From NCBI RefSeq assembly GCF_006345805.1, contig NC_043025.1, positions 12,400,001 through 12,464,000 of the forward strand: DNA of 64,000 bases, in the 5' to 3' direction. Positions 1 to 64,000 of this stretch are shown in pieces; position 1 is the first letter of the stretch, and every line of letters starts with the position of its first letter. The notes beneath the pieces were generated by a model. That model saw nothing but the letters and a program-made list of their open reading frames with translations, was not told the origin of the DNA and ran no database searches. Both the position numbers and the translations under genes were made by a program. The stretch comes from Octopus sinensis. Its lineage: Eukaryota.

Positions 1-161
1 GGGTTGGACGATTTGACTGAGGACTGGCAATCCAGATGGCTGCACCAGACTCCAGTCTGATCTGGCAGAGTTTCTACAGCTGGATGCCCTTCCTAACGCC
101 AACCATTCCACGAGTGTAGTGGGTGCTTTTTACATGCCACCAGCACGGGGGCCAGTCAGAA

Positions 162-393
162 GGCGGTGAGCTGGCAGAACCGTTAGCACGCCGGGCGAAA
201 TGCGTAGCCGTATTTCGTCTGCCGCTACGTTCTGAGTTCAAATTCCGCCGAGGTCGACTTTGCCATTCATCCTTTCGGGGTCGATAATTTAAGTACCTGT
301 TACGCACTGGGGTCGATGTAATCGACTTAATCCGTTTGTCTGTCCTTGTTTGTCCTCTCTGTGTTTAGCCCCTTGTGGGTAGTAAAGAAATAG
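162..393 (+). mobile_element. SINE family B, representative copy; often present as tandem arrays
   Basis: Head ggcggcgagctggcagaa...gagttcaaattcc and core actttgcctttcatcctttcggggtcgataaattaagtacc. Confidence 0.88.
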
Positions 394-1002
394 GTACTGG
401 CAACAACCTCCCTCGAATTTTTACACATGGGCCAGTCAGGCGGTACTGGCAACGACCCCGCTCGAACTTTTACACATGGGCCAGTCAGGCGGTACTGGCA
501 ACGACCTCGCTCGAACCTTTACACATGGGCCAGTCAGGCAGTACTGGCAACGACCTTTTCCTGATGATATCTGAAAAGAAACAGCAATTTCGGCAAAACA
601 TATTAAGCAACACTAATAATAAATCAAAAACCACAAAAATAAACAAACTTTTGACGGTTTTATAGACATTTCAAAATTACGATGCTACGATGCTAGTTGT
701 TTCCATTATTTTGTCCAACCTCTGTATGTGTCAGTCCACATATCGATTCGGTTAGTTAATATTTACCCAGCAGTAAAATATCCACAACACTGACAGCCCA
801 GACAGAGCATTACAAATAAGTACATCGGTAGGTCTACGTTTCAGAGGTGGACTTTGACCTCTCCCACTACACCTTTTTTTTTCGGGTTTTCGTTGAGGAC
901 TAACCTTGTGACCTGGCTCTCTCGCAGTTATTGTCGGAGTCTTTGTGAACTTTATTGAACGCCAGCACAAAAGAAATAAAACAGCAGGTTTACATAACTC
1001 AC

Positions 1003-1118
1003 CCAGCGTCAGACGTAACGACCTTTTTCCATTCATTAAATAGACGTCCGCGAGTTTTTGAATGAAAGACAACATAGATACGACGTGCGAAGGGCATCAC
1101 TCATTATTCTTCATACGT
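1003..1118 (-). other. Candidate exon of a further gene running off the left edge
   Basis: Acceptor tatttcag| at 1119 and strong donor GCTGG|gtgagt. Two open frames: MPFARRIYVVFHSKTRGRLFNEWKKVVTSDA and MLSFIQKLADVYLMNGKRSLRLTL. No homology recognised. Confidence 0.3.
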
Positions 1119-1978
1119 CTGAAATATATATATATATATTTTCCTTCTTAAATATCTTTATTTTCCTTTCGGCTGTTAATGCTAGTCTGGGTTTCATGTG
1201 AGGTGAATAGGTGAGTCTCAGAATTTCTATATCTCTTTCTTGACTCACTCCAAACTAACTTTTTTAAACTTCGAAATAAATATAACACACTTTGGCGATC
1301 TTTCGTCTCTAGTAGACCTTTCCGTCGATTTCCGTAAAAAATTTTTTTTTTTTTTTACATATGGGCTTGCGGAAACTTTTGAAGTAATATACATACATAT
1401 ACACATACACCGAGTAAAAAATTCCAGTTATCTCTCTCTTTCACACATTACTCTGTCTCTTCACACACACTAACAGAAGCACTTCACTTACACAACATAC
1501 TGTCTGTCTCCCACACCCCATCAAACACACACACACACACACACATGTACATCAATGCTTGCCATGCACGGTAACTTCAAAAGAACTTCCCTCGTCATAC
1601 AATCGCTTTCTCTTAGTCTCTTTCGCTCTCATTACTTCAAAAGTTCCCGCAAGCCCATATGTAAAAAAGAAAAAAAATTTTTTACGGAAATCGACGGAAA
1701 GGTCTACTAGAGACGAAAGATCGCCCTCGGATATTTTCTGTTTGATGGACGGAATTTTCTAGTTAACTAAACAATTTGAAACTTCGTATACTGGTAGAAT
1801 GTGTCAAAAGAAAACATTTTTGTAAACAAAATTGAAAACAAAATTGTAATTTGTAACTTAAACGTAGTTTAATTTTACTCTTCTTTCTCTACATCACTTC
1901 CTGGTGATGGCCATGGTGGGGAATTTTTTCAAGATTATTGCCTTGCTCATTTTCCGCCTATGTAGCTCTGTTGGCTGT

Positions 1979-2275
1979 GGAGGCACATGGCCTAGTGGTT
2001 AGAGCAGCGGATTCGCGGTCGAGGGATCGCGGGTTCGAATCTCAGACCGGGCGATGTGTGTGTTTATGAGCGAAAACACCTAAGCTCCACGCGGCTCCGG
2101 CAGAAGGTAATGGCGAACTTCTGCTGACTCTTTCGCCACAACTTTCTCTCACTCTTTCCTCCTGCATCTTGCAGCTCACCTGCGACGGACCGGCGTCCCG
2201 TCCAGGTGGGGAACCTATACGCCAAGGAAACCGGGAAACCGGCCCTTATGAGCCAGGCATGGCTCGAGAAGGAAC
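1979..2275 (+). mobile_element. tRNA-derived SINE (minor family)
   Basis: A box tggcctagtgg and B box ggttcgaatc, followed by a non-tRNA body. Confidence 0.75.
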
Positions 2276-2321
2276 CGTGTTGGCTATCCTCGGTCGACCT
2301 GCAAGTCACTAAATTGTCTTT

Positions 2322-2970
2322 GGTACTACTTAAGAACACTGGTCCCGGTGCGCGCACTCGTGCATCCGCGCTAGCTAGTCGTGAATAGTCGATCCTTACT
2401 TTGTGTTTTTGTGTTATTTACTTTGTTTTTAAAAAATTATTTACTTTACTGTTTTACTTGTTTCAGTCATTTGACTGCTGCCATGCTGGAGCACCGCCTT
2501 TAATCGAGCAAATCGACCCTGGGACTTATTCTTTGTAAGCCCAGTACTTATTCTATCGGTCTCTTTTGCCGAACTGCTAAGTGACGGGGACGTAAACACA
2601 CCAGCATCAGTTATCAAGCAATGCTAGGGGGACAAACACACACACACAAACACACATATATATATACATATATATGACAGGCTTCTTTCAGTTTCCGTCT
2701 ACCAAATCCACTTACAAGGCATTGGTCGGCCCGAGACTATAGCAGAAGACACTTGCCCAAGGTGTCACGCAGTGGGACTGAACCCGGAACCATGTGGTTG
2801 GTAAACAAGCTTCTTACCACACAGCCACGCCTGGTGTAAAAAAATTATTTATTTTGTGTTTTATTTACTTTGATAAATAGTCGTTGTACGATCGACTAGT
2901 CACAACTAGCTAGCGCAGATGCGCAAGTACACGAGTGCGCACACCGGGACCACTCTTCTTAAGTGATACC
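2322..2970. mobile_element. Mutator-like MITE with nested SINE
   Basis: Perfect 9-bp TSD ATTGTCTTT (2313-21, 2971-79). TIRs of ~80 bp beginning GGTA. SINE inserted at ~2449-2835. Confidence 0.8.
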
Positions 2971-5520
2971 ATTGTCTTTCCATTGGAGTTCTTTGCTCGG
3001 TACCTCATTGACGGGTGTACTCCAAGTGCTATTTCCAAATTAGTTAACTCATCACCAGAAGTTATTATACTCCGGTTAATATTATCAGCACACATTTTTT
3101 GTTTCTTAATATTTGTTGAATATACATTGCATTAGATCATCATCATCATCGCTTAGTGTCCGCTTTCCATGCTAGCATGAGTTGGATGGTTCAACTGGGG
3201 TCTGGGAAGCCAGAAGGCTGCACCAGGCCCAGTTTGATCTGGCAGTGTTTCTACAGCTGGATGCCCTTCCCAATGCCAACCACTCCGAGAGTGTAGTGGG
3301 TGCTTTTTACGTGCCGCCTACACAGGTGCCAGACGAGGCTGGCAAACGGCCACGATCGGATGATGCTTTTTACGTGCCAGCAGCACAGGTGCCAGACAAG
3401 GCTGGCAAACGGCCATGATCGGATGGTGCTTTTTATGTGCCACCGGCACGGGGACCAGACGGCCACGGACGGATGGTGCTTTTTACGTGCCAGACGAGGC
3501 TGGCAGATGGCCACGGTCGGATGGTGCTTTTTACGTGCCACCAGCACAGGTGCCAGGCGAAGCTGGCAAACGGCCACGATCGGATGGTGCTTTTTACGTG
3601 CCACCGGCACAGGTGCCAGACGAGGCTGGCAAACAGCCAGGATCGGATGGTGCTTTTTACATACTACTGGCACGGGGACCAGACGAAGTTAGCAAACGGT
3701 CACGGTCGGATGGTGTTTTTTCCGTGCCACCAGCACAGGGACCAGACGAAGCTGGCAAACGGCCACGGACGGATGGTGCTTTTTACGTGCCACCGGCATA
3801 GGGGCCAGGCAGGGCTGGCAGACGGCCACGGTTGGATGGTGCTTTTTACATGTCACCGGCACAGGTGCCAGACGAGGCTGGCAAATGGCCACAAGACAAT
3901 TTCTGTTTCAATCCTGTGACTCAGTGTTTAGGTTTAGTGCTCGGATTCTATACGGTTGATTGTGTGAATTTTCCGAGCACTCCCCCACCAGTTTGTCAGC
4001 GTGCATTCCACCCCCCCTTATTTTCCTTTAATATATGGTGCATTACAACTGTTACACATTTTCCTTTCCATTTTTCCCACCGGGTGTGGATTTAGATATT
4101 CTTTTTTCTTTTTTATTCTTTTACTTGTTTCAGTCATTTGACTGCGGCCATGCTGGAGCACCGCCTTTAGTCGAGCAAATCGACCCCAGGACTTATTCTT
4201 TTGTAAGCCCAGTACTTATTCTACCGGTCTCTTTTGCCGAACTGCTAAGTGATGGGGACGTAAACACACCAGCATCGGTTGTCAAGCAATGCTAGGGGGA
4301 CAAACACAGACATACAAACACACACATACACATATATCATCATCATCGTTTAACATCCGTTCTCCATGCTAGCATAGGTTGGACGGTTCGACCGGGGATC
4401 TGGGAAGCCAGAAGGCTGCACCAGGCTCCGGTCTTATCTGGCAATGTTTCTACAGCTGGATGCCCTTCCTAACGCCAACCACTCCGTGAGTGTAGTGGGT
4501 GCTTTTTACGTGCCACCTGCACTGGTGCCAGGCGAGGCTGGCATCGGCCACGGTCGGATTGGTGCATTTTACGTGCCACCTGCACCTATATATATATATA
4601 GATATATACGATGGGCTTCTTTCAGTTTCCGTCTACCAAATCCACTCACAAGGCATTGGTCGGCCCGGGGCTATAGCAGAAGACACTTGCCCAACATTCC
4701 ACGCAGTGGGACTGAACCCGGAACCATGTGGTTGGTTAGCAAGCTACTTACCACACAGCCACTTAACCTAGATGCCTGTGCGCATGATGTAACAAGGGTC
4801 TTTCGAAGGCGGCGAGCTGGCAGAAACGTTAGCACACCAGGCGAAATGCGTAGCTGTATTTCGTTTGTCTTTATGTTCTGAGTTCAAATTCCACCGTCAT
4901 CTAAATCAATGAAATTGAACTTTGAACCTTTTTCTGATAATAAAGTCCTTTGAAACTATTAGATGTGCCCTTTATTTCTCTATCTTTTGGGCTCTTATCT
5001 AAATCGAAGCTAACACTCCAAAATATATGGTGTTTTTACGTTCGGCTAAATAATCGACAATTAATTGCAATTATTGATTGGTCTGTATCCCAATTAAAAT
5101 CAATTGATTGCTAGCATGGGTTGGATGATTTTGACTGAGGACTGGCGAACCAGATGGCTGCACCAGACTCCAATCTGATCTGGCAGAGTTTCTCCAGGTG
5201 GAGGCCCTTCCTAACGCCAACCACTCCGAGAGTGTAGTGGGTGCTTTTACGTGCCACCAGCACGGGGGCCAGTCAGGCGATACTGCCAACGAGGCGGTGA
5301 GCTGGCAGAAACGTTAGCACGCTGGGCGAAATGCTTAGTGGTATTTCGTCTGCGTTACGTTGTGAGTTCAAATTCCGCCGAGGTCGACTTTGCCTTTCAT
5401 CCTTTCGGGGTCGATGTAATCGACTTAATACCTATATCTGTCCTTGTTTGTCCCTTCTGTGTTTAGCCCCTTGTGGGTAATAAAGAAATAGGTACTACCA
5501 ACGACCTCACTCAAATTTTT

Positions 5521-5999
5521 ACACATGGGCCAGTCAGGCGGTACTGGCAACGACCTCCCTCGAATTTTTACACATGGGCCAGTCAGGCGGTACTGGCAAC
5601 GACCTCGCTCGAATTTTTACACATGGGCCAGTCAGGCGGTACTGGCAACGACCTCGCTCGAATTTTTACACATGGGCCAGTCAGGCGGTACTGGCAACGA
5701 CCTCGCTCGAATTTTTACACATGGGCCAGTCAGGCGGCACGGCACGACCTCGCTCAAATTTTTACACATGGGCCAGTCAGGCGGTACTGGCAACGACCTC
5801 GCTCAAATTTTTACACATGGGCCAGTCAGGCGGTACTGGCAACGACCTCGCTCAAATTTTTACACATGGGCCAGTCAGGCGGTACTGGCAACGACCTCGC
5901 TCAAATTTTTACACATGGGCCAGTCAGGCGGTACTGGCAACGACCTCGCTCGAATTTTTACACATGGGCCACTCAGGCGGTACTGGCAACGACCTCACT
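5521..5999. repeat. 49-bp minisatellite, ~10 copies, grown from a SINE segment
   Basis: Unit acacatgggccagtcaggcggtactggcaacgacctcgctc(g/a)aattttt. Confidence 0.9.
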
Positions 6000-6060
6000 T
6001 GAATGGTGCTTTTTATATGCTACCTGCACAGGAGCCAGTCAAGCGGCACTGGCAATGACC

Positions 6061-6475
6061 TCTCTTTTACTCTTTTACTTGTTTCAGTCATTTGACTGCG
6101 ACCATGCTGGAGCACTGCCTTTAGTCGAGCAAATCGACCCCAGGACTTATTCTTTGTAAGCCCAGTACTTATTCTATCGGTCTCTTTTGCTGAACCGCTA
6201 AGTTACGGGGACGTAAACACACCAGCATCGGTTGTCAAGCAATGCTAGGGGTACAAACACAGACACACAAACACACACACACGCATACATATATATATAT
6301 ATACATATATACGACAGGCTTCTTTCAGTTTCCGTCTACCAAATCCACTCACAAGGCATTGGTCGGCCTGGGGCTATAGCAGAAGACACTTGCCCAAGGT
6401 GCCACACAGTGGGACTGAACCCGGAACCATGTAGTTGTTTAGCAAGCTACTTACCACACAGCCACTCCTGCGCCT
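6061..6475 (-). mobile_element. SINE family A, representative full-length copy; other copies include 10261-10712, 26751-27151, 39515-39911 and 40095-40480
   Basis: Head ggcgcaggagtggctgtgtggtaagtagc, internal (TA)/(TG) tract, tail gtaaaagagtaaaagag. Many copies in the window. Confidence 0.9.
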
Positions 6476-6802
6476 AATGCTTTTACGCGTGCCACCAGCA
6501 CAAGTGTCAGTAAGGCGACACAGGTGGCACTTGTGCTGGTGGCACGTTGTGTGTTTGCTAATCCCTCTTTAAAACGTTGTTTCTTATTATTTGCTGAATT
6601 GAGAAATTTTTTTTTTTTGCTTCTTTCTTATGGTAGAGATGATCCACCATCGATAGAGAAAGCGGGTGTGAGAAGAGGAACAACAACACGGTTATAGCAA
6701 CAGCAAATACGACAACAACAACAACAATAGCAGCAACTACAAAACCAGCAACAAAATCAACAACCGTAACATCAACAACAACAACAACAAAAAGAGAAAG
6801 CA

Positions 6803-8113
6803 ATGGCTGTGCGAGTAGAGTGTTATCCTGAAGAAGCTCTTATCGACCAAGTAATCTCTATTCAGGTATTGAACCTGGTACCCTGTAGTTCGGTCACCGT
6901 CAGTGCCTGGGTAGAGCAGAATGGTAAACACTTTGGTTCATATGGCCATTACACAGCTTCAGAGAATGGTCGTGTAGATTTGAGCAAAGAGTGTGCAGAA
7001 CCTTCTGGCATGTATGTTGGTGTGGAGTCCATGGGGCTTTTCTGGAGCATGGTGTCTGTCCCGGGACAGCGGAGTGGTCAGCGACTTTTCCAGAGTGAAG
7101 CGAGTAAACCTCTCGCTTTTGAGATACGTGTGTATGAAGGTCGGTTGTCTTGGGATGATCTGTGGGTGGAGGCGTTTGAAGATGAGAGTGGTATAAAGGT
7201 TGGTTGCAGTGAGGAGAAACTCCTGGCTAGGAAGATAGTCCTGCGCTCGTATAAGGGTCCGGATGTGAGTCGAATTGTGGTGGAAACAGGACGTATCCGA
7301 GGAACACTGTTTATCCCGGCTGGCTTGCGGCATGGCGAGACACGTCCTGGGGTGATTGATATGTTTGGTTCCCGTGGTGGGTTGCTAGAAATGAGGGCTG
7401 CACTTCTTGCGTCCCATGGGTTTGTTGCCATGGCCCTGGGTTATTTCCTGTACAAAGATCTGCCGACTGAATTAAGCTTTGAATATGAGTACTTTGAGGA
7501 AGCAGCGCAATGGTTGCAGAGCCAACCTAATGTGGCCCCTGGTGGAATTGGCATGGTTGGTGTGTCACTTGGGGCACAGATCAGCGTCTACATGGGGCTA
7601 AACTGTCCACTTGTGAAATCAGCCATTGGTATAGGCCATCCACCGACATTCGGCGTCGGGACAAAATTTACAAAGGCTGGACAAATCGTCCCTTCCCAGA
7701 GTTTACAGAACATAGTTATAGTGAACCACAAGGATGATATGAAATCAATGCAAATGGATTTTGAACTAGAGAAGTACTTCTCATTTAATACCAGTCATAC
7801 GTCCCCTTTACTGTTCATCGTTGGCTCGGAGGACACGATGGTAAAGGCATCCGATGTTACCAAGTGGTTAGACACCTTGAGTGACTCTGACCGGTCAATG
7901 GTAGAAGTGGCCGTTTACCAAGGTGCTGGTCATCTCATAGAACCACCCCATGCCCCACTCTGCGCTATCTCATATCACAAGTCGCTTAGAGGGTTAATGA
8001 ATTACGGCGGCACGACTAAGCCGCATGCTGTGGCACAGGAGGAGTCGTGGAAACGGATAAGAGACTTTTTGTGGAATACACTTGGGAAAAGGTACACTAA
8101 ATGCCGTTTGTGA
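6803..8113 (+). CDS. ACOT: Acyl-CoA thioesterase / bile acid-CoA:amino acid N-acyltransferase family protein (type I ACOT), single-exon ORF, 436 aa
   Basis: Family motifs: PGVIDMFGSRGGLLEMRAALLASHGF, nucleophile elbow GVSLG, candidate catalytic Asp in GSED, GAGHLIEPPHAPLC (catalytic His). Ends in -CRL. No introns. Paralog identity cannot be determined. Confidence 0.93.
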   Translation: MAVRVECYPEEALIDQVISIQVLNLVPCSSVTVSAWVEQNGKHFGSYGHYTASENGRVDLSKECAEPSGMYVGVESMGLFWSMVSVPGQRSGQRLFQSEASKPLAFEIRVYEGRLSWDDLWVEAFEDESGIKVGCSEEKLLARKIVLRSYKGPDVSRIVVETGRIRGTLFIPAGLRHGETRPGVIDMFGSRGGLLEMRAALLASHGFVAMALGYFLYKDLPTELSFEYEYFEEAAQWLQSQPNVAPGGIGMVGVSLGAQISVYMGLNCPLVKSAIGIGHPPTFGVGTKFTKAGQIVPSQSLQNIVIVNHKDDMKSMQMDFELEKYFSFNTSHTSPLLFIVGSEDTMVKASDVTKWLDTLSDSDRSMVEVAVYQGAGHLIEPPHAPLCAISYHKSLRGLMNYGGTTKPHAVAQEESWKRIRDFLWNTLGKRYTKCRL

Positions 8114-8904
8114 ACCCCCCCCCCAAAAAAAAAAACAATAACTTTAATACTAGTGGTGGTGGCGGTGGTAACAATAGTGGTTTTCTGTTCTAACGAGAAA
8201 CTCAGGTAAAAACATGTGCCTTCGTGCTCAAAGGCATACAGAGATTTGAACACTCAGTCATTGTCTTGCCCCAAGTGATTATCTCCCTTGCTCTGACTGA
8301 AACTATTACAAGTGACAGAAATACAACACTTGGTCACTAGAATGCCTATGCATTTACAACAAAGGGACATACACAGTCTATGCGAAGATATATTATCTTC
8401 ATAATGGATTATTATATTCCAAACTTTCACTGGTTCATTTGCCAACACCATTATATATATATTATTAAAGTATATATATATTATTAAAGTATATATATTA
8501 TTAAAATATATATATTATTAAAGTATATATATATTATTAAAGTATATATATTATTAAAGTATATATATTATTAAAGAAGAATGGAACGTTTGTTAGGATA
8601 TAAAATTAATTTATTAACAAACTTTTTTTGTATTTTTTTTTACCCTTGTACTAACTACTATTTTATTTTTTAATATCATTTTATACATTATTAGCATATA
8701 CACACACAAAATAAATATATATTTCTTATTTTTCCGAGTCTACTGATGAAATCCAATCCATAAATATGTAACCTTCTCTATTATACTCAAGTCCCGATGA
8801 GATTCTAACCAACATTATTCAACATGCTTTTTTATTCATATTATTGGATTTATTCCAATGTTTGAATTTTCAATTATATATTGGATTGAATTGAAACGTA
8901 TGTA

Positions 8905-9361
8905 ATGATCTAGTGGGGCTATATCTTGGCAATCTCCTGGCCCAATGGTTTTCTTTCATGGCAGAAGTAATAGTCAAGACTATTTAAGCATTTTATCTGA
9001 TCAAATTCAAATTCAAATTCGTCCTATGGTTGTAGAACTGTTTCCAGAGGGAAACGCAATCTTTCAGAATGATAATGCACCAATTCACACAGCTGAAGTT
9101 GTTACTGAATGGCACGAGGAATATTCTAGTGAAGTTGAACATCTTATCTGGCCACCACGGTCCCAAGATCTCAATATTATTGAACATTTATGGTGTATTT
9201 TAGAAAAACAAGTAAGGAGTCGATATCTTTCACCATCACCACTACAAGAACTGGAAACTGTTTTAGCTGAAGAATGGACAAAAATTCCTTTGGAAATAAT
9301 TAAGACTTTGTATGAGTCCATACCTCGTAGAATTCAAGCTGTAATTACTGGCAAAGGTGGG
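8905..9361 (+). mobile_element. Tc1-superfamily transposase C-terminal fragment with D36E spacing
   Basis: FQNDNAPIH...WPPRSQDLNIIEHLW...EEWTKIPLEIIKTLYESIPRRIQAVI. 36 residues lie between the second D and the E. Frameshifted at the 5' end. Confidence 0.9.
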
Positions 9362-9545
9362 AGTCCGGATGGCCCCTGTGCAAAGGCAGTCCGAACACAG
9401 ACAGATGTTTTAGTGACTGACCAGTAGAGCGGAAATGGCATGAGAGCAGGCTGTCATTGCCGAGTCTGATGTCTTGGAGGTACTCGGTGAACTGGTCAGC
9501 CAAGAGGCGTCCCATTTGACCGATGTACAGAGAAGGGCAGAAAGA
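9362..9545 (-). mobile_element. GIY-YIG endonuclease fragment of a Penelope-like retroelement
   Basis: CPSLYIGQMGRLLADQFTEYLQDI...SCHFRSTGQ matches the C..YIGQT.R.L..R..EH...HF pattern. Confidence 0.7.
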
Positions 9546-10722
9546 GAAAGAGGTCAGCAAATGACGTTGCTAGAGGTGCAGGTAAAGGAGTCGGTGATAT
9601 GATAGGGATGATGATGGATGCTTGTGAAAACATATATCTATGAATATATAATATGGCTTAAAAAAACATAATAAACTCACAAATATCCTTAACTCAGTTA
9701 TAGTCCAAAATTTAATTACCAAATTATTTAACTGAATAATCATTATTCATATTTTTAGATTTAAGTTCACATATAATAATTATAAAAATATTTAAAAAAT
9801 AATAACTAAATTATTGTCAACAAATATAGTGATTAAAATCTAAAATTTTAATTCGTATTTTTTATTGAATTTAAAATTAATTGTAATTGTAGCCATGAAT
9901 TGAATTATAGCCATGAAACGTATGTAGTGTTTTTACTTATTATATTATATTAAATTTTTTATACTTTTTGGTTAGTTTTTAAAAAAATTAATAAAATAAA
10001 AAAAAGTTTAAAATTTATAAATATAGATTTTAATAATTTTATATTTTATATATATTTTGTATATTATATTAATTTTATATTTATTTTTTATTTTTTGTTT
10101 TTAATGTTTTGGTTTGTGTTTTTCACTGTTTGAGTTGCCTATTAGGGGTTTTATCTCTAATTTAATTTATATTTATACCATAAAATTTGATTTAATCCTA
10201 AATCTAATCTTTCCCTGTAAGTTTAGAGATACTCCCTAATATTATATATTTATATATATAGGCGCAGGAGTGGCTGTGTGGTAAGTAGCTTGCTTACCAA
10301 CCACATGGTTCCGGGTTCAGTCCCACTGCGTGGCATCTTGGGCAAGTGTCTTCTACTATAGCCTCGGGCCGACCAAAGTCTTGTGAATGGATTTGGTAGA
10401 CGGAAACTGAAAGAAGCCGTCGTATATATATATATATGTGTGTGTGTGTATGTTTGTGTTTGTCCCCCTAGCATCGCTTGACAACCGATGCTGGTGTGTT
10501 TACGTCGCCGTCACTTAGCAGTTGTCCCCCTAGCATCGCTTGACAACCGATGCTGGTGTGTTTACGTCGCCGTCACTTAGCAGTTCGGCAAAAGAGACCA
10601 ATAGAATAAGTACTGGGCTTACAAAGAATAAGTCCCGGGGTCGATTTGCTCGACTAAAGGCGGTGCTCCAGCATGGCCGCAATCAAATGACTGAAAAAAA
10701 TAAAAGTAAAGATATATATATA

Positions 10723-10887
10723 TATATAATATCAAGATTAATCAGCCGAAATTGCTAAGATGATCTGGTTCTTGACTGATGACTGAGGGCTTTCGAATGT
10801 CCCGTCCTGTGGTTCTTGTGGTCGTCTCTGTGGTGTTTTTCATGTTCTTGTCCATGTCGTAATCATTTTTACTGTTACTGTTTACCT
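10723..10887. mobile_element. ~165-bp dispersed repeat in (TA)n; reverse-complement copy at ~16817-16957; possible Penelope terminal remnant
   Basis: The two copies align nearly end to end. Family assignment is inference. Confidence 0.45.
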
Positions 10888-10902
10888 ATATATATATATT
10901 AT

Positions 10903-11111
10903 ATAACAATTTAGGAATGGCCTAAACAGGCCATTCGTCCCCAGAAAGAGCAGCCAGAACTCCAACCGCCAAGTATGTAATTCGAAATAAGGTGAAAATT
11001 AAAAAACATTTAAATTTCACCTTATTTCCGAATTACACTACTTGGCGGTTGGAGTTCTGGCTGCTCTTTCTGGTGGACGAATGGCCGTTTTAGGCATTCC
11101 TAAATTGTTAT
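10903..11111. repeat. ~210-bp foldback palindrome
   Basis: Arms of ~100 bp with a few mismatches and a very short loop, flanked by (TA)n. Confidence 0.85.
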
Positions 11112-12870
11112 ATTTATACATATTAGTCTTTGACTATTTTCCTCTTTTCCATTAGGCCGCTGGTAGCGATAAATTTTTACTGAATTTTTTGCTACCCTAA
11201 ATTGATTATTATTATATATATATATATATTTGGCAATTTTTAGTGTTTCAACTTACCTCTTATCTATTTGCGATAACAGTTTTCCCTAAACAGATTGACC
11301 TCTCATTAAAGGTTATCTTAATGTAATTGGGTAATCTTCACCTCATTCCCTGATTTCATTATTTGCCACTATCCTAATGTGAGCTAAATGTTATCTTTGT
11401 ACGTTTTACTGTTAATGCTTCTGGCTTATTTCTATTGATAGTTCAGTTAAATGGATTATGTAACTTTTATTGCTGCGTGCAATAATTATGACCTTATCGT
11501 TATAGAAGTGCAGAAGCAGCCGTGTGGTATGAACATTGCTTACCATCCGCATGGCTCCGGGTTCAGTCCCACTGCGTGGCAACTTGGAAAAAAAGGGTCT
11601 TCTATTATAGCCTTGGGCTAACCAAAAGCTTGTGAGTGTGTTTAGTAGACAGAAACTGAAAGGCGGCAAGCTGGCAGAAACGTTAGCACGCCGGGCGAAA
11701 TGCTTAGCGGTATTTCGTCTGCCGTTACGTTGTGAGTTCAAGTTCCGCCGAGGTCGACTTTGCCTTTCATCCTTTCGGGGTTGATAAATTAAGTACCAGT
11801 TACGCACTGGGGTCGTCGTAATCGACTTAATCCCTTTGTCTGTCCTTGTTTGTCCCCTCTGTGTTTAGCCCCTTGTGGGTAGTAAAGAAGTAAAGAAGCC
11901 CATCGTATAGACATATATGTGTGTGTGTATGTGTATATATATATATATATATTCTCTTTTACTCTTTTACTTGTTTCAGTCATTTGACTGTGGCCATGCT
12001 GGAGCACCGCCTTTAGTCGAGCAAATCGACTCCAGGACTTATTCTTTGTAAGCCTAGTACTTATTATATTGCTCTGTTTTGCCGAACTACTAAGTTACGG
12101 GGACGTAAACACACCAGCATCGGTTGTCAAGCGATGTTGGGGGAACAAACACAGACGCACAAATATAATTGTGGTGCAATCAATTGGACCACATCTGTGG
12201 ATTATTTTTTAATGCTAAACATGACATAACAATTCTTGCGGCAGAATAAGTACTAGGCCTACAAAGAATAAGTCCTGGAGTCGATTTGCTCGACTAAAGG
12301 CAGTGCTCCAGCGTGGCCACAGTCAAACGCTAATGATATCAATGTTCTTATTTTCATTTAGTGGATTTGTATTTAACAACTTATTGTTGTGTGAGGAGAT
12401 GATTTGTGAAAGAATTTTGGCGTTTGAAAACCTAATTCTGATTTGGTGTGAATCTTATGGGAAATTCTTAACTATAGCTTCATTAAAATGGCAAGGGAGG
12501 TTGGATTCGATCCGCTTACCATGTGGAATTATCTACCAAACAGTCTTGCTAGGACATACCTTGTTGTTAGGGTAATTATCTTTAAAAGTCCTAGATGTAC
12601 CTTTATAACGAAAAAATAATTTTAAAAAAGGTCTTAAAGAACGGTTATCTCCCTTGCACTGTAAAATCAAATTTTTCAACATGGCGTTGTTATTCGAACT
12701 AAAATTTGTACTGTTATGCTGTGATATCATGTTCTCTGTCAATCAGGGCATGAAATATATATATATATATATACACGTACACATACATATATACATACAT
12801 GTATATAATATATATATGTTACATACATATAATATATATTATTTCATATATTATATATATTACATATATA

Positions 12871-13235
12871 TCTTTATATATAAAAGTGAAGTTGTGTGTC
12901 TGTCTCCTACGATTTAGATTCCTAACTACTCCCACATTTTGCGGTGCAGTTTAACCAAAACCGGGTATCTTATAGTCGTGATTCATATCGAGCCCTTCTG
13001 GGTATTAGCGCACGTCTACGATGAGTCTACGATTTAAAAAAAAATTTACCATAATTTTTTTCCATTTTAATGCATTTTTTCGCTATTATATAAGGGAAGC
13101 AACTCTCTAAAAATGTTTACAATGAGTCAACGATTTTAAAAAAAATTTACCATCGTTTTTTTGCTATAACTCTCTAAAAATGCTTATATAGTTATTTCCC
13201 TTACAAACCCGAGCAACACCGGGCAATACTGCTAG
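12871..13235 (+). mobile_element. Non-autonomous Helitron
   Basis: A|TC start, subterminal hairpin cccgagcaacaccggg, CTAG|T end. Same family as 61211-61710. Confidence 0.85.
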
Positions 13236-13287
13236 TAATATATATATTTCATATATTATTACATACATATAAATATATATATTCACA

Positions 13288-13327
<40 letters not shown>

Positions 13328-13331
<4 letters not shown>

Positions 13332-14214
13332 GTCATCCCATAAATAATGCGTTATTTTATACTTTTTTTAATTTTCAAAATTTTTCAAAATTATATATAT
13401 GTAATCATCATCATCATCATCATCATCATTTAGCGTCCGTTTCCATGCTAGCATGGGTTAGGACGGTTCAACTGGGGTCTGGGGAGCCCGAGGCTGCACC
13501 AGGCCAGTCAGATCTGGCAGTGTTTCTACAGCTGGATGCCCTTCCTAACGCCAACCACTCGAGAGTGTAGTGGGTGATTATGTGCCACGACACAGGTGCC
13601 AGACGAGGCTGGCGAACGGCCACGCGAGGATGGTGTTTTATGTGCCACCGACACAGGTGCCAGACGAGGCTGGCAGACGGCCACGCTCGGATGGTTGTTT
13701 TTATGTGCCACCGACACAGGTGCCAGATGAGGCTGGCGGACGGCCACGATCGGATGGTGTTTGTTACGTCCCCAAAGCACGGAGGCCAGTCTATGCGGTA
13801 CTGGCTACGGCCACGTTCGGATGATTTCTTGTGTGCCACCGGACTGGTACCACAAAGATACAAATTCCATTTATGTTCATCTATTTTGATTGTTTTGATT
13901 TGATTGATTTGATTTGATTGATTTTCACTTGCCTCAACAGGTCTTCACAAGTGTCACAAGAAGGAAGGTATGCATAGGTGGACTGTCTACGTCGCGGGTC
14001 TTCGGATGGTGTCTTTATGTGCCCGACACAGGTGCCAGATGTGGCTGGCGATACGGCCACGATCGGATGGTTTATATATAATATATAAAATAATATATAT
14101 TATATGTATGTAACATATATATATTATATACATGTATGTGTACGTGTATATATATATATATATGTGTATGTAACATATATATATTATATACATGTATGTA
14201 TATATGTATGTGTA

Positions 14215-14260
<46 letters not shown>

Positions 14261-15898
14261 CATGCCCTGATTAACAGAGAACATGATATCACGGCATAAC
14301 AGTACAAAGTTCTTTTTTAATCTAACATATACTCTCCTTCATTTTCTGCAATGCTCTTCCATCTATCTGGTAGACATGCAAGGCCCCTCTTCCAACATTT
14401 ACTTGTCCATGACAGAAAAATACTCCTCTAGTATTGTTCTGACCTCGTCTACAGAATTCATATGTTTTCTGTCCAAATGATTTTGAAGACTGCTGAATAA
14501 CTGATAGTCAGATGGGGCAATGTCCAGCGAATATGGTGGGTGGGACATCGGTTCCCACTGAAACTGCTCCAGCCTTTGGAATGGCATCCTCGCTGTATGT
14601 GGTCAAGCATTATCCTGATGGAGGAACACCTTTTGTCTTGGAAACAAAGATGGTCGTTTTCTTCTAGTTCTGACTTAATCCACTTAATCTGTTCACAGTA
14701 TATCTCCTTTGTTATCATTTGGTTTGGGTTTAAAAGTTCAAAGTGGATTAAACCTTTCATATCCCACCATTCAGATAACAACACCTAACGTGGGTGAAGA
14801 CCTTCTTTAGCCTGGGATGCTGGTGTTTCTCCTTGCCATATACACTGTCTTTGGCACTTGACATTTTTATAGAGAATCCACTTCTTGTCACCAGTCAGTA
14901 TTCGGGCCAAAAAAGGTTCATTCATGAGACATGACAGCAAAGAAGAGCATGCAATTAGACTGGGAAAATTTGTGAGGAACACATTGACCCAATTTGCTGA
15001 CTTTTCCAATAGCACATAGGTTGATGAATGGTTGAATGACTAAATCCAAGCTTCTCTGCTAGTTCCTCAACAGTTATGATGGGATTTTGTTCCACTAGGA
15101 TTTGCAGGATGTCCTTGTCGAGCTTCACAGATCCTCCAGGACAAGGCATGTCTTCTAGGCTGTAGATTCTGGCTCAGGATTTCAGGAACCACCGTTGACA
15201 CTGGCTTACACTTATTGTCCAATTCCCATATACTGCATTAATATTCCTCACACTATCCATCGTGTTGTTGCCTCTATAATGAACTCATCATCATCATCGT
15301 TTAACGTCTGTTTTCCGCACTAGCACGGGTTGGACGGTTCAACCGGGGTCTGGGAAGCCAGGAGGCTGCACCAGGCTCCAGTCTAATCTGGCAGTGTTTC
15401 TACGGCTAGATGCCCTTCCTAACGCCAACCACTCCGTGAGTGTAGTGGGTGCTTTTTACATGCCACCGGCACAGGTGCCAGGGGAGTCTGGCAGCGGCCA
15501 CGATCGGTTGGTGCTTTTAACATGCCACCGGCACAGAAGCCAGTCAAGTCGGCACTGGCATTGGCCACGTTCGGATGGTGCTTTTTATGTGCCACCGGCA
15601 CAGAAGCCAGTCAAGGCTGCGCTGGCATCGGCCACGTTCGGATGGTGCTTTTTATGTGCCACCAGCACAGGTTACAAAATATGCTGAAATATGCTCCTTT
15701 GTCACTTCTATTATGGCTTTGAAAAAATAACTGTTAAAATCGAACTGCACTCTTCAAAACTTGCACCAAGAATAAGGGCAAGGTAAAATTACTACCTGCT
15801 TTTATAGCAAGTTGATGCAGGTAGTTTAACCCATCGCCCTCTTACTTTCAGTTCATGGAATTGAAAAAAAAATGCATTTTTTTTATGGGATGACCCTA
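13328..15898 (-). mobile_element. Degraded mariner (DD34D type) with both TIRs and nested insertions
   Basis: TIRs t(t/a)gggtcatcccataa flanked by TA. Frameshifted transposase ~14315-15250 (LTGDKKWILYKN, WWDMKG, HPPYSLDIAPSDYQLF). SINEs inserted at ~13405 and ~15287. Confidence 0.88.
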
Positions 15899-17039
15899 TA
15901 TATAAGCACTCCTTCTCTATGTTTATATAGGTATGTATGTACAGACACACACACACACACATATATGGAGGGTGGTAGTATTTAAAAACAAAAAAAAAAT
16001 TAGGGTTTGTCAAATTGTATATTTTTATATTTCTGGGATCCGGATGGCAGCAATAGCAGGGGCAATGGTCAGTGAGGGGTTAGAGTAACAACAGAACCTT
16101 GGTGAAAAGATAAAAGGGTTTTTTTATTTCAAGAGTTCGTAGTCATGAGTGAAAGTGAAGAGACAGAGAGAGAGAGGGGAGATGAGAAGAGGATGGGATT
16201 TTGGAGAAGAGAAGAGGATCAGGGTGGACAGATGGGTAGAAGAAAATCATTGCCAATATATGAGCAAAATTATGTATCTGTATATGCATATTTATGTATA
16301 TCTGTATTTATATGCATGTGTGTGTATATATATATATGTGTATGTGTGTCTATATATACATGTGTGTGTATGTAGATATATATATGTGTGTATATGTATG
16401 TCTATATATATATGTGTATATATATATATATATATGTGTGTGTATGTATATATATATATATATACTCATTTGACTGTGGCCATGCTGGAGCACCACCTTT
16501 AATCAAGCAAATCAACTAGTACTTATTCTATCGGTCTCTTTTGCCGAACCGTTAAGTTACGGGGGACTTAAACACAGACTCACAAACATTTACACACACA
16601 CACACATATATATACATACATATATATATATATACGATGGGCTTCTTTCAGTTTCCGTCTACCAAATCCACTCACAAAGCTCTGGTCGGCCTGAGGCTAT
16701 AGCAGAAGACACAAGGTGCCACACAGTAGGACTGAACCTGGAACCATGTGGTTCTTAAGCAAACTACTTACCACACAGCCACTCCTACACCTATATATAT
16801 ATATATATATATATATAGGTAAACAGTAAAAATAATTACAGACATGGACAAGAACATGAAACACCACAGAGACGACACAAGAACCACAGGACGGGACATT
16901 CGAAGCCCTCAGTCATCAGTCAAGAACCAGATCATCTTAGCAATTTCGGCTGATCTATATATAATACATACATACATGATTCAGTATATAATTGTGGGTA
17001 TAGATTCTAGGTGTATATACAAGTATTGGTATATGTATA

Positions 17040-17083
<44 letters not shown>

Positions 17084-18400
17084 CATATACACACACACAC
17101 CAAGCTAGATGGGAGTAGTTTGCTTTGTTATAATCTGTCAGACACCTGTGGTGTGTCAGTATCCAGCTGAGAAAGCTGTTTTTCCAGGGTTAGAACAGCT
17201 AGCTTAAGTTGGCAATTAAACTTTACTGCTTAGCATCCTTACTATTCATATTTCATTTAGAGATTTTAAAACGCTATTTTATTTCTTAAACACACACACA
17301 CACATAGGTTGTCGTTGACTTACAACCAAAATTGGTTCCGACTGACTGGTCGTAAGTTGGCCTATAGTCCTACATAGCTTTGTGTTATATTTCTACATTC
17401 TTAACTCTCTCTCTCTCTTTTACTTGTTTCAGTCATTTGACTGTGGCCATGCTGGAGCACCGCCTTTAATATATATATATATATATCATCATTATCATCA
17501 TCATCATTTAACCTCCGCTTTCCATGCTAGCATGGGTTGGATGGTTCAACTGGGGTCTGGGAAGCCAGAAGGCTGTACCAGGCCCCAATCTGATCTGGCA
17601 GTGTTTCTACAGCTGGATGCCCTTCCTAATGCCAACCACTCCATGAGTGTAGAGGGTGCTTTTTACGTGCCATATATATATATAGGCGTGACTATATGGT
17701 AAAAAGCTTGCTTCACATAGCATCTTAGGTAGTGTCTGCTACTATAGCCTCAGACCAACCAAAGCCTTCTGAGTGGATTTGGTAGATGGAAACTGAAAGA
17801 AGCCTGTCATATATATATATATATATTTATATATATGTGTGTGTGTGTGTGTGTCTTTGTATCTGTGCTTCTCTCCCCCTCACTGCTTGACAACTGGTGA
17901 TGGTGTTCACGGCGCTGTAACTTAGCAGTTCAGTGAAAGAGATTGATAGAATAAGTACTAGGCTTTAAAAGGATAAGCACCAGGGTCAATTCAATTCGCT
18001 TAAAACCCACGAAGGCAGTGCTCCAGCATGGCCACAGTCAAATGACTGAAACAAATAAAAGACTATATACATACATATATATATATATGTGTGTGTGTGT
18101 ATCTCTCTTTACTCTTTTAATTGTTTCAGTCATTTGACTGCGGCCATGCTGGAGCACCGACTTTAGTCGAGCAACTATATAATATATATATATATAATAT
18201 AGGATGTTTTCAATTGGACATATATATATGTCTGTGTGGGTTTGTATGTATATATTTGTGTATGTACGTATGTATATATATTAAAATATATATATATATG
18301 AATGAATATATGCTTATGTATGTGTATACGTATGAGTCTCTCTCTGTCTTTATATATATGTGTATATATATATATTTGTGTGTGTGTATTTGTATATGAA

Positions 18401-18458
<58 letters not shown>

Positions 18459-18639
18459 GGTTTGTATTGTATATGTTTGTGTATGTATGTATATATATAT
18501 TTATATATACAAAAATATATTTCACAACATTGTTATCATTGTTAATTGATTTCGTTGTTATCATTACTGCGGCCCTCCCCACCACCTCCATCAATCCATT
18601 ACCACCATTATCATCATCATCATCATTGTTAACACGCCA

Positions 18640-18724
18640 TTATCTACAGATGTTTTCACACAACATTTTCTGTTCTTCCCGGCTGAATCCAATATGCTCC
18701 ATGTATTCAGTTACCGATCCATAC
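18640..18724 (-). CDS. Y_phosphatase3 phosphatase, terminal exon (K-YGSVTEYMEHIGFSREEQKMLCENICR*)
   Basis: Acceptor taccttttcag|G completes the phase-2 Lys codon. KYGSV..Y...IG is the typical C-terminal motif of the family. TAA stop at 18640-18642. Confidence 0.87.
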
Positions 18725-19772
18725 CTGAAAAGGTAAAAAAAAGAAAGAAAGAAATGAACAAATGGTGCTCCAGCATGGCCACAGACATATAACAGAATAA
18801 AGTAAGCATAGGTGTGGTTGTGTGGTAAGAAGCTTGCTTAAGGAGGCGAGCTGGCAGAACTGTTAGCACCCCGGCGAAATGCTTAGCAGTTTTTTGTCTG
18901 TCTTTACGTTCTGAGTTCAAGTTCCGCCGAGGTCGACTTTGCTTTTCATCCTTTCGGGGTCAATAAATTAAGTACCAGTTACGCACTGGGTCGATGTAAT
19001 CGGCTTAATCTGTTTGTCTGTCCTTGTTTGTCCTTTCTGTGTTTAGCCCCTTGTGGGTAGCAAAGAAATAGGTATTACGTCTGCCGCTACGTTCTGAGTT
19101 CAAATTCCGCCGAGGTCGACTTTGCCTTTCATCCTTTCGGGGTCGATTAAATAAGTACCAGTTACGCACTGGGGTCGATGTAATCGACTTAATCCGTTTG
19201 TTTGTCCTTGTTTGTCCCCTCTGTGTTTAGCCCCTTCTGGGTAATAAAGAAATAGGTATTTCGTCTGCCGCTACGTTCTGAGTTCAAATTCTGCCGAGGT
19301 CGACTTTGCCTTTCATCCTTTCGGGGTCAATTAAATAAGTACCAGTTACGCACTGCGGTTGATATAATTGACATAATCCGTTTGTCTGTCCTTGTTTGTC
19401 CCCTCTATGTTTAGCCCCTTGTGGGTGGTAAAGAAATAGGTATTACGTCTGTCTTTACGTTCTGAGTTCAGATTCTGCCAAGGTCGACTTTGCCTTTCAT
19501 CCTTTCGGGGTTGATAAATTAAGTACCAGTTACGCACTGGTGTCAATGTAATCAACTTAATCCATTTGTCTGTCCATGTTTGTCCCCTCTGTGTGTAGAC
19601 CCCTGTGGGCAATAAAGAAATAAGAATACCCTGTCAAGGAATTGAACTCAGGACCTTGCGATTATGAACCAAATTCCCCAACCACTAACCCATGCACCTT
19701 CACGCAATGCATGCATAATTAGGAACACTGCACCACGACACACAAAACACACACATCTCCACTGCTACTTAC

Positions 19773-19897
19773 TTCTCTTCAATATGAGTCAAGAGATCCA
19801 TCATGGTCTGCTCCTCTGCCGTGATGAACGTCTCGTTGAGTTGATATTTTCTGGTCATCTCATCTCTGAGTACATCTTTCACATGTTCCAACAACGC
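19773..19897 (-). CDS. Y_phosphatase3 phosphatase, penultimate exon (ALLEHVKD...LTHIEE)
   Basis: Acceptor taatctttcag|GCG (phase 0, matching the upstream donor) and donor GAA|gtaagt (phase 2). Not in the ORF track in this frame. Confidence 0.85.
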
Positions 19898-21509
19898 CTG
19901 AAAGATTAATCAAATCGTTAATTACAAAATCTGGTTTAGAAATAACGACATCAAGTTTTAAGCAAGTCTGGTATTGTGTACACGTCCAGGAATGAAACAC
20001 TTGACGTCTGTCACCGATCAAACTGACCGAAACAGTGTGGATGGAAATATTGTCAAATATATGATAATAAAGATGATTAATTCTAATCCGGTCTGACACT
20101 GTGTACACATCCAAGAATAAGACTGACTGAAACGTAGTGTTTGATAGAAAGTGTTTGGAAGGGCATCCAGCTGTAAAAAGCACTAAGTCCACTCTGCTGA
20201 GTGGTTGGTGTTAGGAAGGGCATCCAGCTGTAGAAATCCTTCTAAAACAGTTGCTGGCTTCTGCTTGGGCAGCTCCTGTTGAACCGTCCCACCCATGCCA
20301 GCATGGAAGGCAGATGTTAAGCTGATGATACAACAGTAAAGATGATTAGCGCTAATGTCAAAGAACTAGTAAGACAAATACAATGAGTAAGAAACCCTCC
20401 ATATGTATATATATTCTTCTATTTGTGTCATTCATTTCACTGCAGCCATGCTGGAGCACTACCTTTAGTCAAATAAATTGACCCCAGGACTTACTCAATC
20501 AGTCTCTTTTGCCGAACTGCTAAATTACAGGGATGTAGATACACAAACATCGGTTGTCAAGGAATGGTGGGGAGACAAACACACACACACCACATATATA
20601 TATATATAATATATATATATGTGTGTGTTGTGTGTGGTGTGTGGTATGTATGTATGTATATATATATATATATATATATATACATACATATATACGACAG
20701 GCTTCTTTCAGTTTCCATCTACCACACAGCCACTCCTGCGCCTATATATATATATACGACAGGCTTCTTTCAGTTTCCGTCTACCAAATCCACTCACAAG
20801 GCATTGGTCGGCCCGAGGCTATAGTAGAAGACACTTGCCCAAGATGCCACGCAGTGGGATTGAACCCGGAACCATGTGGTTGGTTAGCAAGCTACTTACC
20901 ACACAGCCACTCCTGCGCCTATACCTCTCTTAAATATATCTTTTATCTTTTGCTTGTTTCAGTCACTAAACTGCTGCCATGCTGGGGCACCACTTTGAGG
21001 AATTTCAATTTAATCTAATCAAGCCCAGAATTTATTCTCCTTTTAAGCCCACCCAGTACTTATTCTATCAGTCTCTTTTGCCAAACAGCTAAGTTACGAA
21101 AATATAAACAAGTGATGGTGGGGGGGGACAAACAGACAGAAACACACACACACACAACAGGCTTCTTTCAGTTTCTGTTTACTACCAAATCCACTAAAAA
21201 ATTTGGTTGGCCCAAGACTGTAGCAAAAAACACATTCCCAGTGTGCCACTGAGTGGGATTGAACCTGGGAAAAATGACTTTGGAAAGCAAACTTCTTACC
21301 ACACAGCCACACCTGCGCCTCTATAAATCTTCAAATTCATTTTGATATTCATACAAAAATCCTACTTGTTTCACAAATACACAAACACAATGGCCCATCA
21401 TGTCATGTTCTGATTCTTATAAGTCAATTTGCCTTTCATATATTGATATGGTGATATAATTATATGCAAATGAGCAGGTGACTGTTTATAATTATGAGAT
21501 ATTATGAAA

Positions 21510-22088
21510 CCTTAGTCATAATTTATGCTCCTAACACTAGCTGAATGATAACTAAGTTATTTTACTAAATTCTTTGTTAAAATATACAATAGAGAAACAA
21601 TTCTTAACCCTTTTGATACCAACCTGGCTCAAACCACCTCTGGCTCTGTAGTACAAATGTCTTGTTTTCAAAAGTTTTAAATTAAAATCTTCCACCAAAC
21701 CTTAGTCACAATTTATGTTCCTAACACTAGCTGAATGATAACTAAGTTATTTTACTAAATTCTTTGTTATATTTAAAATTAATCGAAAGAAACACAGAGC
21801 ATCTCAACAGAAATATGGTAACAAAAGGGTTAAAATATATAATAGAGAAACAATTCTTAAACCTTTTGATACCAACCTGGCTGAAACCACCTCTGGCTCT
21901 GTAGTAAAAATGTCTTGTTTTCATAAGTTTTGAATTAAAATCTTCCACCAAACCTTAGTCACAATTTATGTTCCTAACACTAGCTTAATGATAACAAAGT
22001 TATTTTACTAAATTCTTTGTTATATTTAAAGTAATTGAAAAAAAAAACACAGAGTATCTCAGCAGAAATATGGTAACGAAAGGGTTAA
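21510..22088. mobile_element. Tandem piggyBac-like MITEs (~225 bp)
   Basis: TTAA-CCCTTTTG(A/T)TACCA TIRs. Full copies at 21604-21833 and 21857-22088, plus a partial copy upstream. Confidence 0.85.
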
Positions 22089-24021
22089 AGTCCTCTAAAG
22101 ACTTTCCATCAACATCTCATGTTAAAATAAGTTCCAAACATCAGAATGATAACAAGTTATTTCCAAAAATCAACTGAAATAAAGTCAGACTATTTGAAGA
22201 GAGAAATATGATTAAACAAGAAGGGTCAACATTGCCATAATAACAACTGCTTCTTAGTTGAAGTTTTGTATTTCAGTCACTGTACAAATACAGAGTAGAT
22301 ATATTTTGTTATTGAAACCAGTACAAATTCCACAAATGCTGAAGACATGGCAAAGAGAATACACAAATCAGTGACTACAAAACCACTAGTGATGGTGACT
22401 AATTGACAAGATTTGTAGCATATAGCATAAGATTTTTGCCTGACTGCATGCTTTTTTCTTTTCCCTTTTTTGCTCTCTCTTGCTTCTGTGTTATTTCAAG
22501 AGGCCATCACACTTCATAAATATAAAGCCCATCCCTGATCACAAACAATGACGGATTTTCCTTTGTCCCCATGACACAAATTACACAAACGCACACACAC
22601 ACACACACACACACACATACAAATGCACACACACATGCATACATGTACAATCAAAATTCCAAGAAAAAGAGATTTAACATGGATTAGGGGCAGGAGTGGC
22701 TGTGTGGTAAGTAGCTTGCTTACCAACCACATGATTCCAGGTTCAGTCCCACTGCGTGGCACCTTGGGCAAGTGTCTTCTGCTATAGCCCCGGGCCAACC
22801 AAAGCCTTGTGAGTGGATTTGGTAGACGGAAACTGAAAGAAGCCCATCGTATATATATATATGTAGGAGTGGCTGTGTGGTAAGTAGCTTGCTTACCAAC
22901 CACATGGTTCCGGGTTCAGTGCATAGCGTGGCACCTCGGGCAAGTGTCTTCTACTATAGCCTTGGGCCGACCAAAGCCTTGTCAGTGGATTTGGTAGACG
23001 GAAACTGAAAGAAGTCCGTCGTATATATATATATATATTATATATGTAGGAGTGGCTGTGTGGTAAGTAGCTTGCTTACCAACCACAGGGTTCCGGGTTC
23101 AGTCCCACTGCGTGGCACCTTGGGCAAGTGTCTTCTGCTATAGCCTTGGGTCGACGAAAGCCTTGTGAGTGGATTTGGTAGATGGAAACTGAAAGAAGCC
23201 TGTCGTATATATATATGTAGGAGTGGCTGTGTGGTAAGTAGCTTGCTTACCAACTACATGGTTCCAGGTTCAGTCCCACTGCCTTCCACCTTGGGCAAGT
23301 GTCTTCTGCTATAGCCTCAGGCCGACCAAAACCTTCTGAGTGGATTTGGTAGACGGAAACTGAAAGAAGCCCATCGTATATATATATATATATGCCAGTG
23401 GCATGTGTAAAAAGATTCGAGCGAAGTCATTGCCAGTACCGCCTGACTGGCCCCTCCGTGCTGGTGGCACTTTATAAGCACCCACTACACTCTCGGAGTG
23501 GTTGGCGTTAGGAAGGGCATCCAGCTGTAGAAACTCTGCCAGATCAAGATTGAAGCCTGGTTGCAGCCATCTGGTTCGCCAGCCCTCAGTCAAAATCGTC
23601 CAACCCATGCTAGCATGGAAAGCGGACGTTAAACGATGATGATGACGATGATGATGATGAAACCAATGGAAATTTGGATAAGCAGCCGGGTCACCATACA
23701 ACTCATGATTCTAACACTTTTATATGACATATCCCTGTACACCCCACCAACACCACCACCACCATTACACACTCTCTCTCTCTCTCTCTCTCGATGTCTC
23801 TTAAGGGTCTTCCACAGTACAAAACACTTGAAAGAAATTTTTACTGTAGTAGACATAACAACTTCGGTGAAGTGGTTAGTAGCCATGGTGATGGTGGCAG
23901 CTGTGTTGGTGAAGCCGGTGGTGGTGGTGGTGGTAGTAGTAGTAGTAGTATAGTAGTAGTAGTAGTAGTAATAGTAGTAGTAGTAGTGGTGGTGTTGGTG
24001 GTGATAAGTGTAGTAGGGGTT

Positions 24022-26488
24022 CTCAGCATATTACATATGCGTCATACAATCTGCCTTTCATTCTGAGGGAGAAGCCCTTAGTTACCAACAAAGATAGAAT
24101 CCCTCTGAACTTTGCCCAGCTCATTCTTATTCTAGAAGCACCAGGTTCCAGACTGTGCCTGGAGGGTAACTTTCCAGGTGCAATCCCATGGTCAGGTCAT
24201 GACCGAAGGGGCTTCTCAGCATGTTACATATGCGTCATACAATCTGCCTTTTACTCTGAGGGAGCCCTTAGTTACCAACAAAGATAGAATCCCTCTGAAC
24301 TTTGCCCAGCTCATTCTTATTCTAGAAGCACCAGGTTCCAGACTTGTGCCTGGGAGGGTAACTTTCCAGGTGCAATCCCATGGTCAGGTCATGACCGAAG
24401 GGGGTCTCAGCATGTTACATTGCGTCATACAATCTGCCTTTTACTCTGAGGGAGAAGCCTTAGTTACCAACAAAAGATAGAATCCCTCTGAACTTTGCCC
24501 AGCTCATTCTTATTCTAGAAGCACCAGGTTCCAGACTTGGCCTGGGAGGGTAACTTTCCAGGTGCAATCCCATGGTCAGGTCATGACCGAAGGGGGTCTC
24601 AGCATGTCACATGTGTCATACAATCTGCCTTTTACTCTGAGGGAGAAGCCCTTAGTTACCAACAAAAGATAGATCCCTCTGAACTTTGCCCAGCACATTC
24701 TTATTCTAGAAGCACACAGGTTCCAGACTTGTGCCTGGGAGGGTAACTTTCCAGGTGCAATCCCATGGTCAGGTCATGACCGAAGGGGCTCTCAGCATGT
24801 TACATATGCGTCATACAATCTGCCTTTTACTCTGAGGGAAAGAAGCCCTTAGTTACCGACAAAGATAGAATCCCTCTGAACTTTGCCCAGCACATTCTTA
24901 TTCTAGAAGCCCAGGTTCCAGACTTGTGCCTGGGAGGGTAACTTTCCAGGTGCAATCCCATGGTCAGGTCATGACCGAAGGGGCTCTCAGCATGTTACAT
25001 ATGCGTCATACAATCTGCCTTTTACTCTGAGGGAGAAAGAAGCCCTTAGTTACCGACAAAGATAGAATCCCTCTGAACTTTGCCCAGCACATTCTTATTC
25101 TAGAAGCACCAGGTTCCAGACTTGTGCCTGGGAGGGTAACTTTCCAGGTGCAATCCCATGGTCAGGTCATGACCGAAGGGGCTCTCAGCATGTTACATAT
25201 GCGTCATACAATCTGCCTTTTACTCTGAGGGAGAAGCCCTTAGTTACCAGCAAAGATAGAATCCCTCTGAACTTTGCCCAGCTCATTCTTATTCTAAGCA
25301 GCACCAGGTTCCAGACTTGTGCCTGGGAGGGTAACTTTCCAGGTGCAATCCCATGGTCAGGTCATGACCGAAGGGGCTCGCAGCATGTTACATATGCGTC
25401 ATACAATCTGCCTTTTACTCTGAGGGAGAAGCCCTTAGTTACCAACAAAAGATAGAATCCCTCTGAACTTTGCCCAGCACATTCTTATTCTAGAAGCACC
25501 AGGTTCCAGACTTGTGCCTGGGAGGGTAACTTTCCAGGTGCAATCCCATGGTCAGGTCATGACCGAAGGGGGTCTCAGCATGTACACATGTGTCATACAA
25601 TCTGCCTTTTACTCTGAGGGAGAAGCCCTTAGTTACCAACAAAAGATAGAATCCCTCTGAACTTTGCCCAGCACATTCTTATTCTAGAAGCACCAGGTTC
25701 CAGACTTGTGCCTGGGAGGGTAACTTTCCAGGTGCAATCCCATGGTCAGGTCATGACCGAAGGGGCTCTCAGCATGTTACATATGCGTCATACAATCTGC
25801 CTTTTACTCTGAGGGAGAAAGAAGCCCTTAGTTACCGACAAAGATAGAATCCCTCTGAACTTTGCCCAGCACATTCTTATTCTAGAAGCACCAGGTTCCA
25901 GACTTGTGCCTGGGAGGGTAACTTTCCAGGTGCAATCCCATGGTCAGGTCATGACCGAAGGGGCTCTCAGCATGTTACATATGCGTCATACAATCTGCCT
26001 TTTACTCTGAGGGAGAAAGAAGCCCTTAGTTACCGACAAAGATAGAATCCCTCTGAACTTTGCCCAGCACATTCTTATTCTAGAAGCACCAGGTTCCAGA
26101 CTTGTGCCTGGAGGGTAACTTTCCAGGTGCAATCCCATGGTCAGGTCATGACCGAAGGGGCTCTCAGCATGTTACATATGCGTCATACAATCTGCCTTTT
26201 ACTCTGAGGGAGAAAGAACCCTTAGTTACCGACAAAGATAGAATCCCTCTGAACTTTGCCCAGCACATTCTTATTCTAGAAGCACCAGGTTCCAGACTTG
26301 TGCCTGGGAGGGTAACTTTCCAGGTGCAATCCCATGGTCAGGTCATGACCGAAGGGACTCTCAGCATGTTACATATGCGTCATACAATCTGCCTTTTACT
26401 CTGAGGGAGAAGCCCTTAGTTACCAACAAAGATAGAATCCCTCTGAACTTTGCCCAGCACATTCTTATTCTAGAAGCACCAGGTTCCA
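24022..26488. repeat. ~195-bp tandem repeat, ~12.7 copies, intronic in the phosphatase gene
   Basis: Unit starts at ~24022, 24215, 24406, 24598, 24791, 24986, 25184, 25379, 25574, 25768, 25966, 26163 and 26359. Confidence 0.95.
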
Positions 26489-26636
26489 TTCTGATTTGGC
26501 TTGGTTTCTACAGCTGGAAACCCTTCCTAACGCCAACCATTTTACAGTGTGTGCTGAGTGCTTTTTATATGGCTTTGGCATGAGTGCTTTTACACGGCAC
26601 CAGCACGAGACCCTTTCATGCGGCACCAGCATGGTA

Positions 26637-26710
26637 AAACATAACTCTCTAAAAATGCTTATATAGTTATTTCCCTTACAAACCCGAGCAACGCCGGGCG
26701 ATACTGCTAG
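26637..26710 (+). mobile_element. Helitron 3' terminal fragment
   Basis: Matches the 3' end of the two full copies: hairpin plus CTAG. Confidence 0.75.
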
Positions 26711-27615
26711 TCTAATCTATAAAATGAAGAAGGTGAACATTGATACAACTCTCTTTACTCTTTACTCTTTTACTTGTTTCAGTCATTTGACTGCGGCCAT
26801 GCTGGAGCACCGCCTTTTAGTTGAGCAAATCGACCCTGGGACTTATTCTTTGTAAGCCTAGTACTTATTCTATCGGTCTCTTTTGCCGAACCGCTAAGTA
26901 ACGGGGACGTAAACACATCAGCATCGGTTGTCAAGCGATGCTAGGGGGACAAACACAGACACACACATATATATATATACATATATACGACAGGCTTCTC
27001 TCAGTTTCCATCTACCAAATCCACTCACAAGGCTTTGGTCGGCCCGAAGCTATAGCAGAAGACTTTTGTCCAAGATGCCATGCAGTGGGACTGAACCCGG
27101 AACCATGTGGTTGGTAGACAAGCTACTTACCACACAGCCACTCCTGCGCCTAAATTTAACAAAGAAATCCTTTTTTTCCTTATTTTTAATCGCTCAAATA
27201 GTAGCACGTACAAAAGGCAAGTGTGCTTTCCATTGTCACTGCCTGATATTTATGATTGACCTTTCAAAAAGATTTCTTCCTCAACTTACTCAAGATCTTT
27301 TGTTTTTTATAAATGGGAGAGAGATAGATAGAGAAAGATAGAGAGTAAGAGAAAGCGAGGGAGAGTCCGAGAGAAAGGAAGAGTAAGAGAGTGGGAAAGT
27401 GAGAGAGAAACAAAGAGGGAAAATGTGGCGATAAGAAACAGAAAGGAAGCAACAGAAAGTAACAACCACACCCTCACCCAAGCGTAGAGCGGGTCACCAT
27501 AAGCTAGTAATTAAATAAATCATGAATCCCTCACTGCATTAACTTGTACCCGTGTAGTTAATCTGTAGTGAGCTGACTGGAAAAATTATGAAATAAAATA
27601 TATGAAATAACTTAC

Positions 27616-27764
27616 AGCTGACTGTGCGTAGTTCCTTGAAATGTAGGTTTTGTCTTTTCCGAGACAGGCTAAAATCAAAGCACAGAGGACACCAGTTCGA
27701 TCCTTGCCGAAAGTGCAGTTTAACAAGGCTGGTACATGATCAGGAGACGATAACAATTTGAGCG
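27616..27764 (-). CDS. Y_phosphatase3 phosphatase, catalytic exon
   Basis: PALLNCTFGKDRTGVLCALILACLG...ISRNY carries the C(X)5R P-loop of the HCxxGKDRTG type. Acceptor ttgttgcag|CG, donor GCT|gtaagt. Confidence 0.9.
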
Positions 27765-28454
27765 CTGCAACAACCAAAGATGGGAGAAGTGAAAGAGAAG
27801 AATACAGAAATATGAAAATAAAATATATCAATTATTGAACCAAATAGGGAGATAAATATGTGTGTGTGTGTGTAAGCACAAGCATAGCTGTGTGGTAAGA
27901 AGCTTGGTTCCCAACCATATGGTTCCAGATTCAGTTCTAATGCATGGCACCTTGGGCAAGTGTCTTCAATTATAGCCTCAAGATGACCAAAGCCTTGTGA
28001 GTGGATTTGGTAGACGGAAACTGAAAGACGTTTGTTATATATATATATCTCTTTTTACTCTTTTACTTGTTCCAGTCATTTGACTGCGGCCATGCTGGAG
28101 CACCGCCTTTAGTCGAGCAAATCGAACTCGGAACTTATTCTTTGTAAGCCCAGCACTTATTCTATCTGTTTCTTTTGCCGAACCGCTAAGTTACAGAGAC
28201 GTAAACACACCAGCATCGGTTGTCAAGCGATGTTGGGGAGACAAACATATACACACACATACATACATATATATATATACATATTTACGACGGGCTTCTT
28301 TCAGTTTCCGTCTACCAAATCCACTCACAAGGCTTTGGTCAGCCTGAGGCTATATTAGAAGACACTTGCCCAAGGTACCACGCAGTGGGATTGAACCCAG
28401 AACCATGTGGTTCGTAAGCAAGCTACTTACCACACAGCCGCTCCTGCTGTATAT

Positions 28455-28489
<35 letters not shown>

Positions 28490-28979
28490 ATATATATATA
28501 TATACATACATCGACCCCAGTGCGTAACTGGTACTTATTTAATCGACCCCGAAAGCATGAAAGGCAAATTTGACCTCGGCGGAATTTGAACTCAGCACGT
28601 CACGGCAGACGAAATACAGCTAAGCATTTCACCTGGTGTGCTAACGTTTCTGCCAGTTTGCCACCTTAGCTTGCCTAAATATTATGTATAGACTGTACAC
28701 AAGATCGACCCCAGTACACAACTGGTACTTTATTTATCGACCTCGAAAGGATAAAAGACAAAGTCGACCTCAGCAGAATTTGAACTCAGAACATAAAGAC
28801 AGACGAAATACCGCCAAGCATTTCACCTGGCATGCTAACGATTCTGCCAGCTTGCCGCCTCATGGGATGAATTCATTCAACTATTTGACTAAACCTTTCA
28901 GAGCGTTGCCCCAGCCTGGTCGCAATCCAATAAACTAACACAAGCAAAAAATAAAAAAAAAACAAGGAATAAAAATTAC

Positions 28980-29466
28980 CAGCACAGATCTGTTTGCTGC
29001 CAATCTCAATCATGTCCTTGTACTGTCCGAGTATACCTTGGGGGTTTAGAACCCGCCTCACGTAAAGACGCATGAAGTGTTTGAACCCGGTCCCCCAGAT
29101 AACATCGAAGAGGAGCACGAAAATGCTGTACACCTGGATGTACCAGGGTGCCCGAGAGAACATCAGCCAGGGGTACGCCTTGAAGATGTCGAACAAGTAG
29201 TGCCGACGCTCGACCATCTCCTGTCCTCCGCCCTCTGTGACATTGCCTGTCTTAGCGGAGATGTCGACGTCAGAAGCGGAGGGCTTGCCGTGGGGGTGGT
29301 CAGTAGATGAGGATTCCTGCTGTGACGGTGAAGGTGGTTGCGGTACTGATGGGGATGATGTGCCATCTGGATTGCAAACTGAAGAACATCTTGATACTGT
29401 CTGGTGCTCCAGGGGTTCGGTCTCTACCGTCTCCTGACGACTGTACTGTCGTTGCGGCACTTTTAG
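28980..29466 (-). CDS. Y_phosphatase3 (IphP-like) Cys-phosphatase, first visible coding exon (LKVPQ...KQICA)
   Basis: Acceptor ttattatttcag|CTA and donor GCTG|gtaatt. The phase-1 end matches the phase of the 27764 exon. Contains YKDMIEIGSKQI, which fits the helix preceding the active site in this family. Confidence 0.8.
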
Positions 29467-29537
29467 CTGAAATAATAAAAAAAAACAGATAATAGAAGAA
29501 ATGAGAGAGGAGGACAATTGTAACACAATTTTTGTCC

Positions 29538-29568
<31 letters not shown>

Positions 29569-29788
29569 TGGCCGTCTGCCAGCCTCGTCTGGCACCTGTG
29601 TCGGTGGCAACATAAAAAAAAACCATACGAGCGTGGCCGTCTGCCAGCCTCGTCTGGCACCTGTGTCGGTGGCACATAAAAACACATCCGAGCGTGGCCG
29701 TCTGCCAGCCTCGTCTGGCACCTGTGTGGTGGCACATAAAATCACCCACTACACTCTCGGAGTGGTTGGCGGTAGGAAGGGCATCCAG

Positions 29789-29888
29789 NNNNNNNNNNNN
29801 NNNNNNNNNNNNNNNNNNNNNNNNNNNNNNNNNNNNNNNNNNNNNNNNNNNNNNNNNNNNNNNNNNNNNNNNNNNNNNNNNNNNNNNN
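29789..29888. other. Assembly gap (100 N)
   Basis: Run of n. The true length is unknown. Confidence 1.
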
Positions 29889-32506
29889 CATAGAACCTTC
29901 TTTCAAAATTCCTATTTTGTGCCTATAGAGTTTATCTCAAACCAGCAATACCCTCTGCTAGCAAACCCTACCAGGACAAGGATTTCTCGAAATGGGACCC
30001 AGCCTGAAAGTCCTCCAGTACAAACCAGCTACATGATTTTCATCAATGCCTAAAGTCTCTCTCCAACAATGTCATCGCTCTTTTCTACCTCTAATCTTCT
30101 GTTAAATGCTCACAGCAGCATCAAAAATGTACCGCTTGAAATAATATTTAATTGTACATCCCACCAAAAAATAATTTAATTGCATCTAAAAACAAATATA
30201 TGCATGATAGGTGGAACGTAAAAAGCACCATCCGAATGTGGTTGATGGCACTGCCCCCCAACTGGTTCTCTTGCCAGTGGCATGTAAAAAGCACCATCTG
30301 AACATGGTCAATGCTAGTGCCCCCTTCTGGTGGCACATAAAAAGCACCATCTGAACATGGTCAATGCCAGTGCCCCCTACTGGCTCCCATGCTGGTGGCA
30401 CGTAAAAAGCACCACCCAAATGTGGTTGATGGCAGTGCCCCCCTTCTGGTTCTCGTGCCAGTGGCATGTAAAAAGCACTATCCAGACATGATTGATGCCA
30501 GGGCCGCATGACTGGCTCCCATGCTGGTGGCACGTAAACGCACCTACTACATTCTCAGAGTGGTTGGCATTAGGAAGGGCATCCAGCTATAGAAACACTG
30601 CCAGATCAGACTGGAGCCTGGTGCAGCCTCCTGTCTCACCAGTCCTCAGTCAAACCGTCCAACCCATGCCAGCATGGAAAACGGACGTTAAACGATGATG
30701 ATGAGGTGCAGGCATGGCTGTGGATAAGAAGTTTGTTTCCAAACCACATGATTCTGGGTTCAATCTCACTGTGAAACCTTGTACAACTGTTTTCCACTAT
30801 GGGCTCAGGTCAACCAAAGCCCTTTGAGTGGATTTGGTGCGTGTGTGTGTGGTGTGTCAGTGTCTATGCTGCAATGCAACTGCTGTTGGTTTGTTTCCAT
30901 CCTCATAACTTAGAAGTTCAGCAAGAGTGACTGTTAAAATAAAAACCAGACTTAAAAACGAAAAGGAATGTACTGTGGTCAGTTTGTTTTGACTGAAGCT
31001 CTTCAAAGTTGTGCCCCAGCATGGCCTTGGTCTAAAAACTAAAGCAAATGAAAGATAATGACAAAGACAAAAAAAAACACGACAAAAACTGTTTCCATGA
31101 CCACCAAGAACAAAAAGAAAGGCACTGCTACCATTATGACAAGACGAACGTGGAACTCTATAGTCAAATACCTGTTTCTTTACTACCCCGAAAGGATGAA
31201 AGGCAAAGTTGACCTCGGCGGAATTTGAACTCAGAACGTAGCGGCCGACGAAATACCTATTTCTTTACTCCCCACAGAGAGAACAAACGGATTAAGTCGA
31301 TTATATCGACTCCAGTGCGTAACTGGTACTTAATTTACTGACCCGGAAATGATGAAAGGCAAAGTCGACCTCGGTGGAATTTGAACTCAGAACGTAACGG
31401 CCGACGAAATACCTATTTCTTTACTACCCACAAGGGGCTAAACACAGAGAGGACAAACAAGGACAGACATAGGTATTAAGTCGATTATATAGATCCCCAG
31501 TGCGTAACTGGTACTTAATTTATCGACCCCGAAAGGATGAAAGGCAAGGCAGACGAAATACTTATTTCTTTATTACCCACAAGGGGCTAAACATAGAGGG
31601 GACAAACATGGACAGACATAGGTATTAAGTCGATTATATCGACCCCAGTGCGTAACTGGTACTTAATTTATCGACCCCGAAAGGATGAAAGGCAAAGTCG
31701 ACCTCGGCGGAATTTGAACTCACAACGTAACGGCAGCCGAAATACCGCTAAGCATTTCGCCCGACGTGCTAACGTTTCTGCCAGCTCGCCGCCGAAAGTC
31801 AAATACCGCCATCTCCTTCGCGTGCGTGTGCGTGTGTGTGACTATGACTCGGCAATTTCAATTTGAGGAAATAATCCTGTATGAAACATTAATTTATCGA
31901 GTTAGTTACTCGTTCAGTCATTGAGTGAGTCACTTTCTACTAAGACCACGACCCAACCAAACACTTGTGAATGCAAAGATTACGCACACCCGGAGTTTGG
32001 GGTTAGGGCTAGGCTGAGAACGGGCGGGTACTTTTTTGGTTATCTCACTCCCATTAAAAAAATTGGGTTATTCCCCCCACCTCACTAAAATATAGATTTT
32101 ATGTGGGGACGAGATTGGATTAAGAGAATTAGGGTGAACCTTCGGTATAGGTACATACGTTACGTTCCGAGTTCAAATTCCACCGAGGTCGACTTTGCCT
32201 TTCATCCTTTCGGGGTCGATAAATTAAATACCAGTTACGCACTGGAGTCGATGTAATCGACTTAATACCCATGTCTGTCCTTGTTTGTCCCTTCTATGTT
32301 TAGCCCCTTGTGGGTAGTAAAGAAATAGGTATTTCGTCTGCCGTTACGTTCTGAGTTCAAATTCCTCCGAGGTCGACTTTGCCTTTCATCCTTTCGGGGT
32401 CGATTAAATAAGTATCAGTTATGCACTGGGGTCGATATAATCAACTTAATACCTATGTCTGTCCTTGTTTGTCCCCTCTATGTTTAGCCCCTTGTGGGTA
32501 GTAAAG

Positions 32507-32537
<31 letters not shown>

Positions 32538-33941
32538 CTCCTGCGCTTGTTAATTTTTGTTTTCTTTTTTTATGTTTTATTGAGGGTTAAATAATGTTTT
32601 TAATTGAGGGAAATGACCTAAAGTACCGATATTTCTCATAAAACGGGGAAGATTTTTTTTTTTTTAAGGGGGTGAGATAACCAGAATGTACCAACAGGCG
32701 GTGTACGAATTCTTTACCTCCAGTACGTATATAATCTTAAAATTTAAAACCAAAACAAGAAAACTTTGTAAATACAGCTACCTGAGGCTTTCCCGGTCCA
32801 TATAAATTCATTCTGCTATTTATCCGGCTGAAAGTTAAACCGTTTTCCAGTCGACTTTTGTATGGGTAACGTTTAGACAAGACCCGTTTGTAAAGAATAT
32901 AAAACGAGGAAGCACAAGGGAGTCGACCAACGTTATTGTGCCATGTCGAACGGACACAAACGTCCTGAGTTCAAATTCCGCCGAGGTCGACTTTGCCTTT
33001 CATCCCTTCGGGGTCGATTAAATAAGTACCTATTTCTTTGCTACCCTCAAGGGGCTAAACACAGAGAGGACAAACAAGGACAGACAAACGGATTAAGTCA
33101 ATTATATGGACCCAAGTGCGCAACTGGTACTTAATTTATTAACCCCGAAAGGATGAAAGGCAAAGTCGACCTCGGCGGAATTTGAACTCACAACGTAACA
33201 GCAGACGAAATGCCTATTTCTTTACTACCCTCAAGGGGCTAAACACAGAGGGGACAAACAAGGACAGACAAAGGGATTAAGTCGATTACATCGACCCAAG
33301 TGCGCAACTGGTACTTAATTTATCGACCACGAAAGGATGAAAGGCAAAGTCGACTCGACGGAATTTGAACTCAGAACGTAACGGCAGACGAAATACCGCT
33401 AAGCAATTTGCCCGGCGTGCTAACGTGTCTGCCAGCTCGCCGCCTTCCCAGAAGTAGTATCGACGGAACGAACACACAGACACAGAGATGTCGTCCTTAT
33501 CGCATAGATACGCAGGCTTTGATCAAATCAACGGAACGAACACACAGACACAGAAAGTGGAGTTACAGATACATTGCACACACGCAATCACACACACGTT
33601 ATTTTCTACACTAGGGACAAGGCCCGAAATTTTGCGGGAGGGGGTGCCAGTCGATTAGGACGACCTCAGTGCGTAACTGGTACTTAATTTATTGACTGGA
33701 GTCGATGTAATCGACTTAATCCCTTTGTTTTTTTTTTTTTTCCTCTCTGTGTGTAGCCCCTTGTGGGTAGTAAAGAAATAGGTTTACTTTGTGTCCTGTG
33801 GTCTACTTTTAAATATATATATATATATATGTATGTATATATATATATATACGTGTGGTGTGTATATATATATATATACATTTATATGCATATATATATA
33901 TATATATACACATATATACGTGTGTGTGTATATATATATAC

Positions 33942-34042
<101 letters not shown>

Positions 34043-34102
34043 ATATATATTAATACATATATTTATGTATTTACACACACACTCACATATATATATATAT
34101 AC

Positions 34103-34141
<39 letters not shown>

Positions 34142-34172
34142 CATTTATGCATATATATATACACATTTATGC

Positions 34173-34217
<45 letters not shown>

Positions 34218-34485
34218 TATCCCAGGATAATGAAAGGTTTGGCAGCTTAACATGTCTTCCGGACCCCTAGTACTGCCTTTGGGGACCTTCCAGGACCACT
34301 GCTATAAGCAAACCGTTTATGCAAGTAATTACAGACTCCTTTTTCTTGGACTATGAAAGACTACTATCATCATTATTCAACATCCGAGGACTTATACCTC
34401 AGTTGCTATGGCATTGAGGTAGATCCGGCCACCCTGACTAACGGGGACAAAACCCAGACTTAAAACACTGGATGCTGATTGATTG

Positions 34486-34852
34486 ATTGATTGATTCTAG
34501 TTTCAGCTTATGAGCTGTGGCCATGCTGGGGCACCGCCATTTGGTGTTGCTACTTGGTTTCACTTCACGAAAGCTTTCTAGCAACTGCTATTGGTGCATG
34601 AGAGAGTTCGATGCAGCTGCCCTCATCTGCCCCTCCTGCCGTGAAGTTGGTTCATCTGGGACACCTGACAGGAAGAGATCCAGCTTCATTTTAAAGACAT
34701 CTGCATCCACCCCATGCAGGTCTCTCAGGTTCTTCGAGAGGATATTGAAGAGCTGTGGGCCTCGGAAGCCCAGGCTATCACAGAATCTTGTCCTACATCT
34801 TGATGGCAAGTTTGGAGTCCTAGGCACCACGCAGTGGCGCCCAGTTCTGGCA
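34486..34852 (-). mobile_element. 5'-truncated CR1/L2-group LINE
   Basis: SLGFRGPQLFNIL..LRDL...FKMKLDLFLSGVPDEP...SNSL, with an (AATC)n tail. Confidence 0.85.
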
Positions 34853-35251
34853 TTTGCTGATGCTGATGATGATGATGATGTTAGTCGTAGTATGGCCAGC
34901 GTGGCATCACCCCCAATGACAACAACCACTGTATGCCACTGTTAATTCCATGAGCTAGCTGTTTCATTGAATTGGCAAACTGGAACCCAAATTCCAGTAA
35001 GATACTTAAATCTCAAATATTATTCTATTTATGGGAAGAACCTTTGACTTTTATTCCCCCACATATAATGCTTTGCTTTCTCAGTTGTGGCGAAAGAGTA
35101 CAGCAGGGATCACCACCACCCCGTGCAGGAGCCTCGTGGAGCTTTTTAGGTGTTTTCGTTCAATAAACACTCACAACGCCCGGTCTGGGAATCGAAACCA
35201 CGATCCTACGACCATGAGTCCGCCGCCCTAACCACTGGGCCATTGAACCTC

Positions 35252-35282
<31 letters not shown>

Positions 35283-35283
<1 letters not shown>

Positions 35284-35465
35284 AAGGGAAAGTTTACGAA
35301 AATAAACAAAAGACGAAGGCAGGTGGAGTGCAAACAAACAAATGTATTAGTATGGCGCTCAGGAATAGAAGAAGTCTTTTACGTTTCGAGCCTACGCTCT
35401 TCAGCAGAAAGATACACAGAAAAAACAAGGAGAGAAAAAAATGCATGTAGCAACTAACGATCTAA
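35283..35465 (-). mobile_element. Penelope-like terminal remnant with minimal hammerhead-like motif; second copy at ~62249-62420
   Basis: Near-identical ~180-bp sequence at two loci, both inserted in (TA)n. Minus strand reads TCTTT-CTGCTGA-A-GAGC-gtag-GCTC-GAAAC-GTA-AAAGA. Confidence 0.6.
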
Positions 35466-35470
35466 TGCAC

Positions 35471-35568
35471 TTCATATTTAAGGCTCTGATGAAGTTATAA
35501 GGTGTTACTCAGACACTCAACTATGAGTCCACTGCACCATATAACTGAAACGACTGTAAGCCAATGAA
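35471..35568 (+). ncRNA. Type I hammerhead ribozyme with intact catalytic core
   Basis: Stem I GGCU(35482-85)/AGCC(35559-62), extended by UUCAU/AUGAA. CUGAUGA 35486-92. Stem II AGUUAUA/UAUAACU plus GGUG/CACC. GAAA 35547-50. Stem III AC-gacu-GU. GUA cleavage triplet ending at 35558. Confidence 0.8.
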
Positions 35569-35732
35569 TTTCATAAGATAATCATTCATTCCTTTATGAT
35601 CTCATTTTCTTATAAATCTTTAATGTATATAATATATGTAATCAATTGTTTCCTCACCCCAAGTATTCCCAAATTTGTTTTCCATATTTTTTAGCTCTAA
35701 TGTTCTTTTTCCTTTTTTCTTTTCTTCTTCAG

Positions 35733-36215
35733 ATGCTGGTATTATCTGCTGTGGTTTTGTTTATATCATCCACCTTCTTAGCACCTGCGGAGGCTTCGCC
35801 CCTACCGAAGTCGGCATGCAAAGAACCGAATGTGATACTCTCCAACTCAGTCATCTTCGGGACGGTCAACGGCGAAAACGCTGCGGTCAACGATGACGAG
35901 GATGAAGACTACAACACCTCGTCTTTAATATTATCTGTCCAGGAAAGAGCCGTGTGCCCTTGGAAAATAGTTAAGCTCAAAGATGACAATCGATACCCTC
36001 GCGTCTTGCAGACAGCACAATGCAAAACAAGAACTTGGGGCAACAAATTATGCGTTCCAGTCACGTACAATGTCACGGTGCTCTACCGGACGGAGGAGGA
36101 ATGTATGACGTTGCCTAATTCAAATGAAACAAAGGTATATGCTTACAAGGCAGATGTCATTCAACTGGCCACGGCCTGCACATCTGTACTTGATGCTACC
36201 GCTGTTGAACAATAG
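35733..36215 (+). CDS. IL17: Interleukin-17-like secreted cytokine, 160 aa
   Basis: ATG directly follows a polypyrimidine/ag acceptor. Hydrophobic signal peptide, then IL-17 motifs RAVCPW, DDNRYPRVLQTAQC, CVPVTYNVTVLYR, ACTSV. Candidate AATAAA near 36505. An upstream exon is implied but was not located. Confidence 0.88.
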   Translation: MLVLSAVVLFISSTFLAPAEASPLPKSACKEPNVILSNSVIFGTVNGENAAVNDDEDEDYNTSSLILSVQERAVCPWKIVKLKDDNRYPRVLQTAQCKTRTWGNKLCVPVTYNVTVLYRTEEECMTLPNSNETKVYAYKADVIQLATACTSVLDATAVEQ

Positions 36216-36730
36216 ACTAATACCCTCTCCCTGAGAGAGTTTTTCACCATTTCATCTGGATCTGTGTTGGTTGAGAAAACGGGAACACCAGTCCGTTTTT
36301 GTGTGAGCGTTTGTGTATTAATCAGAGTGTGCGATATTATATGTCCACGACAGCCAGTCTTACCAATCAGTTTCGCACTAGGGGTTCAACAGAGTGTTTG
36401 ACAACAGCCTGGTTACGTAACCCTGCACTCTTCAGAGATGGCAGTTACAGAATAAGATATGGGTATATCTCATTCCATAATATATAAAACTGTACACTTC
36501 AATTAATAAATTGGCAAATATACAAGTGCATATTTTTTCTGACATGGATTCTTAGGTGGTTTTATATATATATATATATAATATATGTATATATATATAT
36601 ATAATATATGTATATATATATATAATATATGTATATATATGTGTATGTGTGCGTGCGTGTATATATATATATATCCGTTTAAATATTTGTTGTGCAAGAT
36701 TTTTTATGTGAAGTCGTGTGTTGAAACAGA

Positions 36731-37145
36731 TATTGTTGTATTTCGGAATGGTCATTTTGCCAGTTTAGCCAATAAAAATACACGCACTATATATTTGGTG
36801 TTATTTTGCTTCAGTGTTATTTATTTTTTACAGTAATCTTAATCTTATTTCGGCCAGAGTTCTTTCGTCACACTCCTGTGACTGCATCAGTGGTCCTTTG
36901 TTTTCTTCTTTCTTATTTGTGTCTCTCCTAACTAACCTGTTAGTAAGGAGGGACACACAAATAAGAAAGAAGAAAGCAAAGGACCACTGATGAGGTCACA
37001 GGAGTGTGACGAACGAACTCTGGTGAAATAAGATTAAGATTAACGTAAAAAATAAATAACACTGAGGCAAATTAATACCAAATATATAGTGTGTGTATTT
37101 TTATTGGCTAAACTGACAAAATGACCATTCCGAAATATAACAATA
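36731..37145. mobile_element. ~415-bp imperfect palindrome; probable inverted Penelope-like terminal repeat with a hammerhead-like motif in each arm
   Basis: Arms of about 205 bp. Right arm reads ACCA-CTGATGA-G-GTCAC-aggagt-GTGAC-GAAC-GAAC-TC-TGGT. The left arm holds the reverse complement. Confidence 0.7.
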
Positions 37146-37396
37146 TATATATATATATAGATATGTATGTATAGAGAGATGAAGAGAGAGGGGTGTGTTT
37201 GTATGTAATGTATATAAATCTAGGAATAAAAATTATACAGCTCATTTCCATCATAAATATCTTGTTGAACCATATTTTTAATACTCATAATTAAGCAATA
37301 TGTATATAAAACATATAGAGACCACACTCATAGAACACTATGTATATCTATAGTTGACATTTGTACATAGTATATCAAACAGATAGTGTGGGAGCG

Positions 37397-37629
37397 TTGG
37401 CCAAAAGTCACCTGACAGTAAATCAAACCCCAATTAATACCAAGATTAAAGCAAAAACTTATTTTATAAGACACTTTACGAATAAAGAGACAAATGTTGA
37501 AAAAAAAATTTGGTGATTTTTAACTCGCAACAATTCAATTATTAAGCATTCTTAATTGGAATAAATAAATAAAATCGAATATTTAGTATTTGTGGAATTT
37601 TGATTCACCGTTGGGTGACTTTTGGCCAA
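37397..37629. mobile_element. ~230-bp MITE
   Basis: TIR ttggccaaaagtcacc / ggtgacttttggccaa (16/16), extending imperfectly to ~31 bp. Confidence 0.65.
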
Positions 37630-37660
37630 CTATATATATAAATATATATATAGATGTATA

Positions 37661-39132
37661 CCGTAAATCCTCAAGTATAATCCGCATTTTTTCCCCCAAA
37701 GTTTAAAGGTCAAAATCCCTAGTGCGTACTATACACGAGGTTAAAAATGAAAAATATTTTCTAAGCAATGTCCGAGTCTCTATTTGCTGTCTGGCAATGT
37801 TTATTCAGACGCATTTTGTGATGTCAGGCGAGACAATACCTTAAGCTAAGCCTGAAAGCAATGAAGTCATAAAAGAATCATCCATAACTTGCAATAAGCA
37901 ACATTTATTAAACGTTATTACTGTTATTTCTTGATTTTCTGCAAACAAAATGCACAAAAAAGCTACACGTTTGCATTATGTTATATATACAATAATAATA
38001 AAGGACGTTACCGTATACATTTTTACAAACCAAGGACGTTAGAAAAGGGGTCCGTATTATACACAAGGTTTAGGTTTTTCAAATGTACAGCCCCCTAAAA
38101 ATCCCCTGCATATACACGTTTGCATTATGTTATATATACAGTAATAATAAAGGACGTTACCGTATACAGTTTTACAAACCAAGGACGTTATATAGACCTC
38201 CTTGACTCAAGTTAGAGAAGGGGTGCGTATTATACACAAGGTTTAGATTTTTCAGAGGCAGAGCCCTCTAAAAATCCCCTGTGTATACACGTTTGTATTG
38301 TTATATATACAATAACAATAAAGGACGTTATATAGACCTCCTTGACTCAAGTTAGAGAAGGGGTGCGTATTATACACAAGGTTTAGATTTTTCAGAGGCA
38401 GAGCCCCCTAAAAATCCCCTGCGTATACACGTTTGCATTATGTTATATATGTGAGGGCGCGTGGCTTAGTGGTTAGGGCATTCGGCTCATGATCGTAAGG
38501 TTGTGAGTTCGATTCCCGGCGACGCGTTGTGTCCTTGAGCAAGACACTTTATTTCATGTTGCTCCAGTCCACTCAGCTGGCAAAAATGAGTTGTACTTGT
38601 ATTTCAAAGGGTCAGCCTTGTCACTCTCTGTGTCACGCTGATTATCCCCGAGAACTACGTTAAGGGTACACGTGTCTGTGGAATGCTCAGCCATTTGCAC
38701 GTTAATTTCACGAGCAAGCTGTTCCGTTGATCGTATCAGCTGGGACCCTCGTCGTCGTAACCGGCGGAGTCTTATTATGTTATATATATACAATAATAAT
38801 AAAGGACGTTACCTAATACATTTTTACAAACTAAGGACGTTATATAGACCTCCTTGACTCAAGTTAGAGAAGGGGTGCGTATTATACACAAGGTTTAGAT
38901 TTTTCAGAGGCAGAGCCCCCTAAAAATCCCCTGCGTATACACGTTTGCATTATGTTATATATATACAATAATAATAAAGGACGTTACCTAATACATTTTT
39001 ACAAACTAAGGACGTTATATAGACCTCCTTGACTCAAGTTAGAGAAGGGGTGCGTATTATACACAAGGTTTAGATTTTTCAGGGGTAGAGCCCCCTAAAA
39101 ATCCCCTGCGTATTATACTCAAGGATTTACGG
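37661..39132. mobile_element. Non-autonomous TA-flanked DNA transposon (Tc1/mariner-pogo-like) with internal tandem repeats and a nested SINE
   Basis: TIRs ccgtaaatcctcaagtataa / ttatactcaaggatttacgg (18/20 match) with TA on both sides. Confidence 0.85.
38451..38771 (+). mobile_element. Full-length tRNA-derived SINE with target-site duplication
   Basis: A box tggcttagtgg, B box gttcgattcc, central gtgtccttgagcaagacac (Meta-domain-like). attatgttatatat is present on both sides. Confidence 0.88.
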
Positions 39133-40820
39133 TATACATACAATCACTATTGAGATATACATATAAACTTTTACAAAACACATTATATATTTATATATAA
39201 CATATAACACTGTGTAGTATAAAATATACATTATATAACATATAAAGTGCATGAATCATATTGTGTATATATATATACATATATATATATTGTATATTTT
39301 GGTAAATTGAATTTTCAAATCATAAATATGAAACAGTAAATAAAAATGAAATATTCTTGTAAAAATATAATAAAATTGTCTATTATTTATTGATCTCTGT
39401 CCATATTGATTCTTTAATTTTATGTTTGATTGATTGTTTTGGCGAAGAAAGAAAACCTGAGAATTGAACCTGTGTTGTTTAAGATCTTGTCTTAAGCTGT
39501 TTTCTTTTGGGTTCAGTGGCTGTGTGGTAAGTAGCTTGCTAACCAACCACATGGTTCCGGGTTCAGTCCCACTGCGTGGCATCTTGGGCGGGCAAGTGTC
39601 TTCTGCTATAGCCCCGGGCCAACCAATGCCTTGTGAGTGGATTTGGTAGACGGAAACTGAAAGAAGCCTGTCGTATATATATATATATATATGTGTGTGT
39701 GTATGTGGGGGGGTGTTTGTGTGTCTATGTTTGTCCCCCTAGCATTGCTTGACAACTGATGCTGGTGTGTTTACGTCCCCCGTCACTTAGCGGTTTGGCA
39801 AAAGAGACCAATGGAATAAGTACTGGGCTTACGAAGAATGGGTCGATCTACTCGACTAAAGGCGGTGCTCCAGCATGGCCACAGTCAAATGACTGAAACA
39901 AGTAAAAGAGTATAACCACAGAAATATTCTCATACAATTGTTATGTAATGAGTCGAAAGTGTTTGATTAATTGTAATTAAAATGGTAACGAACCTTTTGC
40001 CCTTTAAACCTGTGCTTCTCAACAAGGCTCCATGCAGCCCCTAAGGGTCCATATAACATTTTAATAGTAAATTAGAGATACACAATAGTATATACTCTTT
40101 ACTCTTTTACTTGTTTCAGTCGCTTGACTGTGGCCATGCTGGAGCACCGCCTTTAGTCGATCAAATCGACCCTGGGACTTATTCTTTCGTAAGCCCAGTA
40201 CTTATTCTATCAGTCTCTTTTGCCGAACCGCTAAGTTACGGGGACGTAAACACATCAGCATTGGTTGTCAAGCGATGCTAGAGGGACAAACACAGACACA
40301 CAAACACATATATATATATACATATTGGGCTTCTTTCAGTTTCCATCTACCAAATCCACTCACAAGGCTTTGGTCGGCCCGAGGCTATAGTAGAAGACAC
40401 TTGCCCAAGGTGTCACACAGTGGGACTGAACCCGGAACCATGTGGTTGGTAAACAAGCTATTTACCACACATCCACTCCTGTTTGATTAATTGTAATTAA
40501 AATGGTAAGGAACCTTTTACCATTTAAACCTGTGCTTCTCAACCAGTCTCTATGCAGCCCCTAAGGGTCCATATATCGTTTTAATAGTAAATTAGAGATA
40601 AACAATAGTATATATTAGTACTATGACCCGACAACGCCGGGTCATAGTGCTAGTGCATGCATATACAGGTGCATGCGTGCGCACATACACACAAGTACTG
40701 TCCAAATCTCCGACCAATCACATACAGCTAGATGGCATTCAATTGGCGTATCAAGTTTCGGGTATTTTGATTGGGTTTTGGATAGAAAATTCACAAAAAA
40801 AGTCACTTCTATTGATTTTT

Positions 40821-41562
40821 TAATGGCTTTGCGGGGTGACTGGGGAAATGTAAAGATGTGCACAACCACCCTTGGACGGTTTTGAATGACCATAGAAAGT
40901 GCGAGCCCTCTAACTGAAAAATTGTGGATTTGTATAAAGGATACACACATAGACAGACATTTTGCCGTTTATATATTTAATGGCTCTGCAGGGAGACTGG
41001 GGAAATGTAAAGATGTGCACGACCACCCTTGGACGGTTTTGAATGACCATAGAAAGTGCAAGCCCTCTAACTGAAAAATTGTGGATTTGTACAAAGGACA
41101 CACACACACACATTTTGCCATTTATATATATATTAAATGGCTCTGTGGGGAGACTGGGGAAATGTAAAGATGTGCACGACCACCCTTGGACGGTTTTGAA
41201 TGACCATAGAAAGTGCGAGCCCTCTAACTGAAAAATTGTGGATTTGTATAAAGGATACACACACAGACAGACATTTTGCCATTTATATATTTAATGGCTC
41301 TGCAGGGAGACTGGGGAAATGTAAAGATGTGCACGACCACCCTTGGACGGTTTTGAATGACCATAGAAAGTGCAAGCCCTCTACCTGAAAAATTGTGGAT
41401 TTGTACAAAGGACACACACACACATTTTGCCATTTATATATATATTAAATGGCTCTGCGGGGTGACTGGGGAATTGTAAAGACGTGCACGACCACCCTTG
41501 GACGGTTTTGAATGACCATAGAAAGTGCGAGCCCTCTAACTGAAAAATTGTTGATTTGTATA
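40821..41562. repeat. ~157-bp tandem repeat, ~4.7 copies, alternating A/B subtypes
   Basis: Diagnostic sites alternate: gtgcgagc/gtataaaggatac versus gtgcaagc/gtacaaaggacac. Confidence 0.9.
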
Positions 41563-41787
41563 ATCGACTTAATCCGTCTGTCTGTCCTTGTTTGTCCTCT
41601 CTGTGTTTAGCCCCTTGTGGGTAGTAAAGAAATAAGTATTTCGTCTGCCATTACGTTCTGAGTTCAAATTCCACCGAGGTCAACTTTGCTTTTTATCCTT
41701 CCGGGGTCGATTAAGTACCAGTTATGCACGGGGGGCAATGTAATCGACTTAATCTGTTTGTCTGTCCTTGTTTGTCCCCTCTGTGTT

Positions 41788-43837
41788 TATAATAATATAA
41801 TAATGAAATTATTGTATACAGTGCTCAGGTGCACCACAAATTGTCAGAAAGTGCATATAAAGTACATGCAGTAATGTAAAAATGTCTGGGAAGCGAAAAA
41901 TGTATGAGTCAGATACATGCCTGTGTGTGTATGGAGGGGAGAAGATCAGGTGTAGTGTTGGCGAATCTCAGGAAGCATGGAAGTTTCCAAGGATGCAGTG
42001 CTCCGACAACTAACAACTGATGCCGGCAGTTTGTTCCATGCTTCAGCGTGTGTATGGAGGGGAGGAGATCAGGTGTAGTGTTGGCGAATCTCAGGAAGCA
42101 TGGAAGTTTTGAAGGATGCAGTGCTCCGACAACTAACAACTGATGCCGGCAGTTTTGTTCCCTGCTTCAGCGGGTGTATGGAGGGGAGGAGATCAGGTGT
42201 AGTGTTGGCGAATCTCAGGAAGCATGGAAGTTTTGAAGGATGCAGTGCTCCGACAACTAACAACTGATGCCGGCAGTTTGTTCCATGCTTCAGTGTGTGT
42301 ATGGAGGGGAAAAGATCAGGTGTAGTGTTGGCAAATCTCAGAAAGCATGGAAGTTTTGAAGGATGCAGTGCTCCGACAACTAACAACTGATGCCGGCAGT
42401 TTGTTCCATGCTTCAGCGTGTGTATGGAGGGGAGAAGATCAGGTGTAGTGTTGGCAAATCTCAGAAAGTATGGAAGTTTTGAAGGATGCAGTGCTCCGAC
42501 AACTAACAACTGATGCTGGCAGTTTGTTCCATGCTTCAGTGTGTGTATGGAGGGGAAAAGATCAGGTGTAGTGTTGGCGAATCTCAGAAAGCATGGAAGT
42601 TTTGAAGGATGCAGTGCTCCGACAACTAACAACTGATGCCGGCAGTTTGTTCCATGCTTCAGTGTGTGTATGGAGGGGAGAAGATCAGGTGTAGTGTTGG
42701 CGAATCTCAGGAAGCATGGAAGTTTTCAAGGATGCAGTGCTCCGACAACTAACAACTGATGCCGGCAGTTTGTTCCATGCTTCAGCATGTGTATGGAGGG
42801 GAGAAGATCAGGTGTAGTGTTGGCGAATCTCAGGAAGCATGGAAGTTTTGAAGGATGCAGTGCTCCGACAACTAACAACTGATGCCGGCAGTTGTTCCAT
42901 GCTTCAGCGTGTGTATGGAGGGGAGAAGATCAGGTTGTAGTGTTGGCGAATCTCAGGAAGCATGGAAGTTTTGAAGGATGCAGGGCTCCGACAACTAACA
43001 ACTGATGCCGCAGCAGTTTGTTCCATGCTTCAGCGTGTGTATGGAGGGGAGAAGATCAGGTGTAGTGTTGGCGAATCTCAGGAAGCATGGAAGTGTTGAA
43101 GGATGCAGTGCTCCGACAACTAACAACTGATGCCGGCAGTTTGTTCCATGCTTCAGTGTGTGTATGGAGGGGAGAAGATCAGGTGTAGTGTTGGCGAATC
43201 TCAGGAAGCATGGAAGTTTTGAAGGATGCAGTGCTCCGACAACTAACAACTGATGCCGGCAGTTTGTTCCATGCTTCAGCGTGTGTATGGAGGGGAGGAG
43301 ATCAGGTGTAATGTTGGCGAATCTCAGAAAGCATGGAAGTTTTGAAGGATGCAGTGCTCCGACAACTAACAACCGATGCCGGCAGTTTGTTCTATGCTTC
43401 AGCGTGTGTATGGAGGGGAGGAGATCAGGTGTAGTGTTGGCGAATCTCAGAAAGCATGGAAGTTTTGAAGGATGCAGTGCTCTGACAACTAACAACTGAT
43501 GCCAGCAGTTTGTTCCATGCTTCAGCGTGTGTATGGAGGGGAGGAGATCAGGTGTAGTGTTGGCGAATCTCAGAAAGCATGGAAGTTTTGAAGGATGCAG
43601 TGCTCTGACAACTAACAACTGATGCCAGCAGTTTGTTCCATGCTTCAGCGTGTGTATGGAGGGGAGAAAATCAGGTGTAGTGTTGGCGAATCTCAGAAAG
43701 CATGGAAGTTTTGAAGGATGCAGTGCTCCGACAACTAACAACTGATGCCAGCAGTTTGTTCCATGCTTCAGCAACTCTCAGCGTGAAAAAATGTTTCCTG
43801 AAGTCATGGGAGCTGTGCTGTTTTCTGACTTTGTAAA
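41788..43837 (-). mobile_element. 5'-truncated CR1 LINE whose ORF2 C-terminus is amplified into a satellite
   Basis: RKHFFTLRVAEAWNKL.ASVVSCRSTASFKTSML.EIRQHYT*, followed by a 3'UTR and an (ATT)-like tail at 41788. Confidence 0.85.
41923..43772. repeat. 120-bp tandem repeat, ~15 copies
   Basis: The unit tgtgtgtatggagggg...ttccatgcttcagc repeats with few substitutions. Confidence 0.95.
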
Positions 43838-44444
43838 TATAGCCCCTTGAGGGTAGTAAAGAAATAGGTATTTCGTCTGCTGCTACGTTCTGAGTTCAAA
43901 TTCCACCGAGGTCGACTTTGCCTTTCATCCTCTCGGGGTCAATAAATTAAGTACCAGTTGTGTACTGAGATCGATCTAATCGACTTAATCCGTCTGTCTG
44001 TCCTTGTTTGTCTCCTATGTGGGCAATAAAGAAATGGGTACTTATTTCATCAACGCCGTAAGGGACGACAGGCAAAGTTCACCTCGGCGGAATTTGAACC
44101 CCCCCCCGGACATAAAAACAGCCGAAATACTGCCACTAGGCATTTCCCCACAGCATGTTAATGATTCTGCCAGCTCACCCACGCCCCGCCCCACCACACC
44201 CTCGCTCACCCAGATAATAACAACAACAACGATAATAATAATAATAATAATTTATTACATGTGTATGAGAGAAGACTCAGGTTTTTGCCAAGAGAGTGAA
44301 AACGAGGAGGCGTCAACACTGGATGTATCTATTGTGTTCTGAACAACTCCACTTGGTCGTCAACATCACCACCACTACTACCACCACTACCACTACTACT
44401 ACCACCAATGGTATAATACTAATGTTAAGTAAATTACAAAACTT

Positions 44445-44657
44445 GTGTGTGTGTGTGTGTGCATGTGTGGATATATATATATTTTCACACACATGTAAAT
44501 GTGTATACATATGTATATATATGCATGTGTGTATATATATATATAATATATATTATATATATATATCCATTCTTAGGCATATGTCTGTATATATATATGT
44601 GTGTGTGTATATATATATATATACACACACACCACAGGTATATTTATGCATATATAT

Positions 44658-44699
<42 letters not shown>

Positions 44700-44953
44700 C
44701 ATATAGGTATATGTATACACACATGTATATATGTGCATACACATATATTTCTTTTATAGAGGTATATATGTGTGTGTGTATATATATATATAATATATAC
44801 GCACACACATACATATATATATACAAATATGTATATAATACTATATACACATATACATACACATACATACATACACACACATATATATATATATACACAT
44901 ATGTACATACACATATACACACACACATACATGAATGTACATACATTTATATC

Positions 44954-45034
<81 letters not shown>

Positions 45035-45309
45035 ATTTGCATGAAATATATGCAGTATACATATATATATAAACCTATACACATACTCACACAAACATGT
45101 ATGTACTAATATATACATACATACATACTGACACATTACATATATATATACATACATACATATACATACATATATATATATATACACACATACATATACA
45201 TACATATATATATATATACACACACACATATATATATATATACATACATATACATACATATATATATATATACACACACACACACATATATATATATACA
45301 TACATATAC

Positions 45310-45352
<43 letters not shown>

Positions 45353-45394
45353 CATACATATATATATATATACATACATATCATACATATATAT

Positions 45395-45425
<31 letters not shown>

Positions 45426-45471
45426 CACACACACCACACACACATATATATATATAATATATATATATATA

Positions 45472-45502
<31 letters not shown>

Positions 45503-45925
45503 GTGTGTGTGTGTGTATTTGCATGAAATATATGCAGTATACATATATATATAAACCTATACACATACTCACACAAACATGTATGTACTAATATATACAT
45601 ACATACATACTGACACATTACATATATATATACATACATACATATACATACATATATATATATAATACATACATATACATACATATATATACACACATAC
45701 ATATACATACATATATATATACACACACACATATATATATATACATACATATACATACATATATATATATATACACACACACACACATATATATATATAC
45801 ATACATATACATATATATATATACACACACACACACCACACACATATATATATATACATACATATATATAATATACATACATATACATACATATATATAT
45901 ACATACATACATACTGACACATTAC

Positions 45926-45968
<43 letters not shown>

Positions 45969-46040
45969 CATACATATATATATATATATATACATACATA
46001 TATATATATATACACACACACACATATATATATATAGAAG
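44445..46040. repeat. (TA)/(CA) microsatellite mosaic with a ~480-bp tandem duplication
   Basis: The anchor gcatgaaatatatgcagtatac recurs at ~45039 and ~45521. Confidence 0.85.
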
Positions 46041-46106
46041 TGTAATTTATAAAAGGTTAACTTCAATTAGCAATGAAAAAAACAGCAGTAGTAGTAACAG
46101 TAATAA

Positions 46107-46137
<31 letters not shown>

Positions 46138-46152
46138 AAAAATAAGTCTTCC

Positions 46153-47029
46153 TCAAGATCGTTCTGACCCTCCTTTCATTTTGTCCTTGCTCTCCCCTTT
46201 TCTCCTACCATCACAGTTGCTTTCACTCTCTTCCATCACCCCCTCCTCTCCTCTCACTTCCTCTCCTCTTCCTCCTCCTCCTCCTACCGACACTCTCCTC
46301 TCGCCACCACCACAAACCTTGTTGTCCCCGCCGACGACCCCGCCGCCGACGTCTCCGTCGTCGCCGTCACAGGAGGCTGCGACGGAGCTGCGTTCGCCAC
46401 CGCCGCCACCACCGCCGGCACACTCACTACTGCTGCTGCTGCTGCTGCTCCCACAACTGTCGCCTCCGCTGCTGCTGATGCTGCTGATGCTGTTGCCGAC
46501 GCTGTTGCAGCTGTCATCATCATCGTCATCGTCATCATCATCTGCATCGTTTCCATTCTCCACATCAGCATCGTTGTCATCGTCGTCATCCTCCTCATCA
46601 TCATTGCTCTCATCTATATCAGCATCGTCACCATGGCTACTGTTGTCGTCGTCGTCGTCATCGTCCACCTCCCCGACGACCCCAACGCCGTACATGAACT
46701 GAAAATGTTCGTTGACATCGGTGAAGATGGTGAAATCGTCATCGTCATCGTCGTCGTCGGAGTCTGACGACGTCCAAATCATGTTGTAGAAGTCGTCGTC
46801 AAAGACCTCCATCGCGACGGCGGCCGCTTGCTCTCGCTCGGAGATGAACTCCCAGAGCAGCTGCTCCGATATGCAGGATATGGTGCCATCAGCGTCGGAT
46901 CGGTGCCGCCGAGAGCCGGGTTTCTCCGGTGACGCCAGCTTGCCGTCCGGATAGGCGTGTTTGTAGAAGCAGGAGTCACCAAACGGACACTTGGACCGGC
47001 CCATGTCAAAGTACTTGCAAGGTTTCTTC
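46153..47029 (-). CDS. MKRN: Makorin terminal exon: last CCCH finger plus long Asp/Ser/Gly-rich tail
   Basis: Acceptor ctttcacag|[37 protein letters not shown] at 46153-46155. The distal tail is less certain than the finger. Confidence 0.88.
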
Positions 47030-47039
47030 CTGTGAAAGA

Positions 47040-47650
47040 GAAGAGAGGTGAATGGGTGAGTGAGAGTGTGAGTGAATGAGTGAGAGTGTCTGAGAATGTA
47101 GGAGTGAATGTGAGTGTGAAAGAGTGAGAGAGTGACTGAGTGAGAGTGAGTGAGTGAGAGTGTGTGTGAGAGAGAGTGTCTGAGAATGTAGGAGTGAATG
47201 TGAGTGTCAAAGAGTGAGAAAGTGACTGAGTGAGAGTGTGAGAGAGAGAGAGTGAGTGAGAGAGTTGTGTGAGTGTGAGTGCGAGTTAAGTGAGTGTGAG
47301 TGAAGTGAGTGTGAATGTGAGTTAAGTGAGTGAGAGTGTGAGTTAAGTGAGTGTGAGAGTGAGTGAGAGTGTGAGTGAGTGAGTCTGAGAATGTAGGAGT
47401 GAATGTGAGTGTGAAAGAGTGACAGTGAGTTAAGTGAGTGTGACAGTGAGTGAGAGTTAAGTGAGTGTGAGTGTCTGAGAATGAATGCAGGAGTGAATGT
47501 GAGTGTGTGAGATTGAGTGTGAGTGAGAGTGAAAGTGAATGAGTGTCAGTGAATGAATGTGAGAGTGAGTGTGTGAGATTGAGTGAGAGTGTAAGTAAAT
47601 GAGTGTGAGTGAATGAATACAGGAGTATAAGAGACTTGATGAGACAGAGA
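47040..47650. repeat. Degenerate (TGAG)/(GA)-rich tract in the last Makorin intron
   Basis: Directly visible. Confidence 0.8.
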
Positions 47651-47719
47651 GAGAAAGGGACAAAGACATGGTGATTGACAGAGTGACCGACCCTAACACA
47701 GCTCCCAGTTTAAGAGTCC

Positions 47720-48594
47720 CAACCCGGCCAAAACCACCTCTGGCTCTGAGTACAAATGTCTTGTTTTCATAAGCTTTGAATTAAAATCTTCCACCAAACC
47801 TTAGTCTTCATCTCAATCGAAGGAGAGGGGCTTTCTCCGTCCGGGTTGCGGATCCGTGGGATAAGCTGTCGGACGAGATAGTGAAGATGCCGACGACCGC
47901 TCGGTTCAAAGTCTCCCTTGACCACAAATGGCCTGAACTTTTTACATGAACACCACCCTGTACATAACTCCATGTCCCCCTACATGGCCTTGCTTTTTGC
48001 TTTTTGAGCCAAAAAATTAACTTAACAATTTATGTTTTGAATTAAAATCTTCCACCAAACCTTTGTCACAATTTATGTTCCTAACACTAGCTAAATGATA
48101 ACTAAGTTATTTTATTAAATTCTTTGTTATATTTAAAATTAATTGAAAGAAACACAGAGCATCTCAACAGAAATATATGGTAACAAAAGGGTTAAGATAT
48201 ATAATAGAGAAATAATTCTTAACCCTTTTGATACCAACCTGGCTGAAACCACTTCTGGCTCTGTAGTACAAATGTCTTGTTTTCATAAGTTCTGAATTAA
48301 AATCTTCCACCAAACCTTAATCACAATTATGTTCCTAACACTAGCTTAATGATAACTAAGTTATTTTACTAAATTCTTTGTTATATTTAAAATTAATTGA
48401 AAGAAATACGGAGCATCTCAACAGAAATATGGTAACAAAAGGGTTAAAATATATAATAGAGAAACAATTCTTAACCCTTTTGTTACTAACCCGGCCAAAA
48501 CCATTTCTGGCTCTGAGTACAAATGTCTTGTTTTCATAAGTTTTGAATTAAAATCTTCCACCAAACCTTAGTCACAATTTATGTTCCTAACACC
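47720..48594. mobile_element. Tandem piggyBac-like MITEs interrupted by a CR1 fragment
   Basis: Same unit and spacer as the 21.6-kb and 59.7-kb loci. Confidence 0.8.
47805..48030 (+). mobile_element. CR1-type LINE 3' fragment
   Basis: RRRGAFSVRVADPWDKLSDEIVKMPTTARFKVSLDHKW* is the ORF2 C-terminal motif. Confidence 0.8.
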
Positions 48595-48999
48595 ATTTAT
48601 CTCTCTCCCATACAAAATCTCTCTCTCTCTGGTTCATTCCATGACATGACACACAATGACACACCCACCACAGTTCTTTCACACCCACCTACCATACCCT
48701 CACCGCACCCACCCACCACACGCCTACCATACCCCCACTACACCCACCTACCATACCCTCACCACACCCACCCACCATAACCCACGGCACCCACCCACCA
48801 TACCCCCTCTACACCTACCCAACATACCCCAGCGCACCCACTCACCATAACCCACCATACCGCACCACACACCTTCCTTTCAAGCCCACCAGTCATACTC
48901 CACCGCACCCAACCACCCCACCCCACACACACACTCCTCCCTCCCATCCACCCACACAGCACCACACCACACCACACACACAACACTTGTCTTTCTTAC

Positions 49000-49110
49000 C
49001 TCATTTTTTCTTTGTAGTCATTTATAATTTTATCTTTCTGCTCTTTGTCTTCCACCCACACATTACTGGGGGTCACGAAATTTGATGATATACGGCACTG
49101 GGGACAGCTC
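49000..49110 (-). CDS. MKRN: Makorin exon completing the RING (SCPQCRISSNFVTPSNVWVEDKEQKDKIINDYKEKM)
   Basis: Found by hand; not in the ORF track. Acceptor ttgtattatag|G, donor AG|gtaaga, 111 nt, phase 2 to phase 2. Confidence 0.93.
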
Positions 49111-49256
49111 CTATAATACAAAAAAGAGACAGAGAAAAAAAAAAAAGCAAAAAAGGTTACAAAAATTAAAAAAACAAATCCATTCGTTAACTGATCAATG
49201 GAGATTTAACCGTTTAGCACAGAGATCACCCCATCAAATGTAACGATTATTTAACA

Positions 49257-49915
49257 AGTGGACTGGTGGTACGTAAAATCACTATCCGAATCGTGGCCGC
49301 TGCCAGCACCGCCTCGACTGGCTTCCGTGCCCGTGGCACATAAAAAGCACCATCCGAATCGTGGCCGATGCCAGCGCTGCCTCGACTGGCTTCCGTGTCG
49401 GTGGCACGTAAAAAGCACCATCCGAATCGTGGCCGATGCCAAAGCCGCCTCGACTGGCTTCCGTGCCGGTGGCATGTACAAAGCACCATCCGAATAGTGG
49501 CCGATGCCAGTGCCATCTCGACTGGCTTCCGTGCCGGTGGCATGTAAAATGCACCATCCGAATAGTGGCCGATGCCAGCGCCGCCTCGACTGGCTTCCGT
49601 GCCGGTGGCATGTAAAAAGCACCATACGAATAGTGGCCGATGCCAGCGCCGCCTCGACTGGCTTCCGTGCCGGTAGCACATAAAAAGCACCATCCGATTA
49701 TGGCTGTTTGCCAGCCTCGTTTGGCACCTGTGCGGGTGGCACGTAAAAAGCACCCACTACACTCACGGAGTGGTTGGCGTTAGGAAGGGCATCAAGTTGT
49801 AGAAACAATGCCAGATAAGACCTGAGCCTGGTGCAGCCTCCTGGCTTCCCAGACCCCAGTCGAACCGTCCAACCCATGCTAGCATGGAAAACGGACGTTA
49901 AACGATGATGATGAT
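49257..49915 (+). mobile_element. SINE/retroposon family C, representative copy; others at ~3138-3895, 13405-13830, 15287-15668, 23395-23660 and 30200-30705
   Basis: Core ggttggcgttaggaagggcatccagc, 3' tail gcatggaaaacggacgttaaac(gat)n, and a variable ~60-bp tandem repeat upstream. Confidence 0.88.
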
Positions 49916-50151
49916 TTGTCTTGAATTAATCATGCATCCTTTCAATGGTGTGATTGTTTATTTTTAGAATGAGGTTATAGTATATAGGCGCAGGAGTGGC
50001 TGTGTGGTAAGTAGCTTGTTTACCAACCACATGGTTCCGGGTTCAGTCCCACTGCGTGGCATCTTGGGCAAGTGTCTTCTACTACAGCCTCGGGCTGATT
50101 AAAGCCTTGTGAGTAGATTTGGTAGACGGAAACTTAAAGAAGCCCGTCGTA

Positions 50152-50187
<36 letters not shown>

Positions 50188-50189
<2 letters not shown>

Positions 50190-53100
50190 GCATAAATTAT
50201 TTATAATATATATATAATATATGCATAAATTATTTATAATATATATATATATATATGCATAAATTATTTATAATATATATTATATATGCATAAATTATTT
50301 ATAATATATATATATATATGCATAAATTATTTATAATATATATATATATATGCATAATTATTTATAATATATATATATATATGCATAAATATTTATAATA
50401 TATATATATATATGCATAAATTATTTATAATATATATATATGCATAAATTATTTATAATATATATATATATATATGCATAAATTATTTATAATATATATA
50501 TATATGCATAAATTATTTATAATATATATATATATATGCATAAATTATTTATAATATATATATATATATGCATAAATTATTTATAATATATATATATATA
50601 TGCATAAATTATTTATAATAATATATATATATATGCATAAATATTTATAATATATATATATATGCATAAATTATTTATATATATATATATGCATAATTAT
50701 TTATAATATATATATATATATATGCATAAATATTTATAATATATATATAATATGCATAAATTATTTATAATATATATATATATATATGCATAAATTATTT
50801 ATAATATATATATATATATGCATAAATTATTTATAATATATATATATATATATGCATAAATTATTTATAATATATATATATATATGCATAAATTATTTAT
50901 AATATATATATATGCATAAATTATTTATAATATATATATATATATATGCATAAATTATTTATAATATATATATATATATGCATAAATTATTTATATATAT
51001 ATATATATATATGCATAAATTATTTATAATATATATATATATATGCATAAATTATTTATAATATATATATATATATATGCATAAATTATTTATAATATAT
51101 ATATATATGCATAATTATTTATAATATATATATATATATATGCATAAATTATTTATAATATATTATATATGCATAAATTATTTATAATATATATATATAT
51201 GCATAAATTATTTATAATATATATATATATATATATGCATAAATTATTTATAATATATATATATATATGCATAAATTATTTATAATATATATATATGCAT
51301 AAATTATTTATAATATATATATATATATATGCATAAATTATTTATAATATATATATATATATGCATAATTATTTATAATATATATATATATATGCATAAT
51401 TATTTATAATATATATATATATATGCATAAATTATTTATAATATATATATATATATATGCATAAATTATTTATAATATATATATATATATGCATAAATTA
51501 TTTATAATATATATATGCATAAATTATTTATAATATATATATATATATATGCATAAATTATTTTATAATATATATATATGCATAAATTATTTATAATATA
51601 TATATATATATATGCATAAATTATTTATAATATATATATATATGCATAAATTATTTATAATATATATATATATATGCATAAATTATTTATAATATATATA
51701 TATATATGCATAAATTATTTATAATATATATATATAATATATGCATAATTATTTATAATATATATATAATATGCATAAATTATTTATAATATTATATATA
51801 TATGCATAAATTATTTATAATATATATATGCATAAATTATTTATAATATATATATATATTATGCATAAATTATTTATAATATATATATATATATGCATAA
51901 ATTATTTATAATATATATATATATATGCATAAATATTTATAATATATATATATATATATGCATAAATTATTTATAATATATATATATATATATGCATAAA
52001 TTATTATAATATATATATATATATATATGCATAAATTATTTATAATATATATATATATGCATAAATTATTTATAATATATATATATATATGCATAAATTA
52101 TTTATAATATATATATATGCATAAATTATTTATATATATATATATATGCATAAATTATTTATAATATATAATTATATATGCATAAATTATTTATAATATA
52201 TATTATATATGCATAAATTATTTATAATATATATATATATATGCATAAATTATTTATAATATATATATATATATGCATAAATTATTTATAATATATATAT
52301 ATATATGCATAATTATTTTATAATATATATATATATGCATAAATTATTTATAATTTATATATATATATGCATAAATTATTTATAATAATATATATATATG
52401 CATAATTATTTATAATATATATAATATATATGCATAAATTATTTATAATATATATATATATGCATAAATTATTTATATATAATATATATAATGCATATTA
52501 TTTATAATATATATATATATATGCATAAATTATTTATAATATATATTATATGCATAAATTATTATATATATATATATATAGCATAAATTATTTATAATAT
52601 AATATATATATGCATAAATTATTTATAATATATATATTATATGCATAAATTATTTATAATATATATATATATATGCATAAATTATTTATAATATATATTA
52701 TATATGCATAAATTATTTATAATATATATATATGCATAAATTATTTATAATATATAATATATATATATATGCATAAATTATTTATAATATATATATTATA
52801 TATGCATAAATTATTTATAATATATATATATATATGCATAAATTATTTATAATATATATATATATATGCATAAATTATTTTATATAATATATATATATAT
52901 ATGCATAAATTATTTTATAATATATATATATATATGCATAAATTATTTATAATATATATATATATGCATAATTATTTATAATATATATATATATATATGC
53001 ATAAATTATTTATAATATATATATATATATATGCATAAATTATTTATAATTATATATATATATGCATAAATTATTTATAATATATAATATATATGCATAA

Positions 53101-53828
53101 TTATTTATAATATATAATATATATATGCATAAATTATTTATAATATATATATATATATGCATAAATTATTTATAATATATATATATATATATGCATAAAT
53201 TATTTATAATATATATATATATGCATAAATTATTTATAATATATATATGCATAAATTATTTATAATATATATATATATATATGCATAAATTATTTATAAT
53301 ATATATATATATATATGCATAAATATTTATAATATTATATATATATGCATAATTTTTTAATATATTATATATATGCATAAATTATTTATAATATATATAT
53401 ATATATGCATAAATTATTTATATATATATTATATATGCATAAATTATTTATAATATAATATATATATGCATAAATTATTTATAATATATATATATATATG
53501 CATAAATTATTTATAATATATATATATATATGCATAAATTATTTATAATATATATATATATATGCATAAATTATTTATAATATATATATATATATGCATA
53601 AATTATTTATAATATATATATATATATATGCATAAATTATTTATAATATATATATATATATGCATAAATTATTTATAATATATATATATATATGCATAAA
53701 TTATTTATAATATATATATATATTATATGCATAATTATTTATAATATATATATATATATGCATAAATTATTTATAATATATATATATATATATGCATAAA
53801 TTATTTATAATATATATATATATATATA
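50188..53828. repeat. ~30-bp AT-rich minisatellite atgcataaattatttataat(at)n, roughly 120 copies
   Basis: Directly visible. Copy number is estimated from length divided by ~30. Confidence 0.95.
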
Positions 53829-54050
53829 AAGTTAATCCAAACAAGAAAACACAGAAAAAAAGAGAAAAAACACAGCAACACGAGGACGTGGAACAATTAA
53901 AGTATTATTGGACGCTCAGGAAAGAAGGGAAGGAGGAGGGTTTGACGTTTCGAGCGGAGCTCTTCGTCGGAAACAAGGAGAAGGAAAGATCCCAAGAAGG
54001 GAAGACAGAGGAAAAAAATATTTTTGCTGGTGGTGCTCAAGAGATCACGT
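53828..54050 (-). mobile_element. Penelope-like terminal remnant with minimal hammerhead-like motif
   Basis: Minus strand 53974->53940 reads GTTT-CCGACGA-A-GAGC-tcc-GCTC-GAAAC-GTC-AAAC. Related to the 35283 family (shared 'gctcaggaa'). Confidence 0.55.
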
Positions 54051-54061
54051 GTATATATATA

Positions 54062-54123
<62 letters not shown>

Positions 54124-55265
54124 CATAGGAGTGGCTATGTGGTAATGTCAACAAGGCGGGCGAAATGCTTAGTGGTATTTCGTCTGGTCGACTTTGCCTT
54201 TCATCCTTTCGGGGTCGATAAATTAAGTACCAGTTATGCACTGGGGTCGATGTAATCGACCTAATACCTATGTCTGTCCTTGTTTCTCCCCTCTGTGTTT
54301 AGCCCCTTGTGGGTAGTAAAGAAATAGGTATTTCGTCTGCCGTTACGTTCTGAGTTCAAACTCCGCCGAGGTCGACTTTGTTTTTCATCCTTTCAGGGTC
54401 GATGAATTAAGTACCAGTTATGCACTGGGGTCGATATAATCGACTAAATCCGTTTGTCTGTCGTTGTTTGTCCCTTCTATGTTTAAGCCCCTTGTGGGCA
54501 ATAAAGAAATAGGTATTTTATCTGCCGTTACGTTCTGAGTTCAAACTCCGCCGAGGTCGACTTTGCCTTTCATCCTTTCGGGGTAGATAAATTAAGTACC
54601 AGTTATGCACTGGTGTTGATTTAATCGACTTAATCCCTTTGTCTGTCCTTGTTTGTCCCTTCTATGTTTAGCCCCTTGTGGGCAATAAAGAAATAAGAAA
54701 CTTGCTTCACAGCCACATGGTTCCGTAACTTAGCAGTTCAGCTAAAATGACCAACAAAATAAATGCCAGACTCGAGAAAAAAATAAAGACAAGGGTCAGT
54801 TTAATTCAAATGAAATTCCTCAAGGTGGTGCTCCAGCATGGCCACAGTCTAATGACGGAAACAAGTTAAAGATACCCCACTCCCCAAACACCACATTTCC
54901 ATCCCAAATATTGCTTAAGCAACCATTTGAATAGAACACAAAAGCCAACATCTGCACAATGGCCCACAAGGAGTGGACAAGAGAGAGACCTTGAACAAGT
55001 CTCACAACCATTGTGGTGGTACTAGGAAAGTGAAATAAGATAACAATGGTATCTTCTCGTAGTAAAAGTTGTCTTCCGGCTACAACTGCTCCCATGAGAA
55101 ACAATGAGGTGGAGCCAGAAGATGAATGACTAGGTTTGACACTGTCATAAGAATATACACACACCCACACGTGTGTATATGAGTGCGAATATGTATGCAT
55201 GTATATATATATGCCCCAATATTACACTATTTTCTTTAGTCAATACACTTTAAACTTATAAAATT

Positions 55266-56302
55266 CTATTATTATTATTTTTTATTATTATTATTATTAC
55301 TATTATTATTATTTTTATTATTATTTTAATTTTTATTATTACTATTATTCTTTTTATAATTATTTTATTATTATTACTATTATTATTTTTAGTATTATTT
55401 TTATATTTTTTATTTTTATTATTATTCTTTTATTATTATTATTACTATTATTATTTTTATTATTACTATTATTTTTATTATTATTTTATTATTATTTTTA
55501 TTATTATTATTACTATTATTATTTTTATTATTACTATTATTTTTATTATTATTTTATCATTATTTTTATTTTTATTATTACTATTATTATTTTATTATTA
55601 TTTTATTATTATTTTTATTTTTATTATTCTTTTATTATTATTATTACTATTATTATTTTATTATTACTATTATTTTTATTATTATTTTATTATTATTTTT
55701 ATTATTATTATTACTATTATTATTTTTATTATTACTATTATTTTTATTATTATTTTATCATTATTTTTATTTTTATTATTACTATTATTATTTTATTATT
55801 ATTTTATTATTATTTTTATTTTTATTATTTTTATTTTTATTATTACTATTATTATTATTTTTATTTTTATTATTACTATTATTATTTTTATTTTTACTAT
55901 TATTTTTACTATTATTATTTTTATTATTATTATTTTATTATTATTATTAATATTATTATTTTTATTATTATTATTTCTATTACTATTATTATTATTATTA
56001 TTGTTATTTTATTATTTTTATTATTATTACTATTATTATTTTTATTATTTTTATTATTATTATTATTTCTATTATTACTATTATTATTTTTATTATTATT
56101 ATTTTATTATTTTTATTATTATTACTATTATTATTTTTATTATCATTATTTTATTATTAATTTTATTTTTATTATTATTACTATTATTATTTTTATTACT
56201 ATTATTTTTATTATTATTACTATTATTTTTATTATTATTATTACTATTTTTTTTTATTATTACTATTATTATCATTATTATATTATTATTTTATTATTAT
56301 TA
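55266..56302. repeat. Degenerate (TAT)n tract
   Basis: Directly visible. Confidence 0.9.
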
Positions 56303-56778
56303 ATTGCAGAATTGTCGCTCATCACAGCTTCTCAAATCGTCGCAGAAATATTAATTAATGTTTCAAACACCATTTCAATAACGATTCAGTTACTTAACTA
56401 ATTTCTATATTATTTTTTTTAATTAATGGAAACAGGGGCAGCATATATCAACAGAAATATAGTCCCAAAACGTTGAAAGAAAAAATAATTATACGTTGAA
56501 CTAAAAATGTCGATCCGACAATGCAGGGGAGGCAACTCTGCATCATATCTCCCTCTCACTCTCTCTCTCTATATATATATACTAAGTAATTAAGAGTTTG
56601 GCAACGATTTGCCTTGAGGCAAATCGTTGCTAAACACTTAATTACTTAGTATTACTTAAACCTTCCTTGAATGGGGCTTTTACATGCCGAACTCTACTTG
56701 GTGAAATTAATGATTATTTCTAAATTAATTAATTTCACCCTTTATTATTATTAATAAATATATATATATATATATATA

Positions 56779-57120
56779 CTTTATTTAAAGCAGCAGAAAA
56801 TTCAACAAAACCTGTTATTCTGAGTTTCCCGTTGCCGTTCATCAGTCAGTTTTTGCTTCAACAAAACCTGTTACTCTGAGTTTTCCGTTGCCGTTCATCA
56901 GACAGTTTTTGCTTCAACAAAACCTGTTACTCTGAGTTTTCCGTTGCCGTTCATCGGACAGTTTTTGCTAGAAAAATCTGTCCGATGAACGGCAACGGGA
57001 AACTCAGAGTAACAGGTTTTGTTGAATTTTCTGCTGCTTTAAATAAAGCATATTACTCTACCACTGGTATTTGAGTACTCTTTTTTCCACCTTGTTTCAC
57101 ATTTATGTGTTTACTCCGGT
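56779..57120. mobile_element. Inverted repeat with a triplicated ~56-bp unit; probable Penelope-like terminal repeat
   Basis: Left arm tttatttaaagcagcag...ttcatcag and right arm ctgtccgatgaacggcaacgggaaactcagag...ctttaaataaa. Confidence 0.55.
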
Positions 57121-57131
57121 ATATATATATA

Positions 57132-58153
57132 CTGGGTTGTCTGGAAAGTTCGTGCCAATTTATAGTAGCTTACCTTTCAACTTATTTTAGAACATGATTG
57201 AGTCCCTAAAATAGGATTTCACTACACCTCCATTTAGAGCACAGTTTAAGCTATCTTTTCGTGGAAGAAGGTTTATGTTCCTATAACCTGTGTTAATTCT
57301 GTAACCCTTTAAAATGGAAGATAAGAAAGTTCATTTTCGGCACTTGATGCTTTGGGAACCAGACAAAAATTGCTGCAGCTCAGCTGGAATGTGTTACCCC
57401 ACCCTCCATATTCACCAGATATTGCTCCTTCGGATTTCCACTTATTTCTTATTTTTATTAGGTTGTCCGGAAAGTTTGTGCCGATTTATGGTAGCTTACC
57501 TTTCGACTTATTTTAGAACATGGTTGAGTCCCTAAAATAGGATTTGACTACACCTCCATTTAGAGCACAGTTTAAGCTATATTTTCGTGGAAGAAGGTTT
57601 ATGTTCCTATAACCTGTGTTAATTCTGTAACCCTTTAAAACGGAAGATAAGAAAGTTCATTTTCGGCACTTGATGCTTTGAGAACCAGACAAAAATTGCT
57701 GGAGTTCAGCTGGGATGTCCGGAAAGTTAGTGCCAATTTATAGCAGCTTACCTCCATTTAGAACACAGTTTAAGATATCTTTTCACGGAAGAAGGTTTAT
57801 GTTCCTATAACCTGTGTTAATTCTGTAACCCCTTAAAATGGAAGATAAGAAATTTCATTTTCGGCACTTGATGCTTTGAGAACCAGACAAAAATTGCTGC
57901 AGCTTGGCTGGGATATCCAGAAAGTTCATGCCAATTTATAGTAGCTTACCTTTCGACTTATTTTAGAACATGGTTGAGTCCCTAAAATAGGATTTCACTA
58001 CACCTCCATTTAGAGCACAGTTTAAGCTATCTTTTCGTGGAAGAAGGTTTATATTCCTATAACCTGTGTTAATTCTGTAACCCTTTAAAATGGAAGATTT
58101 TAAGTACCGAAAGTTCATTTTCGGTACTTGATGCTGTGGGAACCAGACAAAAA
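57132..58153 (+). mobile_element. Four tandem copies of an internally deleted mariner 5' end
   Basis: TIR ctgggttgtc(c)ggaaagtt and start MEDKKVHFRHLMLWE fused to RQKLLQLSWNVLPHPPYSPDIAPSDFHLF. Units start at ~57132, 57461, 57715 and 57909. Confidence 0.85.
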
Positions 58154-58271
58154 TAACTAAGGATTACATTTGACAGAGTAATCCGAATCTTAAAGGGATT
58201 AAAAGAAACACAGAAAAAAAAAAGGGGGGGGGAAGAAAAGCCCCTGGAGGGTTAGAAATCTTAAATCTTAC

Positions 58272-58480
58272 CTAATAACATCTTTATCCAGCGTAGAGGA
58301 TCTCCACTTCCGTATACAGGACAGACAGAAGGTGTGATTACAATTAGGGAGGAGGCCGAAACGGTTGTCGGGAGGTTTCTTGTCCAAGACTGTCTCCATG
58401 CAGATCGTACATTCCTTGCTTTTGCTGCCGGCCATCAGAAACGAGTACTCCATGTTCTCCTCCAGTCGTCGCATACACTC
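58272..58480 (-). CDS. MKRN: Makorin RING exon
   Basis: ECTICMETVLDKKPPDNRFGLLPNCNHTFCLSCIRKWR (C3HC4 RING). Acceptor tttttccag|GAG, donor AG|gtaaga. Confidence 0.95.
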
Positions 58481-59328
58481 CTGGAAAAACACGGCGACAA
58501 GAATGACGGTGGTGGTGGTGGTTGTGGTGGTGGTAAAGAGGGTCCGATTCAGAGGCAGGGGGGACAAAGGGATAAATAGAGGCAGAGTTGTGTGGGAGGG
58601 TGGGGAGGGGCAAAAAGGAAAATAAAGAAAATAGGCGCAGGAGTGGGTGTGTGGTAAGTAGCTTGCTTACCAACCACATGGTTCCGGGTTCATTCCCACT
58701 GCGTGGCACCTTGAGCAAGTGTTTTCTACTATAGCCTTGGTTCAACCTATTTCTTTACTACCCACAAGGGGCTAAACACAGAGGGGACAAACAAGGACAG
58801 ACAAAGGGATTAAATCGATTACATCGACCCCAGTGCGTAACTGGTACTTATTTAATCGACCCCAAAAGGATGAAAGGCAAAGTCGACCTCGGCGGAATTT
58901 GAACTCAGAACATAGCGGCAGACGAAATACCTATTTCTTTACTACCCACAAGGGGCTAAACACAGAGGGGACAAACAAGGACAGACAAACGGATTAAGTC
59001 GATTATATCGACCCCAGTGCGTAACTGGTACTTAATTTATCGACCCCGAAAGGATGAAAGGCAAAGTCGACCTCGGCGGAATTTGAACTCAGAACGTAGC
59101 GGCAGACGAAATACAGCTACGCATTTCTCCCGGCATGCTAACGTTTCTGCCAGCTCACCGCGGGTCAACCAAAGCCTTGTGAGTGGATGTTTTTTAAGTA
59201 TGAAATGGCTATGAGGGTCCATCCAAGTAAAATAGGAACTAAATGGGTCCATACGAATCCAACTGCTGCCCTACAATATCTCACAAAAAAAGCAAAAATA
59301 AAACCCAGGCATGCTTGTCACAACTCAC

Positions 59329-59630
59329 CGTCTCATGCTCCTTCCGCAGTTCCATGTTGGTCGGATGCAACACATTGGCGCCACACATCTCACAGAGGTC
59401 ACCATGTAAATAGCAACAGTTTTCCATGTCGGGGCATGCACCGTGCTCGAGATAAGGGCACAACACCTTCTCCTGGTAGATCGGATCAGGGTAGTCGAAC
59501 TTGGGGGTATACTCCGGGGCAGCGCAGTCTCCGTGGTCGGTGGTTTCCGAGGAGCCAGGATCAAACGGCTGGGGTGGCATGGCCAAAGTGCCATCCGCTT
59601 CCGCACTGAGTGCTTGTGCGTAAGTTAGAC
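59329..59630 (-). CDS. MKRN: Makorin exon with CCCH finger and Makorin Cys-His motif
   Basis: LCPYLEHGACPDMENCCYLHGDLCEMCGANVLHP. Acceptor gttatag|GT, donor ACG|gtgagt. Phases are consistent with neighbouring exons. Confidence 0.93.
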
Positions 59631-59665
59631 CTATAACAGACAGAGGAAACATAAGTTGAAAGTGT

Positions 59666-60404
59666 TTAACCCTTTTGATACTAACCCGCCTGAAACTGCC
59701 CCTGGCTCTGTAGTACAGATGTCTTGTTTACATAAGTTTTGAATTAAAATCTTCCACCAAACCTTAGTCACAATTTATGTTCCTAACACTAGCTTAAAAT
59801 GATAACTAAGTTATTTTACTAAATTCTTTGTTATATTTAAAATTAATTGAAAGAAACACAGAGCATCTCAACAGAAATATGGTAACAAAAGGGTTAAAAT
59901 ATATAATAGAGAATCAATTCTTAACCCTTTTGATACCAACCTGGCTGAAACCACCTCTGGCTCTGAGTACAAATGTCTTGTTTTCATAAGTTCTGAATTA
60001 AAATCTTCCACCAAACCTTAGTCACAATTTATGTTCCTAACACTAGCTTAATGATAACCAAGTTATTTTACTAAATTCTTTGTTATATTTAAAATTAATT
60101 GAAAGAAACACAGAGCATCTCAGCAGAAGAAATATGGTAACAAAAGGGTTAAGATATATAATAGAGAAACAATTCTTAACCCTTTTGATACCAACCTGGC
60201 TGAAACCACCTCTGGCTCTGAGTACAAATGTCTTGTTTTCTTAAGTTTTGAATTAAAATCTTCCACCAAACCTTAGTCACAATTTATGTTCCTAACACTA
60301 GCTGAATGATAACTAAGTTATTTTACTAAATTCTTTGTTATATTTAAAATTAATTGAAAGAAATACAGAGCATCTCAAAATAAATACAGTAATGGAAGGG
60401 TTAA
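59666..60404. mobile_element. Trimer of piggyBac-like MITEs
   Basis: Three TTAA-bounded copies separated by the same 23-bp spacer. Confidence 0.88.
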
Positions 60405-61084
60405 ACTAGACAATAAAAGAGTACTTAAAATAGACTGCTATTCTCTTTAAACTTTGCTTCTATCACCCGGACATCAATGTTCTCAAACTGACCTATTTCC
60501 CATTACACTTCAGACAGATTCATTGCTGAGTTGCTGAAGCAGAAATATCGTTATAACAAATATATTTCTTTACTGCCCACAAGGGGCTAAACATAGAGGG
60601 GACAAACATGGACAGACAAAGGGATTAAGTCGATTACATTGACCCCAATGCGAAACTGGTACTTTATTTATCGACCCCGAAAGGATGAAAGGCAAAGTCG
60701 ACCTTGGCGGCATTTGAACTCAGAACGTAACGGCAGACGAAATACGGCTGCTCACTGTTATAACAAATATTCTGTCCAATGCCACAGGTTTGCTTGTTGT
60801 CTTTGGTCAGTAAGTGTTATTTCCTATTTGCTTCTGTCTAGAAATCAAAGGAAATGACTACTATTCCCTTCAAACTTTGCTTTTCTGACCTGAACATCAA
60901 TGTTTTGAAATTGACCAATTTTCCATTACATTTCAGACAGATTCAGCACAGAGTTGCTGAAGCATAAATAACGTTATAGCAAATATTCTGCTCAATACCA
61001 CAGATTTGTTTGTCAGTTTCTTGACCTTAAGCAATTGAGATTTTATGTCCCTTAGTGGCTGACAAGATGTCCATCTCTGATCAT

Positions 61085-61205
61085 GAGCAAGATTTGAATC
61101 CACCAGACTATTTGGGTCACTTCAGAGCAGTCTACCAAAAGAATTCCTCATCCTAGCACTGAACACCTGAAGCAGGTTTTGAAGAAGAATGGGCCAAATT
61201 TGTCT
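61085..61205 (+). mobile_element. Short degraded Tc1/mariner transposase C-terminal remnant
   Basis: QDLNPPDY...EEEWAK-like remnants interrupted by stops. Confidence 0.35.
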
Positions 61206-61210
61206 GAACA

Positions 61211-61710
61211 TCTTTATATATAAAAGTCAAGTTCTGTGTCTGTCTCCTACGATTTAGATTCCTAACTACTCCCACATTTTGCGGTGCAGTTTAACCAAAA
61301 CCGGGTATCTTATAGTCGTGATTCATACCGAGCCCTTCTAGGTATTAGCGTGCATCTACAATGAGTCTACGATTTAAAAAAAAATTTACCATAATTTTTT
61401 TCCATTTTTACTGCATTTTTTCGCTATTATATAAGGGAAGTAACTCTCTAAAAATGTCTACGACGAGTCAACGATTTAAAAAAAAAATTACCATCATTTT
61501 TTTCCATTTTAATGCATTTTTTCGCTATTATATAAGGGAAGTAACTCTCTAAAAATGTCTACGATGAGTCAACGATTTAAAAAAAAATTTACCATCATTT
61601 TTTTCCCATTTTTGATGCATTTTTTTGCTAGTCTTTGGCTATAACTCTCTAAAAATGCTAATATAGTTATTTCCCTTACAAACCCGAGCAATGCCGGGCG
61701 ATACCGCTAG
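61211..61710 (+). mobile_element. Non-autonomous Helitron with three ~98-bp internal repeats
   Basis: A|TCTTTATATATAAAAG start and cccgagcaatgccggg...CTAG|T end. Confidence 0.85.
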
Positions 61711-62457
61711 TTTTATTATAAAGACCTCGTGGAGCTTTCAAACGCCAAATCCAATTTCTGATAGAAAATAATGGTAGACACATTGAGTGGAATCTCTTTT
61801 GTTGGGAAATAATAACTTATGAATAAATAGTTTTGCTATATTTGGACTCTTCCATGTACAATAAAACCATTTTCAAATTTTGTTTGGTTTTTCCAAGTTT
61901 TGCTTTGTGTGTGTGTGTGTGTGTGTTGTGTGTGTGTGTGTGTGTGTTGTGTGTGTGTGTGTGTGTGTGTGTGTTCTATTATTTTTCTTTTTACTTGTTT
62001 CAGTCATTTGACTGTGGCTATGCTGGAGCACCGCCTTTGGTCGAACAATTCAACCCCAGGGCTTATTCTTTGTAAGCCTAGTACTTATTATATTGGTCCC
62101 TTTTGCCAAACAACTAAGTTACGGGTATGTAAACACAACAATATCAGTTGTCAAGCAATGGTGGGAGGACAAACACAGACACACAAACATATACACACAT
62201 ACATATATATATATGTATGTATATATATATGTATGTGTATATATATATAAAGGGAAAGTTTATGAAAATAAACAAAAGACGAAGGCAGGTGGAGTACAAA
62301 CAAACAAATGTATTAGTATAGTGATCAGGAATAGAAAAAGTCTTTTACATTTCGAGCCTACGCTCTTCGACAAAGATATACAGAAAAAAACAAGGAGAGA
62401 AAAAAATGCGTGTAGTAGCTATATATATATATGTGTGTGTGTGTGGGTGTGTGTGTA

Positions 62458-62531
<74 letters not shown>

Positions 62532-62863
62532 ATATATACATAATAATAATATTGGGGAATATTATTCCAAACTTACAGGGAAAAATTCAATTTAGAAATA
62601 CTAAACCAAATTTCACAAAATATAATATATATATATATATATACACACACAATTATTATTAAATTTATATGTAGTTTTATCCCTACATGTACAATAAATT
62701 ATATCTTGTGTATGTGTGAGTGTATGTGTATGTATGTATATAGAGATAGACATAACACAAAAAGGAAAAAGAGAGAAGAGAGAGACAGAGACAGAAAGCA
62801 AATGATTTTCAATGTTTCCTCTCTCTCGCCCTCTTTCTTCTTCTTCTTCTTCTTTCATCTTAC

Positions 62864-63306
62864 TTGGAGCAGCGATGGGTTTCCGTGGCACAAATTCCTG
62901 CGAGTCCTTCGCCCAGTCTGCTTTCGTCTTGATGCGGCCACCCCTCAGTATCACTTTATCGCTCGTCGACGGAGCCGTGCTCCATGGCCGCGACGCGGGG
63001 AAAGACGAGGCGTTGGCATCGGCGGAAGCGATGTCCGCAGAGTTGTGGCCCAGGAGGTCGAGGTCCCAGTCGATGTCCGTCGTGATGGACGACGGCTTCA
63101 CTGTCCGACAGAAACCATTCTGTGTGTTGTGGTGTGGCATTGAGGGGAGTGTGGCAGGGGAAGATGGTAGCAGTGAAGGAGGAGGAGGAGGGGCAAGGCC
63201 GACACACTGCTTCAAAGTGGTTGGGGTCTTTATAAGGGTCTGGGATTGTGCAGAGATTGGTCGAGATACTGTTGAGTTGTCCCCCTTGGGTTTCACATGG
63301 TCATAC
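62864..63306 (-). CDS. MKRN: Makorin E3 ligase, first visible exon (end of a CCCH finger, linker, PAM2-like motif)
   Basis: Acceptor cttttgtag|G TAT GAC CAT (R-YDHVKP). DWAKDSQEFVP motif. Donor CCAA|gtaaga, phase 1. Earlier exons lie beyond the window end. Confidence 0.85.
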
Positions 63307-63340
63307 CTACAAAAGAAAAAAAGAAAACAAAAATAATACA

Positions 63341-64000
63341 TTATGTCTGAATAAAAGACAGGATGGTCATGGCTGGAGCATGTTGGATTACAGGTCTGCT
63401 GGATGTCAGGGCTGATCCAGAATGCAACAAGGAAGAGCACATAAAATAATGTAGTCCTAGGTACACTATGCCTGAATAAAAGACAGGATGGTCACAGCTG
63501 GAACATCTTTGATCATAGGTCTGTCTGGATCAGGACTGACCTGGGGCTAAACAACAAGGAAGGACACATTAGATAATGTAGTCCTAGGTACACTATGCCT
63601 GAATCAAAGACAGGATGGTCACAGCTGGAACATATTTGATCATAGGTCTGTCTGGATCAGGACTGACCTGGGGCTAAACAACAAGGAAGGACACATTAGA
63701 TAATGTAGTCCTAGGTACACTATGCCTGAATCAAAGACAGGATGGTCACAGCTGGAACATATTTGATCATAGGTCTGTCTGGATCAGGACTGACCTGGGG
63801 CTAAACAACAAGGAAGGACACATTAGATAATGTAGTCCTAGGTACACTATGCCTGAATAAAAGACAGGATGGTCACAGCTGGAACATCTTTGATCATAGG
63901 TGTGTCTGGATCAGGACTGACCTGGGGTTAAACAACAAGGAAGGACACATTAGATAATGTAGTCCTAGATACACTATGCCTGAATAAAAGACAGGATGGT
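63341..64000. repeat. 127-bp tandem repeat running off the window end
   Basis: taatgtagtcctag recurs at 63447, 63574, 63701, 63828 and 63955. A degenerate unit starts at ~63341. Confidence 0.92.

What the first reader, a model, noticed from the sequence alone, without database searches (positions are those of the whole stretch)
35471..35568. Intact type I hammerhead ribozyme ~170 nt upstream of the IL-17 coding exon, sense strand
Seen: every conserved hammerhead position is present in order. Stem I GGCU/AGCC (continued by UUCAU/AUGAA across an asymmetric internal loop), CUGAUGA, a 7-bp stem II (A10.1-U11.1) extended by GGUG/CACC around a ~30-nt insert, GAAA, a 2-bp stem III with a GACU loop, and a GUA triplet predicting cleavage after 35558. 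It lies in what must be the intron or leader preceding the acceptor at 35732. Known: short-stem-III type I hammerheads occur in Penelope-like elements and retrozymes and often need to dimerise; gene-associated hammerheads exist in vertebrate introns and the rodent Clec2 3'UTRs. Inference: this is the only core-intact copy I found among about seven hammerhead-like motifs in the window. It may be a recent insertion, or it may be a retained switch in which co-transcriptional self-cleavage competes with splicing of a cytokine pre-mRNA. I know of no described ribozyme control of an invertebrate IL-17.
Basis: partly seen in the sequence, partly recalled or inferred. Interest (0 to 1): 0.85.

Follow-up and report, generated by a model that had tools for sequence, protein, structure and literature searches.

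The report
Lone hammerhead-like motif upstream of octopus IL-17
A sequence matching the minimal hammerhead ribozyme consensus does sit about 170 bases upstream of an octopus IL-17-like gene, but every independent check suggests a weak or inactive relic or look-alike, not a ribozyme switch controlling the gene.

Summary
The motif is present exactly as described (35482-35562, extended 35471-35568). It has CUGAUGA, a 7-bp helix II, GAAA, a 2-bp helix III, GUA and a 4-bp helix I. It is rarer than chance for one window: about 0.0015 expected, and 1 of 2519 permuted-core decoys scored. A 2.7-Gb genome should still hold tens of chance matches.

Every test not used to find it is negative:
- No Rfam hammerhead model matches, even at E<=10.
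- The 10.1-11.1 pair is A-U, not G-C.
- Loop 3 is not palindromic, and the dimer helix is worth only -1.1 kcal/mol.
- No loop-loop contacts are recognisable.
- Helix I pairing probability falls to 0.005 and helix III never exceeds 0.12 in transcript context.
- There is no second copy, tandem partner or Penelope-like ORF nearby.

The only relative I could fetch, Octopus vulgaris, differs by 1.4%, so its identical motif carries no information. The cleavage site lies 174 nt from the acceptor, so only a very fast ribozyme could compete with splicing. A TATAAA at 35611 could mean the motif is never transcribed.

Verdict: probably a neutral hammerhead-like motif, either a retroelement relic or chance. 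The switch idea is unsupported. Interest is low.

The parts
35471..35475 (+). Distal 5' strand of the helix I extension (UUCAU). It pairs with 35564-35568.
   Evidence: Pairs TA, TA, CG, AT, TA. Pairing probability is 0.2-0.46 in isolation and <=0.002 in contexts of 383 nt or more.
35482..35485 (+). Helix I 5' strand, GGCU (positions 2.4-2.1).
   Evidence: Four Watson-Crick pairs with 35559-35562. P is about 0.7 in the 98-mer, 0.26 in 251 nt and 0.005 in 383 nt.
35486..35492 (+). Core box C3 U4 G5 A6 U7 G8 A9 (CUGAUGA).
   Evidence: This is one of 10 CTGATGA heptamers in the window, against 7.9 expected by chance.
35493..35546 (+). Helix II domain. A 7-bp stem starts with A10.1-U11.1, followed by an A/A internal loop, a 4-bp GGUG/CACC stem and a 30-nt loop holding a small ACUCA/UGAGU hairpin.
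   Evidence: Inverted repeat I3, 12-nt arms, 92% complementary. Pair probabilities are 0.89-0.999 in every context and the stem is in the MFE fold.
35547..35550 (+). Core box G12 A13 A14 A15.1 (GAAA).
35550..35557 (+). Helix III: A15.1-U16.1 and C15.2-G16.2 closing the tetraloop GACU.
   Evidence: Pairing probability <=0.12 in all contexts. As a dimer helix, ACGACUGU self-pairs at 6 of 8 positions with a central A.C/C.A mismatch, and the duplex is worth -1.1 kcal/mol.
35556..35558 (+). Cleavage triplet G16.2 U16.1 A17. The predicted scissile bond is between 35558 and 35559.
   Evidence: Sequence. Cleavage itself was not tested.
35559..35562 (+). Helix I 3' strand, AGCC (positions 1.1-1.4).
35563..35590 (+). 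Competing local hairpin: AAUGAAU 35563-35569 pairs with AUUCAUU 35584-35590. It sequesters the 3' strand of the helix I extension.
   Evidence: Read from the sequence. It is consistent with the drop in helix I extension probability in longer contexts and with the weak hairpin-type hit on the minus strand.
35284..35456 (.). Repeat R1, a 173-bp interspersed repeat that ends just 5' of the motif. The motif is not part of it.
   Evidence: A 91% identical copy lies at 62250-62421 and ends at the same point. A 36-nt fragment lies at L001 143-178. All copies abut (TA)n.
35611..35616 (+). TATAAA, a possible proximal promoter element. A TSS about 30 nt downstream would leave the motif untranscribed.
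   Evidence: Sequence only. This is inference and is untested.
35695..35732 (+). 3' splice site signals: CUCUAAU branch-like element, a 27-nt all-pyrimidine tract 35703-35729, and CAG.
   Evidence: Sequence. The O. vulgaris model joins an upstream exon (donor AAG|GTAAGT) exactly here.
35733..36215 (+). Complete IL-17-like coding sequence: 160 aa with a signal peptide, in a single exon.
   Evidence: ORF. Pfam IL17 PF06083 scores 40.3 bits against a cut-off of 24. It is 98% identical to the O. vulgaris protein and 60-65% to the O. bimaculoides protein.

Best explanation
This is a solitary sequence that satisfies the minimal type I hammerhead consensus but is not an efficient ribozyme and does not regulate the IL-17-like gene.

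I cannot separate two origins, and I weigh them about equally.
(a) A decayed or atypical fragment of a hammerhead-bearing retroelement. Its layout (4-bp helix I, 7-bp helix II, minimal helix III) resembles the min-hammerheads of Penelope-like elements.
(b) A chance match in which CUGAUGA and GAAA happen to flank a stable local hairpin.

The expected behaviour is the same either way. If the region is transcribed as part of the long first intron, helix II forms, but helices I and III rarely do. Any cleavage would be far slower than the few seconds RNA polymerase II needs to reach the acceptor 174 nt downstream. The intron is then spliced out and degraded as usual. If transcription starts at a proximal promoter downstream of the motif, it is never RNA at all.

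Shown here: the motif, its rarity, the failed independent hallmarks and the fold predictions. Inferred: low catalytic rate, no effect on splicing, and the origin.
For: Independent hallmarks of genuine families all fail.
- No Rfam hammerhead model matches at gathering threshold or at E<=10 in a 351-nt search.
- A10.1-U11.1 replaces the highly conserved G10.1-C11.1. There is no unpaired base between A9 and 10.1, and loop 3 is non-palindromic. These are criteria 2-4 of PMC4209133.
- There is no family with covariation. No second copy exists in the window or in L001. The adjacent repeat R1 stops before the motif in both full copies.

Folding is unfavourable.
- The hammerhead fold is 5.5 kcal/mol above the MFE in a 383-nt context.
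- P(helix I) is 0.005 and P(helix III) is <=0.12.
- The z-score of the 98-mer is only -1.26.

Dimerisation is unlikely. The helix III duplex is worth -1.1 kcal/mol, and there is no tandem partner.

Literature points the same way.
- Metazoan min-hammerheads are nearly inactive in vitro even as dimers (PMC4209133).
- Minimal-descriptor hits are mostly false positives, and minimal hammerheads lacking tertiary contacts are far slower (PMC6155905).
- Slowly cleaving intronic hammerheads do not impair splicing (PMC2995048).
- The one validated intronic ribozyme that competes with splicing sits about 9.9 kb from the next exon, with a half-life of 2-3 min (PMC10919898). Here the distance is 174 nt.

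For the relic origin:
- The motif is rare by chance in one window.
- Its helix lengths match PLE min-hammerheads.
- Penelope-like elements are present and recently active in O. vulgaris (PMC13282606).
- 235 Hammerhead_1 loci were reported in the giant squid (PMC6962438).

For the chance origin: about 65 matches per 2.7 Gb are expected.
Against: - The per-window chance probability is low, about 0.0004-0.0015 and lower still for a 7-bp helix II. A pure accident is therefore not comfortable unless many windows were screened.
- All 13 consensus core positions are intact. A long-decayed relic would be expected to have lost some of them.
- Secondary-structure energies ignore the tertiary core, so folding predictions cannot rule out activity.
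- Rfam models penalise the 44-nt insert in helix II and the tiny helix III, so a negative scan is not proof.
- Conservation beyond O. vulgaris (1.4% divergence) could not be examined.
- No cleavage or transcript data were available.
Confidence: 0.82

Rival explanations
1. It is a genuine self-cleaving hammerhead of retroelement origin that still cleaves, slowly or only with a partner or host factors. It has no role in IL-17 expression and is a passenger in the intron.
For: - The consensus core is complete and helix II is very stable.
- Helix III (1 bp beyond A15.1-U16.1, plus a tetraloop) is in the range typical of invertebrate type I hammerheads (PMC4209133; PMC7229834).
- The 4-bp helix I and 7-bp helix II match PLE min-hammerheads.
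- The motif is rare by chance.
- Penelope-like elements and hammerhead loci exist in cephalopods.
Against: - There is no family, no tandem or nearby partner, and no PLE ORF or pLTR context.
- The 10.1-11.1 pair is A-U.
- Loop 3 is non-palindromic and the dimer helix is weak.
- No Rfam model matches.
- Even bona fide metazoan min-hammerheads barely cleave in vitro.
Confidence: 0.1
2. It is a retained (domesticated) ribozyme switch. Co-transcriptional self-cleavage in the 5' intron competes with splicing and tunes the output of the IL-17-like cytokine gene.
For: - The motif is on the sense strand, 174 nt upstream of a strong acceptor.
- Precedents exist for intronic ribozymes: amniote HH9/HH10 (PMC6155905) and the CPEB3 ribozyme, which modulates its host mRNA (PMC10919898).
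- The motif is identical in O. vulgaris.
Against: - The identity in O. vulgaris is uninformative. There are 507/509 identities across the whole 509-nt region including flanks, and 1.4% divergence overall.
- Domesticated intronic hammerheads keep canonical tertiary contacts and G10.1-C11.1. This motif has neither.
- The 174-nt distance gives Pol II only seconds before the acceptor is made. Slow hammerheads in introns do not affect splicing.
- The hammerhead fold is disfavoured in context.
- Transcription of the motif is itself unproven. The gene model is CDS-only, and there is a TATAAA at 35611.
Confidence: 0.03

Closest known systems
Minimal hammerheads (min-HHRs) in the pseudo-LTRs of Penelope-like retroelements (Cervera & de la Pena 2014, PMC4209133)
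   Same: - Type I topology.
- Short helix I (4-5 bp there, 4 bp here).
- Long helix II (7-8 bp there, 7 bp here).
- Vestigial helix III.
- No loop-loop tertiary contacts.
- Mostly found as scattered single motifs in invertebrate genomes.
- Very low intrinsic activity is expected.
   Different: - Here the 10.1-11.1 pair is A-U, not G-C.
- There is no unpaired base between A9 and 10.1.
- Loop 3 (GACU) is not palindromic.
- Helix II carries a 44-nt extension.
- No consensus family, pLTR or RT/GIY-YIG ORF could be linked to it.
Type I hammerheads of metazoan non-LTR retrozymes and satellite repeats, e.g. mussel, coral, axolotl, Schistosoma (PMC7229834)
   Same: - Type I topology.
- Helix III of 1-2 bp closed by a tetraloop.
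- AT-rich surroundings.
- A need for dimerisation when helix III is weak.
   Different: Those occur in tandem arrays of 170-400-bp units, with a 6-bp helix I and 4-bp helix II, usually with interacting loops. Here there is a single copy, no tandem unit, different helix lengths, and no Rfam Hammerhead_1 hit.
Domesticated intronic hammerheads HH9/HH10 of amniotes in the RECK, CTCL and DTNB introns (de la Pena & Garcia-Robles 2010, summarised in PMC6155905)
   Same: Sense-strand hammerhead motif inside an intron of a protein-coding gene. This holds only if the O. vulgaris gene model is right.
   Different: Those are ultraconserved across classes, have canonical tertiary interactions, and match Rfam models. 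Here conservation cannot be tested beyond a 1.4%-diverged relative, the canonical features are missing, and no model matches.
CPEB3 intronic HDV-like ribozyme (PMC10919898), the validated case of self-cleavage competing with co-transcriptional splicing
   Different: It is a different ribozyme class. It sits about 9.9 kb upstream of the next exon with a 2-3 min half-life matched to Pol II transit. Here the distance is 174 nt, and the motif is predicted to be slow.
Discontinuous hammerhead in rodent Clec2 3' UTRs (Martick et al. 2008, summarised in PMC6155905)
   Same: A gene-associated hammerhead in an immune-related gene.
   Different: That one is type III, split by a 150-1500-nt helix I insert, located in the 3' UTR, and experimentally active. 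This one is type I, upstream of the coding exon, with the insert in helix II, and untested.

Membership tests
Hammerhead ribozyme (general) | Conserved core C3 U4 G5 A6 N7 G8 A9, G12 A13 A14, A15.1-U16.1, H17, in order. | tested here: met
   CUGAUGA 35486-35492, GAAA 35547-35550, U35557, A35558.
Hammerhead ribozyme (general) | Three helices I, II and III radiating from the core. | tested here: inconclusive
   Helix II is robust (P>0.89). Helix I is 4 bp, with P of 0.7 in isolation but 0.005 in a 383-nt context. Helix III is 2 bp with P<=0.12.
Hammerhead ribozyme (general) | G10.1-C11.1 closing pair of helix II. It is highly conserved but not absolutely required. | tested here: not met
   A35493-U35546. 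The conservation is stated in PMC4209133.
Hammerhead ribozyme (general) | A score at or above the gathering threshold of an Rfam hammerhead covariance model (Hammerhead_1, _3, _II, HH9, HH10). | tested here: not met
   No hammerhead hit at gathering threshold in the window or at E<=10 in 35350-35700. Caveat: the models penalise the long helix II insert.
Hammerhead ribozyme (general) | Site-specific Mg2+-dependent self-cleavage 3' of H17. | not testable with these tools
   This needs in vitro transcription and cleavage assays.
Penelope-like element min-hammerhead | Helix I of 4-5 bp and helix II of 7-8 bp, with helix III absent or minimal. | tested here: met
   Helix I 4 bp, helix II 7 bp, helix III 1 bp beyond A15.1-U16.1. 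The criterion is from PMC4209133.
Penelope-like element min-hammerhead | An unpaired nucleotide between A9 and 10.1. | tested here: not met
   A35493 pairs with U35546, which directly precedes G12. No register gives a 5' bulge without inserting a base before G12.
Penelope-like element min-hammerhead | Palindromic 15.2-16.2 positions and loop 3, allowing a dimeric helix III. | tested here: not met
   C15.2-G16.2 is complementary, but loop GACU is not palindromic. The self-duplex pairs 6 of 8 positions and is worth -1.1 kcal/mol.
Penelope-like element min-hammerhead | Membership of a multi-copy consensus family with covariation, located in a pLTR next to an RT/GIY-YIG ORF. | tested here: inconclusive
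   No other copy exists in the window or in 34 kb of O. vulgaris. No RT/EN domain is in the neighbouring ORFs. No octopus genome could be searched.
Metazoan non-LTR retrozyme type I hammerhead | Tandem repeats of 170-400 bp, each carrying one hammerhead. | tested here: not met
   There is no tandem array at or near 35.4-35.7 kb and no second copy.
Domesticated intronic hammerhead (HH9/HH10-like) | Conservation at the orthologous intron across distant species. | not testable with these tools
   Only O. vulgaris was retrievable, at 1.4% divergence. Identity of the motif has no power. The O. bimaculoides locus is not on record.
Domesticated intronic hammerhead (HH9/HH10-like) | Sense-strand location within a transcribed intron. 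| tested here: inconclusive
   The motif is intronic in the O. vulgaris model. That model begins at its ATG and appears CDS-only, and exon 1 is missing from the window. TATAAA at 35611 offers an alternative TSS.

The most novel reading that the evidence does not exclude
An octopus lineage has kept an atypical hammerhead (A10.1-U11.1, extended helix II) in the 5' intron of an IL-17-like cytokine gene. Its self-cleavage, perhaps helped by host factors or induced conditions, lowers productive splicing. That would be the first ribozyme-based control of an invertebrate immune cytokine.
Probability: 0.03. Interest if true: 0.75.

Novelty: new member of a known kind. Interest (0 to 1): 0.2.

Why it matters
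If the motif were an active, conserved ribozyme, it would extend gene-embedded hammerheads from amniotes and rodents to molluscs and link RNA self-cleavage to innate immune signalling.

The evidence here points the other way. It is one more isolated minimal hammerhead-like motif of the sort that metazoan genomes hold in large numbers, and which specialists treat as retroelement debris or false positives unless family, covariation or activity data exist.

There are two practical points. A complete consensus core plus two helices is not enough to call a ribozyme. And a cheap, decisive test exists: check the orthologous locus in other octopods and run one in vitro cleavage assay.

Tried and rejected
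1. Rfam scans. I ran the whole window at gathering threshold, the whole window at E<=10 (top 150 of 270 listed), and 35350-35700 at E<=10. No hammerhead family appeared in anything listed. Most listed hits are microsatellite- or palindrome-driven miRNA false positives.

2. Orthologous loci.
- The window's IL-17 protein is not on record.
- The O. bimaculoides homologue P0002 has no contig on record.
- A profile search found no further homologues.
- A search with the neighbouring makorin-like exons found nothing.

3. Public DNA collections.
- The motif pattern found nothing in the viral, prokaryotic-genome or metagenome collections.
- A 19-mer from repeat R1 gave only chance matches.
- None of these collections showed any octopus DNA.

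4. Is the motif part of repeat R1? Rejected. Both full R1 copies end at the same point, 35456 and 62421, before the motif.

5. Retrozyme tandem unit. Rejected. There is no tandem array or partial duplication around the motif.

6. Target-site duplication. The direct repeat TCTAATGCACTT / TCTAATGTTCTT at 35461 and 35696 brackets the motif, but it is at chance level.

7. Other 'hammerhead-like motifs'. The 56-nt units at 56.8-57.0 kb carry CUGAUGA..GAAA, but the 'core' pairs into a stem and no Rfam hammerhead hit appears. The remaining CTGATGA sites lack a GAAA partner or helices.

8. Supplementary alignments of PLE hammerheads are not held, so no direct comparison with mollusc PLE hammerhead sequences was possible.

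9. ARAGORN does not call the tRNA-like SINE head next to the motif.

Full report
**What is there.**
- Helix I: GGCU (35482-35485) pairs with AGCC (35559-35562).
- Core: CUGAUGA (35486-35492).
- Helix II: a 7-bp stem, AGUUAUA/UAUAACU (35493-35499 / 35540-35546). It continues after an A/A mismatch as GGUG/CACC around a 30-nt loop.
- GAAA (35547-35550).
- Helix III: A15.1-U16.1 plus C-G closing the tetraloop GACU.
- Triplet: GUA ends at 35558.
- A distal UUCAU/AUGAA pairing (35471-35475 / 35564-35568) can extend helix I across a 6x1 internal loop.
- The layout is type I, open at helix I.
- Downstream, a 27-nt pyrimidine tract and CAG end at 35732. The ATG at 35733 opens a complete 160-aa ORF with a signal peptide. 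It scores 40.3 bits on Pfam IL17 against a cut-off of 24.

**Is it more than chance?** A descriptor modelled on the motif asked for CUGANGA, helix II >=4 bp with up to 70 nt, GAAA, helix III >=1 bp beyond A15.1-U16.1 with a 3-8-nt loop, UH, and helix I >=4 bp.
- It finds only this site on both strands of the window.
- It found nothing in 600 first-order Markov windows.
- Planting the core in 400,000 simulated flanks gives 0.0015 expected hits per window.
- On the real window, permuting the letters of the two core boxes (2519 decoys) gave one hit, and none with helix II >=7 bp.
- So the per-window probability is roughly 4e-4 to 1.5e-3.
- The same rate predicts about 65 chance matches in a 2.7-Gb genome.
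- The descriptor was written after seeing the motif, and I do not know how many windows or motif classes the first stage screened.
- The 'about seven hammerhead-like motifs' are not an enrichment. There are 10 CTGATGA heptamers against 7.9 expected. A relaxed descriptor adds only one junk hit.
- Several heptamers sit in a foldback element at 56.79-57.05 kb made of 56-nt units. There the 'core' pairs into a stem, and no Rfam hammerhead model matches.

**Tests independent of how the motif was found.** All are negative.
- No Rfam hammerhead model matches at gathering threshold or at E<=10 in a 351-nt search. The models do penalise the long helix II and the tiny helix III.
- Cervera and de la Pena (PMC4209133) list features that argue against randomness in metazoan Penelope-like-element (PLE) hammerheads. 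Here each one fails.
  - Consensus families with covariation: no second copy exists in the window or in 34 kb of O. vulgaris.
  - An unpaired base between A9 and 10.1: there is none.
  - G10.1-C11.1: the pair is A-U.
  - A palindromic 15.2-16.2 and loop 3: loop 3 is GACU.
- As a dimer, the helix III strand ACGACUGU pairs at only 6 of 8 positions and is worth -1.1 kcal/mol.
- There is no tandem or nearby partner.
- No loop-loop contacts of the canonical kind can be recognised.
- The one positive resemblance is architectural. A 4-bp helix I with a 7-bp helix II is what PLE min-hammerheads show.

**Folding.** The 98-mer's MFE contains helices I and II but not III, with z = -1.26.
- Helix II has P >0.89 in every context.
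- Helix I falls from 0.7 in the 98-mer to 0.26 in 251 nt and 0.005 in 383 nt or more.
- Helix III never exceeds 0.12.
- The enforced hammerhead fold lies 5.5 kcal/mol above the MFE in the 383-nt context.
- A 7-bp hairpin at 35563-35590 competes for the 3' strand of the helix I extension.
- These energies ignore tertiary structure, so they lower the case for activity but do not exclude it.

**Surroundings.** Immediately upstream lie three features.
- A tRNA-like SINE head in minus orientation, about 35180-35250. I identified it by eye, and ARAGORN is negative.
- A (CA)n(TA)n microsatellite.
- A 173-bp repeat R1 (35284-35456). A 91% identical copy lies at 62250-62421 and a 36-nt fragment lies in O. 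vulgaris. All copies abut (TA)n.

Both full R1 copies end at the same point, so the motif, which starts 15-26 nt further on, is not part of R1. No RT or GIY-YIG domain is in the neighbouring ORFs. A 12-nt direct repeat brackets 35473-35695 but is at chance level. So there is no direct evidence that the motif belongs to a transposable element. PLEs are present and recently active in O. vulgaris (PMC13282606), and 235 Hammerhead_1 loci were reported in the giant squid (PMC6962438). A relic is therefore a reasonable prior.

**Related sequence.** The IL-17 protein is 98% identical to an O. vulgaris protein and 60-65% identical to an O. bimaculoides protein.
- The O. vulgaris locus (GCA_951406725.2, OX597843.1; L001) is collinear with the window.
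- It is identical across the motif, with 507/509 identities over 35252-35760.
- Overall substitution divergence is only 1.4% over 6.6 kb, so identity of a 98-mer is expected and says nothing about constraint.
- The window is therefore from the O. vulgaris species complex.
- No more distant locus could be fetched, and the public DNA collections showed no octopus sequence.

**Is it transcribed, and could it matter?** The O. vulgaris model joins an 81-nt exon 13 kb upstream (donor AAG|GTAAGT) to the CAG|ATG acceptor, which makes the motif intronic.
- That model starts at its ATG and adds 27 poorly protein-like residues.
- The O. bimaculoides protein starts at the downstream Met.
- Exon 1 has no counterpart in the window, which has an assembly gap at 29789-29888.
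- A TATAAA at 35611-35616 could drive a proximal TSS that leaves the motif untranscribed. This is inference from sequence only.
- Even if the motif is intronic, the scissile bond is 174 nt from the acceptor.
- Hammerhead cleavage within an intron did not reduce splicing in vivo, whereas a fast HDV ribozyme did (Dye et al. 2006 and Bentley lab work, as summarised in PMC2995048).
- The validated CPEB3 case works with a 2-3 min half-life over a 9.9-kb distance (PMC10919898).
- Minimal hammerheads without tertiary contacts are orders of magnitude slower than full ones (PMC6155905).
- Metazoan min-hammerheads barely cleave in vitro.
- A motif with these features could not plausibly act within the few seconds available. 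This last step is inference.

**Conclusion.** I put about 0.82 on a neutral, catalytically poor hammerhead-like motif. That splits roughly evenly between a retroelement-derived relic and a chance match built on a stable hairpin. I put about 0.10 on a weakly active passenger ribozyme and about 0.03 on a regulatory switch.

The closest known things are PLE min-hammerheads (same helix proportions, other hallmarks missing) and retrozyme type I hammerheads (same helix III style, no tandem array). It resembles amniote HH9/HH10 only in position. Membership in the hammerhead class is met at the level of the consensus core only. The operational Rfam test and the G10.1-C11.1 hallmark are not met, and cleavage is untested.

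No step had to be referred.

Noticed in passing
window 56790-57050 (minus strand): Foldback element flanked by (TA)n. It is built of one inverted and three direct 56-nt units, each holding CUGAUGA (or CCGAUGA), 9 nt, then GAAA. The MFE pairs the 'core' into a stem, and no Rfam hammerhead hit appears.
   Followed up: partly
window 35284-35456, 62250-62421; L001 143-178: A 173-bp interspersed repeat (R1). Its copies all start right after a (TA)n microsatellite. Two full copies end at the same base, and a 36-nt fragment lies inside a (TA)n tract in O. vulgaris. The family is unclassified. It may target (TA)n.
   Followed up: partly
window 50150-53825: An AT-rich satellite with a 32-bp period, about 116 copies and 90% matches.
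   Followed up: no
window 41925-43772 and 24015-26488: Two well-preserved tandem arrays: a 123-bp unit with 15 copies and a 195-bp unit with 12.7 copies, both at 96% matches. BLAST alignment to O. vulgaris suggests the 123-bp array is shorter there.
   Followed up: no
window 38246-38276 and 38386-38416: An Rfam IRE_II hit above gathering threshold (34.6 bits vs 30), with a weaker twin (28.3 bits). Both lie inside a 140-bp tandem duplication (38181-38450), about 2 kb downstream of the IL-17 stop codon. It is probably a repeat-borne hairpin rather than an iron-responsive element.
   Followed up: no
window 36861-37016, 10950-11064, 56924-57015: Long near-perfect palindromes that hit plant miRNA covariance models on both strands (up to 53.8 bits, below gathering threshold). 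They look like MITE-like or foldback hairpins. The first lies about 650 nt downstream of the IL-17 stop codon.
   Followed up: no
window 6803-8113 (+), 8945-9427 (+), 46153-63440 (-): Other genes in the window.
- An intronless BAAT/acyl-CoA thioesterase-like ORF (Pfam BAAT_C, 136 bits).
- A Tc1/mariner DDE_3 transposase fragment.
- A multi-exon makorin-like CCCH zinc-finger gene on the minus strand. The RING domain is seen only as a weak precomputed hit on the O. vulgaris product.
   Followed up: partly
window 29789-29888; L001 10001-10081: A 100-N assembly gap. Upstream of it the window is no longer collinear with O. vulgaris. The annotated first exon of the O. vulgaris IL-17 model has no counterpart in the window. 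That exon adds 27 low-quality residues and may be a prediction artefact.
   Followed up: partly
window 35180-35250 (minus orientation): A tRNA-like SINE head with A-box and B-box-like sequences directly abuts the (CA)n(TA)n tract upstream of R1. ARAGORN does not call it. Related SINE copies are frequent across the window.
   Followed up: no
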